Origin: Solirubrobacterales bacterium
Lineage (GTDB): Bacteria > Actinomycetota > Thermoleophilia > Solirubrobacterales > JACPNS01
DNA: 64,000 nucleotides
NCBI GenBank assembly: GCA_016185345.1
Contig: JACPNS010000005.1
Location: 34,117 to 98,116, forward strand
Direction of reading: 5' to 3'
Shown: positions 1 through 64,000 of the stretch, piece after piece
How positions within the stretch are numbered: position 1 is the stretch's first letter
Layout: each line of letters begins with the position of its first letter
Translations under genes and position numbers: made by a program
The notes under the pieces: generated by a model
What the model was told of the DNA's origin: nothing
What the model saw: the letters and a program-made list of their open reading frames with translations, nothing else
Database searches by the model: none

Positions 1-57
1 ACGAGCAGTGGACCGACGTGCGGCCGCAAGAGATTCTTGATGCGTTCGAACATCGCC

Positions 58-891
58 CTACGCGGGTGATTCGACGCCGGCGAGGAAGTTCGCCGTCATG
101 TCGATCACGTCCGGGCGGTCCACCCACGGCCAATGGCCGGCGTCGGGAAGCAACTCCAGCCGAGCGTTGGGCAGTGTCTCCGAATAGAGCGCGCCGAAGC
201 CGGTGGGAATGTACGGATCCTGCTCGCCCCAGATCACAAGCGTTGGCGCGGTGAGCTGGCCGAAGCGCTCGCCGGCCTCTTCAAGGACCTTCGAGCCACC
301 CGATCGGTAGAGCTTGAGGATCGCTCGCTGGGTGCCCTGGTCGAAGTGTTCCCAGATCGACTCGATCATCTCGTCGGGCAGCGGTTGGCGATTGGGCCGC
401 GCTTCCTTCGTGAGGAACTTGGCGATCGACTTCGTGGTCAACCCCATAGCCAGTTCGCCGATCAGCGGCGTCCGCCAGGCACGAGCAAGCCGATGCCATT
501 TGTATCCGGGCAACAACGGCACCGCGTTGATGATCACCACTCGGTTGACGCGCTCGTGAAGCTCCTGTGCCGTGACCAGCGCGAGCCCGCCCCAGTCCTC
601 GACCACGAGGTTGAAGCGATCCCAACCGAGCTTGGCAATGAAGGCTTGAAGCAAAGCGTTGTAAGAGCCGATCGAACCGTCGAAGTGCATTGGCTTGTCG
701 CTGCGGCCGAAGCCAGGCAGGTCAAGCGCGACTCCACCGGTCCTCTCAAGGAACGGCGTCCACCCATCGCAGTTGGTCGGAACACCGTGCACATAGAGCG
801 TCGGGGCGCCGTCGCCCGCAGCAGCGGCTTCGCGCCAGAAGATTTCGAGGCCAGCGATCTTCTCGTGGCGTTCGTCAAGGGTCAGCGTCAT
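58..891 (-). CDS. alpha/beta-fold hydrolase (haloalkane-dehalogenase-like)
   Basis: 277-aa ORF with 'YVHGVPT' near the N-terminus, a 'VVEDWGG' nucleophile elbow with Asp, and 'DAGHWPW' in the C-terminal catalytic His region. Confidence 0.8.
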   Translation of the reverse strand: MTLTLDERHEKIAGLEIFWREAAAAGDGAPTLYVHGVPTNCDGWTPFLERTGGVALDLPGFGRSDKPMHFDGSIGSYNALLQAFIAKLGWDRFNLVVEDWGGLALVTAQELHERVNRVVIINAVPLLPGYKWHRLARAWRTPLIGELAMGLTTKSIAKFLTKEARPNRQPLPDEMIESIWEHFDQGTQRAILKLYRSGGSKVLEEAGERFGQLTAPTLVIWGEQDPYIPTGFGALYSETLPNARLELLPDAGHWPWVDRPDVIDMTANFLAGVESPA

Positions 892-938
892 TCGGGAAGA
901 CAGGCTAGATCAGCAGCCTCCCGATAGCGTCAGCACTC

Positions 939-1679
939 GTGTCCAAGCCGCTCCAACTGCCGCACGGGAATCGCCTGAATGCGATTCGCCTGAAGCTGCG
1001 CGATCACTACGGCCCGGCCGTCAACAAGCCCCACCACGATCCCGTCGGCGAGCTTGTTCTGACGCTGCTCAGCCAGAACACGAACGACCGCAATCGCGAT
1101 GTCGCCTACACGCGAGTTGAAGAGCGGTGGGACACGTGGGAAGCCGTGCGGGCCGCTCCGGTTGAAGAGATCGAGGCGGCGATCGCCCCCGGCGGAATCA
1201 GCGTCGTCAAGTCAAAGCGGATGAAGCAGATTCTCGATCGCCTTGCAACCGACCCGTTGCCCGATGGCGCAGATCCAGAAGGAAAGTGGACCCGCTCACG
1301 CGAGATCGACCTCGACTGGATGCTGCACACGCCGCTCGAGGTCTCGCGGGACTACCTCTGCACGTTGCCCGGCGTGGCTCGAAAGACTGCCGCCTGCGTC
1401 TTGCTCTTTGCCTACGGCCTGCCCGACATCCCAGTTGACACTCATGTCAGCCGGGTCGGCACGCGGCTTGGGCTCTTCCGCGAAAAGGCTGGCTTTGAGG
1501 AAATGCACGACGCGATCGTCGCCTGGACTCCGCCGGGGCTCGCACACGAAGAGCACATCAACCTCCTGCGCCACGGCCGGAGGATCTGCCACAAGCGGGC
1601 GCCGGATTGCCCGGCGTGCCCGCTTGAGACGATCTGCCCGAAGGTCGGCGTGACTACTTCATCTTGTTCAGGTTCTTGA
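939..1679 (+). CDS. nth: endonuclease III-type HhH-GPD DNA glycosylase with 4Fe-4S loop
   Basis: GTG start. Contains the 'LPGVARKTA' helix-hairpin-helix with Lys, 'VDTHV', and C-terminal C-x6-C-x2-C-x5-C ('CHKRAPDCPACPLETIC'). Confidence 0.75.
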   Translation: MSKPLQLPHGNRLNAIRLKLRDHYGPAVNKPHHDPVGELVLTLLSQNTNDRNRDVAYTRVEERWDTWEAVRAAPVEEIEAAIAPGGISVVKSKRMKQILDRLATDPLPDGADPEGKWTRSREIDLDWMLHTPLEVSRDYLCTLPGVARKTAACVLLFAYGLPDIPVDTHVSRVGTRLGLFREKAGFEEMHDAIVAWTPPGLAHEEHINLLRHGRRICHKRAPDCPACPLETICPKVGVTTSSCSGS

Positions 1680-1689
1680 GCCCGTAGCA

Positions 1690-1740
1690 GATCTATAACA
1701 CTGACACGTAGATTTTATACGTCCAGCGCCTATAATGCTC
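1690..1740 (+). promoter_or_regulatory. AT-rich candidate promoter region upstream of dnaK
   Basis: Locally AT-rich in a high-GC background. TATAAT hexamer at 1731-1736, about 60 nt before the dnaK ATG. No convincing -35 element. Confidence 0.3.
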
Positions 1741-1799
1741 CCAACTACTTGTAAATCCCCACCCCCAAGTCGTGGGCAAAAACTGGAGCAGTACAGAAC

Positions 1800-3698
<1,899 letters not shown>

Positions 3699-3748
3699 AA
3701 GGTCGCAAATTCCGGCACTTTTCGCTCGCTAAGTGACAGGCACCACAT

Positions 3749-4408
3749 ATGACCGACTCAAATGACATAATCCGCGATGGAACCGACGGCTCTGGGGAAG
3801 TACCCGCAGGACGCGGGAACCCTCTTGGCCGCACCACATCAGACGCCGCGGAAGCCGAGACCGCTGCGTCACCGGGATCAACACCGTCTGGCTCTTCGGA
3901 GCCAGACGGTTTCCCTACTTCCGAGGCTGAAGACGCCGAGATCGTCGAGGAAGAACTCGATGAACTCGCTCAGGCCGTGCTCGAACGTGACGAGTTCAAA
4001 GACCTGGCGCTTCGCGCCAAAGCCGACTTCGAGAACTACCGCAAGCGGGCCGACAAGCGCGTCGCCGAGACACGTGGCGTTGCGGTTGCCGGCGTGATCC
4101 GCGAGCTGCTTCCGGTGGTTGACAACCTCGACCGTGCGGTCGAGGCCGCTGGCGCAGTCGCCGATGGCGATGCATTCGCGGAAGGCGTGCGACTCGTCCA
4201 CGCGGACCTCCACTCAGTACTCGATCGACTCGGGCTGACCCAGCAAGACCCGACGGGCCAGCAGTTCGACCCGAACTTTCATCAGGCCATCTCCCAGGCA
4301 CCCGCAACCGACACTCTGCCCGCGGGCACGATCGTCGAGACAGTCCAGAAGGGTTTCCTCCTGGGCGAGGTCGTGGTTCGCCCGGCCAGCGTCGTGGTGG
4401 CGGCGTAA
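3749..4408 (+). CDS. grpE: nucleotide exchange factor GrpE
   Basis: 219 aa. Lies between dnaK and dnaJ. Contains 'RAKADFENYRKR' and a GrpE-type C-terminal beta domain. Confidence 0.9.
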   Translation: MTDSNDIIRDGTDGSGEVPAGRGNPLGRTTSDAAEAETAASPGSTPSGSSEPDGFPTSEAEDAEIVEEELDELAQAVLERDEFKDLALRAKADFENYRKRADKRVAETRGVAVAGVIRELLPVVDNLDRAVEAAGAVADGDAFAEGVRLVHADLHSVLDRLGLTQQDPTGQQFDPNFHQAISQAPATDTLPAGTIVETVQKGFLLGEVVVRPASVVVAA

Positions 4409-4417
4409 GGCCGGCAG

Positions 4418-5524
4418 ATGCCAGTTACTGATCCATACAAAGTGCTCGGCGTTGCCAAGAACGCCAGCGAGGGCGAGATCAAGAAGGCCTATCGCACGCT
4501 TGCGCGCAAGTGGCACCCGGATCAGAACACCGACAACGCGAAGGCCGAGGAGAAGTTCAAGGAAGTCCAGGAGGCGTATGACGTCGTCGGCGACCCGAAG
4601 AAGCGCAAAGAATTCGACCGCGGCGGATTCAACATTCCGTTCACCGGCCAGAGCGCGCCGAACCCGTTCGGCGGGGGTGGCGTCAAGTTCGAGAACATCG
4701 GCGACCTCTTCGGAGGGGTGAGCGGCATGTTCGGCGGTCGTGGTGGCGGTCGCCAGCGCGTCGAGCGCGGCCGCGACCTCGAGGCCAACGTCGCAATCGG
4801 ATTCGACCAGTCGATCAACGGCACCGAGGTCTCAGTGTCGGTTCCGCGGCGCGAGACGTGCGACAGCTGTCACGGCACCGGCGCAGCTCCGGGCACCAGC
4901 CCGAAGACCTGTCCGCGCTGTAAGGGCGCTGGCGTCGAATCCGTCGGCCAAGGCATGTTCTCGATGAGCCAGCCGTGCTCGCAGTGCCATGGCAAGGGCT
5001 CGATCGTTGAGACGCCCTGCCCCATCTGCCGCGGCGAAGGGACGGTCGTCAAAACACGCAAGTACCGCGTGAAGATTCCAGCCGGGGTTCGCAACGGCGC
5101 ACGCATTCGCGTGGCGGGCAAGGGCGAGAGCGGCGAGAACGGCGGCGCACCTGGAGACCTCTTCGTGGTCGTGAACGTGAGCGACTCGCCGATCTTCACG
5201 CGCAAGGGCGACCACCTCGAGGTCAGCGTGCCCGTCACCGTGACCGAGGCGATCCGTGGCGCGACGATCGAAGTCCCGACGCTCTCAGGGATCAAGCAGA
5301 TCAAGGTCCCGGCAGGAACAAAGCCCGGCACTGTGATTCGCCTGAAGGGCGAAGGACCCGCGCACGCCAAGGGCTCGGGAAACGGTGACCTGCGTTACCG
5401 GATCGAGGTCCAGATCCCCAACGCGAACGAGCTTTCGAAGGAACAACAGGACGCAGTGGACGACCTCGCCACGGTGATCACCAACAACCCTCGCGAGGAA
5501 CTGCTCGCACGGGCGAGGCGGTGA
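4418..5524 (+). CDS. dnaJ: co-chaperone DnaJ
   Basis: J-domain with 'HPD', a G/F-rich linker, and four CxxCxGxG zinc-finger repeats. Confidence 0.95.
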
Positions 5525-5529
5525 GCTGA

Positions 5530-5949
5530 GTGGGTGAACAAAGCCAAGGGCTCTACATGATCTCGGTCGCCGCATCACTGGCGGGCGTCCACCCCCAGAC
5601 CCTGCGCATCTACGAAGAGCGCCGCCTGATCCAGCCAACGAGAACGCCCAAGGGCACGCGGCTCTACAGCGACGAGAACGTCGAGACGTTGCGCCGCATC
5701 CAGGAGCTGACAGACGAGGGCATGAACCTCGCCGGCGTCCAGCGGGTCTTCGAGCTGGAGGCGCAGCTGGCGCGCATGGCTCGCCGGATCCGATCGCTCG
5801 AAACGCAGCTTGAACAGACCCGCGCAGAGGCGATCGCAGAGATCAAACGCGTACGCCGCGAAGGTCGCGCCGAGCTCGTCCGCTACCAGGCCCCCCAGCC
5901 GGTGCGCATCCCTATCAAGAGAGAAGATTCAGAAGAGAAGGAGGCCTGA
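5530..5949 (+). CDS. hspR: MerR-family heat-shock repressor HspR
   Basis: 139 aa with an N-terminal MerR HTH ('[19 protein letters not shown]'). Sits after dnaJ as in actinobacterial dnaK operons. GTG start. Confidence 0.85.
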
Positions 5950-5951
5950 AG

Positions 5952-8594
<2,643 letters not shown>

Positions 8595-8607
8595 GTAAGC
8601 GACATCT

Positions 8608-8645
8608 ACTCCATGCTCCCGTCTCGCAGACGAGAGCATGGAGTG
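8608..8645. repeat. REP-like palindromic hairpin, copy 1 (may also terminate clpB)
   Basis: ACTCCATGCTC-C-CGTCT-CGC-AGACG-A-GAGCATGGAGT. Near-perfect 16-bp stem with one C/A mismatch. Confidence 0.7.
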
Positions 8646-8726
8646 AATCGCCTTTACAGAGGCGTTCCAAAGTTGGTTCAGAGAAATTTGCTTTGGGTCT
8701 TGTAGTGCAACGCGCGTGTCGGTTGG

Positions 8727-9350
8727 ATGGCGCGTATGGCTTATCGCTACACGCGCGATCGGGAACTGCCGGGCGCCTATCACTCCTTTCTCAGGGGCCT
8801 GAACGGCATGACGATCTTCCGAGATGACGACGACCGACGGACTTTTGAGTGGATGATCCAACGGCACTTGTCGATCGTGCCGAACAAGGACCTGCGCGGA
8901 CGCGAGTACGTATCGCTGCGAAGCGAAGTTCGGCTTGTCGCTCGAAACGTGATGACCACGCACTTCCATCTGGTGCTCTGGCAGCGAGTCGCAGGCGGGA
9001 TTGACCGGTTGATGCGGCGGGTGCTCGCGGCGTACGTCCGCTATTTCCACCGGAAGTACGGAACGACTGGCCCTCTGTTCGCCGGCGAATACCGAGCCCG
9101 ACGCCTCGACGGCCCAAAGACGTTCATGTGGCGGGTCGGCTATGTGCACGACAACCACAAACGACTCGGTGTGGACTATGAGTTCTCGACTCACGGTCTC
9201 TACTTGAAGCCGGACGACGCACCAAGCTGGCTTGAGGTGGGACCGACACTGAAGATCTTCGGCGGACTCGACGGCTACCTCGACTACATGCGAAAACGCG
9301 CCGAACGCAACGCGTTGGACGAAGAGCTTCGAGTCGACTCCCCTTGGTGA
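8727..9350 (+). CDS. IS200/RayT-like HUH tyrosine transposase (Y1 family)
   Basis: 207 aa. HUH motif 'HFHLVLW' and a Tyr motif 'YVHDNHKRLGV', resembling the YIHxNPV(R/K)AGL motif of REP-associated tyrosine transposases. Confidence 0.7.
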   Translation: MARMAYRYTRDRELPGAYHSFLRGLNGMTIFRDDDDRRTFEWMIQRHLSIVPNKDLRGREYVSLRSEVRLVARNVMTTHFHLVLWQRVAGGIDRLMRRVLAAYVRYFHRKYGTTGPLFAGEYRARRLDGPKTFMWRVGYVHDNHKRLGVDYEFSTHGLYLKPDDAPSWLEVGPTLKIFGGLDGYLDYMRKRAERNALDEELRVDSPW

Positions 9351-9360
9351 AGGAGTATCC

Positions 9361-9396
9361 ACTCCATGGTCCCGTCGCCGAGACGAGAGCGTGGAG
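9361..9396. repeat. REP-like palindromic hairpin, copy 2
   Basis: ACTCCATGGTC-C-CGTC-GCC-GAGACG-A-GAGCGTGGAG. Same sequence family and same C/A asymmetry as copy 1, with a few substitutions. Confidence 0.65.
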
Positions 9397-9422
9397 CAAA
9401 ATCCGCTGTCGCTAGGCGATGC

Positions 9423-9460
9423 CAAAAAACGGCCCCCCGATCATCACGATCGAGGGGCCG
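9423..9460 (-). terminator. rho-independent terminator (minus strand)
   Basis: 13-bp stem CGGCCCCCCGATC / GATCGAGGGGCCG with one mismatch and a 5-nt loop. On the minus strand it is followed by a run of six T (the A6 run at 9424-9429). Confidence 0.75.
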
Positions 9461-9469
9461 AATCCAGCT

Positions 9470-9586
9470 TTAAAGGAAAGCGCTGCGCAGGCCGCCAGGA
9501 TCAACGACGGCTACGAGGGTTGCTAGTGAAGACAAGGCAAGCAGCACGCGAAACGTACGCAGGCCTAGTGCGGAGTTGTTCTCCAT
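9470..9586 (-). CDS. candidate 38-aa small membrane protein (below the ORF-track cutoff)
   Basis: Hand translation gives MENNSALGLRTFRVLLALSSLATLVAVVDPGGLRSAFL. GAAGGAG lies about 6 nt upstream of the ATG. One hydrophobic helix. The terminator follows immediately. Confidence 0.35.
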   Translation of the reverse strand: MENNSALGLRTFRVLLALSSLATLVAVVDPGGLRSAFL

Positions 9587-9746
9587 CACTGGCTCCTTCT
9601 ATGTGTGGGGCTCCGTTGCGGGCTTTTGCCGAGCCGCTGAACTCAATCCAATACTGAGCTCCGGATCCGAACCGACTGGGTTTGATCCTCCAGATCGCGT
9701 CTCACACTACCGAGATCTGAAGGATCCGTCCTTGACAATTTTGGGG

Positions 9747-11303
9747 CTACGGGTTGACGTAGACCTGCGTGAAGGAAGCGCCCGGCATTGTTGATGTGCC
9801 GATGTAGCTGCCCTTCAGCGTCACGGTCGCCGAACCCATGCTCTTCGTGATCGAGCGCTCCTTGAAGCGCGTGGTGCACTTGGTCGAGCCGCTCGGCTTG
9901 AGACGCTGCTTGAGCTTCTTGGTCACCGTCACGCCGTCCTGGACGATCGTGACCGTCAGCTGCGCATTGGTCCTGCACTGATCAGAGATCTTTCCTGCGC
10001 GCGGCGGCGAGGCCACGAACGTCGCCTGGAAGTTCGAGTGGCCCGCGACCTTGGTCAGGAGGACCGAGGCGTAACGCACTCCGCCGATCGGCTGCACCTT
10101 CACTGGGCTGGCGCTGCTGGTGTTGCCGCCGTTGCCGAGCTGGCCCTTGGTACCACGACCCCAGCAGTAGATCTCGTTGTTGTCGAGTCGCGCACAGGTG
10201 TGGTACCCGCCGGCGCTTATTTCACTGGCAGGTCGGCTCAGACCGATCACGCTGACCGGCTTGGACGAGGTCGTCGTATTTCCGTTGCCGAGCTGGCCGA
10301 ATTCGTTCGACCCCCAGCACTTGACTCCGCCGCCCGCAACAAGCGCGCAGGTGTGCGAAACGCCGGTGCTGACCTGACGGGCGTCGCCGCCAAGTCCGGC
10401 AACGTCAACCGCACCCTTGAAGGGCGCGACCGTGCCATCGCCGAGTTGGCCGTAGCTGTTGGCTCCCCAGCAGGAGACTGCGCCGCCCGAGTGGATGCCA
10501 CAGCTGTGATCGGCCATCGACGCGAGCTGCGTGATGTTGTTCGGGAGGCCCGGTACGTCAACCGGAACGCTGGAAGACGGAACCGCGTTTGTCGGCGTGC
10601 CGAGCTGGCGGAAGTTGTTCACGCCCCAGCATTTGACGTTGTTGTTGTCCATCAACGCACAGCTGTGATTCGCGCCAGAGACGACACGCGTGGCACGGGT
10701 TGCCTCGTTGGCCGCGGTGATTCCTGCGACCTGCGTCGCGGTGCTCGAATTGGCATTGGTGCCGTTTCCGAGCTGACCGAGGTTGTTGGCGCCTTGGCAC
10801 TTGACCGTGGAGTTGTTGTCACGGAAACAGAAGTGGCTGGCGCCGGTCGCCTGATTCGACGGCGTGAGCCACGGGGCGATCAGCGAAGCGGCACTTTGCG
10901 CGCTTCTGGCGAAGCCACCGTTGTTGGCCGCGCCAAGCGCACCGGAGCTGTTCTTGCCCCAGCAGCTGATACTGCCGGTCACGAGCAGTGAGCAGGCAGA
11001 GCTGTAGCCGTTGGACACGCCCACAGGCACGGCCTTGAGGCCCTTGACCGGATACGGACGTGTGCCGTAGCTGAACTTGGCGTTGCTGCCCTGGCCGAGC
11101 TGGGTCGAGCTGTTGGATCCCCAGCAGTAAAGACGTTGGTTGGAGTTGATCGCGCAGGTGCTGTAGACGCCTGCGGAAAGCTTGGGATTGGGAATGTCTG
11201 CCGACGAGCGCTGGGCGCTGATGGCGAAAAGTACGACGAATGCGGTTGCAATCACGGCGAAGCGGAGTGCGCGTGATTGAAAAGTCTGAGCTGCGAGCTG
11301 CAT
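9747..11303 (-). CDS. secreted RCC1-repeat (7-bladed beta-propeller type) protein
   Basis: 518 aa with an N-terminal signal-like hydrophobic segment. Seven repeats of the '[VIL].C[WQ]G.N..GQLG' type, followed by a ~110-aa non-repeat C-terminal domain. Confidence 0.8.
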   Translation of the reverse strand: MQLAAQTFQSRALRFAVIATAFVVLFAISAQRSSADIPNPKLSAGVYSTCAINSNQRLYCWGSNSSTQLGQGSNAKFSYGTRPYPVKGLKAVPVGVSNGYSSACSLLVTGSISCWGKNSSGALGAANNGGFARSAQSAASLIAPWLTPSNQATGASHFCFRDNNSTVKCQGANNLGQLGNGTNANSSTATQVAGITAANEATRATRVVSGANHSCALMDNNNVKCWGVNNFRQLGTPTNAVPSSSVPVDVPGLPNNITQLASMADHSCGIHSGGAVSCWGANSYGQLGDGTVAPFKGAVDVAGLGGDARQVSTGVSHTCALVAGGGVKCWGSNEFGQLGNGNTTTSSKPVSVIGLSRPASEISAGGYHTCARLDNNEIYCWGRGTKGQLGNGGNTSSASPVKVQPIGGVRYASVLLTKVAGHSNFQATFVASPPRAGKISDQCRTNAQLTVTIVQDGVTVTKKLKQRLKPSGSTKCTTRFKERSITKSMGSATVTLKGSYIGTSTMPGASFTQVYVNP

Positions 11304-11448
11304 CTGGATTGATACCCCCTCTTGGATCGGTCCAGATTGATTTCTGAGAACGTGTTCTGTCTAGGGAACCCTCGCAGGCTCCCTATGTTGCGCATACCCG
11401 CTTGCGCGATAGATTTCTCATACCAACCTTTGACTCTCGGGAGACGCG

Positions 11449-11730
11449 ATGCCGACCTACATCATGTACAGCAAGTTGACCACCGAAGGTGTGCGCACGA
11501 TCAAGGAGAATCCGAGGCGGATTCTCGAGGTCAACGATGAGGTCAAGCCGCTGGGCATTGAGGTCATCGCACAGTACGCATCACTCGGTCCGCACCACTT
11601 CATCAGCATCGTCACTGCGCCGAACGAGCAGGCAATTGCTCGCGCCGCGATCGAGCTCGGCTCACGTGGCACGGCGACCTACGAGATCGTTCCGGCGATC
11701 GAAGTCGAAAAGCTGATCGAGTCCTTCTGA
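11449..11730 (+). CDS. GYD-domain protein
   Basis: 93 aa. 'PTYIMYSKLTTEGVRTIKENP' and the overall size are typical of the GYD family. Confidence 0.6.
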   Translation: MPTYIMYSKLTTEGVRTIKENPRRILEVNDEVKPLGIEVIAQYASLGPHHFISIVTAPNEQAIARAAIELGSRGTATYEIVPAIEVEKLIESF

Positions 11731-11756
11731 GCCGAAGGCGAAGCGGAGACACTGCG

Positions 11757-13031
11757 ATGAAGGTTCTCGTCGTCGGTTCGGGCGGGCGCGAGCATGCGAT
11801 CGTTCGTGCTCTTGCGCGCACCTGGTCAGGCGATGAACCGCTTGAACTGCTCTGCGCGCCGGGTAACCCCGGCATCGAGGCCGACGCTCGCTGCGTTCCC
11901 AAAGTAGGCGGCGAAGATGTCCCGGCGCTGGTTGAACTAGCAGCCGCCGAAGCTGTCGACCTGGTCGTCGTAGGTCCAGAGGTTCCGCTTGTTGCTGGAT
12001 TGGTCGACGCGCTCGCCGCGAAGGGCATCAAGGCATTTGGCCCATCGGCAGCCGCCGCGCAACTCGAGGGATCGAAGATCTTCTGCAAGGAAGTACTCGT
12101 TGCCTCTGGCGTGCCAACGGCTGGCTACTCAGTTCTTCGCACGCGTGAAGAAGCCCTCGCGGCTGCTGCCGAGACCAGCTACCCCGCGGTCTTCAAGAGC
12201 GATGGCCTGGCCGCAGGCAAGGGCGTGATCATCTGCGCCGACGAGACCGAGGCAAAGGCCGCGATCGACGAGTACTTCACCGAGAAGCGCTTCGGCGAGA
12301 CCGACATCATCATCGAGGAGTTCCTCGATGGCGTCGAGATCTCACTGCTCGCGATCTGCGACGGCGAACGCGCCTATTCACTCGTGCCAGCGCGTGACTT
12401 CAAGCGCATCTTCGACGGTGACCAGGGGCCCAACACCGGCGGGATGGGCGCCTTCTCGCCGGTCCCGGAACTGCCGCTCACGCAGATCGACGAGATCTCT
12501 GCTCAGGTGCACCAACCGATCGTCGATGAGATGAAACGTCGTGGCGCCGCCTTCCATGGGATCCTCTACGCAGGATTGATGCTCACCGCGGATGGAGTGA
12601 AGGTGCTCGAATACAACACGCGCTTCGGCGATCCAGAGACCCAGGCGCTGCTTCCGCGCATCACCAGCGACCTCGCGGACCTGATGCTCGCGAGCATCGA
12701 GCCCGGCGGACTTGCCGGCAAGCAAATAAACTTCAGCGAGCAGCGTTCGGTCACTCTAACGCTGGCCTCGGCCGGTTACCCCGAGAGCTCGAGCAAGGGC
12801 GACGTGATCAAAGGGCTTGACGAGGTTTCTCCGGCCGTCGAGGTCACGCACGCGGGAACTGCGCGCAACGCCGACGGCGCGATCGTCACTGCCGGCGGCC
12901 GCGTGATCAACGTGACTGCCCTTGGCGATTCCGTTCCGCGAGCGCGGGAGGCCGCTTACGCGGGGGCGGCACTGATCGACTTTGTCGGCAAGCAGCAGCG
13001 CAGCGACATCGCCGCAGGGATCGACCTTTAG
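11757..13031 (+). CDS. purD: phosphoribosylamine-glycine ligase
   Basis: 424 aa. 'MKVLVVGSGGREHA' N-terminus and an ATP-grasp core. Confidence 0.95.
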   Translation: MKVLVVGSGGREHAIVRALARTWSGDEPLELLCAPGNPGIEADARCVPKVGGEDVPALVELAAAEAVDLVVVGPEVPLVAGLVDALAAKGIKAFGPSAAAAQLEGSKIFCKEVLVASGVPTAGYSVLRTREEALAAAAETSYPAVFKSDGLAAGKGVIICADETEAKAAIDEYFTEKRFGETDIIIEEFLDGVEISLLAICDGERAYSLVPARDFKRIFDGDQGPNTGGMGAFSPVPELPLTQIDEISAQVHQPIVDEMKRRGAAFHGILYAGLMLTADGVKVLEYNTRFGDPETQALLPRITSDLADLMLASIEPGGLAGKQINFSEQRSVTLTLASAGYPESSSKGDVIKGLDEVSPAVEVTHAGTARNADGAIVTAGGRVINVTALGDSVPRAREAAYAGAALIDFVGKQQRSDIAAGIDL

Positions 13032-13607
13032 ATGCCGCGCCGCAGATTCAAGCCGCAGCGATCCAACCCGCCGGTGCGTCAGCGCCCGAGCGTCGGTCGC
13101 GCGCCGATCATCGATCCGACCGACGGAACCACCGAACCATCCGGCGCGGCTGGCGTCATGATTCCCGAGTCGCAGACCGAACTCGAAGAGATTGAGATTC
13201 TCGAAGGCCCGCTGGTCGCGGTGGTGATGGGCGCGGAGAGCGACCGCGTCGTGATGGTGGAGGCCTGCGAAGAGCTGCAGGCCCGCGGTATTTCATTTGA
13301 GGAGACGGTCGTGTCTGCGCATCGCGACCCGGAGCAGGTCCGCGAGTACGCCCGCGGCGCGCGAGCACGCGGCATCAAGGTGATCATCGCTGGGGCTGGC
13401 ATGTCGGCAGCGCTTCCAGGATCGATCGCGGCATACACCGATCTTCCTGTGATCGGCGTGCCGATCCGCAGCGAGAACGGCGTCAGCGGCGGGCTCGACG
13501 CACTGCTTTCGATCGCTCAGGCGCCAGCCGGTGTGCCAGTCGCCTGCGTGGCGATCAACGGTGCTCAGAACGCGGCGATTCTGGCGTCTCGGATCCTCTT
13601 CGCCTAG
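13032..13607 (+). CDS. purE: 5-(carboxyamino)imidazole ribonucleotide mutase / AIR carboxylase catalytic subunit
   Basis: '[10 protein letters not shown]', 'SAHR' and '[12 protein letters not shown]' motifs. The first ~42 codons are a non-conserved basic/Pro extension. An alternative start is the ATG at 13158. Confidence 0.9.
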
Positions 13608-14226
13608 CTCGGCTGAGCGCCACGTAGGCCAGCGAAAGCACGATCGCGAAGACCGTGATTGCGAGGATGTTGATCGCCACTTTGCCATAGCCCTTGGCGA
13701 TCACGTCGATGAATGGGTACGGGTACCAATCCGCGATCGCGCCGCGAACAAGGGTGTAGACAATCCACAGCAGGGGCCAGATCAGCGTGCGCGGCACATC
13801 GCTGAGCGTCATCGCAGGCCACGGTCCCGCCGCGATCCACGCAATCACCGTGAGCGGCGGAGCTATGTAGTGGAGCATGTAGCTCGCGACCTGCGCGAGA
13901 CCTTCGTTCTTGATGTCGCCAGCGAGGATCGTCATATAGACGATTCCAGTGACCGTGATTCCGACCAGCGAGGCAAGTCTCAGCGCTCGCCACCAGGGAT
14001 CATCGACGGGCTTGCCCTTGACAACAGCAAGTGCGGCGAGCACGACCACCAAGTTGCTTTGGATCGTGAAGTAACTGACGAACCGGGTCATCCGCGTCAG
14101 CAGATTCGGATCGTCCGGCGCAGGATCGGGATCGAAGATCGTCAGGCCCAGCCGCAACAGAAGCGCCGTGCCGACGAACACAGCGACGAAGAGTTGCACT
14201 CGCTTTGCGGTGGTCGATGCGGCCAT
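13555..14226 (-). CDS. polytopic membrane protein (Pr6Pr / FAR-17a-AIG1-like)
   Basis: 223 aa with about 6 hydrophobic helices and a 'YFTIQSN' motif. The family assignment is tentative. Confidence 0.55.
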
Positions 14227-14263
14227 CCGCTTTCCCTTCGACGCGCCGCATAGGATCTCCCCC

Positions 14264-15553
14264 GTGATCGATCGTTATACACGTGACGCCATTGGTGCCG
14301 TCTGGAGTGAACAGGCGAAGTTCGACAGCTGGCTCCTGGTTGAGCTTGCCGTCTGCGACGCGCTGTTTGACGCCGACGTGATCCCGGCGGCGGACCTCGT
14401 GGCGATCAAGGACCACGCGAAGTTCACGGTCTCTGCCGTGAAGGAGCGTGAGGAGATCACCAACCACGACGTCGCCGCGTTCGTTGACGTGATCAGCGCC
14501 GACGTCGGTGAAGCCGGTCGTTGGATCCACTACGGCCTGACCAGTAGCGACGTGCTCGACACCGCGCTTGGCATCCAGATAGCGAAGGCCGGCGAGATTC
14601 TCGTTGCCGGAGCGCGCGAGTACGCCGACGCACTGGCACGTCGAGCCAAGGAATTTGAAGATGCGACCGCCGTGGGCCGAACGCACGGGGTCCACGCCGA
14701 GCCCACGACCTTCGGCGTGAAGCTCGCGGGATTTGCCTTCGAGGCCCGCCGCAACCTGGGGCGCCTCGAACGCGCATTTGAGCAGTGCCGCGTCGGCGCT
14801 CTCTCTGGTGCCGTCGGCACCTACAGCGCAAATGGTCCCGACATCGAAGAGGCCGTCCTGACCAAGCTAGGGCTTGAGCGCGAGCCGGTCTCCACGCAGG
14901 TCGTCGCGCGCGATCGCCATGCAGAGCTGTTGAGTGCGATCGCGATCGCCGGCGCGGGGCTCGAGCGCTTCTCAACCGAGATTCGCGCGCTGCAAAAGAC
15001 CGAAGTACGCGAGGTCGAGGAGCCGTTCGCCTCCGGTATGCAAAAAGGCAGCAGCGCGATGCCGCACAAGCGCAACCCGATCACCAACGAGCGCATCACC
15101 GGCCTGGCCCGCGTGCTGCGCGGCAATGCCAACGCAGCGATCGAGAATGTCGCGCTCTGGCACGAACGCGACATCACGCACAGCTCGGTCGAGCGCATCA
15201 TCCTCCCGGACTCCACGATTCTTCTCGACTACATGCAGTCACTCGCGATCAAGGTCGTAAACGGCATGACCGTCCACACGGACCGCATGCTCAGCAACCT
15301 CGAAGTCACGCACGGCGCGCTCTTCAGCCAACGCGCGCTGCTTGCGCTTGTCAACGCCGGGCTCACCCGCGACGAGTCATACCGGATCGTCCAGCAGGGT
15401 GCCCAGGAGGCATGGGACACCGGCGTCAACTTCCGCGATCTTCTTGCGGCGGAAACCGAGCGTCAAGGAATCAAGGTCGACATCGACGCGATCTTCGATC
15501 CGTCCGCGTATACGAAGCACGCACGCGCGATCGTCGCACGGCTCGACCAGTAG
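14264..15553 (+). CDS. purB: adenylosuccinate lyase
   Basis: Lyase-1 signature 'GSSAMPHKRNP'. Start trimmed to the GTG at 14264 ('VIDRYTRD...'). The longer ORF from 14168 overlaps the divergent gene. Confidence 0.93.
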   Translation: MIDRYTRDAIGAVWSEQAKFDSWLLVELAVCDALFDADVIPAADLVAIKDHAKFTVSAVKEREEITNHDVAAFVDVISADVGEAGRWIHYGLTSSDVLDTALGIQIAKAGEILVAGAREYADALARRAKEFEDATAVGRTHGVHAEPTTFGVKLAGFAFEARRNLGRLERAFEQCRVGALSGAVGTYSANGPDIEEAVLTKLGLEREPVSTQVVARDRHAELLSAIAIAGAGLERFSTEIRALQKTEVREVEEPFASGMQKGSSAMPHKRNPITNERITGLARVLRGNANAAIENVALWHERDITHSSVERIILPDSTILLDYMQSLAIKVVNGMTVHTDRMLSNLEVTHGALFSQRALLALVNAGLTRDESYRIVQQGAQEAWDTGVNFRDLLAAETERQGIKVDIDAIFDPSAYTKHARAIVARLDQ

Positions 15554-15556
15554 CGG

Positions 15557-16264
15557 TCAGCGGAGGCTCGCGATATCCGCGAATCGCGGAAGCACTATTT
15601 CGTCAGCGATCCCGTCGCTCCCGGCCTGTGCGATCGCCCCGACGACGCCGACTTCGAACTGCTTGCTTCGCTTCAAGCCCAAGATCGATGCCGCCACGAA
15701 TTCCCGGATGTCCTGACGCGACGTTCGCAACTCTTCGACCAGCTGCGGGCGACCCCGCACGATGCTCACCAGATCATCGAAATCCTTGCTCGAGTAGAAG
15801 TCATTGTTTCCCCGAGTCCCGAACGCATCGAGCTTCATTGCCACCCAGAGCTCGGGCCGAACGATCCGAACAGTTCCGACGCGCCCGATTTCAAACTCAG
15901 CTGACATCCCATCGCGATGGGCGAGATGGACCCATTTTCCGTTGAATCCAAGGATTGACTGCTCTGAGGGCATGACGTCGACGATCAGATCACTGTCCGG
16001 CACCCGCCACCTGCACAGCACGGCGGACTCGTTGTCCTCCCGCAGTCCCTGCGAACGCAATCGCCTACCAAATGCGTCGTATTTCGCCTTCGTCGCTACA
16101 TCGATCACGCAGTCTGTGTCATCAGTCGCTCGAAGCGGAAGCACCTCGGACTCGGTGATCCAGGCCGGCAACACAGCAGCGCCTACGAACACGACCTCAT
16201 CGACGAGCGGTCCCAGGGCATTTGCCGCCAGCTCGACGAGCGGAAGTTCTACGCGACGGCCCAT
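15557..16264 (-). CDS. nucleotidyltransferase-fold protein, AbiEii-like toxin candidate
   Basis: 235 aa. 'VVFVGAAVL' (G-x-x-A type) followed by 'LRATDDTDCVI', which matches the R-x-T-x-D-x-D motif of DUF1814/AbiEii nucleotidyltransferases. Confidence 0.5.
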   Translation of the reverse strand: MGRRVELPLVELAANALGPLVDEVVFVGAAVLPAWITESEVLPLRATDDTDCVIDVATKAKYDAFGRRLRSQGLREDNESAVLCRWRVPDSDLIVDVMPSEQSILGFNGKWVHLAHRDGMSAEFEIGRVGTVRIVRPELWVAMKLDAFGTRGNNDFYSSKDFDDLVSIVRGRPQLVEELRTSRQDIREFVAASILGLKRSKQFEVGVVGAIAQAGSDGIADEIVLPRFADIASLR

Positions 16265-16779
16265 TGAGCTCCGCCCACAATTTCTCGAACAAGCTGATCA
16301 GCGACCTCTCGCTCGCGTGCGCCGCCGATTCGAGAAGCGTCCACGGCTCGCATGAGTTCTCCGAGCTCTGGCCTTGCGCGTGCGACGTCAGGCACTCTCG
16401 GGTCCAGCGGCTCCAGGTACAAACCGTGGACTCGCCCTCGGGGGTCGGGCCAAACGACCGGCAAGTCCTTTCCGACGCTGCGAATCCGCGACGCGAGGAG
16501 CCCCCCGTACCAAGCCGTCGGCGTCCCACCACCTTGGCCCAGGTACTTTGGAGGAACCAGGAATCTCGCACCCGTCGTCATTAGATCCATGGCGAGCGAC
16601 TCAACGACTGCGCCTCGTCGTGGCAAGTACAGGCCGGCTTCAGACAGTCGCGCCACTGAGCGCTGAACGCCGGCGTGAGGTATTCCCAAATCCTCTGAAA
16701 TCGATCGGATCGTCCTCCGTTCACGAGAGGGATCGATGCTTAGTGCGGCAAGCACGAAAATGTCGCGTCCATTGAGCAT
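16249..16779 (-). CDS. winged-HTH regulator, AbiEi-like antitoxin candidate
   Basis: Trimmed to 'MLNGRDIFVLAAL...'. wHTH segment 'RTIRSISEDLGIPHAGVQRSVARLSEAGL'. The 3' end overlaps the downstream nucleotidyltransferase gene by 16 nt. Confidence 0.45.
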   Translation of the reverse strand: MLNGRDIFVLAALSIDPSRERRTIRSISEDLGIPHAGVQRSVARLSEAGLYLPRRGAVVESLAMDLMTTGARFLVPPKYLGQGGGTPTAWYGGLLASRIRSVGKDLPVVWPDPRGRVHGLYLEPLDPRVPDVARARPELGELMRAVDASRIGGAREREVADQLVREIVGGAQWAVA

Positions 16780-16786
16780 GGTTCCA

Positions 16787-16872
16787 ATATATCGTATATC
16801 GATATTCGATACAGCAACGTGAATTCTGCAAGACCACCCGCTCACAATCCTTTCCGCCATTAGGATCAAGCG
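16787..16872. promoter_or_regulatory. AT-rich divergent promoter/operator region
   Basis: 'AATATATCGTATATCGATATTCGATA' with TATCGATA-type palindromic cores. Lies between the divergent genes at 16779(-) and 16873(+). Confidence 0.4.
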
Positions 16873-18324
16873 ATGCCAAATGCGTCGCGTCAAGCAATCG
16901 TCCTTCTCGCCGACGGCGCTCGCGCTGACGTCTTCGAACGCATGCTCAATGCGGGCGAGCTACCTGAGATCCAACGGCACGTCGTTGATCGCGGTGGACA
17001 TCGCACGGCGACCAGCACCTTCACCAGCACGACGATCCCGGCGCACCTGCCGTTTCTGACCGGACGCTTCGCCGGCAGCGCCGACGTGCCCGGCTACCGA
17101 TGGTTCGATCGACGAAAGCAGCCGCGCCATGGGCCATTGGGTCCCTGGAGCTTTCGCAGCTACAACGGCTTTGAGTCGATGCTTGTAGATCGCGACATCG
17201 CCGACGACGTGCCGACACTCTTCGAACTCGCGCCCGGCTCGCAGAACATCTTCGGAGCGATCACGCGTGGGCTGACCCGCGGCGGGAACGTCGCGGCGAC
17301 GCGCAAGAACCTCCTATGGCTGAAGGCGCACTTTTTCGAGGACTACGAGATCGCCGACAGCGCCGCTCGCAAGATGCTCGCCGCGTCACTGGACAAACTT
17401 GTGCCGTTCCGCTTCGTCGTAATGCCGGGGATCGACTGGAACAGCCACTACGACGATCCCTTCGGCGAAGGCGCCTATGAGGCCTACCGCCGGGTCGATC
17501 GCACGGTTGGAGAAGTGGCAAGGAAGCTCGAACGACTCGGTCGCTATGAGAAGACCTTGCTGGCAGTCGTAAGCGACCACGGGCACGAGCAGGTTCGCGA
17601 GCACTTCGATCTCGGCCCGCGAATGCAAGGCGACCTTGGGCTCAAAGTCGCATTTCACTCGATGAAGGCCTGGCGCATGAAGCCCGATGCGCTCTGCGCA
17701 ATCAGTGGCAACGCGATGGCCCATATCTACCTCAACACCGTCGTGCCGACGCTCTCCGAATGGCTGCTCGCCGAGCCGGCCGTTGACATCATCGCCTCGC
17801 GCGAACCAGATCGATCGATTCTCGTCGAAAGCCGCCGCGGTCGTGCCGAGCTCGCCGAAGTGCCCGGCGGCCTGACCTACCGGCCCATAGACGGTGATCC
17901 CTTCGGCTACGACGTGCTCCCTCGCGAGCTCGATTTCGAGACCGCGCTCACAGCAACCGCCGACAGCGAATACCCCGACGGCCTGCTGCAGCTCGCGCAG
18001 ATCTTCCGCTCCCCCCGCAGTGGCGATGTTGTCGTGAGCGCCGCGCCGGGCTACGACCTACGAGAGCAGTACGAACGCCCTCAACACCGATCATCTCATG
18101 GCGCGTTGCACGCTGCGCACATGAACGTCCCGCTCGCGATCAGTCTCCCTGTTGTGGACGGACCGGCACGCACGGCTGACGTCTTCAGCATGGTGCTCGA
18201 GCACCTCCAGATCGCAGAGCCGGCAGGAGTTGACGGCCGCTCGCGATTGATCGGCGCAGCTCAGCCGTCGGCAGAGCCAGCGCTCGCGACCCGCGAACGT
18301 CGGTTCAACTCAAATACTCCATAG
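16873..18324 (+). CDS. alkaline-phosphatase-superfamily phosphodiesterase/nucleotide pyrophosphatase
   Basis: 483 aa. 'VLLADGARAD' metal-site Asp, 'TSTTIPAHLPFLTG' nucleophile region, and 'VVSDHGH'. Confidence 0.7.
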   Translation: MPNASRQAIVLLADGARADVFERMLNAGELPEIQRHVVDRGGHRTATSTFTSTTIPAHLPFLTGRFAGSADVPGYRWFDRRKQPRHGPLGPWSFRSYNGFESMLVDRDIADDVPTLFELAPGSQNIFGAITRGLTRGGNVAATRKNLLWLKAHFFEDYEIADSAARKMLAASLDKLVPFRFVVMPGIDWNSHYDDPFGEGAYEAYRRVDRTVGEVARKLERLGRYEKTLLAVVSDHGHEQVREHFDLGPRMQGDLGLKVAFHSMKAWRMKPDALCAISGNAMAHIYLNTVVPTLSEWLLAEPAVDIIASREPDRSILVESRRGRAELAEVPGGLTYRPIDGDPFGYDVLPRELDFETALTATADSEYPDGLLQLAQIFRSPRSGDVVVSAAPGYDLREQYERPQHRSSHGALHAAHMNVPLAISLPVVDGPARTADVFSMVLEHLQIAEPAGVDGRSRLIGAAQPSAEPALATRERRFNSNTP

Positions 18325-19202
18325 ATCGAGTACGCCGCTGCCGCGACGATCGCGGTTGCCAGAAGGACCAGTCCTGCCGAGGCCGTCACCGCGACAGCGT
18401 CGTCCGCGAACAGCGCCGCCGACGCGGCGATCGAAGATGGCCCCGGTCCAATCGGCAGGGCATTGAAGACCGTCGTCAGGAGGAACGCCAGGAGCGCATC
18501 CGACATCGACGGATTGAGCCCGAGCGCCTTGAAGGCGATGTAGTAGCGGATCGGCTGCAGCGTGAGCACGACCGCCAGGATCGCTGCCAACTTGTAGCGC
18601 TCGCCGGAGTTTTGCAGCACGCGCGCGGTCTGCGCGAACTCGCGGTCCTTGTAGCGGATGAAGACCCAGCGAACGATCAGCAGAAGCAGGCCGACCGCCG
18701 CAGTGAAGACGAATATCCACCACCACTCGAGCGACGAAGTGAGGACCGCCGCGATGATCAGGCCGATCGTGATCACGGCCTCGACGAGCAGCATCAAACC
18801 GTCTGCGGTGAACATCTGACCGATCGTCGGCGTCGGCGTGGAGTCGGGTTTGGCTGCGCGAGGCGCGTCGTAGCGCTTGGCCAACCAGATGCGCACCCAG
18901 GCGCCGATGTAAGTCGGAACAACGCTGTCGGCGAGGAACCTGAGCGAACTGGAACTGTGCAGCAGGCTCCTCTCGATCGGCGCGCCGGCCGCGTCGATGC
19001 AGCGACCCCAGGCCTCGGCCCGAAGGAGCAGGGCGATCAGATGCAGCCCGACCAGCGCCGCTGCCGCCCTGATCGAAATCAGCTTCCACGCCTCGCCGAT
19101 CTCAGCGAAGTGCGGCCAGAGCAGGGCGATCAGGACTACGATCGCGATCAATGGACCCAGGATCCCGCGCACGATCTCTGACCGCGTGAGCTTGCGCTCC
19201 AT
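18261..19202 (-). CDS. flippase-like / lysylphosphatidylglycerol-synthase TM-domain family membrane protein
   Basis: Trimmed to 'MERKLTRSEIVRGILGPLIAIVVL...'. About 8 TM helices. The longer ORF to 19526 is Arg-rich and overlaps the next gene. Confidence 0.55.
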   Translation of the reverse strand: MERKLTRSEIVRGILGPLIAIVVLIALLWPHFAEIGEAWKLISIRAAAALVGLHLIALLLRAEAWGRCIDAAGAPIERSLLHSSSSLRFLADSVVPTYIGAWVRIWLAKRYDAPRAAKPDSTPTPTIGQMFTADGLMLLVEAVITIGLIIAAVLTSSLEWWWIFVFTAAVGLLLLIVRWVFIRYKDREFAQTARVLQNSGERYKLAAILAVVLTLQPIRYYIAFKALGLNPSMSDALLAFLLTTVFNALPIGPGPSSIAASAALFADDAVAVTASAGLVLLATAIVAAAAYSIYGVFELNRRSRVASAGSADG

Positions 19203-19282
19203 TTCCACCACGCCATTCACGATCCGGTGACCGTATCCCGGACGCGGCGCGACCCATTCAAAACCAATAGTCTGGCTCCGGG

Positions 19283-20872
19283 ATGGGAGCGGCGGCAGAG
19301 TTTGACTACATCGTGGTTGGCGCCGGGTCGGCCGGCTGCGTCGTTGCCTCTCGGCTGAGCGAAGACCCGAGCTGCGAAGTGCTTTTGCTGGAGGCCGGCG
19401 GCAAAGCAAAGCATCCGAATATCGCGATCCCTGCGGCCTTCTCGGATCTGTTCGAGACCAAGTTCGATTGGGCTTACTACTCGGAACCCGAAGAGGGACA
19501 GCAGGGGCGAGAGATCTTCCTACCACGAGGCAAGGGCCTCGGGGGCAGCAGTTCGATCAACGCGATGGTTTATCTGCGCGGGAACGATCAGGACTTCGAG
19601 GACTGGGTGGAGCTCGGAGCCACTGGATGGTCGGCCGCCGAAGTGCTTCCGTACTTCAAGCGTTCCGAGCACAACGAGCAGTTCGAAGGCGATTTCCACG
19701 GCAACGATGGGCCGATGAATGTGACGTTCCGCTACACCGACGCGATCACGAAACGATTGCTCGCCGGCGCCGTGGCCGTCGGCCACGACCACGTCGTGGA
19801 TTTCAACAGCGAAACGCAGGAAGGTGCCGGAATCCTGCAGGCAACCCAGCAGAACGGTCGCCGCGTCAGCGTCGCCGACGCATTCATTCGACCGCACATC
19901 GGAAAGCGCAAGAACCTCACGGTCATCACCGGCGCCCTGGTGAATCGCCTCGTCGTCAGAAACGGCGCGGCAACCGGCGTGGAGTATTCAGTGGGCCGGA
20001 GGGTGAAAACCGCCGAGGCCAGCAGTGAAGTGATCCTGAGCGGCGGCGCCTACGCCACGCCGCAGATTCTCCAGCTCTCCGGCATTGGCGACCCAGGACA
20101 TCTGAAGTCGATCGGAGTCGATGTCACCGCAGATCTTTCCGGCGTCGGCCAGAACCTGATCGACCATCCATGCGCCCCGGTCAGTTGGGAGCTGACCGAT
20201 TCGGACAGCGGCGTCGGGCTCTCCGATGCAAAGAAGGCGCGCTACCTCGCCGAATGGCTGCTGCGAAGGAGCGGCAAGCTGACGAGCAACATCATGGAGG
20301 GCAATGTCCTGATGCGCTCTGACGCCTCCCAGCCCGCGCCCGACCTGCAGATGCCGCTCGCGCCCGTTTTCTTCTCTGACCACGGGCGCGTCGAGAACGA
20401 TTGCCCCGCCGCGACGATGGGACCCGTACTGCTGCAGCCCGAGAGTCGCGGCAGCGTGCTCGCCCGAAGCAACGATCCGTCGCGGCTCGCCGCGGTCAAG
20501 CTCAATTTCTATGACGATCCGAGCGACATGCGCCGGATGATCGTCGGGATGCGTGCGTCGATTGAAATCGTCGAGGCGAGCGGTTTTGGTTCGGCGCTGG
20601 GGAAGATCGCGCAGGCGCCCGAGGGGCTTGAGTCCGACCACGAAATCGAACACTTCATTCGCGCTCATGGCGAGCACCTGTACCACCCGGTCGGCACGGC
20701 GCGAATCGGCCCGCCCGGCGACGGCGTGGTCGACCCGGAGCTGCGCGTCCACGGCGTCGAGCGCCTGCGTGTCGCCGACGCCTCCGTGATGCCCAAGATC
20801 GTGCGCGCCAACACCAACGCCGCGACGATCATGATCGGCGAGCGGGCCGCCGACTTCATTCGCGCCGCATAG
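19283..20872 (+). CDS. GMC-family FAD oxidoreductase (choline dehydrogenase-like)
   Basis: 529 aa. 'DYIVVGAGSAGCVVASRLSE' FAD-binding fold, GMC signatures 'GGSSSINAMVY' and 'YHPVGTARIG'. Confidence 0.9.
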   Translation: MGAAAEFDYIVVGAGSAGCVVASRLSEDPSCEVLLLEAGGKAKHPNIAIPAAFSDLFETKFDWAYYSEPEEGQQGREIFLPRGKGLGGSSSINAMVYLRGNDQDFEDWVELGATGWSAAEVLPYFKRSEHNEQFEGDFHGNDGPMNVTFRYTDAITKRLLAGAVAVGHDHVVDFNSETQEGAGILQATQQNGRRVSVADAFIRPHIGKRKNLTVITGALVNRLVVRNGAATGVEYSVGRRVKTAEASSEVILSGGAYATPQILQLSGIGDPGHLKSIGVDVTADLSGVGQNLIDHPCAPVSWELTDSDSGVGLSDAKKARYLAEWLLRRSGKLTSNIMEGNVLMRSDASQPAPDLQMPLAPVFFSDHGRVENDCPAATMGPVLLQPESRGSVLARSNDPSRLAAVKLNFYDDPSDMRRMIVGMRASIEIVEASGFGSALGKIAQAPEGLESDHEIEHFIRAHGEHLYHPVGTARIGPPGDGVVDPELRVHGVERLRVADASVMPKIVRANTNAATIMIGERAADFIRAA

Positions 20873-20910
20873 CGACCCGCGAACCGCAAAGCCCGGTATA
20901 GCCTGCGCCA

Positions 20911-21822
20911 ATGCATGCGCGACAGCGACGGAGCGATGAAGCAGTGGCCGAAATTCTGCTTGACGAGCTCGCGACCGTTCGCGCGAATATCGATGGCGCG
21001 ATCGACGGCCAGGACGCCGCCGCCCTTCACGCGCTTCGCGTCTCGATCCGCCGCTCGCGCACGCTGCTCAAAGGAATGCATGGCGTCTTCGCGCCAGCCG
21101 ACCAGGAACGCTTCGCCGCCGAATTCAAGGAACTTCAGGGAATCACCGGACCGGTGCGCGACAGCGACGTATTGCTCGAAGAGCTCGAGGCCTTCGCGAT
21201 CGAGCGCCCACACTTCCCGCGTGAGGCCGCAGCGCTCCGGCGGGAACTGCTGCGAAGGCGCCGCTCGGCCCGCAACAAGCTCAAGCGTCGACTCACCTCC
21301 AAGCGCTTTGCGGACCTGCTCGATGCGTGGCAGGAGACCCTCGAGTCACTTCCCTCGATGGACGAAGCCGAGCGACCCGACGCCGCAATTCCGATCGGCG
21401 AGCTCGCCGGTGCGCGAATCCTCGCCGATCACAAAAGGTTCTTGAAGCTCGGTAGGGTCGCGATCCGGAGTGGCGACCCCGCGACGGTTCACCACGCGCG
21501 CAAGCGCGGAAAAGCGCTTCGCTACGACCTCGAATTCTTCGGCAACTTCGGCGACAGGAAGGTGGCGGCGCGACTGATCCGCCAACTCAAAGCTGCACAG
21601 GATGAACTCGGCGCCTACCAGGACACCGTGGCCCGCGAAGCCGAGCTTCGTAGAGCGGTGCAGGCAGCGGACACGGTCATGGTGGCAACTTCGGCCGGAG
21701 CGCTTATCGAGCGGGCGCTCATCCGGCGTGGTGATCGACTCGATCGATTCGCCGATCGCTATTCGAAGCTCTGCGGAAAGAAGCAACGCGCGAAGGTCAA
21801 GCGGGCATTCGCCCCAAAGTAG
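20911..21822 (+). CDS. CHAD-domain protein
   Basis: 303 aa, helical and Arg/His-rich. 'ALHALRVSIRRSRTLLK' and 'VHHARKRGKALRY' are typical CHAD repeats. Confidence 0.75.
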   Translation: MHARQRRSDEAVAEILLDELATVRANIDGAIDGQDAAALHALRVSIRRSRTLLKGMHGVFAPADQERFAAEFKELQGITGPVRDSDVLLEELEAFAIERPHFPREAAALRRELLRRRRSARNKLKRRLTSKRFADLLDAWQETLESLPSMDEAERPDAAIPIGELAGARILADHKRFLKLGRVAIRSGDPATVHHARKRGKALRYDLEFFGNFGDRKVAARLIRQLKAAQDELGAYQDTVAREAELRRAVQAADTVMVATSAGALIERALIRRGDRLDRFADRYSKLCGKKQRAKVKRAFAPK

Positions 21823-21832
21823 TCGCCCGCGC

Positions 21833-22453
21833 TCAGACCTCGGGCTGCGCGTCGATCGACGCCCAGAGATAGAGACACGCGAGCGTGCGGTACGGCCTCC
21901 AAGGCTCGGCGATCTCGACCATCTCTGCATGCGACGGAAGCTCATTGAGCCCGTACTCGATCATCATCGCCTTGCGGATCCCAAGATCCCCCGTGGGCAG
22001 AACGTCTTCGCGCGAAAGATGGAACATCAAGAACATGTGCGCCGACCAGACGCCGATGCCCTTGACCGCCACGAGCTCGGCGATCACATCTTCATCGGAA
22101 AGCTTGTGCAGCTTGTGCAGCTCAAGCTCGCCATTGATCACGTGCTCGGCGAGCGAGCGCAAATAGTTGGTCTTCGCGCGGGAGAGGCCGCCAGCAACCT
22201 TCAATGCTTCAGGATCAGCGTCGAGTATCTGCTGCGGGGTCGGCACCTCGCCGCCGAAATAGTCGAGCACGCGTTGGTAGATCTTCGCCGCAGCCCTGAC
22301 CGAAAGCTGTTGGCCGGTGATCGTGCGAAGCAGCGATCCGTAGTGGTCGTCTGGGCGTTCGGCGTGGGTGTTGTCAAGGTGCGTGTCGGGGGTGCGGGCG
22401 ATCAGGGCTGCGAGCACCGGGTCAGAGCGTTTGAGGCGCGTGAGGGACTTCAA
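21833..22453 (-). CDS. alkA: DNA-3-methyladenine glycosylase II-type HhH-GPD protein
   Basis: 'ITGQQLSVRAAAKI', 'VKGIGVWSAHMFLMF' and 'DLGIRKA'. Start proposed at the TTG at 22453, forming TTGA with the upstream stop. The track ORF extends to 22525. Confidence 0.8.
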   Translation of the reverse strand: MKSLTRLKRSDPVLAALIARTPDTHLDNTHAERPDDHYGSLLRTITGQQLSVRAAAKIYQRVLDYFGGEVPTPQQILDADPEALKVAGGLSRAKTNYLRSLAEHVINGELELHKLHKLSDEDVIAELVAVKGIGVWSAHMFLMFHLSREDVLPTGDLGIRKAMMIEYGLNELPSHAEMVEIAEPWRPYRTLACLYLWASIDAQPEV

Positions 22454-23049
22454 CGGTGCGATCGGTCCATCTCCGCTGAGAGCTCCCTGATCGTGCGAAC
22501 GAAATCGTCGAGCTTCGACACGCACTGCGGCCCGAGGTCATCGGCGCGGGCCGTGAAATGTCGCACCAGTTCATTCAAATACCAGAGCTGACCCTCGCGG
22601 CCTTCCTTGAAGCGCGGCCAGATGTCATCGCCGATGCATCGATAATCCAGCAGCGTCGCGCGAGCGTTGTGCAGCTTGTCGGCGAGCGAGATCAGCAGCT
22701 CATCGCGCGCCTTGCCCGGCAGCGAGTTGAGGTACTCCTGTTTGCGCGCGCGCCAGGGTGGTTTGGGCTTCTGGTCCGTGTCGGTGTTGGCGAGGACTAT
22801 CCGCGCGACGTCCGCGCCGAACTCCTCGCGAACCCGCTCGGCCATTGGCGCTCCGCCGCAATCCTCGACCACATCGTGCAGCAGCGCGGCGATCGCCTCA
22901 TCCTCGCTGCCCTCCATCTCGAGCACGATCGAGGACACTCCGAGGAGATGCGAGATGTACGGAATCTCGGTTCCTTTGCGCACCTGCTTCTTGTGCGCCT
23001 TGCGCGCGAATTTGACTGCTTTTTCGTACCGTTTTGTGAGCGTCACCAT
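22450..23049 (-). CDS. small HD-domain (p)ppGpp-hydrolase-like protein (RelA/SpoT HD family)
   Basis: Trimmed to 'MVTLTKRYEKAVKFARKAHKKQVRKGTEIPYISHLLGV...AALLHDVVEDCG'. The rest of the 317-aa track ORF is antisense to greA. Confidence 0.75.
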   Translation of the reverse strand: MVTLTKRYEKAVKFARKAHKKQVRKGTEIPYISHLLGVSSIVLEMEGSEDEAIAALLHDVVEDCGGAPMAERVREEFGADVARIVLANTDTDQKPKPPWRARKQEYLNSLPGKARDELLISLADKLHNARATLLDYRCIGDDIWPRFKEGREGQLWYLNELVRHFTARADDLGPQCVSKLDDFVRTIRELSAEMDRSHR

Positions 23050-23095
23050 GAGAGCCGAGACTCTAAGCGTTTCGCAACCGGTTAGCTTCTGGTGA

Positions 23096-23566
23096 ATGAA
23101 CGACCAAGTACCGATGTCACAGGCCGCATACGACGAACTCGAAGCCGAGATCCAAAAGCTCGAGAACGAGGAGCGCCCAAAGATCGCAGCGAAGATTTCC
23201 GTCGCGCGTGAAGATGGCGACCTCAAAGAGAACGCCGAGTACCACGCCGCCAAGAACGACCAGTCCTTCCTTGAGACCCGCATCCTGCAGCTGCGCGAGC
23301 AGCGCCAGCACGCGGTGATCATCGAGGCAACCGGCAACGAGACCGAGATCGGCTTCGGCTCGACCTTCACGCTGCTCGACGACACCAGCGGCAAGGAGAT
23401 CACCTACACGATCGTCGCCTCTTACGAGCAGGACGCTTCGGCCGGCAAGCTCTCAAACAGCTCGCCAGTCGCAGAGGCCGTGATCGGCAAGAGCGCAGGT
23501 GACTCCGTCACAGTGAGCCTGCCCAACGGCAAGAAGCGCAAGTTCAAAGTCGTAAAACTCGGTTAA
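23096..23566 (+). CDS. greA: transcription elongation factor GreA
   Basis: 156 aa. Coiled-coil N-domain with 'DLKENAEYHAAK', and a C-terminal 'SSPVAEAVIGK' region. Confidence 0.93.
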   Translation: MNDQVPMSQAAYDELEAEIQKLENEERPKIAAKISVAREDGDLKENAEYHAAKNDQSFLETRILQLREQRQHAVIIEATGNETEIGFGSTFTLLDDTSGKEITYTIVASYEQDASAGKLSNSSPVAEAVIGKSAGDSVTVSLPNGKKRKFKVVKLG

Positions 23567-23612
23567 AGCCAAAATCATTTTGTAACCAAGCTTTATCCAT
23601 CGGCGCATTACG

Positions 23613-24236
23613 ATGCGCTCGATGGCGGGCACGGAACTCGAGAAACAGATCGCCAGGGCGTTGGCCGACACCGAGCGCTGGCTGCGCAAGCAGCCGACCT
23701 GGAAGAGCGGCCATCTGACCAATTCCAAAGGCACTGTCGTGAGCCCGCGCGGCCCGTCAATTCTGAGCGAGTCCGACGCCGTGCTGCAGTTCGCCCGCTT
23801 CCTGAACAAGCAGGGCGTACCGTGGCGGGACATCCACGTCGAGGTCGCGCCCGGTCAGTGGCTCGTGGATCCGACAACCGGTCGATCCCGACCGCGACGG
23901 ATCGACCTCGCGATCGTTGACCGCGACCGATTGGCCAAACGCACCACGCCGTTCTCCCCGGCCCGGGACAAAGACTTTCTCTTCGATGCGATCTTCACGT
24001 TCAAGCTCGCGAGCAACTCATGGGATCGCCCGCTGAAGAGTGGGCGCAAGCCGAAGCCGCCCGTGCGCATACAGAAGAACATTCAGTCCGAGGTCAAGAA
24101 GATGACGAGTTATCTACGTGACCTTTGGGCGAACCGCGGTTACGTGATCGTGATCGAGGAGGCCGACCACGGCTGGAAGCGTCCGAGCGACGCCTCCAAA
24201 GACGGTCTTAGCGTGCATTACCTCAAGTGCTTCTGA
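23613..24236 (+). CDS. hypothetical protein (possible restriction-endonuclease-like fold)
   Basis: 207 aa with no family recognised. 'SESD ... RIDLAIVD ... FDAIFTFKL' loosely resembles a PD-(D/E)XK layout, but the E-x-K is not canonical. Confidence 0.4.
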   Translation: MRSMAGTELEKQIARALADTERWLRKQPTWKSGHLTNSKGTVVSPRGPSILSESDAVLQFARFLNKQGVPWRDIHVEVAPGQWLVDPTTGRSRPRRIDLAIVDRDRLAKRTTPFSPARDKDFLFDAIFTFKLASNSWDRPLKSGRKPKPPVRIQKNIQSEVKKMTSYLRDLWANRGYVIVIEEADHGWKRPSDASKDGLSVHYLKCF

Positions 24237-24250
24237 CGTAGCATCGGGCG

Positions 24251-25162
24251 ATGTCCGATTTCAAGAACCTCCCCGCCCTCGACCTGCCGCTGGTCTCGAA
24301 GGGGAAGGTGCGCGACACGTACGAGCTGCCCGGCGGCGACCTGCTGATGGTCGCCAGCGACCGGATCAGCACGTACGACGCGATCCACCCGAACCCGATT
24401 CCCGGCAAGGGCCAGGTGCTCACCGGCACCTCGGTCTTCTGGTTTGAGCAGCTCGGCGAGTTGGTGGAAAACCACCTGATCAGCACGATTGAAGATGTGC
24501 CTCCGGCACTGCGCGGTCGTGCGCTTAAGGTGAAGCGACTTGAGATGCTGCCGATCGAATGCGTTGTACGCGGGTATCTCGCGGGGTCCGGTTGGAGCGA
24601 TTACCAAGAGACCGGGGCAGTCTGCGGAGTCGGGCTTCCCGACGGCCTGAAGGAATCATCTGAACTGCCCGAGCCGATCTTCACACCCGCGACCAAGGCC
24701 GACATCGGAGATCATGATGAGAACATCGACGAGGCTGGCGCGATCGAGGCACTCGGCGGAGACGCGGAGCTGTTCGCCAAGGTCAAGCGCCTGAGCGTCG
24801 CGATCTACGAGCACGCGCGAGAACACGCCGCGACCAAGGGAATCATCCTCGCCGACACCAAGTTTGAGTTCGGCATCGACCCGGACAACGGCAAGATCAC
24901 GCTCGGTGACGAAGTGCTCACACCGGACTCTTCGCGCTACTGGCCGGCCGACGCCTACGAGCCCGGCCACGCGCAGTCCTCATTCGACAAGCAGTTCGTG
25001 CGTGACTGGGCACGTTCGACCGGCTGGGACAAGTCACCGCCGGCGCCTGAGATTCCGCCGCACATCGTCGAGCAGACGCAGAAGCGCTACATCGAGGCAT
25101 ACGAGCGCCTCTCGGGCAAGCCCTTCAGCGGCTGGCTCGACAGCGTCGGTGCGATCGCCTGA
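24251..25162 (+). CDS. purC: SAICAR synthetase
   Basis: 303 aa. 'GKVRDTYE', 'SDRISTYD' and 'LADTKFEFG' motifs. Confidence 0.95.
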   Translation: MSDFKNLPALDLPLVSKGKVRDTYELPGGDLLMVASDRISTYDAIHPNPIPGKGQVLTGTSVFWFEQLGELVENHLISTIEDVPPALRGRALKVKRLEMLPIECVVRGYLAGSGWSDYQETGAVCGVGLPDGLKESSELPEPIFTPATKADIGDHDENIDEAGAIEALGGDAELFAKVKRLSVAIYEHAREHAATKGIILADTKFEFGIDPDNGKITLGDEVLTPDSSRYWPADAYEPGHAQSSFDKQFVRDWARSTGWDKSPPAPEIPPHIVEQTQKRYIEAYERLSGKPFSGWLDSVGAIA

Positions 25163-25175
25163 CTGGGGCGCGGCG

Positions 25176-26033
25176 ATGACGGTCGGGCCGCCGATCCTCG
25201 ATCAGAACCTGGCCGGGCGACTGGCGATGGAGGAGTCAGACTTTGCGGCGCTGGCAGAACGGCTAGGCGCGCGACTGGGCGGAAGGCCGATCGAGGACGG
25301 GGACTTCGAACGCGCGCTCGGCTATCCCTGGGAACGACCGGTGGAGTCGTTCTACATGCAGGACGGGTCGGTGCAGTTGCTCGGACCGGGCGACGACCTC
25401 TCGGCGATCGACCTCGGAAGCGCAGAGCGGTACCCGCTGATCACATTTGGATCCAACGGCGCGCCCGGCGTGCTTTCGGCAAAGCTCTCCGTGCTCGATG
25501 AAGACGCGCGAGATGTGCTCGTGTTGACCGGCGAGCTCGTCGGATACGACGTCGTGGCCTCGGCGCACGTTGCGCTCTATGGCGCGATGCCGGCGACGAT
25601 CGTCCCGTGGGGACCGACCCGCGCGCGAGCCGGGTTGTTGATGGTGACTGCCGAGCAGTTCACGGCCCTGACGCGCACGGAGTTCAACTACGCGGTTGCG
25701 CGGATCGACGGCGGGGCCTTCACGGCCGATCTCGATTGGCTGGCGCCCGAGGCGGTGTTCGCGTACGTATCGAGGAACGGCGCCTTCACGATCGACGGGA
25801 ACCACGTGGGGCTCAAAGCCGTCCCCGCCACCCAGCGCGAGTGCCATGAACTCGAGCAGGAGCATGTGCTTGACGCGGCCGCCGAATTGATCATTGGGCC
25901 CGGCGCGACTGCGGTTGACGTCGTGCGCGAGACGATCGCTGACTACGCGTGGTCAGTCGAGGTCGCGCGCCCGGCGCTTGCTGGGGTGACGAATCCGTTC
26001 AGTCCAGAGGACTGGCAATTGCTGGGAAGGTGA
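25176..26033 (+). CDS. hypothetical protein (weak gamma-glutamylcyclotransferase-like motif)
   Basis: Trimmed to the ATG at 25176 ('MTVGPPILDQ...'). 'LITFGSNGAPGVLSAKL' resembles the YGSN motif of GGCT/AIG2-like folds. The upstream part of the track ORF overlaps purC out of frame. Confidence 0.45.
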   Translation: MTVGPPILDQNLAGRLAMEESDFAALAERLGARLGGRPIEDGDFERALGYPWERPVESFYMQDGSVQLLGPGDDLSAIDLGSAERYPLITFGSNGAPGVLSAKLSVLDEDARDVLVLTGELVGYDVVASAHVALYGAMPATIVPWGPTRARAGLLMVTAEQFTALTRTEFNYAVARIDGGAFTADLDWLAPEAVFAYVSRNGAFTIDGNHVGLKAVPATQRECHELEQEHVLDAAAELIIGPGATAVDVVRETIADYAWSVEVARPALAGVTNPFSPEDWQLLGR

Positions 26034-26039
26034 GTGCGC

Positions 26040-26738
26040 TCAGCACTCGCCGCGCAGAACGCAGTTGGTGACGCTGTCGAAGATGCTCTGGCTCTCAGCC
26101 TCGGCGTCTCGCGCGTTGGCCTGTGCCTTCGCTTCACCTTCGGCCAGCGCCTTTGACCTGGCGGCTTCAACCGCAGCGGCCGTCTCGTCTCGCAGCTTGG
26201 CGAATGCGCGCTCGTAACTGTTCACGGCGCTCTGCTTTGCCGACTGAACGGCCTGCTCGATGCTCTGATCGACCTGCGCCTGGCTAGGACGAGTGGACTG
26301 GCCGATGAAGAACGCAACTGTGATCGCGAGGGCAAACACGAGCACAGTCGCGATGACCTTCCTGGCTCCACCACTCTGCGGCGCCTTGGCCTGCTTCGGC
26401 GGAGCGGGAGGCGGAGTGACCCCGCGCTTTCGCGCCGAGCGCGTGAGCGGCGGCTGGCTACCGACCCGAGCCGGCGAAACCGAACGCGCGGGCATCACGC
26501 GAGTCGCGCGCACGCTCTCGCGCGCAGACTTGTCGAACGCCGTTCCGCACGAGGGGCACCACTCACCGGTGACCTCCCAAGCCAACGAACACTCGGGGCA
26601 GACGCGAAGCGGCGCGTAGGCGCGCGGGTCGAGACGGTGGGTCTCGGCGTCGGGGTCGGTGAAGCTGTTTTTGACCGTCGGCGCGTCCGGGCCGAGATCA
26701 ATTCGGGTAAGCGTGTCTGTGTCGCGTTCGCGGCTCAT
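26040..26738 (-). CDS. zinc-ribbon membrane protein
   Basis: Trimmed to 'MSRERDTD...'. 'CPECS...CPSCG' zinc ribbon, a basic/Pro linker, one TM helix ('VIATVLVFALAITVAFFIG'), a coiled-coil-like ectodomain and C-terminal Cys residues. Confidence 0.6.
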   Translation of the reverse strand: MSRERDTDTLTRIDLGPDAPTVKNSFTDPDAETHRLDPRAYAPLRVCPECSLAWEVTGEWCPSCGTAFDKSARESVRATRVMPARSVSPARVGSQPPLTRSARKRGVTPPPAPPKQAKAPQSGGARKVIATVLVFALAITVAFFIGQSTRPSQAQVDQSIEQAVQSAKQSAVNSYERAFAKLRDETAAAVEAARSKALAEGEAKAQANARDAEAESQSIFDSVTNCVLRGEC

Positions 26739-26793
26739 CGGTGAACTAGAACACCGCTGGGCCGAAAAGGTCTCACTTGGCGCGTGCGATTTG

Positions 26794-27303
26794 TCAGGCA
26801 GCGCTGTCCGCCGGAGCGGCGGCCTTGATGTCGCCGAGCTTGACCTGGTGCTTGTTCGCGCCGGGACCGGGTCGCAATTTCGTGTTCGAAGCCTTGAGAT
26901 CGCCGCCGCAGTGATCGCAGACGGGCTTTGCATTCGCGACGTGACCACAGGCCTCGTGGAAGAGTTCTCGCGGGGCGCCATCGGGCGCCGCGTACTTGTT
27001 GCCCCATGCCAACAGCGCAAGCAGGATCGGCTGCGCGTCCTGGCCCTTCTTGGTCAGCACGTAGCGCTCTATGTCCTGCCCGTCGCGCTGCTCATCAACC
27101 CGCACAACGATGCCCTGATCGACCAGTGTCTGCAGACGATCGCTGAGGATGTTGGATGCAACGCCGGTGTTGCGCCTGATCTCACTGAAACGGCCGCGAC
27201 CGATCGCAACCTCGCGAAAGATCAGCATCGTCCAACGTTCTGTGAAAACCTCGGCGGCGCGGGCGACGCCGCAGTTCTGATTTTCGAACGGCCTGAAGGG
27301 CAT
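26794..27303 (-). CDS. HxlR-family transcriptional regulator with C-terminal Cys/His extension
   Basis: 'CGVARAAEVFTERWTMLIFRE...RFSEIRR' is an HxlR-type wHTH. The extra ~45-aa tail contains 'CGH...CDHCGG'. Confidence 0.85.
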   Translation of the reverse strand: MPFRPFENQNCGVARAAEVFTERWTMLIFREVAIGRGRFSEIRRNTGVASNILSDRLQTLVDQGIVVRVDEQRDGQDIERYVLTKKGQDAQPILLALLAWGNKYAAPDGAPRELFHEACGHVANAKPVCDHCGGDLKASNTKLRPGPGANKHQVKLGDIKAAAPADSAA

Positions 27304-27323
27304 GGACTGATACTAACGAATGT

Positions 27324-27340
27324 GGTTGCAATATGCAACC
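27324..27340. promoter_or_regulatory. inverted-repeat operator GGTTGCA-ATA-TGCAACC
   Basis: Perfect 7-bp arms in the HxlR/MFS divergent intergenic region. Confidence 0.65.
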
Positions 27341-27365
27341 GATGCTGTTACGATGGCCTCCGCCG

Positions 27366-27382
27366 GTTGCAAAACGCAACTA
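27366..27382. promoter_or_regulatory. second, degenerate copy of the operator (GGTTGCA-AAA-CGCAACT)
   Basis: 5 of 7 arm positions are symmetric. Lies 42 bp from the first site. Confidence 0.45.
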
Positions 27383-27417
27383 CCCCATTCCAGTTTCCCG
27401 CTCGCCAGGAGTTCCCC

Positions 27418-28851
27418 ATGCAACACAAATGGAAAGTCCTCACGATCGTCTCGGTCGCGATCTTCATGGGCAGCCTCGACCTGTTCATCGTCAACGTCGC
27501 ATTCCCCGATATCGCAGCCGAATTCGGCGGCGCCTCGCTCAGCGACCTCTCGTGGGTGTTGAACGCATTCGCGATCGTCTTCGCCGCGCTGCTCGTGCCC
27601 AGCGGCCGGATGGCCGACCGTTTCGGGCGCAAGCGATTCTTTGTCTGCGGCCTTGTGACGTTCATAGTCGGTTCAGCACTTTGCGGCCTCGCCCCTTCGC
27701 TCGAAACGCTCGTCGCCGCGCGCGTGATCCAATCGGCGGGAGTTGCCGCGATGGCGCCGACCAGCCTCGCGCTTCTCCTTCCTCAGTTCGAGCCGGCCGA
27801 ACGCCCGACTGCGATCGCGGTCTGGTCGGCTGCCGGAGGAATCGCCGCTGCGGCCGGCCCGCCACTCGGCGGACTGCTCGTGACGATCGACTGGCGCCTG
27901 ATCTTCTTCGTCAACATCCCGGTTGGATTGATCGCACTGTGGTTCGCCGTTCGCACGCTCGATGAAGCGCGCGACGAATCGGCGACCGAGTTGCCGGACC
28001 TCTTCGGCACCGCGCTGCTGATCAGTTCTGTCACGGCACTTTCCCTGGGACTCGTGAAGTCCGACGTCTGGGGCTGGACGGGCACCGAGACCCTCGCGAG
28101 CTTGGCGGTGTCGCTGGTGACCGCGATCTGGTTCGTGCGGCGCTCGGCGACACAGAGCTCGCCGGTGATCGACCTCGATCTCTTCCGCGTGCGCTCCTTC
28201 GCCATGGCCAACGTCGCGTCGCTGTTCTTCTACGCGGCCTTCAGCGCGGGCCTGTTGGTGATGGTGCTGTTCCTCACCGAGGTCTGGGGTGAGTCAGTTC
28301 TGACCGCAGGCCTCTGGCTGGCGACCGGACCGGCTGCGGCGGCGATCACAAGTGTGCCCGCCGGAAAGCTCGGCGCGCGGGTGGGCCAGGGCCGCGTCGC
28401 AGCTGTCGGATGCTTCCTGTTCGGACTCGGCACAGCGATCTTCGCGATGCGGGTGACGACCAGTCCAGATCCCTTGGGCACGATGACGCCGTCGTGGGTA
28501 CTCGGAGGCATCGGCGTTGGAATGGTGTTGCCGACGATTGCCGGCACCGTCGCGGCGGCGCTTCCGCCAGCGCGCTTTGCGACCGGCAGCGCCGTGATGA
28601 CCACGGCGCGTCAGATCGGCGCGGTGATAGGAGTCGCGCTGCTCATCCCGGTGCTCGGCACGCCCGACCCGGCCGATCCGATCCCGGCGTTCCAGGACGC
28701 CTGGCTGCTGATCATCGGGCTCGTGATGACGGCGTCGGTCGCCGGTCTGCTCTTCGGCAAGGTCACCCAGAACACCGAGGTCGCCCCGACGGAGGAACTG
28801 GCACACCAGCACCTGATAGCAGCGCCCGAGCCAGAGCCCGCCCACGCTTAA
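27418..28851 (+). CDS. MFS transporter (14-TM DHA2/EmrB-like drug:H+ antiporter type)
   Basis: Trimmed to 'MQHKWKVLTIVSVAIFMGSLDLFIVNVAFP'. 'GRMADRFGRKR' loop motif and many TM helices. The upstream part of the 730-aa track ORF is antisense to the HxlR gene. Confidence 0.88.
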   Translation: MQHKWKVLTIVSVAIFMGSLDLFIVNVAFPDIAAEFGGASLSDLSWVLNAFAIVFAALLVPSGRMADRFGRKRFFVCGLVTFIVGSALCGLAPSLETLVAARVIQSAGVAAMAPTSLALLLPQFEPAERPTAIAVWSAAGGIAAAAGPPLGGLLVTIDWRLIFFVNIPVGLIALWFAVRTLDEARDESATELPDLFGTALLISSVTALSLGLVKSDVWGWTGTETLASLAVSLVTAIWFVRRSATQSSPVIDLDLFRVRSFAMANVASLFFYAAFSAGLLVMVLFLTEVWGESVLTAGLWLATGPAAAAITSVPAGKLGARVGQGRVAAVGCFLFGLGTAIFAMRVTTSPDPLGTMTPSWVLGGIGVGMVLPTIAGTVAAALPPARFATGSAVMTTARQIGAVIGVALLIPVLGTPDPADPIPAFQDAWLLIIGLVMTASVAGLLFGKVTQNTEVAPTEELAHQHLIAAPEPEPAHA

Positions 28852-29010
28852 CACCGCACGCTCCCCAAGCGAAAACGCTCGCGGCCAGGACGACTCCCCC
28901 CAGGGTGTGTTCCGGCCGCGGCGTTTGTATTACCTCGGGATATCTCTGCCGTCGCCGCCCCAACTCTCGATACGCTCAGACCTCACTCGGTCCTCGGAAG
29001 GAGCCACACC

Positions 29011-29250
29011 TTGGCCGTCAAAGCCACCGTCCTGATCCGTCCCAAAGAAGGCATCCTCGACCCTCAGGGCGAGGCCGTCGAGAACGCACTTCCCGCGCTC
29101 GGATTCTCCGGCGTCAGTCACGTACACGTTGGTCGCCTGGTTGAGCTTGAAATCGAAGACGACTCGCAGCTCGAGTCGATGTGCGAGAAGCTGCTCGCCA
29201 ATCCGTTGATCGAGGACTACGAGATCGTCCAAAGCCCGATCAAGGCCTGA
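29011..29250 (+). CDS. purS: FGAM synthase subunit PurS
   Basis: 79 aa. TTG start preceded by GGAAGGAG. 'RPKEGILDPQGEAV' motif. Confidence 0.9.
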   Translation: MAVKATVLIRPKEGILDPQGEAVENALPALGFSGVSHVHVGRLVELEIEDDSQLESMCEKLLANPLIEDYEIVQSPIKA

Positions 29251-29942
29251 TGACGAAGTTCGGGATTCCCCAGTTCCCGGGCTCGTGCGACGAGACCGAC
29301 ACGTTGCTCGCCTGCGCGCGCGTCGGCGAAGCCGAACTGCTCTGGCACAAGGACAAGGACCTCAAGGGAGTTGACGTCGTAGTCATTCCCGGCGGATTCT
29401 CCTACGGCGACTACCTGCGCGTCGGCGCAATCCCGCCGTTCAGTCCCGTGATGCAGGCCGTCGCCGAGCACGCTGCCGACGGCGGATTGGTGCTCGGAAT
29501 CTGCAACGGCTTTCAGGTGCTCACCGAGGCCGGCCTGCTCCCGGGCGCGCTACTTCCGAACGTGAATCTCTCGTTCACCTGCCGCCAGGTCGATCTGATC
29601 GTCGAGAACGTCGAGACGCCATTCACCCACGAGTGCGTGCCGACCGAGCGCCTCTCCATCCCGGCCAAGCACACGACCGGCCGCTATTTCGCCCCGACCG
29701 AGATGCTCAACGCGATGGAGGCTGAAGGACAGGTGCTGCTGCGGTACGCGCAGGGCCACAACTTCAACGGCTCGACCAATGACATCGCTGGCGTCTGCAA
29801 CGAACAACGCAACGTCTTTGGCCTGATGCCCCACCCCGAGCACGCAGTCGATCCCCTCACCGGATCAGACGACGGGCTGAAACTCTTTGCATCACTCGCC
29901 AGCGCTGCGCCGATGGCCCTCGCAACCGGAGACGCGACGTGA
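29250..29942 (+). CDS. purQ: FGAM synthase glutaminase subunit PurQ
   Basis: ATG overlaps the purS stop (TGATG). 'GICNGFQ' nucleophile Cys and 'MPHPE' His. Confidence 0.93.
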   Translation: MTKFGIPQFPGSCDETDTLLACARVGEAELLWHKDKDLKGVDVVVIPGGFSYGDYLRVGAIPPFSPVMQAVAEHAADGGLVLGICNGFQVLTEAGLLPGALLPNVNLSFTCRQVDLIVENVETPFTHECVPTERLSIPAKHTTGRYFAPTEMLNAMEAEGQVLLRYAQGHNFNGSTNDIAGVCNEQRNVFGLMPHPEHAVDPLTGSDDGLKLFASLASAAPMALATGDAT

Positions 29943-32233
29943 CTACCGCTGAAGCGCCCCACCGCGCTCTAGGACTGACCGACCCCGAGTTCGACCTGAT
30001 CGTCGAGAAGATGGGCCGCGAGCCCAACGCCACCGAGCTCGCGATGTTCAGCTTGATGTGGTCCGAGCACTGCTCCTACAAACACAGCAAGAAGATCCTC
30101 GGGCAGCTGCCCGTCGACGGGCCGCACCTGTTGATGGGCCCGGGCGAGAACGCCGGAGCCGTCACGGTTGGCGACGGGCTTGCAATTGCCTTCAAGGTCG
30201 AGTCGCACAACCACCCCTCGGCAGTCGAGCCGTTCCAGGGCGCCGCGACTGGCGTCGGCGGGATCCTGCGCGACATCTTCGCCGTCGGTGCCCGCCCGAT
30301 CGCGGTGCTTGACTCATTGCGCTTTGGCGAGCTCTCCAGCCAGCGCTCCCGCTTCCTCGCCGACCGCGCCGTCGCCGGCATCGGTCACTACGGCAACTCG
30401 ATCGGCGTGCCAACTATCGGCGGTGAGATCTACTTCGAAGGTCCCTATGAGCAGAACTGCCTCGTCAACGCAATGGCGCTCGGTCTTGCGCCGGCGGACC
30501 AGCTGATCAAGAGCGCTGCAGCGGGTGTGGGCAATCACCTCGTTCTCTTCGGCGCTTCTACCGGCCGCGATGGCATTGGCGGAGCCTCTGTGCTCGCCAG
30601 CGCCGAGCTTGGCGACAACGACGACTCCAAGCGCCCGACCGTTCAGGTCGGCGACCCGTTTGAAGAATCCAAGCTCGTCGAGTGCTGCCTTGAGCTGCTT
30701 GGCAAGGACCTGCTCGCTTCACTCCAGGACCTCGGCGCCGCCGGGCTCACCAGCGCGTCGTCGGAGATGGCGAGCAAGGGCGAAGTTGGATTGGACATCC
30801 ACGTCGACCGCGTGCCGCTGCGCGAGCAGGGCATGGAGCCCTTCGAGATCATGGTCAGCGAGTCGCAGGAGCGGATGCTCTGTGTGGTCACGCCAGAGCT
30901 GCTCGACCAGGTGCTCGCCATCTGCGACAAGTGGGACCTCCACCACGCCGTGATCGGCGAGGTCACAGACACGCGCCACATGCAGATCTACGAGAACGGC
31001 GAGCTCGTCGGCGACATGCCGGTGCCCGCGCTTGTTGATGACTGCCCGGTCTACACGCTTGCGCCAGAAGAGCCGACGGAGCAGATCTACCCCGCGCCGA
31101 GCGTGGACAGCGACGCCGCTCGCGCCGCTCAGGCAGCGTTCGAGAAGAGCGCCCAGGGCATCCTCACGGCGCTGCTTGCAAGCGACAACATCTCCAGCCG
31201 CCGCCACTACTTCGAGCGCTACGACTGCATCGTCGGCTCGCGCACAACAAAGCGTCCCGAGCAGGCAGAGGCGGCAGTGCTGCATCTCTGGAAGCAGAAC
31301 GAATCAGGCGCCCCGATCGCCGGGCCGACCATCGCCGTCAGCATCGACGGCTCGGGCCGCAAGGTCGCCGCAGACCCTTACCGCGGAACGATCGGCAACG
31401 TCCTTGAGTGCGCCGCGAACATCGCCTGCGTCGGTGGCGAGCCGCTCGGGCTGACCAACTGCCTCAACTTCGGCAACCCCGAGAAGCCGCACATCGCATG
31501 GCAGCTGACCGAATCGGTCAAGGGCATGCGCGATGCCTGCAACGCGCTCAACCTTCCGGTCGTGGGAGGAAACGTCTCGCTCTACAACCAGAGCTCAGAC
31601 GGCCCGATCTACCCCACGCCGGTCGTGGGGATCGTCGGCGGCGTGCCCAATCCGGCAGTCGTGGCAACCAACAAGTTCGAAGAAGGCGAGCTCTTCGTGG
31701 CGCTGATCGGACCGTTCGAGCCGACCCTCGCTGCCTCTGAACTGGCGAAGCTCGTCGGCGACCCACTGCCGACACGCCTGCCGGATCTCGACCTTGCAAA
31801 GCTCGCCGAGGCGCTGACGATCGTGCGTGACGCAGTGCGCGCAGGAACGATCAAGGTCGCACGCGACATCTCCGAGGGCGGCCTCGCGACAACGCTCGCC
31901 GAGTGCGCACTCGGCGGCGTCGGCGCGACGATCGACGCCACGCCGCTCGTCGAGCGCGTCAAGCGCGCGTTTCCGGAGGCAGAGCCACACCAGCACGCCC
32001 GCACCGCGCTGTTTGGTGAAGGGCCAGGCGGCATCGTCGTCGCCGGGACACGCGAGGATCTCCTCGCCCTGTCAAGTACCGCTGCAAAAGTCGGGTTTTT
32101 GGCTCTAGGTAGTACTGGTGGACAACTGTTGTCGATCGCCGAACCCACTGGTACATTGAATGAGATCTCGCTTCCAGCGAGCGAGATCCAGCGCATACAC
32201 GGCGGTGCGCTTTCGGAACGAGTTTCCTCTTGA
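29939..32233 (+). CDS. purL: FGAM synthase subunit PurL
   Basis: 764 aa. 'SEHCSYKHSK' and 'ESHNHPS'. GTGA overlap with purQ. Confidence 0.96.
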   Translation: MTTAEAPHRALGLTDPEFDLIVEKMGREPNATELAMFSLMWSEHCSYKHSKKILGQLPVDGPHLLMGPGENAGAVTVGDGLAIAFKVESHNHPSAVEPFQGAATGVGGILRDIFAVGARPIAVLDSLRFGELSSQRSRFLADRAVAGIGHYGNSIGVPTIGGEIYFEGPYEQNCLVNAMALGLAPADQLIKSAAAGVGNHLVLFGASTGRDGIGGASVLASAELGDNDDSKRPTVQVGDPFEESKLVECCLELLGKDLLASLQDLGAAGLTSASSEMASKGEVGLDIHVDRVPLREQGMEPFEIMVSESQERMLCVVTPELLDQVLAICDKWDLHHAVIGEVTDTRHMQIYENGELVGDMPVPALVDDCPVYTLAPEEPTEQIYPAPSVDSDAARAAQAAFEKSAQGILTALLASDNISSRRHYFERYDCIVGSRTTKRPEQAEAAVLHLWKQNESGAPIAGPTIAVSIDGSGRKVAADPYRGTIGNVLECAANIACVGGEPLGLTNCLNFGNPEKPHIAWQLTESVKGMRDACNALNLPVVGGNVSLYNQSSDGPIYPTPVVGIVGGVPNPAVVATNKFEEGELFVALIGPFEPTLAASELAKLVGDPLPTRLPDLDLAKLAEALTIVRDAVRAGTIKVARDISEGGLATTLAECALGGVGATIDATPLVERVKRAFPEAEPHQHARTALFGEGPGGIVVAGTREDLLALSSTAAKVGFLALGSTGGQLLSIAEPTGTLNEISLPASEIQRIHGGALSERVSS

Positions 32234-33738
32234 CCCCCACGGACACCTTTGCGGATCGTGACGGTCCACGCGACGAATGTGGCGTGTTCGGAATCTACGC
32301 ACCCGAACTCGATGTCGCCCGCCTCACCTACTTCGCGCTCTACGCGCTCCAGCACCGCGGTCAGGAGTCGGCGGGAATCGCTTCCTCGGACGGATCGCAC
32401 ATCATCACGCTGCGCGACACCGGGCTTGTCAGCCAGGTCTTCGATGAAGAGAAGCTGCGCGGACTGACCGGCAACATGTCGGTCGGCCACGTGCGTTACT
32501 CAACGACCGGTTCATCCGGCTGGGAGAACACCCAGCCGATCTACCGCGCCGACCACCACATGATCGCGCTGGCCCACAACGGCAACCTGATCAACGCCGT
32601 CGAGCTGCACTCCGAACTGCGCGAAAAGGGCATCACCTTCCGCTCGACCAGCGACAGCGAAATCATCGCCGCGCTCGTGTCGAATTCCGAAGCTGAGACG
32701 ATCGCCGACGCAGTCGCCGAGATCATGCCGCGCCTGCGCGGAGCGTTTTCGACCGTCATCTGCAACAAGGAGATGGTCGTCGCCTTCCGCGACCCGAACG
32801 GCCTGCGCCCGCTGGCACTGGGTCAGATCGGTGACCGCTACTGCTTTGCTTCTGAGAGCAGCGCCTTCGACATCATCGGCGCCAAGTTCCTTCGCGAGGT
32901 CGAGCCCGGCGAGATGATCGCCCTTACCGAGGGCGGCATGGAAGTCACGATGGTCGTCCCCGGCGAGCGCAAGGCATTCTGCGTCTTCGAGCACATCTAC
33001 TTCGCCCGCCCCGACAGCCACCTCGAGGGCCAGCTCGTCCAGCAGTCGCGTGGCCGCATGGGCGAGATCCTCTGGCGCGAAGCGCCAGTCGAAGCCGACA
33101 TGGTCGTCGCCGTTCCAGACTCCGGCAACCCGGCCGCCAAGGGTCTTTCCCGCGCGTCCGGCATTCCGATGGACGACGGCCTGATCAAGAACCGTTACGT
33201 TGGCCGAACCTTCATCCAGCCGGGGCAAGAGCTGCGCAAGCTCGGCCTGCGGATGAAGTTCACCCCGTTGCCTGAGATCGTCTCCGGGCAGCGCCTGATC
33301 ATCGTCGACGACTCGATCGTCCGTGGCAACACGACTCGCCAGATCATCGGCATGCTCCGCGAGGCCGGCGCCAAGGAGATCCACGTCAGGATCAGCGCGC
33401 CCCCGATCCGCCACAGCTGCCACTACGGGATCGACATGTCCACGAACGAGAACATGATCGCCTACGGCAAGAACGTCGATGAGATCGCCAAGGAACTCGG
33501 CGCCGACTCACTCGCCTACATCTCACTCGAAGGCGTCTACGAGGCAATCCGCGGCGAACGCGGCGAGCACTGCGACGCCTGTTTCACCGGCGAGTATCCG
33601 CTGGCAGACACAGACCGCGCCACCGGCAAGTTCGCGCTCGAAGAGATCTCACCGCTTCCGCAGGTCACGAACGGGAATGGCAACGGCGCGCATGAGCCGG
33701 TCGCCGCGCTTGAGCCGATCGCGCCCGCCAGATCCTGA
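32230..33738 (+). CDS. purF: amidophosphoribosyltransferase
   Basis: 502 aa. The Ntn Cys sits in 'DECGVFGIY'. PRPP loop 'IIVDDSIVRGNT'. TTG start overlaps the purL stop. Confidence 0.95.
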   Translation: MTPTDTFADRDGPRDECGVFGIYAPELDVARLTYFALYALQHRGQESAGIASSDGSHIITLRDTGLVSQVFDEEKLRGLTGNMSVGHVRYSTTGSSGWENTQPIYRADHHMIALAHNGNLINAVELHSELREKGITFRSTSDSEIIAALVSNSEAETIADAVAEIMPRLRGAFSTVICNKEMVVAFRDPNGLRPLALGQIGDRYCFASESSAFDIIGAKFLREVEPGEMIALTEGGMEVTMVVPGERKAFCVFEHIYFARPDSHLEGQLVQQSRGRMGEILWREAPVEADMVVAVPDSGNPAAKGLSRASGIPMDDGLIKNRYVGRTFIQPGQELRKLGLRMKFTPLPEIVSGQRLIIVDDSIVRGNTTRQIIGMLREAGAKEIHVRISAPPIRHSCHYGIDMSTNENMIAYGKNVDEIAKELGADSLAYISLEGVYEAIRGERGEHCDACFTGEYPLADTDRATGKFALEEISPLPQVTNGNGNGAHEPVAALEPIAPARS

Positions 33739-33746
33739 CCGCTCAC

Positions 33747-33820
33747 AAAGTTGGGCTGCCCGTAGGCTAACCCAACTTTATTCTGGTAAAGTTGCTTTAG
33801 CGAGATGCAACCCAACTTTA
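33747..33820 (+). promoter_or_regulatory. two tandem related stem-loops spanning the purF-fic spacer and the fic start codon
   Basis: H1 is AAAGTTGGG (33747-33755) paired with CCCAACTTT (33771-33779). H2 is TAAAGTTG (33787-33794) paired with CAACTTTA (33813-33820). The 12-mer AACCCAACTTTA occurs twice (33769, 33809). The fic ATG (33805) lies inside the H2 loop. Confidence 0.5.
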
Positions 33821-35022
33821 CGAAACATCAGATCCGCGACGAACTCTGGCTCCCCGACGCGGCAGCACTTGGCGGACGTGGCGCTCGAAAGCCCCGGCGC
33901 TATTCAGCGTATGTACCGGATGAGATCGCGGACGCGAGCTGGACGTTGGATGCCGGATTGACCGAGATGCTCAGTCGCGCCGAACTTCAGTGTCGCGAGC
34001 TCAACTCAAGCGCCGCGCAAGTCGGCCTCGAGTCGGCAGCGCGTCAACTGCTGCGATCGGAATCGGTCGCGTCTTCGCGGATCGAGGGCTACAAGATCTC
34101 GAATCGGCGCCTCTCGAAGGCCGCGGTTGCTGGCGTCCGCGATGTGAATGCTCAGACGGTGCTCGGAAACGTGAACGCGGTAACGCATGCATACGAATGG
34201 GCACAGGGCGGTGAGCCTTTCACCACTGATGTGCTCTGTGGGATCCATCGAATCCTTTTTGAGAACACCGAGAGCGAACGCTGGGGCGGAATCACCCGGG
34301 AGTCCCAGAACTGGATTGGCGGCGATGCCACCTCTCCGGCAAACGCTGAGTTCGTTCCGCCACCTGAGTCCGAGGTCGCCCGTCTGCTTGACGACCTCTG
34401 CGCGTTCTGCAATCGCATTGACCTGCCCCCGGTCCTGCAGGCCGCGATCGCGCACGCGCAGTTCGAGACGATTCACCCGTTCATGGACGGAAACGGTCGC
34501 GCCGGGCGAGCCCTGATCGGAATGCTCCTGACCAGGCGCGGCGTGAGTGGAGCCGTCGTTCCACCGGTGAGCCTTATCCTCGCCGGTCGCGCCTCGCGGT
34601 ATGTCAAGGGATTGACCAACTACCGCTACGCCGACGCCGACGACTGGTTTGAGTTCTTCGCAGCGGCCGTTGCCGACGCGGCGACTGCCGCGCGGGAGCT
34701 CGCCTCGTCGATCGTCGGTCTTCAGTTGAGCTGGCTGGAACAAGCGGGTTCGCCGCGCGCCGGCTCCTCCGCACGCATCCTCATCGAACACCTCCCGACC
34801 TTTCCCGTGCTCACGCTGGCAACTGCAATCGAGATCACCGGCGCGAGCTCGGAAGCAACCCGGCGTGCGCTCAACGCGCTCGAACGAGCAGGTGTCTTAT
34901 CTGAAACCACCGCCGGCAAGCGCTATCGCGTCTGGGAATCGGTCGGACTGTTTGCGCTCCTGGACGAGTTCGAACGTGAGCGTGCCGAACCCGGTCGGGC
35001 GCCGTCCGAAACAATTGGCTGA
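33805..35022 (+). CDS. fic: Fic-family protein (AMPylase type) with intramolecular inhibitory motif and C-terminal wHTH-like domain
   Basis: Canonical 'HPFMDGNGRAGRAL' (HxFx[DE]GNGRxxR). An upstream 'SSRIEG' matches the [ST]xxxE[GN] inhibitory helix. Confidence 0.9.
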   Translation: MQPNFTKHQIRDELWLPDAAALGGRGARKPRRYSAYVPDEIADASWTLDAGLTEMLSRAELQCRELNSSAAQVGLESAARQLLRSESVASSRIEGYKISNRRLSKAAVAGVRDVNAQTVLGNVNAVTHAYEWAQGGEPFTTDVLCGIHRILFENTESERWGGITRESQNWIGGDATSPANAEFVPPPESEVARLLDDLCAFCNRIDLPPVLQAAIAHAQFETIHPFMDGNGRAGRALIGMLLTRRGVSGAVVPPVSLILAGRASRYVKGLTNYRYADADDWFEFFAAAVADAATAARELASSIVGLQLSWLEQAGSPRAGSSARILIEHLPTFPVLTLATAIEITGASSEATRRALNALERAGVLSETTAGKRYRVWESVGLFALLDEFERERAEPGRAPSETIG

Positions 35023-35059
35023 TCTCGACCACCCCGCCGAACCCTCTAGCTTTTCGCCG

Positions 35060-35668
35060 ATGAACGACTTGCCTTCAGAATCGCTTCGCGTCTCGGTTCT
35101 TGCCTCGGGCGAGGGCTCGAACCTGCAGGCGCTGCTGGATGTGGTGCACAAGAAGCACGGCGTCGAGATCGTCTGCGTGGCCGGCGACAAGCCCGGGGCG
35201 AAGGCGCTCGAGCGTGCGCTTGACGCCGGAATCCCGATGGCAATCTTCGCGACCGCCGACTTCGAAGACCGCAAGGCACGCGACCTTGCGATGGCCGCGC
35301 ACCTGCGCGACGTCGGAACTGACCTGGTCGTGCTCGCGGGCTACATGGCGATCCTCTCCGAGGAGTTCATCGGCGCATTCTTCGGACGCATCATCAACGT
35401 CCACCCCTCCCTGCTGCCCAAGTATCCGGGCCTGCGCGCCATCGAGCAGGCACTCGAGGCTGGCGAGAACCAGACCGGCGTGACGGTGCACTACGTGGAC
35501 GAGGGCGTGGACACCGGCGATGTCATTGCGCAGGAGATGGTCGGCATCGCCCCTGGCGCGACCGCCGAGATGCTCGCCGAGCAGATCCATGCCGTCGAGC
35601 ATCGATTGCTCCCCGAGGTAGTCGCTCAGATTGCCGCAGCGCGGCTGCGCCCGGCGGATTCCGCCTAG
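35060..35668 (+). CDS. purN: phosphoribosylglycinamide formyltransferase
   Basis: Trimmed to 'MNDLPSESLRVSVLASGEGSNLQAL'. 'NVHPSLLP' motif. Confidence 0.92.
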   Translation: MNDLPSESLRVSVLASGEGSNLQALLDVVHKKHGVEIVCVAGDKPGAKALERALDAGIPMAIFATADFEDRKARDLAMAAHLRDVGTDLVVLAGYMAILSEEFIGAFFGRIINVHPSLLPKYPGLRAIEQALEAGENQTGVTVHYVDEGVDTGDVIAQEMVGIAPGATAEMLAEQIHAVEHRLLPEVVAQIAAARLRPADSA

Positions 35669-35685
35669 GTGCTCGCGCGAAAGGT

Positions 35686-35782
35686 CGCAATTTGCACCGG
35701 AGTTTGTGTCGCCTGTTGCACGGGGTTGGCACCAGGTGCCAACCCCGTGCGCGAATTGCCACTAACTACTACGCAAATTGCG
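35686..35782. repeat. 97-bp nested palindromic element in the purN-purH spacer
   Basis: Inner palindrome: 16-nt arms GCACGGGGTTGGCACC (35718-35733) and GGTGCCAACCCCGTGC (35735-35750), separated by a single A at 35734. Outer perfect 10-bp inverted repeat CGCAATTTGC (35686-35695) / GCAAATTGCG (35773-35782) is centred on the same base (35734). Confidence 0.8.
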
Positions 35783-35825
35783 GAGACGGTCACCCCGTGA
35801 CGAGCGCTTCGCGTATTCTGCCCTC

Positions 35826-37421
35826 ATGCCTGAGGAGACCCAGAACCCCACGAACGTTGAACTGACCCAGCCCGGCGCCGTGCGTATTCGCACCGCCCTG
35901 ATCAGCGTTTCTGACAAGCGCGGGATCGTTGACTTCGCGAAGGGCCTCGAAGAGCTCGGCATCCGGATCATCTCGACCGGCGGCACCAAGAAGGAGCTCG
36001 AGGAGAACGGGGTCAAAGTCACCGGCATCTCCGACTACACCGGCTCACCGGAAATCCTCGGCGGGCGCGTGAAGACGCTGCACCCGACGGTCCACGCCGG
36101 CCTGCTCGGCAAGCTCGACGACGAAGACCACATCGCGCAGCTGAACGAGAATGGCCTTGGCTCGATCGATCTGGTTGTCGTGAATCTCTATCCCTTCCAG
36201 CGCTTCGCCAACCGCCGCGGAGTGTCCGACGCCGAAGTGCTCGAGAACATCGACATCGGCGGCCCGACGATGGTGCGCGCCAGCGCGAAGAACTACAAGT
36301 TCACCGGCATAGTCGTCAGCCCCGAGAGCTACGACGCCGTGCTTGACGAGCTCAGCGAAGAGGACTGCTTGATCAGCCTCGAGACGCGCGAGTCGCTCGC
36401 CGTTGACGCCTTCAACTACACGGCGCAGTATGAGGCCGCGATCAGCACCTGGTTCAACGAGCGCTCGGGCAACGTGCCCGACCAGTTCGTGCGCGCCTAC
36501 GAGAAGCAGATCGATCTGCCCTACGGCGAGAATCCGCACCAGCGCGCGGCCTATTACGCCGAGGTCGGCAACCGCACCGATCTGCTGTCCATGGTCAGCC
36601 AGGAGCAGGGCAAGGAACTCTCCTACAACAACCTCCTGGACCTCGACGCCGGCCGCCGCCTGATCGAGGAGTTCGAACTTCCGACCTGCGTGATCCTCAA
36701 GCACAACAACCCGTGCGGGATCGCGATCAGCGCGACTCTCGAAGACGCGTACCTCAAGGCGCTCCACACCGACCCGCTCTCGGCTTTCGGTGGGATCTAC
36801 ATCTACAACCGCGAAGTGGACGGCTCGCTCGCGGCAAAGATGATCGAGAACTTCGTCGAGCTCGTGTTTGCCCCGAGCTACACGCCCGAAGCACTGGAGC
36901 TGTTCTCCACCAAAGAGAACCTTCGCGTGCTGGTCAACAACGAGCGCCGCTTCTGGCCCGTTTCAGACCCAGACCTGCGCGGCGTTCGCGGCGGGCTGCT
37001 GCTGCAGGATCGCGACGTGGACATCGACCCGCGCGAGGCGATGCAGGTCGTCACCCAGAACCACCCGTCCGAAAAGCAGTGGGGCGATTTGCTGTTCACC
37101 TGGCGCGTCTGCAAACACGTCAAGAGCAACGCGATCGTGATCGGCAACGACCTCACCACATTGGGAATCGGCGCTGGTCAGATGAGCCGAGTGGATTCGG
37201 TGAAGCTCGCCGTCAAGAAGTCGCGCGTTGAGTTGACTGGCGCCGTGCTCGCGGGCGACGCATTCTTCCCGTTCGCTGATGGTCCCGAGTACGCGATCAA
37301 GGCCGGAGTCACGGCGATCATCCAGCCGGGCGGATCAAAGCGTGACTCTGAAGTGGTCAAGGCCGCAGACGATGCGGGCATCGCAATGGTCTTCACCGGC
37401 CGTCGCCACTTCCGTCACTAG
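35826..37421 (+). CDS. purH: bifunctional AICAR transformylase / IMP cyclohydrolase
   Basis: Trimmed to 'MPEETQNP...'. Contains 'ALISVSDKRG', 'GGTKKEL' and 'IIQPGGSKRD'. Confidence 0.95.
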   Translation: MPEETQNPTNVELTQPGAVRIRTALISVSDKRGIVDFAKGLEELGIRIISTGGTKKELEENGVKVTGISDYTGSPEILGGRVKTLHPTVHAGLLGKLDDEDHIAQLNENGLGSIDLVVVNLYPFQRFANRRGVSDAEVLENIDIGGPTMVRASAKNYKFTGIVVSPESYDAVLDELSEEDCLISLETRESLAVDAFNYTAQYEAAISTWFNERSGNVPDQFVRAYEKQIDLPYGENPHQRAAYYAEVGNRTDLLSMVSQEQGKELSYNNLLDLDAGRRLIEEFELPTCVILKHNNPCGIAISATLEDAYLKALHTDPLSAFGGIYIYNREVDGSLAAKMIENFVELVFAPSYTPEALELFSTKENLRVLVNNERRFWPVSDPDLRGVRGGLLLQDRDVDIDPREAMQVVTQNHPSEKQWGDLLFTWRVCKHVKSNAIVIGNDLTTLGIGAGQMSRVDSVKLAVKKSRVELTGAVLAGDAFFPFADGPEYAIKAGVTAIIQPGGSKRDSEVVKAADDAGIAMVFTGRRHFRH

Positions 37422-37426
37422 ACGCT

Positions 37427-38692
37427 CTACGGAACGTCGAACTCCTGGGAGGGGTCGGTGCTTGGTTTCGGCGTCGGAGCAGGCTTGGGTGCTGCCTGCG
37501 GCTGAGGCTGAGGTGCTGCCTGCGGGACGGCCTGTTGTTGGACCTGCGGAGTTGCAGCCACGGCATTCGCACGCGCCGCTCGCCTTGCCGCGGCTGCCCT
37601 TGAGCGCGCACGGGCACGGGCGCGAGACCTGGCGCGCGCTTCGCGGCGTCGCTCGGCGCGACGTTCAGCCCGACGCTCCCGCGCGGCACGCGCTTCACGG
37701 CGTTCCTTCGCGGCTTTGGCATCGGCTTCCTTGTTGCTGGTCTGAGCGGTGTTGACGCTCGTGTCTTCTTCGCTACCGAGCTGACCGATCAAAAGGAAGC
37801 CGGCGACGATCACGGCAGCGATCGCTCCGGCAATCAATCCCGTGCGCTTGCGCTTCTCGGCAACCCTTGCGTCGGCCGCACGCTTCTTCTTGGCGCGAAG
37901 CGGACTCGGTGCGCGGCGAGCGGCATCGGTCGTGCCGACCACTCCGAGACTGAGGCTGCCGGTCAGCGCGCGAAGCATCGTTCCGGTCGGATTGGTGACT
38001 GCGGTGAGACCACGCGTTTTGATCGCGTGGCGGATGCAACCCGGGCAGCCAGCAATGTGCGCTGACGCCGTGCGGTACTCATCCGAACGCGGATCGAGGA
38101 TCCCGAGCGCGTACTGATTCACAAGCGGCAATAGCCCTTCGCACGCCTCGCCTTCCTCGTACTCCTCGAGCAGCGGCTCGAACTCCTCTTGAATCTCATC
38201 CATCAACTCGGCGAGCCGGAAGGCTCCGACGCCAATGATTTCGGCCGCTTCGAATGGCTTGAACCCGTAAACGTGGCACAGCGTCACCGCCTGGAGTTCA
38301 CGTTGGTTCAGACGCTTGCGCATGCGCGCCGAGAACTCACGCTGCTTTTGTTGCTGCTCCGGAGTGGCTTCGATCGGGTCGGCAATTCCTACCGCTTCGA
38401 GAACCTCGACGTCCATTCGCGTCTCGGGATGAAGCACACGGTGCTCGTCCACCGCCTGTCGGTATGTGGAGTCGGTCAGCAGCCGTTCGAGGTTTCCGAC
38501 CGCTCCCTTTCCCCACAGGTGTGAGAAGACGCCGTGCCAGGCACGGTTGTAAAAAGTGTCCACGTCGCGAGCCGCGAAGTCGATACCCGCGCTCGCCAGT
38601 TCGTTGTACGAAATGCGCGTGACGTCGGCCCGGTACTTGGCGTACTCGTCGCCGATCGCGTGGTCGGCCTGCTGGTCGAGCGCCGTGCTCAT
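37427..38692 (-). CDS. fused ECF-type sigma factor / ZAS anti-sigma domain / TM / low-complexity tail (locus A)
   Basis: 421 aa from 'MSTALDQQ'. Its ATG overlaps the upstream stop (ATGA). Sigma region-2-like 'FYNRAWHGVF...YRQAVDEHR'. Region-4-like 'LNQRELQAVTLCHVYGFKPFEAAEIIGV'. Zinc motif C184...H212-IAG-C216-PG-C219. TM helix 'GLIAGAIAAVIVAGFLLIGQL'. The tail is Arg/Ala-rich, then Pro/Gln-rich. Confidence 0.7.
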   Translation of the reverse strand: MSTALDQQADHAIGDEYAKYRADVTRISYNELASAGIDFAARDVDTFYNRAWHGVFSHLWGKGAVGNLERLLTDSTYRQAVDEHRVLHPETRMDVEVLEAVGIADPIEATPEQQQKQREFSARMRKRLNQRELQAVTLCHVYGFKPFEAAEIIGVGAFRLAELMDEIQEEFEPLLEEYEEGEACEGLLPLVNQYALGILDPRSDEYRTASAHIAGCPGCIRHAIKTRGLTAVTNPTGTMLRALTGSLSLGVVGTTDAARRAPSPLRAKKKRAADARVAEKRKRTGLIAGAIAAVIVAGFLLIGQLGSEEDTSVNTAQTSNKEADAKAAKERREARAARERRAERRAERRREARARSRARARARSRAAAARRAARANAVAATPQVQQQAVPQAAPQPQPQAAPKPAPTPKPSTDPSQEFDVP

Positions 38693-40284
38693 CCAAGCAC
38701 CAGGACCCGAACTGAAGAACTTGACTTGCTCGGCCATGGCCAGTCCGGCTTGGAGCGAACTATCGCGCGGAAGGTGAAGAGCGTCGGGCGCGTCACGCGC
38801 TTGAAGCGGTACTTCCACTTGTAGCTGCCGCTCTTGCCGGCGCGAACTTCTGCGACCTTCGCCCACTTCTTGCCGTTGAGCACCTGGATCTCGACTGGGG
38901 CTCCCGCGGCGGCTCCGGCCGTTCCACTGAGCCGTCCTGAGATCGCGAATACCTTGCCCCGGCTGAGAGTTCCGCGCGAGCGCCTGGCGGAGAGGGTCAG
39001 TCGCTGGCGAACGATCGTGGATGCGAAGGCGGTGCCACGGAACGAAAAGGTGACTCTGCGCGCACCATTCGGTCGCACCTTGAAGGAGAAGCTGCCGTCC
39101 TTTGCCGTCTTCGCAGACCCCAGTGGCTTGGTCGCAGCGCCCGACACGCCAAGGCTCGAAGCCGTCACCGTGAGCGTCTCGCCCGCAATCGCTGCGCCCG
39201 AAGAGCTCTTCAGTGCGCCGCGAACCAGAACTGTGCGGCCGGCCTTCCCGTCGATCAAGCCCTTGCGCACCGAGAGGATCGCGCCGGTGAGGATCGGAGA
39301 ACCGTTGGCATCGACGCCAGCGACTCCCGGAACGGTGAACGAAACTGGTGCCGATGTGCCGACGTTTCCGGCTGCGTCGGTCGCCGAGATGACCGCGGTG
39401 TGCGTGCCGGCTGCGTAGTCAGCGAGGTCGATCGTGTAGCTGGGATCCCGGTCCTGCGGACACGGAACGGGATTGCGGAAGACCGTGCTGCAGGAACCGC
39501 CGGAGATCGAAAGGGCTTTGCGCACGCCGTCGATCTGAAGTGAGTAGCTGCTGACGCCTCCGCCGACGTCAACGATCTGAGCGGCGAGCGTGCGCTCACC
39601 GCTGACGCCGTTCGCACCCGGCAGTGTGCCGCCGGTGAACGTGATCGCAGGAGCCGAATTGTCAGTGATGTCCACGCGAGATTCGAGCAACGACGCGCGA
39701 AGCGTGCCGATCCCGGCGCCGGCGCAGCTGGTCGTGCTCTGGGCGCATTCGATTCCAAGCTGAAGTCCGCTCGCCGCGATTCCCACCGACTGCGTACCCG
39801 AGGCAGCGATGCTGCAGTTGGCGGTGACCGCTTCGCACTCGCCCCAGTATGTGTCTGTTCCCGAAGTGGTCCGCTGGAGGCCCGCGCTGAGCGTCGGTCG
39901 AGCGGATCCCGCGTACGTCACGTTGACCGAGCGTCGGATCAGATATCCAGAGATCTTCGTTCCGGGTGGAGCCGCAAATGCGAAGCCCGCCTCTTCGCCA
40001 GCCGCCAATGTCGTGCCGGGAGCTACGACTACAGAAAGATCGGGGCAAGTTGTTCCGAATGTGAATGCAGAGCTGGGAGTGGTCACCGACCGACGCGGAT
40101 TCCACGCGTTGTTGGGCAACGACTCACCGGAAGGTCCGACGCAGCTGTAGACGCTGTAGGTGCCCGCCGCTGCCGAACTCGTGAGCACAGCGAAGGCAAC
40201 TACGGCAGCGAGCAGCGTCGCGAGCCATGCGGCTACGCGCCGACGATCCAAGGCTGATTGCCGTGCGTCGATCACCGAGTTCAC
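38689..40284 (-). CDS. secreted multidomain protein, partner of the fused sigma (locus A)
   Basis: 531-aa track ORF. Signal-like 'RRRVAAWLATLLAAVVAFAVLTSSAAA'. Paired cysteines, an Ig-like segment ('TAVISATDAAGNVGTSAPVSFTV'), and a CarboxypepD_reg-like segment ('GETLTVTAS...DGSFSFKVRP'). The likely true start is the GTG at 40275, 8 nt after AAGGAG. Confidence 0.7.
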   Translation of the reverse strand: MNSVIDARQSALDRRRVAAWLATLLAAVVAFAVLTSSAAAGTYSVYSCVGPSGESLPNNAWNPRRSVTTPSSAFTFGTTCPDLSVVVAPGTTLAAGEEAGFAFAAPPGTKISGYLIRRSVNVTYAGSARPTLSAGLQRTTSGTDTYWGECEAVTANCSIAASGTQSVGIAASGLQLGIECAQSTTSCAGAGIGTLRASLLESRVDITDNSAPAITFTGGTLPGANGVSGERTLAAQIVDVGGGVSSYSLQIDGVRKALSISGGSCSTVFRNPVPCPQDRDPSYTIDLADYAAGTHTAVISATDAAGNVGTSAPVSFTVPGVAGVDANGSPILTGAILSVRKGLIDGKAGRTVLVRGALKSSSGAAIAGETLTVTASSLGVSGAATKPLGSAKTAKDGSFSFKVRPNGARRVTFSFRGTAFASTIVRQRLTLSARRSRGTLSRGKVFAISGRLSGTAGAAAGAPVEIQVLNGKKWAKVAEVRAGKSGSYKWKYRFKRVTRPTLFTFRAIVRSKPDWPWPSKSSSSVRVLVLG

Positions 40285-40366
40285 TCCTTGAACGCGCGGA
40301 CCTGGCCGAGTGCCGTGTACCGCGATAAGGGGAAGTTAACCCACCAAGCGATACAAAGCAAGCTAA

Positions 40367-41599
40367 TTACTGCAAATCGAACTCAGCGCCGCCGTCTTCA
40401 GACGGGTTGCTCGGCGTGGCCTGGGGCTGGGCGGGCTGCGGATCCACGGGCTGCGCGGCCTGGGGTTGAGTCTGTTGCGGGGCTGGCTGCTGCGCCTCGG
40501 CCTTGGCCTCTGCCTCGGCGGCGGCCTTCCTTCTTGCGGCAGACCTGCGCGTTGCTGCGCGTTCAGCAGCCGCTTCCTTTGCCGCCTCGGCCTTCGCGGC
40601 GTCGGCCTCTGCGGTGGCTGCCGTATTCGCGTTCTGGCTTGCTGGCCTCGGTGCCGCAGCGTCATCGGCTCCGGAAAGTTGGTTCGCCGCGACAACTCCG
40701 CCGGCGGCGACGGCAGCGATCGCCGCAACCACGGCAGCGATCTGCGCAGCTCCTCCGATACCGGCGCCAGTGCCAGCTGCGGCTGCGGCTCCAGCTGAAG
40801 ATCCTCCTGCCGTGCTGGACCCGGCAGCAGCAGCGCCCGCCGCGCCCGCTCCAACGGCAGCGCCCGTAAGCGCAAACAACATCAACGCGCTCGGGATCGT
40901 TACCGCGGTGAGTCCGCGCGTGCCCATCACGTGGCGGCGGCAGCCCGGGCAGTCTTCAAGATGGTCGATCGCCTCGCGGTAGTCGGAGCCTTCGGGGTCG
41001 AGCGCGCCGAGCGCAAACTGGTTGATCAGCACGGCGCGATCCTCGCACCAGTTGCCTTCCTTGATCGAGGCGAGCACCGGACGCATCTTGCGCGACACCT
41101 CGTCCATGATTTTTTCCATGCGCTTGGGCCGCACGCCAACCTGCTCGGCGGCCTCGGGTCGCGACATGCCGTAGACGTAACAAAGCGTGGCCGCCTGGAG
41201 CTCGCGTTGGTTGAGCTCTGAGCGCATGCCCTCGACGAAGTGCTTGAACTCCTGCTGCTGGTCGATCGTCTCCTCGATCGGGTTGTCGACACCGAGCGTT
41301 TCAAGCACGACGGGATCGGCCTGACGATCGGGGTGCAGCGTGCGGTACTCGTCGATCGCACGGCGATAGGTCATCTGGATCAGCAGACCCTTGCGATTCT
41401 CGATCTGCTGGCCGTCCTGAAGCTTCGTGTACAGCCCGAACCAAGCCTGGTTGTAGAAGCCATCCATGTCGAGTTCCGCGAAGCGGATTTTCGAGGCACC
41501 GAGCTTTCCGGCTGCCGTGCGCGTGACCTCGTCCTTGAACGCGTCGTATTCGGCGCCGATCACTTCGTCGGCGTTGACGGTGACCGGGGGGCTACTCAT
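40367..41599 (-). CDS. fused ECF-type sigma factor / ZAS anti-sigma domain / TM / low-complexity tail (locus B)
   Basis: 410 aa from 'MSSPPVTV'. Collinear with the locus A protein: 'FYNQAWFGLY', 'LNQRELQAATLCYVYGMSRPEAAEQVGV', C185...H213-LED-C217-PG-C220. Has a Gly/Ala-rich hydrophobic region and an Ala/Glu/Lys-rich, then Pro/Gln-rich tail. Confidence 0.7.
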   Translation of the reverse strand: MSSPPVTVNADEVIGAEYDAFKDEVTRTAAGKLGASKIRFAELDMDGFYNQAWFGLYTKLQDGQQIENRKGLLIQMTYRRAIDEYRTLHPDRQADPVVLETLGVDNPIEETIDQQQEFKHFVEGMRSELNQRELQAATLCYVYGMSRPEAAEQVGVRPKRMEKIMDEVSRKMRPVLASIKEGNWCEDRAVLINQFALGALDPEGSDYREAIDHLEDCPGCRRHVMGTRGLTAVTIPSALMLFALTGAAVGAGAAGAAAAGSSTAGGSSAGAAAAAGTGAGIGGAAQIAAVVAAIAAVAAGGVVAANQLSGADDAAAPRPASQNANTAATAEADAAKAEAAKEAAAERAATRRSAARRKAAAEAEAKAEAQQPAPQQTQPQAAQPVDPQPAQPQATPSNPSEDGGAEFDLQ

Positions 41600-42155
41600 G
41601 TTGAGAGCTGTCGGCAATCATGAACAATGCGACACTCGCGCCGAGCGCGTTGGCAACGTGGCCCGGGACGCCCATCCGATCGGCGGGTGCGCAGGCCAGC
41701 GCCGCGAATATGCTCGAGCTGACGCGACGCGCAAGCGCCACGCTCTCACCGCCGGCGCGCAGGCCGGTGAACATCGGATCGCGGTCATCGCTCATGACAA
41801 GTTCCGTCTCGTCGAGTGCACCGGCGATCCAGACCTCTGAGTCGTAGCCGGTGTCCCGTGCGTGCACCTCGAGTGCGCGTGCCGCAAGCCGCGCAACTCC
41901 CGCTGCCGCATCACGAAGCATCTGCGCGTGCTCGTACGTGTCGGGGGCAGCCTCGAATATCTGGGCGATCATCGCCGCGTCTACCGAAGCGTCGCCCGCA
42001 AGGCACAGGAGGTCCTGGGTCGAGCAAGTCTGCTCAATCTCGTGGGTCTGACCGGTGAAGTTACCTCCCACGGCGATCGCAGTGCCGTGCGCACGCGCGA
42101 TTGAATCGCGGCCGCGTTCGCCGAGCTCGACCAGAGCGCGCTCAAACGGAGTCAT
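41592..42155 (-). CDS. hypothetical acidic cytoplasmic protein, present only in locus B
   Basis: 187 aa with no family recognised. The ATG overlaps the upstream stop (ATGA at 42152-42155). Its stop lies 2 nt before the sigma-fusion start. Confidence 0.5.
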   Translation of the reverse strand: MTPFERALVELGERGRDSIARAHGTAIAVGGNFTGQTHEIEQTCSTQDLLCLAGDASVDAAMIAQIFEAAPDTYEHAQMLRDAAAGVARLAARALEVHARDTGYDSEVWIAGALDETELVMSDDRDPMFTGLRAGGESVALARRVSSSIFAALACAPADRMGVPGHVANALGASVALFMIADSSQHE

Positions 42156-43786
42156 CGCGCCACCAGCACCTTCACGCGCTTACTGGTCTCGGTCGGCCAG
42201 GGCCACGTCGTGTTACGACGGACGATCGTGCGGAACGTGAAACGCGTTGGCTGCCGCACGCGCGTGAAGCGGTAGCGCCATTTGTAGCTGCCGCGCGAGT
42301 TGGCCTCCACAACGCCGACCGCGCGCCAGGTCTTGTCGATCAATGCATCGATCTCGACAGGGGTGTCGTCTGCCGCCGAGCCGGCACCGTCGAGCTTGCC
42401 GCTCAGAGTGAGCAGACCGCCGGGCTTTATGCGCGACTTCGAACGCTTGACCGAAAGAGTGAGATCCTCGCGCACGATCGTCGAGGTCACAGCGGTTCCG
42501 AGGGACGCCGGAAATGGCTTGAAGAGAACGCTGATGCGGCGGGCGCCATCAGGCTTGACTCTGAATGAGAAGCGTCCGGCCGCCGTCGTGGTGGTCGTGC
42601 CGATCGACTTTGGAGCGGCGTTGAAAACGCCGAGGTCAAGCGCAGTGACATCGAGCAGCGCGCCAGCCACGGGAACTCCATCCGCAGTGGTGAGCGTCCC
42701 TTCAACGAGCACGCCCTTCCCGGTCCTTGACGAGATCACAGACTTCTCGCTTTTGACGATTGGTTGCTCAACCGCCGGGGAACCGTTGCTCGGCGGCGTG
42801 CCGCCTCCGCCTCTGCCGCCGTTCTGGCCGCCAGCGGTCACGACGAACGTGAAGCTGTAAGGCGCGCTGGTGTTGCCAGCCGCGTCGATCGCGGTCAGCG
42901 TCGCGGTGTGCATGCCATCTGTGAGGGCAGCAGTATTGACGCTGAGCGTGCGCTCGAGGCCCGAGGGGCAAGGCGCGCGCAACGTGTACGGCTGGCCGCA
43001 GCTGCCACCGGCGCCGCTGGCCTGCGTGAAGTTCCCGTCGATCGCAAGGTTGATCATTCGCACGCCGCCACCAACGTCAGTGCCGATCACATCAAGCGTT
43101 CGGAAGCCCGCAACCGCGCTTGAGCCGGGCAGCGCGCCGCCGACGGTGTTGATCACGGGGGCATTCGGATCCTCGACGTCCACGCGCGCGTCGATCAGGC
43201 GTGAAGAAAGTTTTGTGAACGAGCCTGCCGGGCAGTTGCCCGTCTCGGCTGCGCAGCGCACGCCGATGCTCAATCTGTCGATCGCGAGGCCGCCCGTCGA
43301 CGCGACCGAGGGGGTCACCTCGCAGGCGCTGGTCACTGCGACGCAATCGAACTCTGTCCTTGCGGAACCAGTTGACTCCTGGATGCCAGCAGACAGTTGC
43401 GTTCGCCCGCCCGTCGGGGAGGGGTAGGTGATCGACGCCGCGCGATTGACCGCGTAGCCGCTGATCGTGGTGCCGGTCGGCGCGTCGAACACGTACGCGG
43501 CGCCGTCGTTCTGACTGAATGAATCGGCGGGATCGGCGATCACGCTCAGATCGCCGCAGTTGCTGCCAAACGAAAACGAGAGCGTCTGGCTGGGCGTGTT
43601 CACCGAGGTAAGCCAGGACGAGTTCGGCAGCGGCGCGTCATTGGGACCAAGGCATGAGTAGACGCTGTAGGTCGCCGCGCCAGCTGATGTTGCACCGGCG
43701 AGTCCAAGCGCGCAGACGAACAACACGGCACTGAAAAAAGCTCGTGCCGTGAAATTCCTGCTGTGCGATCGGTTCATGATCAGCAT
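42152..43786 (-). CDS. secreted multidomain protein, partner of the fused sigma (locus B)
   Basis: Trimmed to 'MLIMNRSHSRNFTARAFFSAVLFVCALGLAGATSAGA'. Collinear paralog of 38689-40284. Shared blocks: TYSVYSC, RVD[IV].D..AP, GGSC....PCP, FRVKP[ND]GARR, GSYKW[KR]YRF, FTFR.IVR, WPWP. Confidence 0.7.
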   Translation of the reverse strand: MLIMNRSHSRNFTARAFFSAVLFVCALGLAGATSAGAATYSVYSCLGPNDAPLPNSSWLTSVNTPSQTLSFSFGSNCGDLSVIADPADSFSQNDGAAYVFDAPTGTTISGYAVNRAASITYPSPTGGRTQLSAGIQESTGSARTEFDCVAVTSACEVTPSVASTGGLAIDRLSIGVRCAAETGNCPAGSFTKLSSRLIDARVDVEDPNAPVINTVGGALPGSSAVAGFRTLDVIGTDVGGGVRMINLAIDGNFTQASGAGGSCGQPYTLRAPCPSGLERTLSVNTAALTDGMHTATLTAIDAAGNTSAPYSFTFVVTAGGQNGGRGGGGTPPSNGSPAVEQPIVKSEKSVISSRTGKGVLVEGTLTTADGVPVAGALLDVTALDLGVFNAAPKSIGTTTTTAAGRFSFRVKPDGARRISVLFKPFPASLGTAVTSTIVREDLTLSVKRSKSRIKPGGLLTLSGKLDGAGSAADDTPVEIDALIDKTWRAVGVVEANSRGSYKWRYRFTRVRQPTRFTFRTIVRRNTTWPWPTETSKRVKVLVAR

Positions 43787-44287
43787 CGTGTGACTTTCAA
43801 ACACCCGCGAGCGGGATTCGGTGTGCAACGAGAAAACTAACTGCCAGCCGTCACCGGAGACTGCACCCGCGAAATCGCGACAATACCGCGAGTGTTGAGT
43901 GTCCCGGTTGACGGCTGGCAGACGCGTCCCCATGGCGCAGGTGCGCAAACGCTCTGACCGAAGAGGTCGCGATCATCCATGATCAAGCGCTCGCGCGTAG
44001 AACAAAGGTGGCTCTGGCGAAGTCTGCCTGAATTCACCGAGCCCGTCAACGCCGAAAGCTGCGCCGGAGCCCCCCGGCGCATGAATGACGTGTTCTCCCG
44101 TGCCACGTTGCGAACGGAACATCCAACCGACCCAGGGGGGTAACGATTTGGGTCGGCCTCCGCATACGCAGTTGCATGTCTGAAGCTCCGCTCCAGAGAG
44201 TTGCTGTGAACATCATGTTTCACACTTATACGTCGGGGGCAGCGCCGTTTCGCCCCCCCTTTGGTCAGCCACCAACCCCACGCAAAT

Positions 44288-44525
44288 TGCACACCTCTGG
44301 TGCGCAACGGTACTTTGGATGCTTTGGACCGCATGGTTGAGCGATTTATTTTGCGCACCTCTGGTGAGCAACGGCGGATCGCCGCCGGCTATGCGCGCGT
44401 AGCTCTGCGAGGGCGGTCGTGAAAACCCCGGTCGCGATTCACTGCACACCAGAGGTGCGCCGTGGCGGACCCCATATATAAGCCATAGTTCGCCCCAAAA
44501 TCCCCTTGCACACCAAAGGTGCGCA
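44288..44525. repeat. four copies of a 19-bp palindrome TGC[AG]CACC-NNN-GGTG[CA]GC[AC]
   Basis: Copies at 44288-44306, 44352-44370, 44443-44461 and 44507-44525. Centre-to-centre spacing is 64, 91 and 64 bp. Copies 1 and 2 have a TCT core; copies 3 and 4 have AGA and AAA cores (opposite orientation). All lie in non-coding DNA. Confidence 0.75.
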
Positions 44526-44539
44526 GCTTGGTGCGGGAT

Positions 44540-45352
44540 CTAACGGTTTCTGCGCCGGCCGGAGGACTTCTTCTCTTTGGGTTCTTTCTCCGGCTTCTTG
44601 GTGCCGTTGAGCCTGAGGTCTTCCTTGGCGATGCGCTGCAGGATCTTTCCGAAGGCCTCTTCGGCGGCCGTGTCCATGTTCACGCGGAACGACGCCATCA
44701 CCGTCTCGGTGGCGAGTGGTCGCAGGCCCTCGATCGCCTCTACGACTTTCGGGAAGCTCTCCGGCGGAAGCCCTGCCTTCTCCTGCGGTCGCACAACGCC
44801 CGTGTCAACCATCTTCGTGAAGACTTCGGCGATCGCTCGCGTGTGGTCGTTGACCTTCTTGAAGACGTCAAAGAGCGTGTCCACGGGAACGCCCAGCTCC
44901 AGCGCGCTGATTCCGGCGCGCAGCAACGTGGGGCTGAGCACCTCGTAGCGATCATCGCCGAGCGGGATGATGAACCCCAGGTCGATCGCCTGCTTGATCA
45001 TTCGCGAGTCGATCTCGCCGACCTGATCTGCGATCTCCTTCAAGGTCATGACTTCGGAGGGCTCTTCTGCAAACGGCGTGAGCACAAGGTTGCGCAGGTC
45101 GCCGATGTTGTCGCCGGTTTCCTCGGCGCGCTCGACCAGGCGTTGAATTGCCGTCAGGTTGAAACCACCCGCCTGCAGCTGCTGAATGAGTTCGAGCCGG
45201 GCTATATGGCGGTCGCCGTAATAGCCGATGCGCCCTTGGACGTCTGGGGCGGGGAGCAAGCCGCGGGACTGGTGGGCGCGGATGTTGCGCACCGTCATCC
45301 CGGTCTGCTGAGCGAGTTCGTCGATCGTGAGTTGGTCTTTGGTCTCAACCAT
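44540..45352 (-). CDS. MerR-family transcriptional regulator with long C-terminal domain
   Basis: Trimmed to 'MVETKDQLTIDELAQQTGMTVRNIRAHQSRGLLPAP'. 270 aa with a Lys-rich tail. Confidence 0.8.
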   Translation of the reverse strand: MVETKDQLTIDELAQQTGMTVRNIRAHQSRGLLPAPDVQGRIGYYGDRHIARLELIQQLQAGGFNLTAIQRLVERAEETGDNIGDLRNLVLTPFAEEPSEVMTLKEIADQVGEIDSRMIKQAIDLGFIIPLGDDRYEVLSPTLLRAGISALELGVPVDTLFDVFKKVNDHTRAIAEVFTKMVDTGVVRPQEKAGLPPESFPKVVEAIEGLRPLATETVMASFRVNMDTAAEEAFGKILQRIAKEDLRLNGTKKPEKEPKEKKSSGRRRNR

Positions 45353-45380
45353 TGACACGAATCCTATATTCAAGACAGAC

Positions 45381-45408
45381 TTGCATGAAACATGATTCCA
45401 TGTAACAT
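45381..45408 (+). promoter_or_regulatory. candidate promoter giving a leaderless mRNA for the 45415 gene
   Basis: TTGCAT (45381-45386), 16 nt, then TAACAT (45403-45408). The ATG lies 7 nt after the -10. ACATG-ATTC-CATGT dyad sits within the spacer. The region is AT-rich and divergent from the MerR gene. Confidence 0.4.
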
Positions 45409-45414
45409 AGCCAC

Positions 45415-47334
45415 ATGACACCCGAACTTTTCACCTCGATCCTTGCTGCAGCTGAAGCTGCCCCGCCAGCCGGAGGCGCCGCTCTCAAGGAAATAGTTAT
45501 CGCCACGCTTATGGGCGGCGTCGCCTTGGGTGGCGTCGTCCTTCTGGCCTTCGGCCACCGTGCCGGCAGGATCACCTGGCTCCAGACCGCCGGGGACTTT
45601 GCGGGCAAACAGCTGAGTCTTCCCGCTTGGGCCGCGCTTCCGCTTGTGGTCTTGACGACCTCCCTGATCGCCGCCGTATTCGGGCTCTACTGGGACGTCT
45701 CGCTGCATATCTCGAAGGGCCGCGACGAAGGCCCGCTTGCAAACCCCTCTCACTACTTCATCCTGGTCGGACTTCTGGGGTGCTTCTCGGCCGGAGTGCT
45801 GGCGATGACGATGCCCAAGCCCGGCACAAAGCCGAGCCCGTGGGCCGTCAAACTCGCCGAAGGCTGGTACGCGCCCGTCGGCGGCATTCTCATCGCGGTC
45901 TCCTCCGCGTTTGGCCTCGCTGGATTTCCGCTTGATGACTTCTGGCACCGCATGTTCGGGCAGGACGTCACGCTCTGGGGACCGACGCACCTGCTGATGC
46001 TGACCGGCGCGGGCCTTTGTCTGATCGGGGCGTCCGTACTCCTTGTCGAGGGCGGACTTGCCACCGATCGCAAACGCGGCGACCGCAAATTGACCACTCG
46101 CGAGAAGGCTGTTCGCACGGTCCGTCGGTCGGCCTCTGCCGGCGGATTGCTCGTAGCACTCGGCATTTACATGGGTGAGTTCGACTTTGGTATCGCCCAG
46201 TTCCAGCAGGTCTTCCACCCATTGATGGTGATGTTTGCCGCAGGCGTCGCGCTCACGTATGCACGATTGAGCATCGGCAGGGGCGGAGCAATTTTTGCCG
46301 TGCTGTTTTATCTCTTGGTCCGCGGTCTGCTCACGCTGATCGTCGCCGATGTTTTCGGGCGCCCGACCGCAAACTTCCCGATCTTCATCGGCAGCGCAGT
46401 CGCCGTTGAGCTTGCAGCTTTCGCTTTTGGCGCGAAGCTCTTCCAGAAACCAATGCAGTTTGCAATCGCCGCAGGGGCCGCGATCGGCACGCTCGGCCTT
46501 GCTACCGAGTGGGCTTGGAGCAATGTCTGGTCGGTCTACCCGTGGGGCAGCGCGCTGATGCCCGAGGGCCTGATCGTTGGACTCATCGCCGCTATCTGCG
46601 GCGCTTTCATCGGGGCCTGGATGGCGAACGCGTTGATGCTGCGACCGCGTCCAACCGGCGCTTTGCGCTTTGCCCCAGTCGCTTCCTTGCTGGTGCTGAT
46701 GGTGATGGTCGGTTACGGCCTCAACCAGTACTCACCCAAAGGCCTCGAGGCTCAGCTCACCAACACGGTGGCCACCCCGCCGCCGGGTGAATCCGGCAAG
46801 TGGGTGAACACCGTCGCCAAACTCAATACGACTTATTACGACACCGATCAGAAGTGGGCCAAGTCAATCGCCTGGCAGGGTCCGGGCTTCGTGGTCACCG
46901 ACTTGAAGCGGATCGGCCCCGGCACCTACGCGACCACCGCGCCAATCCCCGCAAACGGGAAATGGAAGTCGATGCTGCGCTTCCACAAGGGCTCGTCCCT
47001 GATGGGCGTCCCGGTTTTCGAGCCGCTCGACGAGGCGATCCCCGCTGCCGAAGTACCCGCGTCACCGCAGGTGACACGCCCACTTCAGCCCGACCGCGTA
47101 ATCCTTCAGCGCGAGGCGAAGTTTGATGGCGGCTGGCTTCCACTGCTCGGATATTTATTGGTCTTCGCCATCGCGATGCTGCTGCTCTGCCTGCTGGCCT
47201 GGGGGATTCAGCGCGTCAGCACGCCGCTCACCGAGCAACAAGGCGCGTCTGACGACAAGGCGGAGGACGCTAGCGAGACTCCGGCCGTTCGCAGCGGTTC
47301 CAACGGCCGGCCGTTGACTCCACGCGACGCCTGA
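45415..47334 (+). CDS. large polytopic membrane protein with extracytoplasmic domain, unknown function
   Basis: 639 aa. About 12 TM helices, then a ~170-aa soluble domain, then a final TM helix. Notable 'LYWDVSLH' and 'PLDDFWHRMFGQDVTLWGPTH' segments. Confidence 0.6.
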   Translation: MTPELFTSILAAAEAAPPAGGAALKEIVIATLMGGVALGGVVLLAFGHRAGRITWLQTAGDFAGKQLSLPAWAALPLVVLTTSLIAAVFGLYWDVSLHISKGRDEGPLANPSHYFILVGLLGCFSAGVLAMTMPKPGTKPSPWAVKLAEGWYAPVGGILIAVSSAFGLAGFPLDDFWHRMFGQDVTLWGPTHLLMLTGAGLCLIGASVLLVEGGLATDRKRGDRKLTTREKAVRTVRRSASAGGLLVALGIYMGEFDFGIAQFQQVFHPLMVMFAAGVALTYARLSIGRGGAIFAVLFYLLVRGLLTLIVADVFGRPTANFPIFIGSAVAVELAAFAFGAKLFQKPMQFAIAAGAAIGTLGLATEWAWSNVWSVYPWGSALMPEGLIVGLIAAICGAFIGAWMANALMLRPRPTGALRFAPVASLLVLMVMVGYGLNQYSPKGLEAQLTNTVATPPPGESGKWVNTVAKLNTTYYDTDQKWAKSIAWQGPGFVVTDLKRIGPGTYATTAPIPANGKWKSMLRFHKGSSLMGVPVFEPLDEAIPAAEVPASPQVTRPLQPDRVILQREAKFDGGWLPLLGYLLVFAIAMLLLCLLAWGIQRVSTPLTEQQGASDDKAEDASETPAVRSGSNGRPLTPRDA

Positions 47335-47452
47335 CATAACTCACGTATTGACCGGTGCGCCCGCCTCGTCCGGGCCGATATATCGAGCACGAGTCAATAG
47401 CTGACGTCGGGGACACGCCTGATCTGTCAGCGCAATTTTTGAAAAGGAAATA

Positions 47453-48606
47453 ATGGATTTTCAAACCATGACCTCGCCGTTTGGCGGGGCTGCTGCTCGG
47501 CCCGCGGCTCCAGCGCAGCCTCAGACCTGTACACCATTGATCCAGCTACCGGTGCCTCGACCTCGATCGGCACGATCGGCATGGCAGTCACGGGGATGGC
47601 CTACCAAGCTTCGACCGGCACGCTCTACGGAGTCACGACACCGAACAGCCCTGTCAACCCGAGGAACTTGATCACGATCGACACAGCGACCGGCACGCCA
47701 ACCGTGATCGGTCCGCTGCTCAACTCATCCGCAGGGGCTGAAACGATCGCCGAGATCGAGTTCGACGGCTCGGGCGCGCTCTGGGGCTGGAGCGAATCCG
47801 GCGACCAGCTCGTTCAAGTAGACACCGCCACCGGCGGAGTGACTGAATTCCCGAACGTCATCGGCACGGCCGGAGACGGAATGGCGTGGATCCTCGGTAG
47901 TGACACGCTTTGGTTCATGCCCAATGACTCGGATGGCAATTACTACTCGATCGACCGCAGCACAGGAAACGTCACAAGTATCGGCACCCTGAACGGATCC
48001 GGAGCAACAGTTGCGGCCGCCACGCAGTCCTGCGATGGGCTCACCACCTACGCATTGGAGATGGGTGCGCCGTCGACGCTCGTCACCGTTGATTACGCCA
48101 CGGGCGTGGTTGCCACCGTCGGCGCGACCAGTATGACCAACGGGGACGCGCTCACATGGGCATGCGGTGCCGCAGCGCCGCCAGCTCCGGCAGCGCCAGC
48201 CACCACTCCACCGGCTCCGACTGTTACCCCGTTGCCACCGAAGATCTACTCGCTCGGCAACCGCGCGATGGCGTACTGCGCAATCAAAACGGGCAACTGC
48301 CGTGTCGGATTCAGGTTCAGCGTCAGTCAGGCCTCAAAAGTGACTCTCCGAATCACGCGCCTCTACGGACGCCGCCAGCCCGCAGAGTGCAAAACAGTGA
48401 ACACTGAGAACCGCTCAAACACCGTCTGCAAGATCGGCAGACCCACCTACACCCGAACCGTGTCCGCGACGAAGGGGAGCAACAACTACACGTTCCGCCT
48501 ACCGAGCACGGCGACCCGCGGCCACTACACGGTCACGGCGCGGGCCGTGAACAACAACGGCAGGTCGTCGCTCAAGACGCACGACTTCTCGGTCCCTTGG
48601 GGCTGA
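47453..48606 (+). pseudogene. LVIVD-like repeat (beta-propeller type) protein gene with a disrupted 5' end
   Basis: The track ORF 47581-48606 starts inside a repeat series of type 'xL..[IV]D.[AS]TG..T.[IV]G'. The first repeat unit ('DLYTIDPATGASTSIGTIG') is encoded upstream (47524-47580) in the same frame. That frame has no ATG, GTG or TTG back to the stop at 47440. A Shine-Dalgarno-preceded ATG at 47453 lies in a different frame. Confidence 0.55.
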
Positions 48607-49038
48607 TCAGCGCCCGGCCGTTGACTCCGCGCGACGCTTGAGCGCGGAGTTGAAACTGGCGTGAACCCGGTCGGGCAGCTTATGAAAGGGCCCGACCGGT
48701 TTGAACAGGCCGGTGAAGACTTCGTGGTGGCGCAGCACTGTTGTTGACTCATCAAGCTGCTCGATGATGAAGCGGTGGTCGGCGATGAACGCGCCGGGCA
48801 CGCCGCCCTTCCAGCGCAGTTCCACATTCGGCTCGACGGTAAGGAGAGTCGGGAAGAACGGCACGGTCGCGGGACCAAGCCCAAGCTTGCCCTTCAGCTT
48901 CGCGCCCTCTTTGAGCTCGCCGACCATCCCGGGTGTCATCGGATTCCAGGCCGGGAACTCGGCGAAGTCGGTGATGACCTGCCAGACGCGCTCGGGGCTG
49001 GCCGTGATTTCGACGAACTGGCTGTTGGCGACGCTCAT
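48607..49038 (-). CDS. SRPBCC-superfamily (polyketide cyclase/dehydrase-like) protein
   Basis: 143 aa. 'ITASPERVWQVITDFAEFPAWNP' is typical of the family. Confidence 0.75.
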   Translation of the reverse strand: MSVANSQFVEITASPERVWQVITDFAEFPAWNPMTPGMVGELKEGAKLKGKLGLGPATVPFFPTLLTVEPNVELRWKGGVPGAFIADHRFIIEQLDESTTVLRHHEVFTGLFKPVGPFHKLPDRVHASFNSALKRRAESTAGR

Positions 49039-49078
49039 GCCAGCGGAAGGGTATCTCCGACCCTTCTAGGATCATCCC

Positions 49079-49150
49079 GGGTCCTTAGCTCAACAGGTAG
49101 AGCATCAGGCTTTTAACCTGACGGACAGGGTTCGAGTCCCTGAGGACCCA
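49079..49150 (+). tRNA. tRNA-Lys (anticodon TTT)
   Basis: Acceptor GGGTCCT/AGGACCC. Anticodon arm TCAGG-CTTTTAA-CCTGA. T-arm CAGGG-TTCGAGT-CCCTG. No encoded CCA. Confidence 0.93.
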
Positions 49151-49296
49151 CTTCACTTCAGGACGCCCCTCCTTTCACTCCATCTGGTGGGTGCCGAGTT
49201 CAGGTCGGAGAGCGGAGGGTGCGACCTCCAGCGGCTCTCTGGAAACTCTCAGCTTTCCCTCAGCCCCCGCTGACGCCCAAGGGCTTTGATCACCCC

Positions 49297-50733
49297 ATGA
49301 TCAACTTCCCTTACCTCAAGGCCGAGCTCGCGCGACGCCGAACAAAAACGATTCTGATTTCGATCGGGCTTGCTGTGCCGATCGCGCTCACGATCATGAT
49401 CGGGGCCTACTCGACTGGACTCTCGAATGCACAGGACGAAGTGCTCGAGCCTCTGGTCGGACTCGGCACCGACATGACCGTGGCCAAAACCTTCACGCCG
49501 GGTCAGAGACCTGACGGCGCCGGTCCGCCGCGGATCGGCCTCGACAGTTCGTCGGCCGGCGAGTCCTTCTCGCGTGACGTCTATACGACCGGCTTCAATG
49601 GCGAATTCTCGAGCGCGAACGTGACCAACGTCTCCAAGCTCGACGGGGTCAAAAGCGTCGTCGGCGGATTGACCGTCAACAACATCAAGGCCTCGGGGAC
49701 GGTCCCGTCGGCCGGCTCCGCTCAAACTCCAGGACAGGGCGATCATGCCGAAGGCGGCACCACGGGCCGAGGCGGCGGCTTCAACATCGACAGCCGCACG
49801 ATCACGGGCATCGATCCGTCAAGCGACCTTGGTCCAGTCTCCAGCGACCAGCTCCAGAAGGGCACGCTGCTCGGCAGCGGCGACGCCAAAGAGGCGCTGC
49901 TCACAGCCACATACGCCAAGACCAAGTCCCTGACAGTCGGCGAGACGATCACGCTGGATAACACGAAGTTCAAGATCGTCGGGATCGTGTCGGCTCCCCT
50001 CGCAGGATCAAGCTCCGACATCTACGTCAAGCTCGACCAGCTCCAAGGCCTCGCGGACCTCAAGAATAAGGTCAACAAGATCTACGTTCGCGCGACCGAC
50101 CAGGGTGCCGTCGCAACCGTCAGCAAGGAAATCAAGTCGGAGGTCAACAACGCGACCGTCACTACCAATGCCAGCCTCGCCGGCCAGGTCAGCGGCTCAC
50201 TTGTGGACGCCAACAAGTTGGTCCAGAAGATGGGCGTTTTCCTGAAGCTGATACTTCTGCTCGCGGCGATCATCATCACGACGATTCTCACGCTCAACGC
50301 GGTCAACAAGCGCACGCGTGAGTTCGGGACACTCAAGTCGATCGGCTGGAGCAACGCGCGGTTGATCCGTCAAGTCATGGCCGAGTCACTCTCGACTGGG
50401 TTGATCGGCGCGGCTGCCGGTGTGCTGATCGGCGCCGCAGGCATGCTGATCGCGAAGGCCGTCCCGATGACCATGAAAATCAGCGGACAGGCCACTGGCG
50501 GCGGAAACGGACCGCCCGGTGGTGACGAAAACATGACCGGCGGACCGCCCGGCATGGCCAGCGCAGCGTCAAACGCCGTAAGCCAGACAATCACCGTTGT
50601 CCCATCGATCAGCGTCACAACGATCCTGATCGCAGCCGGAATAGGCGCAACGACTGCGCTCGTCGCAGGCGGACTCGGATCCTTCAAGACATCAAAACTC
50701 AGCCCAGTGGAGGCGCTCAAGCATGTCGACTGA
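49297..50733 (+). CDS. ABC transporter permease, FtsX/MacB type
   Basis: Trimmed to 'MINFPYLKAELARRRTKTILISIGL'. One N-terminal TM helix, a large periplasmic domain, and a C-terminal FtsX-like TM bundle. Confidence 0.85.
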   Translation: MINFPYLKAELARRRTKTILISIGLAVPIALTIMIGAYSTGLSNAQDEVLEPLVGLGTDMTVAKTFTPGQRPDGAGPPRIGLDSSSAGESFSRDVYTTGFNGEFSSANVTNVSKLDGVKSVVGGLTVNNIKASGTVPSAGSAQTPGQGDHAEGGTTGRGGGFNIDSRTITGIDPSSDLGPVSSDQLQKGTLLGSGDAKEALLTATYAKTKSLTVGETITLDNTKFKIVGIVSAPLAGSSSDIYVKLDQLQGLADLKNKVNKIYVRATDQGAVATVSKEIKSEVNNATVTTNASLAGQVSGSLVDANKLVQKMGVFLKLILLLAAIIITTILTLNAVNKRTREFGTLKSIGWSNARLIRQVMAESLSTGLIGAAAGVLIGAAGMLIAKAVPMTMKISGQATGGGNGPPGGDENMTGGPPGMASAASNAVSQTITVVPSISVTTILIAAGIGATTALVAGGLGSFKTSKLSPVEALKHVD

Positions 50734-51448
50734 AACTCTCAACCAATCAGCCGTTACGGCCCCCCAGGCCACCGGCAACGCCTACGAACTGCTGGCGGTA
50801 GGTCGCACCTACGCGACCGAGGCCGGCGGGATCGATGCGGTCAAGAACATCGACCTTGTGATCGGGCGCGGTGAGTATGTCGTGATCGAGGGACCGTCGG
50901 GTTCCGGAAAGAGCACTCTGCTCCAACTGATGGGCATGCTCGACCAGCCCACGAAGGGCCGCATCAAGTGCGGCGGCTCGGAAGTCTCCGAACTCTCCGA
51001 ATCGGAGCTCGCCGAAATGCGCCTGAACAAAGTCGGGTTCATCTTCCAGCAGTTCAACCTGATCCCCACGCTGACGGCGGCGCAGAACGTCGAGATCGCG
51101 ATGTTCCCAACGGCGCTCACCAAGAGCGAAGCAAAGCAGCGGGCAATCAACCTGCTCGACCAGGTTGGGCTGGCCGACCGCGCCGACCACCACCCAAGTC
51201 AGCTTTCAGGTGGTGAGCAACAGCGCGTGGCAATCGCCCGCGCCCTCGCCAATGAACCCGAGATCCTGCTCGCAGACGAGCCGACCGGCAATCTCGACAC
51301 CGCGACCAGTAGCGAGATCCTCGAGGTCGTTCGGGGACTCTGGGCGGAGGGCTTGACCGTAATAGTGATCACGCACGATCACTCGATCGCCGAAGCGGCG
51401 CCGCGCACGTTCACCATGCGCGACGGGGAGATGGTGACCGTGCCGTGA
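50723..51448 (+). CDS. ABC transporter ATP-binding protein (MacB/LolD-like)
   Basis: Walker A 'GPSGSGKST', signature '[15 protein letters not shown]', Walker B '[11 protein letters not shown]'. Overlaps the permease gene by 11 nt. Confidence 0.95.
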
Positions 51449-51821
51449 GACGATCAACCGAACAACTCGCTGTCGAGCTCGCCGCGACGCTGGGCACTTC
51501 ATGGTGATCTCGCAATCCCTTCCGGCCCGCATTCCCAAGCGCGCCTGATCAACGAGTCTCGTAACGGGGGTGCCCACTGGCGACAGAACTCTCAGTGAAT
51601 TCTCAGGAAACGTACAAGCACGCTTAATCCGAGCGCGCTTATATGTACTGGTAAGCACTGCGGATCCGGTCTGCCTCCTTGAGCGAGCGAGGCCTACCGC
51701 GGCGATCAACCTTTGAGCGAGGGGCGATCGCGGCAGACTGCGGTGTTCAGGCGGTTTCGGCACAAGAGGTTTCCCCCTCCCAGCCGGAGCCGCCTTTTCC
51801 TTTTGCGGACTTGACTTTCGG

Positions 51822-52016
51822 CTAGCGGCTAGCGGTTTCGCGGCGCAGGCCCTCGCGGTACGAGCGAGCCTGAATCGCGAGTGCCACAAGGTCTGGATCG
51901 CGGGCGGCGCGGCGGTACTCGTCGGAGTCGATGAAACTCGCGGGACGGTCGCTCGGCCGCTCAGTCGCCGACGGTGAAACCGGCTTCTGCTGCTCGATTG
52001 GAAGACGCCAATCCAT
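51822..52016 (-). CDS. possible small protein (64 aa), unassigned
   Basis: ORF with moderately G/C-rich third codon positions but no clear RBS. Lies downstream of the DoxX gene. Confidence 0.25.
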   Translation of the reverse strand: MDWRLPIEQQKPVSPSATERPSDRPASFIDSDEYRRAARDPDLVALAIQARSYREGLRRETASR

Positions 52017-52057
52017 ACAAATTGTGTCGGCGTCCTACGGGATTACTTGAGTACGGA

Positions 52058-52438
52058 CTATTCGGGAGAACGCTGCTGCGTGCCGCGCCGGACAAGCACG
52101 ATCGCCGCGAACTGCAAAGGCAGCCGCGCCCACAGCGCCCAGGCCGGGAACTGCTTGAAGCGATCGGGGTTCAGCGCCATGTTGATGTTCGCCGGGAAGA
52201 CGGCGATCAACAGTGCGATCAGACCTTGGCCAGCAAGCTTGCGAGTCCCGGGAATCAAAACGCCGACGGCGCCAGTGATCTCCGCGACGCCTGAGATCTG
52301 CACGAGCGCCTTTGGGTTGGGCAAGCTCTTGGGGACAATTGCTGTGTAGAACTTCTCGTGGGTGAAGTGCATGATCCCCGACCCGAGAAAGAGCAGCGCA
52401 GTGCCGAGGCGTGCCGCGGATGTGGGGTCCTTTGACAT
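52058..52438 (-). CDS. DoxX-family membrane protein
   Basis: 126 aa with 4 TM helices. 'LLFLGSGIMHF' and 'GVAEITGAVGVLIP' segments. Confidence 0.7.
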   Translation of the reverse strand: MSKDPTSAARLGTALLFLGSGIMHFTHEKFYTAIVPKSLPNPKALVQISGVAEITGAVGVLIPGTRKLAGQGLIALLIAVFPANINMALNPDRFKQFPAWALWARLPLQFAAIVLVRRGTQQRSPE

Positions 52439-52479
52439 CGGCGCGAAGCCTATCCGCTGGTAATCTGCCTGCGATTCAC

Positions 52480-52551
52480 GGCCCGATCGTCTAATGGTTA
52501 GGACGTCGGCTTTTCAAGCCGAAAACCGGGGTTCGACTCCCCGTCGGGCTA
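52480..52551 (+). tRNA. tRNA-Glu (anticodon TTC)
   Basis: Acceptor GGCCCGA/TCGGGCT (G1-U72 wobble). Anticodon arm TCGGC-TTTTCAA-GCCGA. T-arm CGGGG-TTCGACT-CCCCG. Confidence 0.9.
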
Positions 52552-52564
52552 TTGGATCAGGACC

Positions 52565-52599
52565 GAGAAAAGGCGCCCTCCCAGGGGGCGCCCTTTCTC
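52565..52599. terminator. bidirectional terminator hairpin between tRNA-Glu and the TetR gene
   Basis: GAGAAAAGGCGCCC-TCCCAGG-GGGCGCCCTTTCTC. 14-bp stem with one mismatch. T-rich flanks on both strands. Confidence 0.7.
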
Positions 52600-52705
52600 G
52601 TACTGAATTCGACTCGGGGGGAGTCGCGCGGGCTGCTCGGGTGTCCGCGCGTCCGATGTCTGAAGTGAGATTTCAATGCCCGGCCAGTCGGGCCTGCGCA
52701 GCGCC

Positions 52706-53332
52706 TCAACGTGCCAGCGAACTTGCAGGCGAGACGATCCGCCAGACGGCCTCGGTGAGGCCTTCTGCCGCGCGGCGGGCCTGCGCGTCTGTCGCTTCGC
52801 GACCCACCATCTGGTGCAGCGCGCGCTCGCCGGTCCAGGCGAGGATTTCGGAGAGGGTAAGCACCATCGGCTCATCAAGTTCGGGGCGGCGTTCTCTGAG
52901 CGCGGGCGCGACCGAGGCGGCAACCGCCTGAACGACCGCCTGCCAGGTCTCGCGCGAGTCGGCATCGTACTCGGCCATCTCGATCAGGCTCGAGAGCACG
53001 CCGGCGTGGCTGCGCCACAGCTCAACCAGCTCGGCGAAGGTTCCTGCGAGCTCGTCGCGGCCGGCTATCGGATCTGCCAGGAATCCGGCGGCGACACGCT
53101 GGAACGCGAACAGCTCGGTCTCTCCCAGCCGTTGGACAAGCTGCCGCTTGTCGGCGAAGTGCAAGTAGAAGGTCGCGCGCGAGACCCCGGACGCCTTGAC
53201 GATCCGGTTTACGCTCAGGCCAGCGAGCGAAGCCCCGGCGTCGAGCAGTTCGATCGTCCCGTCAAGGATGCGCTGCTCGGTTTCGGCGCGGCGCAGGCGA
53301 CGGTCGACCTTTCCTCCGGACAAGTCGTTCAT
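52706..53332 (-). CDS. TetR-family transcriptional regulator
   Basis: 208 aa. N-terminal HTH 'VNRIVKASGVSRATFYLHFADK'. The start overlaps the P450 stop by 4 nt. Confidence 0.88.
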   Translation of the reverse strand: MNDLSGGKVDRRLRRAETEQRILDGTIELLDAGASLAGLSVNRIVKASGVSRATFYLHFADKRQLVQRLGETELFAFQRVAAGFLADPIAGRDELAGTFAELVELWRSHAGVLSSLIEMAEYDADSRETWQAVVQAVAASVAPALRERRPELDEPMVLTLSEILAWTGERALHQMVGREATDAQARRAAEGLTEAVWRIVSPASSLAR

Positions 53333-54573
53333 CGGGTCTCGGGAGTAAAGCGCACCGGGATCGATTTGTGCTGGTTGAGAAACAGCGACTGGGCGCGCAC
53401 CGGCTCGCCGGCCAGCTGCATGTCGGGCAGGCGCAGGAGCGTCTGCTCGAGCATCACCTTCAGCTCCAGCCGGGCCAGCGCCGCGCCTAGGCAGAAATGC
53501 CTGCCCCCGGCTCCGAACGCCTGATGCTGAACGCGCGAGCGGGAGACGTCGAACTTTTCGGCATCCTCAAACACGCTCTCGTCGCGGTTGCCCGAGATGT
53601 ACCAGAGCGCGAGCTTGTCGCCCTCCTTGATCTGCTGGCCGTGGAGCACCGTGTCTTTGGTTGCCGTGCGGCGCATGTAGCTGAATGCCGGGAAGCAGCG
53701 CAGGCACTCCTCGACTGCGTCTTCGATCCGCTCCGGCTCGTCGCGCAGTAGCTGGCGCTGGTCGGGATTCTGCATCAGCGCGAGCATGCTCTGGCCGTAG
53801 ACGGCACGGGTGCTGTCATTGCCCGCCGCCATGAGCAGGCCGAACGTGGCGACCATTTCGGCGTCGGTCAGGTGGTCGCCGTCTACTTCCGCGGCCGCGA
53901 GCGCCGAGGTCAGATCGTCTGTCGGGTTCTCGCGACGATCGGCGATCAGGGGCAGCACGTACTCAAACGCCTGAGCAACCACGGCCGTGACTTCGTCGAA
54001 CTGCGGTCGATAGTCCGGGTCCTCGTAGCCGAGGATGATGTTCGACCAGTCGACGAGCTGGACGTCGTCCGACTCGGGCGTGCCGAGCAGCGAGCCGATC
54101 ACGCGCGCCGTGACGTGCGCGCCCACGTCTTTCACCAGATCGCACTCGCCACGCCTGGCGACTCCGTCGATCGCGTGGTCGGTGATCGCGCGAATGACCT
54201 CGGTGTGCGCAGCTATCCGACGCGGCGTGAAGGCCTGCTGGAAGAGCGCCTTCATGCGGTCGTGCTTGGGCGGGTCCATCGCGATCGGCTGCATGCGCAT
54301 GAGGTCAAGCGGCACGCCGATGTCGTCGAGCAGCATGATCCCGCCGCGCTCAGACGAGAAGGTCTCGAAGTCCATGCTGACCGTGCGTAGGTCCTCGTGG
54401 CGGACGACAGACCAGAAGCCGGCCTCCTCGGGGAACTGCGAGATCTGTGAGAAGTGCATCGGGCGTTCAGCGCGCAGCTGGGCGAAGACTTCGTAAGGCG
54501 GATCTTTGCGCCAGAGGGCGTGATCGCTGAGGTCGATTGAGGAGAGGTCTGGCACGGTGGCAGTCGTATTCAT
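53329..54573 (-). CDS. cytochrome P450
   Basis: 414 aa. Heme-binding loop 'FGAGGRHFCLGAALAR', 'AGNDST' I-helix and an ExxR motif. Confidence 0.95.
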   Translation of the reverse strand: MNTTATVPDLSSIDLSDHALWRKDPPYEVFAQLRAERPMHFSQISQFPEEAGFWSVVRHEDLRTVSMDFETFSSERGGIMLLDDIGVPLDLMRMQPIAMDPPKHDRMKALFQQAFTPRRIAAHTEVIRAITDHAIDGVARRGECDLVKDVGAHVTARVIGSLLGTPESDDVQLVDWSNIILGYEDPDYRPQFDEVTAVVAQAFEYVLPLIADRRENPTDDLTSALAAAEVDGDHLTDAEMVATFGLLMAAGNDSTRAVYGQSMLALMQNPDQRQLLRDEPERIEDAVEECLRCFPAFSYMRRTATKDTVLHGQQIKEGDKLALWYISGNRDESVFEDAEKFDVSRSRVQHQAFGAGGRHFCLGAALARLELKVMLEQTLLRLPDMQLAGEPVRAQSLFLNQHKSIPVRFTPETR

Positions 54574-54594
54574 GTCGCCACCATACCAGATAGA

Positions 54595-54609
54595 TAGACA
54601 GTCTGTCTA
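54595..54609. promoter_or_regulatory. perfect palindrome TAGACAG-T-CTGTCTA, candidate TetR operator upstream of the P450 gene
   Basis: Lies 22 nt upstream of the P450 start. Extends to a 25-bp near-palindrome (ATAGATAGACAGTCTGTCTACCTAT). Confidence 0.65.
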
Positions 54610-54697
54610 CCTATATTCGCCGCGGCGGGCGGTGTCGTGCGGTCGATCCGGACCGACGCCTCGCGGCGGACCCTGGGCACCCACTCAAGCCAACGCG

Positions 54698-54908
54698 GCG
54701 TTCGGGGTCTTCGCCGAACTGCATCATCATTTGAGAACCCGCTCTCTCGTGCCTCGCGAATACGCGAGAGGATGAACACGTGGTAGTCCATCGACAGCCC
54801 GAAGAGCACGACAAACCGGAACAGCGGTAGGAACGGGATGATCGCGCCGTTGGGCGTGAAGCCGAGGAGTTCGTGGCCCCAACCGCGCTGGAAAATCGTC
54901 AAATACGG
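54698..54908 (-). pseudogene. remnant of an MMPL/RND-family transporter gene (C-terminal TM segment only)
   Basis: 'YLTIFQRGWGHELLGFTPNGAIIPFLPLFRFVVLFGLSMDYHVFILSRIRE' matches the conserved MMPL TM11-12 region. Compare 'FFFAMMFAISMDYTVFLLSSAKE' in the intact neighbouring gene. No upstream or downstream continuation exists in frame. Confidence 0.65.
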
Positions 54909-55008
54909 CTCTTGGGTCGATTGCCATGAGTGCATCATCGCCGAACCCCCCGCAGAATCCAATACGGGGAGCTGGCGAATGCAGAGGGGGATAACCCGAA
55001 AGCTGCTG

Positions 55009-57135
55009 TTACTGGCCGTGGCCGAAACGCACGTCCGGCAGCACGGCGCCGGCCCAACGCGGCAGATACCAGGCCCATTTGCCCATCACCCGCAGTAACA
55101 CCGGCATAAGCAGCAGCCTGATCAGCATCGTGTCAAGCAGCACCGCGATACCGAGAATCACGCCCATCTCTTTCGGTGGGAGGGGGCCGGAGATCGCGAA
55201 GGTGAAGAACACCGCGACCATCACGGCGCCCGCGGCGAAGATCACGCGGCCCGAGTGGGCGACGCCTCCGACCATCGCTTCCTTGGGGTCGTGGCTGCGG
55301 TCCCAGTGTTCCTTGGCGCTCGAAAGCAGAAACACCGTGTAGTCCATCGAGATCGCGAACATCATCGCGAAGAAGAACACCGGGCCCCAGGCGTCAAGGA
55401 ATCCCTGCGGATCAAAGCCCAGCACTCCGCTCAACGCGCCGTCCTGGAAGATCAGCTTGGCGACGCCGAACGCGGCGCCGGCGGCGAGGAGGTTTGTCAG
55501 CACGCCAGCTGCCGCCAGAAGCGGAGCGCGTAACGCAACCAACAGCAGTAGGAATCCGAGCGCCAGTACCACGCCGATCACCAGCCACGTCTTGTCGGCG
55601 AGTGCCGACTCGAGGTCGTGGTTTTCCGCAACCACGCCGCCGATCAAAGCGCCCGTGGGCAGCTCAGCTCGCAGGCGATCGATTGTCGGACCGATCGTCG
55701 GTGACGACGGGTCGGCGGTCGGCACCGCGTTGTACATCGTGTAGCCACCACTGGTTCCTGCAGGTGCAACCGCCGCGATCCCCTGGTCGGACTTGAGGAC
55801 CACAGAACTCTGAGCTGCGCCCGAGTTCGGCACGACCACCTGCATCGTCCCTGCCGCGCCTGGACCGAGCGCATTTGAGACCTTCTCGTAACCGACGCGC
55901 GACTGGTCGCCTTCGGGCACGACCTTGATGGACGGCATTGCCGTATTCAGGTTCAGTACCGGCAGCGCCAACGCCACGAGGATCGCAACTGCCGCTCCAC
56001 CGAACGCCCACGGATGACGCCAGAGCCGCTCAGCCCAGGCCGCAAACGTCGGCGAGCGGTGCTCGCCGCTCTGGCCCCAGGGCAGTGCGAGCTTGTCCAC
56101 CTTCGATCCGAGCCGCGCGAGTACGGCTGGCAGCAACGTCATCGTTGCGGCGAGGATGAACAACACGGCAAGCATGATTCCGAGACTCATCGAACGGAAG
56201 GCCGGGCTCGGAACGAGCATCACGGCAGACAACGAGATGAGCACCGTCGCGCCCGAGAACAGCACCGCCTTTCCTGCCGTGTCCATCGTCGCGGCGGTCG
56301 CGTCTCGTGGCGTCATTCCCGCGCCGAACAGCGCGGCGCGGTAGCGGTGCACCATGAACAGCGCGTAGTCGATACCGAGCGCCAGCGCGAACATCAGCGC
56401 AAAGTTCATCGCCCAGATCGACACCGGCGACACCTTGGTGACCAGATACAGCGATCCCGCCGCGGCGACGAGCGAAATGATCGTCAACATCAGCGGCAAC
56501 CCGGCCGCGACAAGCGAGCCGAAGGCAAACAACAGGATCAGCAGCGTGACCGGCCAGGAGATCAGCTCGGATTTCATCATTGCGTCGCGATTGGCGACGT
56601 TGAAGTCGGACCACATACCGGGCGCGCCAGTGAGGTAGGCGTTCACGTCGCCCGATCCAGTCGCGGCGATCCCCTCTTTCAGCCGGTCGGCCGCGCGAAC
56701 CATTTCATTGCTGTCTCGAGCGGCGCCCGCCTGAACAACGGCAGTCTTTCCGTCCTTGGAGATCGTCACGCCCGTGCGCGGGGCGGCGACGGTCGTCACC
56801 GCAGGATCCGCGTTGAGTTGTTCAGTCACCGAGGCGACCGTCTGCTCGAACTGCGGAGCGGAAGCGTTCAGCGTGTCGGAGGCAACCACGACCATCAGGC
56901 CGTAACCGCCGAACCCGCCGAAGTCGCGGTCCACAACGTCGCGGGCGGCGACCGATTCAGAACCAGACGCCTCCCAACCAGCACCCGAAAGCGCGTCCTC
57001 GACCCGCGGTGCGAAGAACCCAAGGACGACGATCAGCAGGACCCATACGACCAGAACCGCACGGAAGTGGTCGGACATATAGGCGCCAAAGCGCCCGATC
57101 GACCCGAACTGGGGTGAGGTTTCGACTGAGGTCAT
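55009..57135 (-). CDS. MMPL-family (RND superfamily) membrane transporter
   Basis: Trimmed to 'MTSVETSPQFGS...', 708 aa. Two 'GIDYALF'/'SMDYTVF' type repeats, 12 TM helices and two large loops. Confidence 0.9.
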   Translation of the reverse strand: MTSVETSPQFGSIGRFGAYMSDHFRAVLVVWVLLIVVLGFFAPRVEDALSGAGWEASGSESVAARDVVDRDFGGFGGYGLMVVVASDTLNASAPQFEQTVASVTEQLNADPAVTTVAAPRTGVTISKDGKTAVVQAGAARDSNEMVRAADRLKEGIAATGSGDVNAYLTGAPGMWSDFNVANRDAMMKSELISWPVTLLILLFAFGSLVAAGLPLMLTIISLVAAAGSLYLVTKVSPVSIWAMNFALMFALALGIDYALFMVHRYRAALFGAGMTPRDATAATMDTAGKAVLFSGATVLISLSAVMLVPSPAFRSMSLGIMLAVLFILAATMTLLPAVLARLGSKVDKLALPWGQSGEHRSPTFAAWAERLWRHPWAFGGAAVAILVALALPVLNLNTAMPSIKVVPEGDQSRVGYEKVSNALGPGAAGTMQVVVPNSGAAQSSVVLKSDQGIAAVAPAGTSGGYTMYNAVPTADPSSPTIGPTIDRLRAELPTGALIGGVVAENHDLESALADKTWLVIGVVLALGFLLLLVALRAPLLAAAGVLTNLLAAGAAFGVAKLIFQDGALSGVLGFDPQGFLDAWGPVFFFAMMFAISMDYTVFLLSSAKEHWDRSHDPKEAMVGGVAHSGRVIFAAGAVMVAVFFTFAISGPLPPKEMGVILGIAVLLDTMLIRLLLMPVLLRVMGKWAWYLPRWAGAVLPDVRFGHGQ

Positions 57136-57413
57136 TGGGATGACCCCTTGGCACACGCCGGCTCTGCGCTTGTGAATTGGCGCAGGATCAGTGAGGCGCC
57201 ACAGAAGCCGACGCTCGCGTAAAGCAGCTGGTTCACGCCGACAAAGCCAGTGAGCAGCAGGAACCACGGCGAAACGAGTGCGGCGAGCGCCGTGGCGACC
57301 AGAAGGACGATTCCGGCGAGCAGGAACAGCAGTCGCTCGAGCGGCCAGGCGCCGCCCCAGGTCTGGCCAGCTTGCTCTTTGCAGGTTGAATCAGCGTATT
57401 GAATGACAGACAT
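57132..57413 (-). CDS. small membrane protein (DUF2892 / YgaP-TM-like)
   Basis: 93 aa with two TM helices. 'ERLLFLLAGIVLL' and 'TGFVGVNQLLYASVGFCG'. Its stop overlaps the MMPL start (ATGA). Confidence 0.5.
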   Translation of the reverse strand: MSVIQYADSTCKEQAGQTWGGAWPLERLLFLLAGIVLLVATALAALVSPWFLLLTGFVGVNQLLYASVGFCGASLILRQFTSAEPACAKGSSQ

Positions 57414-57459
57414 GGCGTGCGGTTCCCCCTTAGAGGATCGAGGCGTGAAGTAACAACAC

Positions 57460-57481
57460 TATACAACTTTACAGTTGTATA
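57460..57481. promoter_or_regulatory. perfect inverted repeat TATACAACT-TTAC-AGTTGTATA, candidate ArsR operator
   Basis: 9-bp arms in the AT-rich region between the divergent ArsR gene and the DUF2892-MMPL operon. Confidence 0.7.
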
Positions 57482-57531
57482 TGCGTTATGCTGGTTCAAC
57501 GATCCGCTACCGACAGGAATACGATCTGAAA

Positions 57532-57888
57532 ATGGCCGCCGGGAACACAACTGAGTTTGACCTCAACGACCCATTGATCGATCTCGTCGCAGAGCGCTTT
57601 CGGGTGCTTGGCGAGCCGATGCGCCTTCGTCTGTTGAACGCGCTCCGAGCGGGTGACGCGTCAGTCGGCGAATTGCGCGACGCGCTCGGCGCGTCCCAAC
57701 AGAACGTGTCAAAGCACCTTGCGATTCTGCACCAGTCAGGGATGGTCGCCCGCTCGAAATCCGGCAACCAGACCAGATACCGGATCTCCGACGAAAGCGT
57801 CTTCGAGCTCTGCGATCTCGTCTGCGGCGGCGTGCGCGAACGGGTCGACATGCTCGATTCGATCCTGCGATCGAGCGGCGCGGCTTAA
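57532..57888 (+). CDS. ArsR/SmtB-family transcriptional regulator
   Basis: 'FRVLGEPMRLRLLNALRAGDASVGELRDALGASQQNVSKHLAILHQSGMV'. Start taken at the ATG at 57532; the track ORF starts at 57475. Confidence 0.85.
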   Translation: MAAGNTTEFDLNDPLIDLVAERFRVLGEPMRLRLLNALRAGDASVGELRDALGASQQNVSKHLAILHQSGMVARSKSGNQTRYRISDESVFELCDLVCGGVRERVDMLDSILRSSGAA

Positions 57889-57944
57889 CCCCACCTGAAT
57901 CTGTTGCAGGCCGGGATCGAACGTGCCGGTTTTATGATTGAGGC

Positions 57945-58619
57945 ATGAACAACTTGACCCTATGGCTCGTGCTCGCAGGCGTTCCCCTGATCTTCGGGCT
58001 GCTCGCCCAGCTGAGCGTGAAGCGCACCTTCGCGAAGTACAGCGAGATCCCCACAGCCAATGGCATGAGCGGCGCCGACGCGGCCGCCGCAGTGCTGCGT
58101 TACTCGGGTCTCCCCGGTCTCACGATCAACCCGATCGACGGTCAACTCACCGACCACTACGACCCGCGCAACAAGACCCTCAATCTATCGGCCGATGTCG
58201 GCCAGGCTCGCAGCGTCGCCGCGATCGGCGTAGCCGCCCACGAGGCTGGCCACGCGATCCAGGACGCCAAGGGTTACTGGCCGATGACCGTCCGCCAAAC
58301 ACTCGTGCCTGCTGCCAACTTCGGCGGCTCGCTCTGGTTCCTGCCGGTCTTCGCTGGGTTCATCCTGCAGTCAACCGGGCTGGTCACGATCGGGCTGGTG
58401 CTGTTTGCCGCGGTGGTGCTCTTCCAGCTGGTCACCCTGCCGGTCGAGTTCGACGCGTCACACCGCGCGCTCGTGGCGCTCGAAGAGAACAACCTCCTTG
58501 CAGGTGGCGAGATCGATGGAGCCCGCGCCGTCCTGCGCGCCGCTTCGCTGACCTACATCGCCGGCTTCGTCGCCGCGCTCGGTCAGCTGATCTACTTCTT
58601 CATCGCCAGCCGCGGCTAG
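57945..58619 (+). CDS. membrane zinc metallopeptidase (YugP-like, Zn_peptidase_2 family)
   Basis: 224 aa. 'GVAAHEAGHAIQD' HExxH motif and flanking TM helices. Confidence 0.8.
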   Translation: MNNLTLWLVLAGVPLIFGLLAQLSVKRTFAKYSEIPTANGMSGADAAAAVLRYSGLPGLTINPIDGQLTDHYDPRNKTLNLSADVGQARSVAAIGVAAHEAGHAIQDAKGYWPMTVRQTLVPAANFGGSLWFLPVFAGFILQSTGLVTIGLVLFAAVVLFQLVTLPVEFDASHRALVALEENNLLAGGEIDGARAVLRAASLTYIAGFVAALGQLIYFFIASRG

Positions 58620-59372
58620 CTAGAGAATCTTCACCGGCGTGCCCGGTGGCGCGAGCTTGAAAAGCTCGCGGATTTTCGCGTTGGTGACCAGAACGCATGG
58701 ATCGGAAGTGGTTCCAGGAACTCGCTCGGGACGATTGGTGCCGTGGATGCCGACGGTTTTGCGGCCCGGCCAATCGGTCTTGGCGTCAGAGATCGCGGAG
58801 AGACCGATCGCGAACGGACCAAAGCGCCCCTTCGCGTCGGTGCTGACCAGACGGTTGCGCACGTAGAAGCTGCCGGCCGGAGTTTCATGCTCTATCCGGC
58901 CGACGGCAACGGGAGCCGTCCAGACTTGCTGTTCGCGCTTGAAGAGCTTGACGGTGCGCTGAGCACGATCGATCTCAATGCGCGAATGGACGACGCGGTA
59001 CTTGTCAAGCGACGCGCGTCTGACCCAGCCCGTTCGCTGGAGGCGCATCGGCAGACGCACCTCCGTCCAGACGGTGCCATCGCTGTAGACGCGCTCGCGC
59101 AGGGTGAGCACCAGTTCACTCGTCTTGTCGGGCGTGAAACGAGTCAGCGTGCGCAGCTTCGCGCCGCGCTCACCGGGCCGTGAGAACGCGCTGACCTTCT
59201 TGCTCACGAAGGCCCAGCGAGTGGTGTCGAGCTCGTTCGAGAGCAAAGTTTCGGTGTAGTTTCCGTTCGCGCCCGCTGCCATGGCTGAGCCTGCCAGCGC
59301 GAGAACGATGGCGGTGGTTGTGATCGACAGGGCAATGAGCCGTGTCAGCGATGCGGAGGCACGCGAAGTCAT
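58620..59372 (-). CDS. L,D-transpeptidase (YkuD)-like secreted protein
   Basis: 250 aa with a signal peptide. 'VGIHGTN...SDPCVLVTN' resembles the HG(T)...S.GC catalytic motif. Confidence 0.65.
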   Translation of the reverse strand: MTSRASASLTRLIALSITTTAIVLALAGSAMAAGANGNYTETLLSNELDTTRWAFVSKKVSAFSRPGERGAKLRTLTRFTPDKTSELVLTLRERVYSDGTVWTEVRLPMRLQRTGWVRRASLDKYRVVHSRIEIDRAQRTVKLFKREQQVWTAPVAVGRIEHETPAGSFYVRNRLVSTDAKGRFGPFAIGLSAISDAKTDWPGRKTVGIHGTNRPERVPGTTSDPCVLVTNAKIRELFKLAPPGTPVKIL

Positions 59373-59445
59373 ACAACTGAGTTATCGGGCGATCCGCGCC
59401 CAGGCTGCAACTTATGGCTGGACAGCTACCCTTCAGGCTTCTTCC

Positions 59446-59519
59446 GGGCGCGTAACTCAGCTGGTTAGAGTGCCTCCCTTACAAGGAGGAAGTCGCAAGT
59501 TCGAATCTTGCCGTGCCCA
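59446..59519 (+). tRNA. tRNA-Val (anticodon TAC)
   Basis: Acceptor GGGCGCG/CGTGCCC. Anticodon arm CCTCC-CTTACAA-GGAGG. T-loop TTCGAAT. Confidence 0.92.
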
Positions 59520-59563
59520 CTTCTTCCCGGTTGAACGAGTCTGCCACAATTAGCGCGCATCCT

Positions 59564-59637
59564 GGGGATGTAGCTCAGTTGGTTAGAGCGCCGCCCTGTC
59601 AAGGCGGAGGTCGCGAGTTCGAGTCTCGTCATTCCCG
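59564..59637 (+). tRNA. tRNA-Asp (anticodon GTC)
   Basis: Acceptor GGGGATG/CATTCCC. Anticodon arm CCGCC-CTGTCAA-GGCGG. T-loop TTCGAGT. Confidence 0.92.
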
Positions 59638-59716
59638 TTTCGGTATTGGATTTGCCTGCCGAGCAAACCTCGACAGACGTCTCACCTTTCGGAAGGGGTC
59701 TGCGCGGGAAAGAGGC

Positions 59717-61912
59717 TTACGAGCCGAAGGCCGCATCGGCCGCGCGGTAGATCTCCATCAACTCTTCTTGCACGTTGCGACGCTCCTCGGGGCTCGGCGG
59801 TGAGAGGCGCTTCCAATCACCGCTGGTCTCAAGCTCCCAGGCATTCGAGTTGTCCGCGAAGCATCGGTCCAACGTGTCAAAGAGCGCATCTTTAAGGACC
59901 TCGTCCTCGACGGGTGTGACAAGCTCGACGCGGTTGTCGAGGTTGCGGCGCATCAGGTCGGCGGATCCGATCAGCGCGGTGCGTTCATCGCCGCGGACGA
60001 ATCCGTAGATCCGCGAATGCTCCAAGAATCGACCAACAACTGAGTTGACGCGGATGTTCTCCGAGACTCCCGGAACGCCGGGGCGCAGGCAGCAGATCCC
60101 GCGCACGTTCAGCTCGATCGGTACACCCGCGCGCGACGCTTGGTAGAGCGCTTCGATGCAGGCGACGTCGACCAGCGAGTTCATCTTCATGCGGATCTGC
60201 GACGGCACGCCTGCCTTGTGCGCCGCGATCGTCTTGTCGATCTGATCGAGGATCCCTGAGCGCATCTGGCTCGGGGCGATCAGCACCTTGCGCATTTCGT
60301 TGGGGCGCGCGAATCCGGTCAGGTAATTGAACATGTCGGTCACGTCAGCGCCGATCTCAGGATCCGTGGTGAAGAGACCGAAGTCGGTGTAGAGGCGCGC
60401 CGTGGTCGAGTGGTAGTTGCCGGTCCCGATGTGAACGTAGTTGCGCACGCCGTTGCCCTCGCGGCGCACGACCAGAAGGCATTTGGTGTGCGTCTTCAGA
60501 GACGGCGGTCCGTAGACGACGTGCACTCCCGACTGCTCGAGTTCGCGCGCCCATTGGATGTTCGCGCGCTCATCGAAGCGCGCCTTCAGCTCGACCAGCG
60601 CAACGGCCTGCTTGCCGCGCTCTGAAGCGCGGATCAGGGCGGGCACCAGCGGCGAGTCATCGCTTGTGCGGTACACGGTGAGCTTGATCGCCAGCACATC
60701 CGGGTCGTTGACGGCCTCCATCACAAAGCGCTCAACGGTCGCGCTGAAGGACTCGTAAGGGTGGTGGACCATGAAGTCGCCCTCGCGCATGGCCGCGAGG
60801 ATCGGGGTCTGTTCGCCGTCGGCGTCGCGCAGTCGTGCCGGCACGATCGGCGACCATTTCGGGTCGCGCAAATCGGCATGCCCTGGCAGCTTCACGATCC
60901 CCCAGAGGTCGACCAGGTCAAGTAGGCCGTCGATCTCGTAAAGGTCGCGTTCTTCTATCTCGAGCGACTCGACGAGCTCTTCGCGCAGCTCGCGGGAAAC
61001 ACCCTTCCCGACCTCAACGCGGACAACTTCGCCGAAGCGACGGCGGCGCAGTTCGTCCTCGACGGCGCGCAGCAGGTCGTCGGCCTCGTCGCTGACGGTG
61101 AAGTCGGCGTCGCGGGTCACGCGGAAGGCAGCGCATGCGATCACTTCAGTTCCAGGGAAGAGCGCGGAGAGGTTGTCTGCGATCACTTCTTCGAGCGGGA
61201 TCAGGTAGTTGCCGATCTCGTCGAAGCGCGGCAGGATCTCCTTCGGGACCTTGACCCGCGCGAACGTGGTCTGGTCGAGCTGCGGATCGCGCAACAGGAC
61301 GGCGAGGCTCAGCGAAAGATTCGAGATGTAGGGGAACGGTCGGCCGGGTCCGACCGCAAGCGGCGTCAGTACCGGATAGATCTGGGCGTGGAAGATTCGC
61401 CTGAGCTCTTCGCGTTGATCGCTGCTGAGATCTTCTACGTGGCAGATGTGGATGCCGTGCTCGGAGAGCTGCGGGATCAGTTCCTGGTTCAGCAATCGCG
61501 ACTGGCGGGCGATCTGCGCGCGGGCGCGTTCGCCGACGCCGTCCACGGTCTCGTCGGGCGTGCGACCGTCGGGGCCGCGCTTTTCGATGCCTGCGTCGAT
61601 CAGGTCGTGCAGACCAGCGAGACGAATCATGATGAATTCGTCGAGGTTTGATGAGAAGATCGCCGTGAACTTGACGCGCTCGAGCAGCGGAAGGTCCTTT
61701 TGCTCCGCCAGCTGCAGCACGCGATCGTTGAATTCCATCCACGAGAGTTCCCGGTTGAAGAAGTGATCACGATCGAGCAGATCGACTTCGTCAGCCTGCA
61801 GTTCACGCGCGGCGGTCTCTGCCGTAGTGCGCGTGGCCGGAACCGGGGTCGATTCATACGCATCGCGTGGAGTCACTGTCTGGCGCGACTGGATGGAGTT
61901 CGGTTCCGTCAC
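59717..61912 (-). CDS. ppk: polyphosphate kinase 1
   Basis: 731 aa. 'FFNRELSWMEFNDRVL' N-terminus and two PLD-like HKD-type domains ('KTHTKCLLVVRRE'). Confidence 0.95.
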   Translation of the reverse strand: MTEPNSIQSRQTVTPRDAYESTPVPATRTTAETAARELQADEVDLLDRDHFFNRELSWMEFNDRVLQLAEQKDLPLLERVKFTAIFSSNLDEFIMIRLAGLHDLIDAGIEKRGPDGRTPDETVDGVGERARAQIARQSRLLNQELIPQLSEHGIHICHVEDLSSDQREELRRIFHAQIYPVLTPLAVGPGRPFPYISNLSLSLAVLLRDPQLDQTTFARVKVPKEILPRFDEIGNYLIPLEEVIADNLSALFPGTEVIACAAFRVTRDADFTVSDEADDLLRAVEDELRRRRFGEVVRVEVGKGVSRELREELVESLEIEERDLYEIDGLLDLVDLWGIVKLPGHADLRDPKWSPIVPARLRDADGEQTPILAAMREGDFMVHHPYESFSATVERFVMEAVNDPDVLAIKLTVYRTSDDSPLVPALIRASERGKQAVALVELKARFDERANIQWARELEQSGVHVVYGPPSLKTHTKCLLVVRREGNGVRNYVHIGTGNYHSTTARLYTDFGLFTTDPEIGADVTDMFNYLTGFARPNEMRKVLIAPSQMRSGILDQIDKTIAAHKAGVPSQIRMKMNSLVDVACIEALYQASRAGVPIELNVRGICCLRPGVPGVSENIRVNSVVGRFLEHSRIYGFVRGDERTALIGSADLMRRNLDNRVELVTPVEDEVLKDALFDTLDRCFADNSNAWELETSGDWKRLSPPSPEERRNVQEELMEIYRAADAAFGS

Positions 61913-62808
61913 GAAAGCAATTCCAGCAGCTTTCCCTCTCGAAGTCCACCCTTGCCAATCCGCAGCGGGATCTCCAAGCGATCGCCGATGTCCTCAAGGA
62001 TCATCACGCCGGCCGGCAGCACCTGCACGCGCTCGGGGTCAAGCCCGAACTCTTCGGCGACCTCAGACGCGTCGTTGCGCGTGATCAGCCGGATTGCGCG
62101 CTCCATCGTTTCGTGCTCAAGCACGTTGCCGACCATGCGCCGCATCGAGGATGCACTGCCGCCAATCGCGATCGCGTGGTCCACCTTTGGGAAGGGAAAT
62201 TCGTCGAACATCGCGGTGATCGCGCGGCGCGCGGCGTCGAGGTCGTCGACGCTCGGCGGGTCGTTGTGGATGTGGCGATCAGTGATCATTCCCGAGCCGA
62301 TCCGGAAGGACGTGGACCACTTGACGCCTTCCTTCAAGGTGCCAACCGCGATCTCTGTCGATCCGCCGCCGACGTCGACCACAGCGATCGACCCCTCTTG
62401 TTCAGACATCGAATGCGTCGCACCGAGGAACGCAAGCCGCGCCTCGTCGTGTTCGTCGAGCACGTCGATCCGAACCCCGCTCTGTTCTTCGACGGTGTCC
62501 ACGAGCTCGTCGCCGTTGGTCGCGTCGCGCGTAGCGGCAGTTGCCATCGCGTAGACGTCGTCGGCACCGAGCACCTTCGCGAGTTTCACCTGGGTGGAGA
62601 TCGTGCGGGCGAGCTCGTCGATCTTCTTGTGCGTGATCGAGCCGTCCTCTTTGAGGCCGCGGCCCAGGCGCGTAAATGCGCGCTGACTGAGCAGCTGCCG
62701 GAATCCATCGCCGCTCTTCTCGGCCACCAGAAGCCTGGTGGTGTTCGAGCCGATGTCGATCACCGCTGCCGGGTGCTTTCCGTTGCCATTCTTCGTTTCG
62801 TCTGACAT
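61909..62808 (-). CDS. ppx: exopolyphosphatase (Ppx/GppA family)
   Basis: 299 aa. 'AVIDIGSNTTRLLV' and 'DVGGGSTE' ASKHA-fold motifs. Its stop overlaps the ppk start by 4 nt. Confidence 0.9.
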   Translation of the reverse strand: MSDETKNGNGKHPAAVIDIGSNTTRLLVAEKSGDGFRQLLSQRAFTRLGRGLKEDGSITHKKIDELARTISTQVKLAKVLGADDVYAMATAATRDATNGDELVDTVEEQSGVRIDVLDEHDEARLAFLGATHSMSEQEGSIAVVDVGGGSTEIAVGTLKEGVKWSTSFRIGSGMITDRHIHNDPPSVDDLDAARRAITAMFDEFPFPKVDHAIAIGGSASSMRRMVGNVLEHETMERAIRLITRNDASEVAEEFGLDPERVQVLPAGVMILEDIGDRLEIPLRIGKGGLREGKLLELLS

Positions 62809-62824
62809 GCGCCTATCTCACCGA

Positions 62825-63946
62825 TCAGAGCGGACTGATCTCGCGCAGGCGCTCGGAGAGCAGCCGACTGAAGATTTTCTGCGTCGGACCAGTCGGTTGC
62901 TCGATCGCAATCGAGAGGCTGGTCTCTTCGTCGATCCGAGCGCGCATCGCCACTCGTCGGCTGGCGGCAATCAGGATCGCTTCGATCTCGCGCACGAACG
63001 GTTCGGGCGCCTCACGGTCGCCGAGTTCGGTCTCGATCGAGGAGATCGCGGCGTCGGCCTGCATGCTCGCGAGCCCGCCCTGCTTGAAGCGGAAGTCCGT
63101 GACATCGCCGACGGCATAGACATTGGTCGTTCTCTCAACAAGCTGGTTGGCGTCCACGTGGATGAAGCCGTTCTCGTCGGTCGGGATTCCGTCTGGAGCG
63201 CGGCCCGTCAGGCGCGGCATCGCGAAGAGGTGATCGGCAGCCTGGCTCGTGCCGTCGCTGAAGTGCGCGGTCGTTCCGTCGAAGGCTTCGACGGTCGTGC
63301 CCGTGTGCACGACCACTCCAAGCTCTGCGCACAGCCGGCGCACTGCCGCGCTGTTCTCGGCGCCGAAGACTTCGAGCGGCTCGGCCTCTGGCGTTGCGAT
63401 CGAAATCACTATCTGCTGGCCCCATTGGCGCTCGGCGCGCTCGGCGCACATCAGGGAGCATTCGTAGATCGGCAGCTGCCATGTCGGTCCCGACGGCGCC
63501 GTGAAGAGCACGCTTTGCACACTGCCGGCGTCGATCTCGGAGACGATTTTCTTGAGCTTGTCGAGCGACCCGGGCACGCCGAAAGTGACGGCGGGATCAG
63601 CGAGATCGGCGTGCGTATTCGTGCCTGTAGCGATCACCAGAGCGTCGAAGTTGAACTCGTCGCCCTCGGGCGTATAGGCCTTGGATGCGGCAGCGTCGAC
63701 GCGCTCAAGCGTGCCCTGCCACTGCGTAACGTTGGGGTGACGGATCACTTCGGCAACCGCGTACCTGGCGGTCTTCGTGACGCCGAACGGCTCCATCACC
63801 ATGTTCGGTCGGTACTGAAATTCCAGCTGCGGCGAGATCAGCGCGACGTTCGCGACAAGGTGCTTGCTGCCGGAAAGTCCGAGCGTCGCTTCGAGCGCGC
63901 CTGGTCCGCTGCCGGCAATCAGAATCTCAGGTCGCGACTCGCTCAT
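62825..63946 (-). CDS. FAD-dependent pyridine nucleotide-disulfide oxidoreductase (NDH-2/SQR-like)
   Basis: 373 aa. 'ILIAGSGPGALEA' dinucleotide fold and 'VYAVGDVTD'. Confidence 0.75.
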   Translation of the reverse strand: MSESRPEILIAGSGPGALEATLGLSGSKHLVANVALISPQLEFQYRPNMVMEPFGVTKTARYAVAEVIRHPNVTQWQGTLERVDAAASKAYTPEGDEFNFDALVIATGTNTHADLADPAVTFGVPGSLDKLKKIVSEIDAGSVQSVLFTAPSGPTWQLPIYECSLMCAERAERQWGQQIVISIATPEAEPLEVFGAENSAAVRRLCAELGVVVHTGTTVEAFDGTTAHFSDGTSQAADHLFAMPRLTGRAPDGIPTDENGFIHVDANQLVERTTNVYAVGDVTDFRFKQGGLASMQADAAISSIETELGDREAPEPFVREIEAILIAASRRVAMRARIDEETSLSIAIEQPTGPTQKIFSRLLSERLREISPL

Positions 63947-64000
63947 GGACAGAATCTACAAGCGCGCTGCCGGCTCCTGTGAAGGGTTGGCCAAATCTGC

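Follow-up and report, generated by a model that had tools for sequence, protein, structure and literature searches.

A SoFic-type Fic gene with a putative operator of its own occupies the purF-purN interval of a Solirubrobacterales purine gene cluster

The purF-purN interval of the window, as we call the whole 64-kb stretch of DNA analyzed here, holds a gene whose sequence and modeled fold predict an intact SoFic-type class II Fic enzyme. The SoFic family is already known, and the window gene is a further member in an unusual operon setting. SoFic-type proteins are reported to form a family of single-gene anti-phage or growth-arresting toxin systems, and the family of SoFic itself (Shewanella oneidensis SO_4266) is reportedly a single-gene anti-phage defense system (Millman et al. 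2022); the window gene lies in a biosynthetic operon rather than in a defense island. An accessory defense or toxin cassette, rather than a purine-linked function, is the most likely identity of the gene. As a complete account, we consider it probable that this SoFic-type cassette regulates itself, was inherited within the pur operon, has moved one gene upstream there, and is no stand-in for purM.

A 405-amino-acid ORF at 33805-35022 (plus strand, ATG to TGA) fills the interval, as the initial annotation had it; the interval itself (33739-35059) starts right behind the purF stop codon (TGA, 33736-33738) and ends directly ahead of the purN ATG (35060). The purN and purH starts given below were fixed by comparing relatives, and the true start of purF is likely ~32284, since the gene of L166, a locus from the same species, was called from the equivalent position. 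The host is a soil actinobacterium.

11757-13031, plus strand: purD (NCBIfam or Pfam)
13032-13607, plus strand: purE (NCBIfam or Pfam)
14168-15553, plus strand: purB (NCBIfam or Pfam)
24251-25162, plus strand: purC (NCBIfam or Pfam)
about 29017-29184, plus strand: purS (NCBIfam or Pfam)
29181-29942, plus strand: purQ (NCBIfam or Pfam)
29939-32233, plus strand: purL (NCBIfam or Pfam)
32230-33738, plus strand: purF, amidophosphoribosyltransferase, 5' neighbor of fic (TIGR01134, 521.7 bits)
33805-35022, plus strand: fic (Pfam Fic, PADLOC SoFic, AlphaFold2 fold)
35060-35668, plus strand: purN, GAR formyltransferase, 3' neighbor of fic (TIGR00639, 217.5 bits)
35826-37421, plus strand: purH, AICAR transformylase/IMP cyclohydrolase (NF002049, 691.5 bits)

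The earlier inventory of the pur genes was correct, as was its statement that purM and purK are absent: family scans found neither among the larger ORFs of the window, and tblastn with validated PurM and PurK probes gave no match there. Its claim of a canonical, Bacillus-like order stood only in part. The relative order purE..B..C-S-Q-L-F..N-H of the Bacillus-type purEKBCSQLFMNHD operon is kept, but purD, which trails in that operon, leads in the window, and unrelated genes interrupt the cluster (~8.7 kb between purB and purC, and ~3.8 kb, including an MFS transporter, between purC and purS). Tight packing is confined to purS-Q-L-F-(fic)-N-H, and the pur genes of the window do not form one contiguous Bacillus-like operon. 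Within this tight block, fic is embedded as had been proposed, on the same strand, 66 nt from purF and 37 nt from purN. A promoter/terminator consensus scan of 33500-36000 found no terminator-like site around it; because of the shared strand, the tight packing, and the lack of such a site, cotranscription with the pur neighbors is plausible. No defense or mobility genes lie near the window fic, whose neighbors are purF and purN. An Rfam scan of 28500-38000 (E ≤ 1) returned no RNA family, and thus gave no sign of a ZTP or purine riboswitch in the vicinity of fic or purH.

The proposal that fic occupies the position of purM did not survive comparison with relatives. purM lies between purF and purN in none of the 66 Solirubrobacterales/Thermoleophilaceae relatives in which both of these genes were located; validated probes found no purM or purK within ~10 kb of purF in 80 relatives, and the PurM probe had no match in 177 loci. 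Instead of the purF-M-N arrangement, relatives show a purF-purN gap of very uneven size (22 bp to 9.4 kb), a variable hotspot in which recQ is the most frequent occupant, with NMO-like, beta-lactamase-like, and further genes also present. Judging from these loci, purM and purK, both part of the Bacillus-type operon, appear to be located away from the purine cluster throughout the order, and the Bacillus template does not fit the Solirubrobacterales/Thermoleophilaceae lineage. This corrects a tempting misreading, in which fic replaces purM and an operon template that fails in Thermoleophilia is taken as the norm; the purF-purN and purN-purH junctions of this order are hotspots for accessory genes. 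Enzymatic substitution for PurM by the Fic protein is ruled out by its fold, which is Fic plus winged helix-turn-helix, with no AIRS domains.

The protein scores 73.7 bits against Pfam Fic (PF02661; cut-off, 24), with a weak match to Fic_N, and carries the following elements.

34072-34089, plus strand: inhibitory motif SSRIEG (S90-S-R-I-E94-G95; residues 90-95), which fits (S/T)xxxE(G/N)
34474-34509, plus strand: Fic catalytic motif HPFMDGNGRAGR (H224-PFMDGNGRAGR-235; residues 224-235), which fits HxFx(D/E)GNGRxxR
34762-34983, plus strand: C-terminal winged-helix region, from AlphaFold2 helices plus hairpin and from alignment to the SoFic C-terminal domain

In an alignment of 11 homologous sequences, none of the catalytic residues H, D, G, N, G, R, and R varies, and SSRIEG does so only by a conservative R/K change. 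The canonical active site and the class-II-like N-terminal motif that had been recognized at the outset are thus both upheld; SSRIEG lies N-terminal to the Fic core and in cis, 130 residues N-terminal of H224 on the same polypeptide. The AlphaFold2 model (pLDDT, 81.7; pTM, 0.84) places it at the end of a helix (residues 76-93), at a local pLDDT of only 50 to 60, and forms the winged-helix region from three helices (322-329, 338-345, and 349-361) and a beta-hairpin (365-379), mostly at pLDDT 80 to 96. The 66-nt and 37-nt flanks hold no small ORF and the inhibitory motif is in cis, which argues against a class I Fic toxin-antitoxin pair of the FicT/FicA or VbhT/VbhA kind. A downstream AS1-like small antitoxin, as found with Fic in Escherichia coli H397 (PMC12249575), is ruled out as well, since the 37-nt spacer 3' of the window fic leaves no room for one.

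The PADLOC SoFic model (PDLC03963) is matched over its full length (239 bits; E = 1.9e-71; residues 32-386 against model positions 5-358 of 361). The NCBIfam SoFic equivalog NF046030 gives 63.9 bits against a cut-off of 550, a score so far below the cut-off that the window Fic is to be regarded as a distant family member and not as the ortholog of S. oneidensis SoFic, to which it has only ~20% identity and whose inhibitory motif is SSEIEN rather than SSRIEG. Foldseek TM-scores were 0.87/0.90 to 7CB8, 0.68/0.75 to SoFic, and 0.58/0.64 to CccR of Yersinia pseudotuberculosis (PDB 7XUX), and the whole-chain fold also matched Coxiella Fic2. The closest solved relative is 7CB8, a FIC-domain protein of Mycobacterium marinum (E = 1e-52; 32% identity; full-length alignment) that, like the window Fic, is actinobacterial, ~400 amino acids long, and of the same domain order; our literature search found no paper on it. 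CccR shares the class II architecture (SARIEG versus SSRIEG, with a C-terminal HTH domain in both), although its sequence match is limited (E = 9e-12; residues 84-267). By analogy with known Fic enzymes, the window protein would transfer a nucleotide (AMPylation) to a host target such as EF-Tu, FtsZ, or similar, and may act in anti-phage defense, to which the defense-island setting of its homolog P0012 lends indirect support. 7CB8 was solved in complex with CDP, and likeness to it hence does not fix ATP as the preferred nucleotide. As an effector secreted by a T6SS, CccR AMPylates FtsZ (PMC9755527), whereas the window fic has no secretion context.

Comparison of the sequences upstream of fic delineated a set of conserved half-sites at its start.

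33747-33819, no strand assigned: fic promoter/operator region with four CCAAnnTTA / TAAnnTTGG half-sites (comparative conservation)
33747-33755: half-site A
33771-33779: half-site B
33787-33795: half-site C, overlapping a -10-like TAAAGT hexamer
33811-33819: half-site D, within the first fic codons

The 64-kb window contains a single copy of the palindrome formed by half-sites B and C, whereas shuffled sequence has 0.03 on average. Of 26 operator matches in 516 kb of sequence from fic loci, 23 fell between -150 and +40 of a fic start. Among 48 eligible loci, 18 have the palindrome at the fic start, and these comprise nearly all whose protein identity is at least 48%. The palindrome lies 33 to 51 nt ahead of the start codon in homologs, and the upstream layout is common to 22 aligned loci, pur-embedded and non-pur homologs alike. 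The window copy is somewhat degenerate (right arm TTGC..TTTAG versus the consensus TTGG..ATAAG), and its hexamer-to-ATG distance is 12 nt versus 7. Because a promoter consensus scan of 33500-36000 found no match, the -10 proposal draws on comparative conservation only.

By analogy, we regard the palindrome as the putative operator of an autorepressor, which the Fic winged helix would bind, and fic as a gene that appears to be transcribed without a leader. CccR is a dimeric autorepressor that acts at inverted repeats near the -35 and -10 of its own promoter (PMC9755527), and SoFic binds its own promoter (bioRxiv 10.64898/2026.07.09.737422). The promoter-proximal position of the window operator fits the latter, and its inverted repeat, overlapping the gene's own -10-like hexamer, fits the CccR design. 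The sequences and geometry differ: the CccR operator is AGATAATCAT-N26-ATGATAATCT, whereas the half-sites in the window are spaced at 6 to 7 nt and ~14 nt. A large actinobacterial branch of SoFic-type genes has this well-defined palindromic operator and an apparently leaderless promoter in common, which offers a specific stretch of DNA on which the proposals of autoregulation for CccR and SoFic can be tested.

Where relatives carry fic in this operon, it is found one gene farther downstream. Seven of the closest homolog clusters whose context we looked up, from loci of about eight related populations, have the order purN-fic-purH (L001, L167, L168, L169-171, L172, L173-176, and L177). The subclade with an intact pur-embedded fic reaches down to 77% identity in purF and 65% in purN, and among the purN-fic-purH loci Fic identity (58 to 74%) tracks that of purN (65 to 85%). 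Since related fic genes have long resided at purN-fic-purH across this subclade, the association with the purine operon appears to be lineage-old and not a one-off, and a purine link is weakened. The initial annotation had held that an ancient neutral rearrangement would show as purF-fic-purN in relatives, with purM always elsewhere and fic transcribed independently. Most of this holds, with purM elsewhere throughout and an independent promoter/operator signature at fic, but the order in relatives is purN-fic-purH and not purF-fic-purN.

The purN-purH junction of the window bears what looks like a trace of the same arrangement.

35669-35825, no strand assigned: long purN-purH spacer, 157 nt versus 12 nt in the fic-less L002 and L005
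35686-35782: 97-nt near-palindrome inside the purN-purH spacer

The 3' end of this spacer, TTCGCGTATTCTGCCCTC (35808-35825), is identical to the fic-to-purH junction of L001, L167, L168, and L172, and in the fic-less L002 and L004 the purN stop codon falls at the position matching this purH leader. The native purN leader is kept 3' of the window fic. We interpret the spacer as the scar of an ancestral fic position, in which case the TTCGCGTATTCTGCCC leader would be confined to lineages that once carried fic. The 97-nt palindrome has no second copy in the window and none in 178 loci, and therefore it is not a repeated MITE or REP within the data compared.

In the account that we favor, an ancestor of a Solirubrobacterales subclade would have gained fic long ago by insertion at the purN-purH junction, and the gene would since have been inherited as an accessory that evolves fast and that some relatives carry and others lack. 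In the window species the cassette would now sit one gene farther upstream, with purF before it and the native purN leader after it, and the scar and the 97-nt palindrome would remain at the old purN-purH junction; we infer both the direction and the mechanism of this move. It would travel as a self-contained unit that brings its own promoter, with the operator over the -10 and the start codon just behind, and dimeric Fic most likely represses its own transcription there, by analogy with CccR (by experiment) and SoFic (as indicated). Read-through from the pur promoter would probably occur as well, given the co-orientation, the tight spacing, and the lack of a terminator, and the fic promoter probably adds to purN-purH expression. 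A defense-type single-gene toxin could then be stably inherited over the long term in a housekeeping biosynthetic operon instead of a defense island.

Recent horizontal insertion is unlikely as an alternative; it would have brought a SoFic-type cassette from a related donor into the purF-purN hotspot independently of the purN-fic-purH copies, with the purN-purH spacer as a separate loss or event. The order purF-fic-purN was seen only in the window and L166 (same species; 99.2% identity), in a gap that is a proven insertion hotspot, and no Fic homolog falls between 65% and 100% identity. The two loci differ at 1 of 935 nt in fic and at 28 of 1,455 nt in purF, as for a recent arrival or sweep. 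The GC3 of the window fic is 0.71, against 0.84 to 0.86 in its neighbors; that fic GC3 lies 0.07 to 0.2 below that of the flanking pur genes at every locus checked accords with an accessory gene in the favored account as well. Because the identity of the window Fic to the purN-fic-purH group (62 to 64%) is lower than its purN predicts (~72%), there is room for independent re-acquisition from a related donor. Against this, a neighbor-joining tree places the window Fic inside the pur-embedded group, with copies in sister genomes as its nearest relatives, although P0003, a homolog without pur linkage, lies near P0042, so that the group falls short of clean monophyly. The fic-to-purH junction sequence is kept at the window purH, and no transposase, integrase, terminal repeats, or target-site duplication flank fic. 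A search for flanking direct repeats as a mark of transposition yielded none that was convincing or exceeded chance. The junction sequences are equally silent for and against a tandem duplication with reciprocal deletion as the source of the fic/purN swap.

Rather improbable is a Fic domesticated by the pur operon, either as an ATP-using modifier that rises and falls with pur-operon induction and brakes growth under purine starvation or as an operator-bound roadblock tuning purN and purH. Such coupling could draw on the persistence of intact fic within purF-purH across the subclade at two different junctions, on the same strand and with spacers of 2 to 60 nt to the downstream gene and no terminator, and on the invariance of its catalytic, inhibitory, and winged-helix residues; selection for pur linkage could explain why fic was retained for so long in one operon, and at two separate sites. 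Its presence is patchy, however: neither the close relatives L002 to L005 nor any of the 75 more distant relatives carries fic. In 85 other fic loci no pur gene adjoins fic, and the homologs P0002 (adjoining an integrase), P0003, P0012 (amid the SIR2-STAND, Abi_alpha, and TIR genes of a defense island), and P0016 are likewise unlinked. The operator is the same in pur-linked and unlinked copies and has no further copies in the window, one ancestral insertion with vertical inheritance accounts for the pattern, and none of the papers listed by our literature search linked Fic domains to purine biosynthesis operons. On the choice that had been posed between a functional link and a selfish insertion, the gene's own operator, its absence from L002 to L005, and the lack of pur neighbors elsewhere favor an accessory cassette, as do the settings of P0002 and P0012. 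We give still less credence to a fuller version, in which a co-opted SoFic-type AMPylase is driven by purine-promoter read-through that overrides autorepression, so that AMPylation of a growth-limiting target rises with purine starvation, and/or operator-bound Fic sets purN/purH expression as a roadblock or promoter. If true, such co-option would link a defense-type toxin to nucleotide status, and coupling of fic expression to the pur promoter would be a natural wiring of a growth-arrest enzyme to nucleotide supply.

That fic is a decaying, nonfunctional passenger heading for loss is very improbable. In favor of decay, L166 has a nonsense change (S302*) by which the protein would lose its winged helix, the right operator arm is degenerate in the window, and close relatives lost or never had fic, but S302* may be an assembly error, as it sits 30 to 85 nt from the end of a contig assembled from short reads, and the window ORF is full length with all conserved residues intact.

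The purine genes of the window (63% G+C) were assigned by NCBIfam or Pfam match. The host is a Solirubrobacterales/Thermoleophilaceae member of the Actinomycetota; two such MAGs have purF genes with 96% and 93% identity to that of the window. The genes from purS to purH form a tight block that includes fic:

11757-13031, plus strand: purD
13032-13607, plus strand: purE
14168-15553, plus strand: purB
between purB and purC: about 8.7 kb of unrelated genes
24251-25162, plus strand: purC
between purC and purS: about 3.8 kb with an MFS transporter
about 29017-29184, plus strand: purS, first gene of the tight block
between purS and purL, plus strand: purQ, in the tight block
29939-32233, plus strand: purL, in the tight block
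ending at 33738, plus strand: purF, in the tight block
33747, 33771, 33787 and 33811: four half-sites (CCAAnnTTA/TAAnnTTGG), from the purF stop to the first fic codons
33805-35022, plus strand: fic ORF (405 amino acids), in the tight block, purF-purN interval
35060-35668, plus strand: purN, in the tight block
35826-37421, plus strand: purH, in the tight block

The interval that the initial annotation assigned to fic runs exactly from the purF stop to the purN start, and its report that purM and purK are missing from the window was borne out: family scans found neither among the larger ORFs, and tblastn with PurM and PurK probes (validated with NCBIfam models at 517 and 673 bits, respectively) gave no match in the window, nor across ∼1.9 Mb of relatives' loci. 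The further claim that fic occupies the position of purM did not hold. Eighty purF loci, each with 10-kb flanks, were drawn from species representatives of the window's order, and the window's Pur proteins were located in them; gene order is conserved as purD-E-B ... purC-S-Q-L-F-[gap]-purN-purH. Both purF and purN are visible in 66 loci; there, the gap between them spans 22 bp to 9.4 kb, and 9 loci have essentially none. The 78 well-supported gap ORFs encode RecQ helicase (n = 31), NMO-like (n = 9), and β-lactamase-like (n = 4) proteins and a miscellany including P450, nitrite/sulfite reductase, and an rve integrase; neither an AIR-synthase nor a Fic domain is among the families listed for them. 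The purF-purN junction is thus a lineage-wide hotspot for accessory genes, and the Bacillus purF-M-N template does not suit this lineage, because purM is absent from its relatives' gaps. In most Thermoleophilaceae relatives, the purF-purN gap holds a recQ gene in the same orientation (e.g., L011:11478-13307). One relative's purN-purH junction carries a ∼2.7-kb non-fic insertion (L003:14663-17402), so that junction is variable as well.

A search for Fic homologues returned >4,700 matches, one of them 100% identical and the next best at most 65%. The identical match comes from another sample, on the 5.3-kb contig L166. With 99.2% identity to the window and the same purF-fic junction, L166 belongs to the same species. 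In a neighbor-joining tree, the window Fic grouped with P0004, P0009, P0013, P0047, P0078, and P0080, with P0042 just outside; the genes for all seven lie between purN and purH in the same operon (loci L001, L167, L168, L172, L177, L169-171, and L173-176). Among these loci, Fic identity (58 to 74%) tracks purN identity (65 to 85%) at a faster rate, a pattern that fits one old, vertically inherited insertion; fic GC3 is below that of its pur neighbors in every locus. Other homologues adjoin an integrase (P0002), sit within a SIR2-STAND/Abi_alpha/TIR defense island (P0012), have unrelated neighbors (P0016), or lack pur flanks on a short contig (P0003); in 85 further loci, no pur gene was found near fic. 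Close relatives L002 to L005 lack fic and have an unmarked, 12-nt purN-purH junction, so fic behaves as a presence/absence accessory gene. In one Solirubrobacterales subclade, fic has thus long resided in the purine operon as an accessory gene, and it is rearranged locally in the window genome.

Only in the window arrangement, including the purF-fic junction of L166, is fic upstream of purN. The window's purN-purH spacer (35669-35825) is 157 nt, compared to 12 nt in L002 and L005, and holds a near-palindrome of 97 nt (35686-35782). The near-palindrome includes a GC-rich stem (35719-35749) of 15 perfectly paired bp and has a folding energy as RNA of −73 kcal/mol (z, −4.8). This element has no Rfam match and no second copy in the window or the 178 loci; it may be the scar of a rearrangement, or a structure that serves processing or attenuation, or it may combine the two. 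The spacer terminates with TTCGCGTATTCTGCCCTC, which in L001, L167, L168, and L172 follows fic and precedes purH, and at whose position the purN stop codon stands in fic-less genomes; the native purN leader (CTCTAGC...ATG) is kept downstream of the window fic. On the simplest reading of these junctions, the ancestor would have been purN-fic-purH, the cassette and its operator would have ended up between purF and the purN leader, and the old site would keep a scar. Alternatively, the window fic may have been reacquired from a related donor. We retain this possibility because the window Fic is 62 to 64% identical to the other pur-embedded copies, versus ∼72% expected from purN, and because the window and L166 differ at 1 of 935 nt in fic versus 28 of 1,455 nt in purF. 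No integrase or target duplication was found at the window fic. The sole fic difference in L166, close to the contig end, converts codon 302 from TCG to TAG (L166:5200-5294; window 34709) and would truncate Fic ahead of the winged helix; either an assembly error or a genuine pseudogene allele could explain it.

The protein has the canonical active site (HPFMDGNGRAGR, residues 224 to 235) and N-terminal SSRIEG (residues 90 to 95) initially described. It matches Pfam Fic (73.7 bits) and, over its full length, the PADLOC "SoFic" model (E = 1.9e-71; 239 bits), and is a new representative of an already known family, the SoFic-type Fic proteins. Class II Fic proteins of this type have been described as a single-gene antiphage system (bioRxiv 10.1101/2022.05.11.491447) and as AMPylating toxins (PMC12249575). 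Orthology with Shewanella oneidensis SoFic itself was rejected (NCBIfam equivalog score, 63.9 bits; cutoff, 550). Among solved structures, the best relative of the window Fic over the whole length is 7CB8, a FIC protein of Mycobacterium marinum (E = 1e-52). An AlphaFold2 model (pLDDT, 81.7; pTM, 0.84) has a C-terminal helix-turn-helix with a β-hairpin wing and superposes on 7CB8 with TM scores of 0.87/0.90, on SoFic with 0.68/0.75, and on the Yersinia pseudotuberculosis Fic-HTH protein CccR (7XUX) with 0.58/0.64. In an alignment with ten homologues (55 to 65% identity), there is no variation in the catalytic motif or the inhibitory Ser/Glu motif, nor in much of the winged helix; fic is therefore under purifying selection.

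The central pair of half-sites upstream of fic forms a palindrome, with TAAAGT within its right arm, that occurs once in the 64-kb window (shuffle mean, 0.03). In 516 kb of Fic-homologue loci, 23 of 26 matches lie within −150 to +40 of a fic start, and nearly every homologue of at least 48% identity has a start-proximal copy. In an alignment of 22 loci upstream of fic, the shared layout is an upstream half-site, TATCCAAnnTTA, 6 to 7 nt, and TAAnnTTGGATA. In pur-embedded copies, an ATG or GTG start lies 0 to 3 nt past TAAnnTTGGATA and a TAnnnT hexamer 7 nt ahead of the start codon, an arrangement suggestive of a leaderless promoter; the window operator is slightly degenerate (right arm TTGC..TTTAG; hexamer-to-ATG distance, 12 nt). 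The class II Fic-HTH protein CccR (motif, SARIEG) is an autorepressor that acts on its promoter via inverted repeats near −35 and −10 (PMC9755527), and the SoFic dimer binds the 100 bp that precede its gene (bioRxiv 10.64898/2026.07.09.737422). The conserved palindrome would suit such an autorepressor; by this analogy, fic appears to carry the autoregulatory design of CccR and SoFic, with the palindrome as putative operator. The window holds no further operator copies, and nothing suggests that Fic controls other pur promoters. In several purN-fic-purH loci (L001:12360-12372, L168, L172, and L177), the purN stop is the TAA of the outermost half-site (TAAnnTTGG); thus, the fic cassette supplies the end of purN.

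Judged by its family membership, Fic most likely AMPylates a host protein, with ATP as donor, once the inhibitory Glu94 is displaced, which would arrest growth; SoFic does so via EF-Tu (bioRxiv 10.64898/2026.07.09.737422) and CccR via FtsZ (PMC9755527). Because fic is co-oriented with its neighbors, lies 66 nt past purF and 37 nt ahead of purN, and is followed by no terminator-like site, transcripts started at the pur promoter are likely to read through into fic, as are those from the fic promoter into purN-purH. A functional tie of fic to purine status is a minority possibility, and an improbable one.

The window holds further genes related to nucleotides or stress, none with an evident link to fic: ppk1 (polyphosphate kinase) and a Ppx/GppA phosphatase gene, mutually adjacent on the minus strand (59717-62808), and a gene for an HD-domain (HD_4) protein (22450-23403) adjoining greA. 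PurE has a 45- to 60-amino-acid N-terminal extension and matches TIGR01162 only at model positions 1 to 126 of 156, its score equaling the cutoff. The purE and purB genes, which abut in relatives, are separated by ∼650 bp that carry a hydrophobic ORF on the minus strand (13555-14226); given the absence of purK nearby, the class of PurE and this insertion (region 13032-14264) are noteworthy.

What the first reader, a model, noticed from the sequence alone, without database searches (positions are those of the whole stretch)
43787..44539. 750-nt non-coding region with four mirror-arranged 19-bp palindromes and several stable hairpins, upstream of the locus B operon
For this compact genome, this is an unusually long gap. 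The only long ORF here (43837-44358, minus strand) has A/T-rich third codon positions and an implausible Arg/Trp-rich product. The gap contains four copies of TGC[AG]CACC-NNN-GGTG[CA]GC[AC] at 44288, 44352, 44443 and 44507. Spacing is 64, 91 and 64 bp. Copies 1 and 2 carry a TCT core with an AACGG flank. Copies 3 and 4 are in the opposite orientation, so there are two pairs related by a dyad near 44407. The gap also holds GC-rich hairpins at 44061-44080, 44127-44156 and 44235-44257, and a TGTGAA…TTCACA dyad at 44205-44224. Three roles are possible: an operator array for a dimeric regulator controlling the sigma module, a structured long 5' leader or sRNA, or a REP/MITE-like repeat cluster. Copy 4 may also serve as the terminator of the MerR gene, because on the minus strand the hairpin is followed by ATTTTGGGG.
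Basis: seen in the sequence. Interest (0 to 1): 0.65.

Follow-up and report, generated by a model that had tools for sequence, protein, structure and literature searches.

The report
Foldback insertion beside new structured RNA
The long gap holds two unrelated things: a 262-base hairpin-forming insertion found only in this species, which carries the four palindromes, and a conserved, highly folded RNA of about 400 bases that matches no family in Rfam 15 and probably controls the downstream secreted-protein/sigma-factor operon.

Summary
Four copies of TGCRCACC-N3-GGTGMGCM lie at 44288, 44352, 44443 and 44507, and nowhere else in the 64 kb.

They are not an ancestral operator array. Thirteen orthologous loci from related Thermoleophilia, with MerR 78-95% identical, keep a 487-548-nt gap here. 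That gap aligns with window 43787-~44262. All lack the ~262-nt segment 44276-44536 that carries the palindromes. This segment is one imperfect foldback: copy 4 pairs with copy 1, and copy 3 with copy 2 (-144.7 kcal/mol, z -6.7). It sits between the MerR stop codon and a conserved module of G-run, 17 nt, then CGAC. The best reading is a REPIN/MITE-like insertion. Its copy number could not be tested, because the source genome is not searchable here.

It has 108 predicted pairs, 53 with compensatory changes, and 92% of cells pair against 35-45% for slid controls. It ends in a long stem followed by UUAGUUUU, 46 nt before the start codon. It matches no Rfam 15 family. The overlapping 173-aa ORF shows no coding signature.

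The most likely role is a cis-regulatory leader working by attenuation, preceded by an ECF-type promoter. Both the role and the promoter are inferred.

The parts
44540..45352 (-). MerR-family regulator gene (context). Its stop codon lies 3 nt from the foldback.
   Evidence: Pfam MerR_1 E 5.1e-19. 2994 homologues, named MerR family in Thermoleophilaceae/Solirubrobacterales MAGs. One homologue (P0048) carries a faint Rv1828_C hit.
44276..44536 (.). 262-nt imperfect foldback (large inverted repeat) carrying the four palindromes. It is a lineage-specific insertion.
   Evidence: Absent from L081, L086, L089, L131-L134, L137, L001-L003, L004 and L135, and from L082-L085, which lack locus B. Present in L087 (100% identical) and L088 (99.5%). 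The self-alignment spans window 44276-44536. RNA fold -144.7 kcal/mol, z -6.71, pairing copy 4 with copy 1 and copy 3 with copy 2.
44288..44306 (+). Palindrome copy 1: TGCACACCTCTGGTGCGCA
44352..44370 (+). Palindrome copy 2: TGCGCACCTCTGGTGAGCA
44443..44461 (-). Palindrome copy 3, opposite orientation: GGCGCACCTCTGGTGTGCA on the minus strand
44507..44525 (-). Palindrome copy 4, opposite orientation: TGCGCACCTTTGGTGTGCA on the minus strand. It lies 15 nt after the MerR stop.
   Evidence: Not flagged as terminator-like.
44232..44259 (-). Conserved module: G-run (44253-44259), exactly 17 nt, then CGAC (44232-44235). Putative ECF-type promoter, or alternatively a 5' hairpin.
   Evidence: The same geometry occurs in 14 of 14 orthologous loci with variable spacer sequence. 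This includes L004 and L135, whose downstream leader differs. It is the only such site in the window. The promoter role is inferred.
43833..44226 (-). Conserved structured RNA of about 400 nt (helices 3-16 plus the UUAGUUUU tail), on the same strand as MerR and the operon. Helix coordinates: H3 44205-44224, H4 44179-44197, H5-7 44109-44170, H8-15 43931-44107 (H11 44060-44081), H16 43840-43922.
   Evidence: RNAalifold on 11 sequences predicts 108 pairs in all, 101 of them in helices 3-18, which lie in this interval; 53 of the 108 have compensatory changes. 92.4% of cells pair against 35-45% when slid; covariation score 0.412 against <=0.134; 0 of 500 shuffles reach it. Sense strand -107.3 against antisense -76.7 kcal/mol. 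The single sequence folds at -187 kcal/mol, z -5.1. No Rfam 15 match at E<=1.
43874..43887 (-). Near-invariant apical loop GGUAUUGUCGCGAU of the 3' domain (identical in 9 of 11; UUGUCGCGA in all 11), closed by a covarying 8-9-bp stem.
   Evidence: Columns 47-55 (UUGUCGCGA) are invariant in alignment A5. Every one of the 11 sequences folds alone into the same stem with different sequence.
43833..43922 (-). Terminator-like 3' domain: a long stem (H16, 16 predicted pairs, 12 covarying) followed by UUAGUUUU (43833-43840), 46 nt before the start codon.
   Evidence: The tail was flagged by the terminator scan.
42152..43786 (-). First gene of 'locus B': secreted protein with Ig-like/CarboxypepD_reg domains. 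It is followed by a 187-aa protein and a 416-aa ECF-sigma-like protein.
   Evidence: Sub-threshold Pfam hits, Big_13 23.2 bits (cut-off 27) and CarboxypepD_reg 23.3 bits (cut-off 32.3). TIGR02937 sigma70-ECF 30.2 bits, below cut-off, for the 416-aa protein. The start codon at 43786 aligns with relatives.

Best explanation
The 753-nt gap is a composite of two unrelated parts.

(A) Window 43787-~44260 is ancestral and functional. It holds a promoter-like module (G-run, 17 nt, CGAC) followed by a structured RNA of about 400 nt, transcribed in the same direction as the operon. The RNA has about 16 helices. It ends in a long stem whose apical loop, GGUAUUGUCGCGAU, is near-invariant, followed by a U-rich tail 46 nt upstream of the secreted-protein start codon. 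No room is left for another promoter. The operon (secreted protein, 187-aa protein, ECF-sigma-like protein, then paralogous locus A) must therefore be transcribed through this RNA. The RNA most likely acts as a cis-regulatory leader that sets read-through or termination at the 3' stem, i.e. attenuation. The signal it responds to is unknown.

(B) Window 44276-44536 is a 262-nt foldback element carrying the four palindromes. It was inserted in this species lineage only, between the MerR stop codon and the promoter-like module. It is most simply a non-autonomous mobile or selfish element of the REPIN/BIME/MITE kind, or its relic. It sits in a tolerated intergenic spot. At most it adds a strong hairpin after the MerR gene.

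Shown: the insertion status, the foldback structure, the RNA structure and its conservation, and the non-coding status. Inferred: the mobility of the foldback, the promoter role of the module, and the attenuation mechanism.
For: Insertion.
- In the relatives that carry locus B, the MerR-to-operon gap is 487-548 nt and aligns with window 43787-~44262. The palindrome block has no counterpart there.
- It is present and identical in the two near-identical contigs L087 and L088.
- No GCNCACCNNNGGTGNGC occurs in 80 other Thermoleophilia MerR loci.

Foldback.
- The arms align over ~100 nt, including both palindromes.
- The RNA fold is -144.7 kcal/mol, z -6.7.
- It has no protein homologue and no plasmid match.

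RNA.
- 108 predicted pairs, 53 with compensatory changes.
- 92.4% of cells pair against 35-45% for slid controls, and 0 of 500 shuffles reach the observed values.
- The sense strand is preferred.
- All 11 sequences fold the 3' domain the same way.
- Synteny MerR, then RNA, then secreted-protein gene holds in 11 distinct relatives.
- Codon-position test and GC3 argue against coding.

Module. G-run, N17, CGAC occurs in 14 of 14 loci.

ECF-like sigma in the operon. From general knowledge, not tested here: ECF sigma factors commonly autoregulate from promoters with a CGAC/CGTC -10 element and a 16-17-nt spacer.
Against: Foldback.
- No second copy was found anywhere: not in the 64 kb, and not in the JGI metagenome or IMG/VR scans, which returned only scattered single matches. 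The defining property of a mobile repeat family is therefore unproven.
- Target-site duplication is ambiguous (CGCACCAAG against CTGACCAAAG).
- The arms are only ~72% alike in a hand count over 43 terminal positions, based.
- No transposase or RAYT gene was looked for across the whole window.

RNA.
- No transcript data exist and the 5' end is not mapped.
- The spacer of the G-run module always contains a C-rich tract able to pair with the G-run. It could therefore be an RNA hairpin (a MerR terminator or the RNA's 5' helix) rather than a promoter.
- A -35 element made of a G-run is not a described ECF consensus.
- The U tail is interrupted (UUAGUUUU).
- Only 11 sequences from one clade support the structure.
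Confidence: 0.6

Rival explanations
1. The four palindromes are operators for a dimeric transcription factor (the adjacent MerR or another regulator). The factor would bind cooperatively and control the downstream operon or MerR read-through.
For: The palindromes are perfect 8-3-8 dyads of a size typical for dimeric HTH proteins. The 64-bp spacing is about 6 helical turns. They lie 16-270 nt upstream of the promoter-like module.
Against: They are absent from all orthologous loci, although MerR (91-95% identical), leader and operon are conserved there. There are none in 80 further MerR loci. The MerR gene's own conserved promoter dyad is unrelated. No regulator gene came with the insertion. All four sites arrived together as one foldback, which is how repeats arise, not operators.
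Confidence: 0.1
2. The foldback is a one-off, non-mobile insertion that now works at the RNA level. It would be a strong hairpin or array after the MerR stop that terminates or stabilises the MerR mRNA. Alternatively it is an RNase III-type processing site that insulates MerR from the leader and operon.
For: It starts 3 nt after the stop codon. It forms ~20-bp duplexes and four 8-bp hairpins. No other copy was detected.
Against: Copy 4 lacks an adjacent U tract and is not called terminator-like. Relatives do without the foldback. Its origin remains unexplained.
Confidence: 0.15
3. The conserved ~400-nt RNA is a stand-alone, trans-acting non-coding RNA ending at the H16 terminator, not a cis-acting leader.
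For: The 3' hairpin is very strong (-50 to -65 kcal/mol) and is followed by a U-rich tail. The apical loop is near-invariant, which suggests a binding site. The RNA is larger and more complex than typical riboswitches.
Against: Only about 30 nt separate the U tail from the ribosome-binding region of the next gene (46 nt to the ATG). That leaves no space for a separate operon promoter. The RNA is always immediately upstream of the same operon and on the same strand.
Confidence: 0.2
4. The region encodes a real protein: the 173-aa ORF 43837-44358 on the minus strand, which stays open over ~135-145 codons in 7 relatives.
For: The same frame is free of stop codons in the window, L081, L086, L089 and L001-L003.
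Against: Substitutions are spread equally over the three codon positions in all six comparisons. GC3 is 0.62 against 0.74-0.86 in real genes. L086 has a 1-nt deletion inside the frame. There is no Pfam hit. Base-pair covariation explains the conservation. Other frames and the opposite strand also have long open stretches.
Confidence: 0.03

Closest known systems
REPINs / REP clusters (BIMEs) mobilised by RAYT transposases (PMC3116915, PMC3337134)
   Same: Short GC-rich imperfect palindromes. [quoted passage not shown] Extragenic, next to a gene's 3' end. No coding capacity.
   Different: REPINs occur tens to hundreds of times per genome and come with a RAYT gene. Here only one locus is known and no RAYT was identified. 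This element has two palindromes per arm (nested or doubled). REPINs are described by those papers mainly in Pseudomonas and enterobacteria, not in Thermoleophilia.
MITEs (miniature inverted-repeat transposable elements)
   Same: About 260 bp, terminal inverted repeats, foldback secondary structure, non-coding, present or absent between close relatives.
   Different: Target-site duplication is unclear. No related autonomous IS is known and no additional copies were found. The arms are rather diverged (~72% in a hand count).
Riboswitch or attenuator-type 5' leaders with an intrinsic-terminator expression platform
   Same: A conserved, covarying structure directly upstream of and co-oriented with the regulated operon. 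The last helix is a long stem followed by a U-rich tract just before the ribosome-binding site.
   Different: It has about 400 nt and about 16 helices, several times the size of typical riboswitch aptamers. No ligand, antiterminator or known motif was identified. It matches none of the 4227 Rfam 15 families.
Large structured bacterial ncRNAs of unknown function (OLE, GOLLD, HEARO, ROOL, raiA classes; recalled from general knowledge)
   Same: Size of several hundred nucleotides, many helices supported by covariation, narrow phylogenetic range, function not obvious from context.
   Different: There is no sequence or structure match to any of them in Rfam. This RNA has a fixed position as the leader of one operon. 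Those RNAs are mostly independent genes.
ECF sigma factor autoregulated promoters (for example B. subtilis sigma-X type, -35 then N17 then CGAC; recalled from general knowledge)
   Same: A CGAC element at a fixed 17-nt distance from a conserved upstream element, with a variable spacer. It lies upstream of an operon that encodes an ECF-like sigma domain.
   Different: The upstream element is a 6-11-nt G-run instead of the usual AAC-containing -35. The spacer can pair with the G-run. No TSS data exist.

Membership tests
REP / REPIN (RAYT-associated) | Short (about 20-40 nt) imperfect palindromic unit | tested here: met
   Four 19-24-nt units with an 8-bp stem and 3-nt centre.
REP / REPIN (RAYT-associated) | Two units in inverted orientation separated by a short spacer, forming a long hairpin | tested here: met
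   Copy 2 pairs with copy 3 (72-nt spacer) and copy 1 with copy 4 in the minimum-energy fold, z -6.7.
REP / REPIN (RAYT-associated) | Tens to hundreds of dispersed extragenic copies in the genome | tested here: inconclusive
   No other copy in the 64-kb window at <=3 mismatches. None in about 1 Mb of related loci. The metagenome scan gave 34 unrelated single matches, but it does not contain this species. The full source genome is not available.
REP / REPIN (RAYT-associated) | Cognate RAYT (Y1 transposase) gene flanked by the same REPs | not tested
   The window's genes were not all screened. No REP copy flanks any other gene in the window.
MITE | Terminal inverted repeats and small non-coding body | tested here: met
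   Self-alignment of 44276-44536 with its reverse complement. The longest internal ORF has no homologue.
MITE | Target-site duplication flanking the element | tested here: inconclusive
   CGCACCAAG (left) and CTGACCAAAG (right) both resemble the ancestral CGCACCNNAG, but they are imperfect and the left one may belong to the inverted repeat.
MITE | Presence/absence polymorphism at an otherwise conserved site | tested here: met
   Absent in all 13 orthologous loci that carry the operon. Present in the window, L087 and L088.
Transcription-factor operator array | Sites conserved at the orthologous promoter in related genomes | tested here: not met
Transcription-factor operator array | Specific binding by a regulator | not testable with these tools
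   Needs EMSA or ChIP.
Intrinsic terminator (copy 4 for MerR) | GC-rich stem-loop immediately followed by a U tract | tested here: not met
   The scan of 43600-44700 does not list it. UUUU begins 6 nt after the stem.
Cis-regulatory leader RNA (riboswitch/attenuator class) | Conserved secondary structure supported by covariation | tested here: met
   53 of 108 pairs have compensatory changes. Controls; strand preference.
Cis-regulatory leader RNA (riboswitch/attenuator class) | Located in the 5' UTR of the regulated gene, same strand | tested here: inconclusive
   Position and strand fit in all 12 loci. The transcription start is not mapped.
Cis-regulatory leader RNA (riboswitch/attenuator class) | Expression platform (terminator or RBS-sequestering helix) with an alternative fold | tested here: inconclusive
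   A terminator-like H16 plus UUAGUUUU is present. No antiterminator alternative was searched for or shown.
Cis-regulatory leader RNA (riboswitch/attenuator class) | Ligand or signal binding | not testable with these tools
   Needs in-line probing or genetics.
Any Rfam 15 family | Covariance-model match | tested here: not met
   No match at E<=1 in window 43300-45000. In the 7 relatives the only matches falling inside the leader region are the weak chance-level P10 and Rev44 hits; tRNAs were found elsewhere in those loci.
ECF-sigma-dependent promoter | Two conserved elements at fixed 16-17-nt spacing with variable spacer, upstream of the sigma factor's own operon | tested here: met
   G-run, N17, CGAC in 14 of 14 loci. 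The ECF-like domain in the 416-aa protein is below cut-off.
ECF-sigma-dependent promoter | Transcription start about 6-8 nt downstream, dependent on the sigma factor | not testable with these tools
   Needs TSS mapping or in vitro transcription.

The most novel reading that the evidence does not exclude
The ~400-nt RNA (window 43833-44226, minus strand) is a new class of large regulatory RNA. It would be a complex sensor (large riboswitch or protein- or RNA-binding leader) that gates transcription of an ECF-sigma/secreted-protein operon. Its near-invariant GGUAUUGUCGCGAU loop would be the functional site. It would be driven by an unusual G-run/CGAC promoter recognised by the operon's own sigma-like protein. 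The species-specific foldback next to it would be the first sighting of a REPIN/MITE-like family in Thermoleophilia.
Probability: 0.3. Interest if true: 0.75.

Novelty: new variant of a known kind. Interest (0 to 1): 0.58.

Why it matters
Structured bacterial RNAs of several hundred nucleotides with many covarying helices are rare. Historically they have pointed to sophisticated functions such as ribozymes, large riboswitches and RNP scaffolds. This one comes from Thermoleophilia, a soil actinobacterial class known mostly from metagenomes. It has a fixed link to an operon encoding an ECF-like sigma/anti-sigma fusion and secreted Ig-like proteins, so its regulatory logic can be tested directly with TSS/Term-seq, reporter fusions and structure probing.

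The palindromes looked like the headline. They are instead a cautionary case: a striking 'operator array' that comparative genomics shows to be a recent foldback insertion. If more copies exist in the source genome, it would define a REPIN/MITE-like family in a lineage where the literature searches run here turned up none (a two-term search returned no paper).

Tried and rejected
(1) Rfam 15 scan with permissive E-value, on the window region and on 7 relatives. Nothing relevant matched.

(2) Dispersed-repeat test.
- Motif searches in the window at 2-3 mismatches found only the four copies.
- 80 genome loci had none.
- The JGI metagenome collection gave 34 scattered single matches in contigs of 38-69% GC, some of them terminator hairpins such as AAAAATGCGCACCTCTGGTGCGCATTTTT.
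- IMG/VR gave 7 single matches and PLSDB plasmids none.
- None shows a family. The source species is not in those collections, so the test stays open.

(3) Searching 5.8 billion proteins with the longest ORF inside the foldback, as an indirect way to find other copies. No hit.

(4) Coding hypothesis for the 173-aa ORF. The frame is open in 7 relatives, but it was rejected on the codon-position and GC3 tests.

(5) MerR as binder of the palindromes. Rejected because the conserved dyad in the MerR gene's own promoter is unrelated and the palindromes are not conserved with MerR.

(6) Sigma-70 promoter scan of the gap: 0 sites. My own candidate promoters inside the foldback were weak and are not claimed.

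(7) RNAalifold helix 1 (G-run with 43809-43815) varies on one side only. Helices 17 and 18 are better replaced by a covarying stem closing the conserved loop.

(8) A covariance model of the 3' domain and an nhmmer profile of the whole RNA found no further members among the 75-80 more distant MerR loci.

(9) Resemblance of GGTGCGCA to the XerC arm of E. coli dif, and of the TGTGAA..TTCACA dyad to Rex/CRP boxes. Both were recalled from memory and dismissed. The spacings do not fit, and helix 3 covaries as RNA.

(10) One literature search (terms 'Thermoleophilia' and 'structured RNA') returned no paper.
Full report
OBSERVATION

The degenerate motif gives 8 strand-matches against 0.57 expected. 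With the consensus and up to 3 mismatches, these are the only four sites in 64 kb (expected 0.03). Copies 1 and 2 read best on the + strand and copies 3 and 4 on the - strand.

The gap lies between two genes on the minus strand. Upstream is a MerR-family regulator (44540-45352; MerR_1 E 5e-19). Downstream is a secreted protein gene with Ig-like/CarboxypepD_reg domains that starts at 43786. After it come a 187-aa protein, a 416-aa protein with a sub-threshold ECF sigma match (30.2 bits, cut-off 42.9), and a paralogous two-gene 'locus A'. MerR homologues place the organism in Thermoleophilia (Thermoleophilaceae/Solirubrobacterales MAGs).

THE PALINDROMES ARE A LINEAGE-SPECIFIC INSERTION

I fetched orthologous loci through MerR homologues.

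- Two contigs are essentially the same organism: L087 is 100% identical over 14 kb and L088 is 99.5% identical over 11.8 kb. Both carry the four palindromes unchanged.
- Every other relative that has the operon shows a 487-548-nt gap. These are L081, L086, L089, L131-L134, L137 and L001-L003, with MerR 78-95% identical.
- In L081, L086 and L089 the gap aligns base for base with window 43787-~44262 and stops there. The segment with the palindromes has no counterpart.
- None of 80 further Thermoleophilia MerR loci contains GCNCACCNNNGGTGNGC.

The extra segment, 44276-44536, aligns with its own reverse complement along its whole length. The arms share both palindromes and parts of the spacers, and are ~72% alike in my hand count over 43 terminal positions. 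As RNA it folds into one nested hairpin in which copy 4 pairs with copy 1 and copy 3 with copy 2 (-144.7 kcal/mol, z -6.7). It begins 3 nt after the MerR stop codon. It ends 16 nt before a conserved G-run. Possible target-site duplicates (CGCACCAAG and CTGACCAAAG) resemble the ancestral CGCACCNNAG but are imperfect.

IS IT A DISPERSED REPEAT FAMILY?

- There is no other copy in the window.
- There is no other dispersed repeat family in the window.
- An exact-pattern scan of the JGI metagenome collection gave 34 single matches in contigs of 38-69% GC. None has a second copy close by, and none shows flank similarity beyond about 30 nt.
- IMG/VR gave 7 single matches. Plasmids gave none.
- The longest ORF inside the element has no homologue among 5.8 billion proteins.
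- The metagenome scan did not recover the window's own locus, so the species is absent from that collection. The full source genome was not available.

The anatomy therefore fits REPIN/BIME/MITE-type elements as defined in PMC3116915 and PMC3337134: inverted palindrome pairs, hairpin-forming, extragenic and non-coding. Multiplicity, the defining feature, is unproven.

AGAINST AN OPERATOR ARRAY

The sites are not conserved, although MerR, leader and operon are. All four arrived together as one foldback. The conserved dyad in the MerR gene's own divergent promoter (ACATGAAATCATGT in CTATGTTACATGAAATCATGTTTCATGCAAG) is unrelated to them. Copy 4 is not called terminator-like, because its U tract begins 6 nt after the stem.

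THE REST OF THE GAP IS A CONSERVED STRUCTURED RNA

An 11-sequence alignment of the gap (A3) gives an RNAalifold consensus of 108 pairs in 18 helices. Of these, 53 pairs keep pairing through changes on both sides.

Counting on that structure:
- 92.4% of cells are standard pairs, against 35-45% when partners are slid by 1-3 columns.
- 53 pairs have double changes, against 13-18 when slid.
- The covariation score is 0.412, against <=0.134 when slid.
- 0 of 500 column shuffles reach any observed value.

The gene strand folds better than its complement (-107.3 against -76.7 kcal/mol; covariation term 11.6 against 3.8). The window sequence alone reproduces the architecture (-187 kcal/mol, z -5.1).

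The 3' domain folds identically in all 11 sequences taken singly. It has a 16-20-bp outer stem (12 covarying pairs), an inner 8-9-bp stem of different sequence in each lineage, and a near-invariant loop GGUAUUGUCGCGAU (43874-43887; identical in 9 of 11, with UUGUCGCGA invariant in all). It is followed by UUAGUUUU (43833-43840).

NOT CODING, NOT A KNOWN FAMILY

A 135-145-codon frame stays open in seven relatives. But substitutions fall equally on the three codon positions in all six comparisons, and GC3 is 0.62 against 0.74-0.86 for real genes. L086 carries a 1-nt deletion within the frame.

Rfam 15 gives no match at E<=1 in the window region. In the seven relatives, nothing meaningful falls in the leader region. 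An nhmmer profile and a covariance model of the 3' domain find the RNA only in this clade, always between MerR and the secreted-protein gene. They find it in none of the 75-80 more distant loci.

PROMOTER-LIKE MODULE

Immediately 5' of helix 3, all 14 orthologous loci have a run of 6-11 G, then exactly 17 nt of variable sequence, then CGAC. This includes L004 and L135, whose downstream leader is different. It is the only such site in the window.

Fixed spacing with a variable spacer is what a two-element promoter looks like. CGAC at 17 nt recalls ECF-type -10 elements (general knowledge), and the operon encodes an ECF-like domain. However, the spacer always contains a C-rich tract that can pair with the G-run. 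An RNA hairpin (a MerR terminator or the first helix of the RNA) is therefore not excluded. The foldback sits just upstream of this module and leaves it intact.

MECHANISM

Only 46 nt separate the U tail from the ATG at 43786, too little for another promoter. The operon must therefore be transcribed through the RNA. I conclude, as an inference, that the RNA is a cis-acting leader whose terminator-like 3' stem sets read-through. The signal is unknown. A stand-alone sRNA is the main rival.

The foldback is most simply a selfish or neutral insertion in a tolerated spot. An acquired RNA-level role, as a hairpin after MerR or a processing site, is possible but has no evidence.

VERDICT

The operator reading is not supported. 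The leader reading is right for the hairpins, and the REP/MITE reading is the best available for the palindromes.

The more valuable result is the conserved ~400-nt RNA. It matches no Rfam 15 family and has strong covariation support. The sample is small: 11 aligned sequences plus L137, all from one clade, with no transcript data.

Noticed in passing
window 47301-47334 and 48608-48641: A 34-nt direct repeat (88% identical). The first copy is the 3' end of the 639-aa membrane-protein gene. The second lies just after the 341-aa DUF6923-like gene (47581-48606). That gene is absent at this position in L081 and replaced by a 417-aa DUF6923 protein in L086. This suggests a second insertion or replacement event bounded by a duplicated gene end.
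   Followed up: partly
window 45353-45414 (between MerR and the divergent 639-aa gene): A strongly conserved AT-rich segment, CTATGTTACATG(G/A)AATCATGTTTCATGCAAG, containing the dyad ACATGA-AA-TCATGT. It is present in relatives down to 80% MerR identity. It is a likely MerR operator/promoter and is unrelated to the 19-bp palindromes.
   Followed up: partly
L082 10826-11050 (also L083-L085): In the lineage of MerR homologue P0007 (92% identical), the gap is only 225 nt. It begins with what looks like the 3' end of the sigma-like gene (…GEEFDLQ*). Locus B and the structured RNA are missing and only one two-gene locus remains. An apparent deletion or recombination between the paralogous loci A and B.
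   Followed up: no
L004 2858-3276 and L135 3871-4285: A second type of ~415-nt conserved non-coding leader follows MerR in these relatives (MerR 74-77% identical). It precedes a 175-201-aa gene instead of the secreted protein. It keeps the G-run, N17, CGAC module and a few shared motifs (CAAGGATG, GGCAGCCGGCA), but neither the nhmmer profile nor the covariance model detects it. It may be a diverged homologue of the RNA.
   Followed up: partly
window 43803-43814: A small GC hairpin, CCCGC-UC-GCGGG, followed by UGUUUGA. It lies between the RNA's U tail and the ribosome-binding site. It is conserved only in the four closest genomes and could be a second terminator-like or RBS-proximal element.
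   Followed up: no
window 44158-44163, 44253-44259 and 44068-44073 (minus-strand RNA): An invariant C-run (CCCCCC) in the loop of helix 7, the 5' G-run, and the G-rich loop of helix 11 could form tertiary or alternative pairings (pseudoknot or kissing loop). Both partners are invariant, so covariation cannot test this.
   Followed up: no
window 37427-40284 and 40367-43786: Loci A and B are paralogous. Each has a secreted Ig-like protein plus a sigma-like protein with a CxxC motif, a putative membrane segment and an Ala/Pro-rich tail. Only locus B has the extra 187-aa gene and the structured leader.
   Followed up: no
L100 187-205, L104 2443-2461, L117/L124 7347-7365: The exact palindrome TGCGCACC-NNN-GGTGCGCA flanked by A5/T5 runs recurs in low-GC freshwater (partly viral) contigs, as an ordinary bidirectional terminator hairpin. 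It is unrelated to the window element.
   Followed up: no
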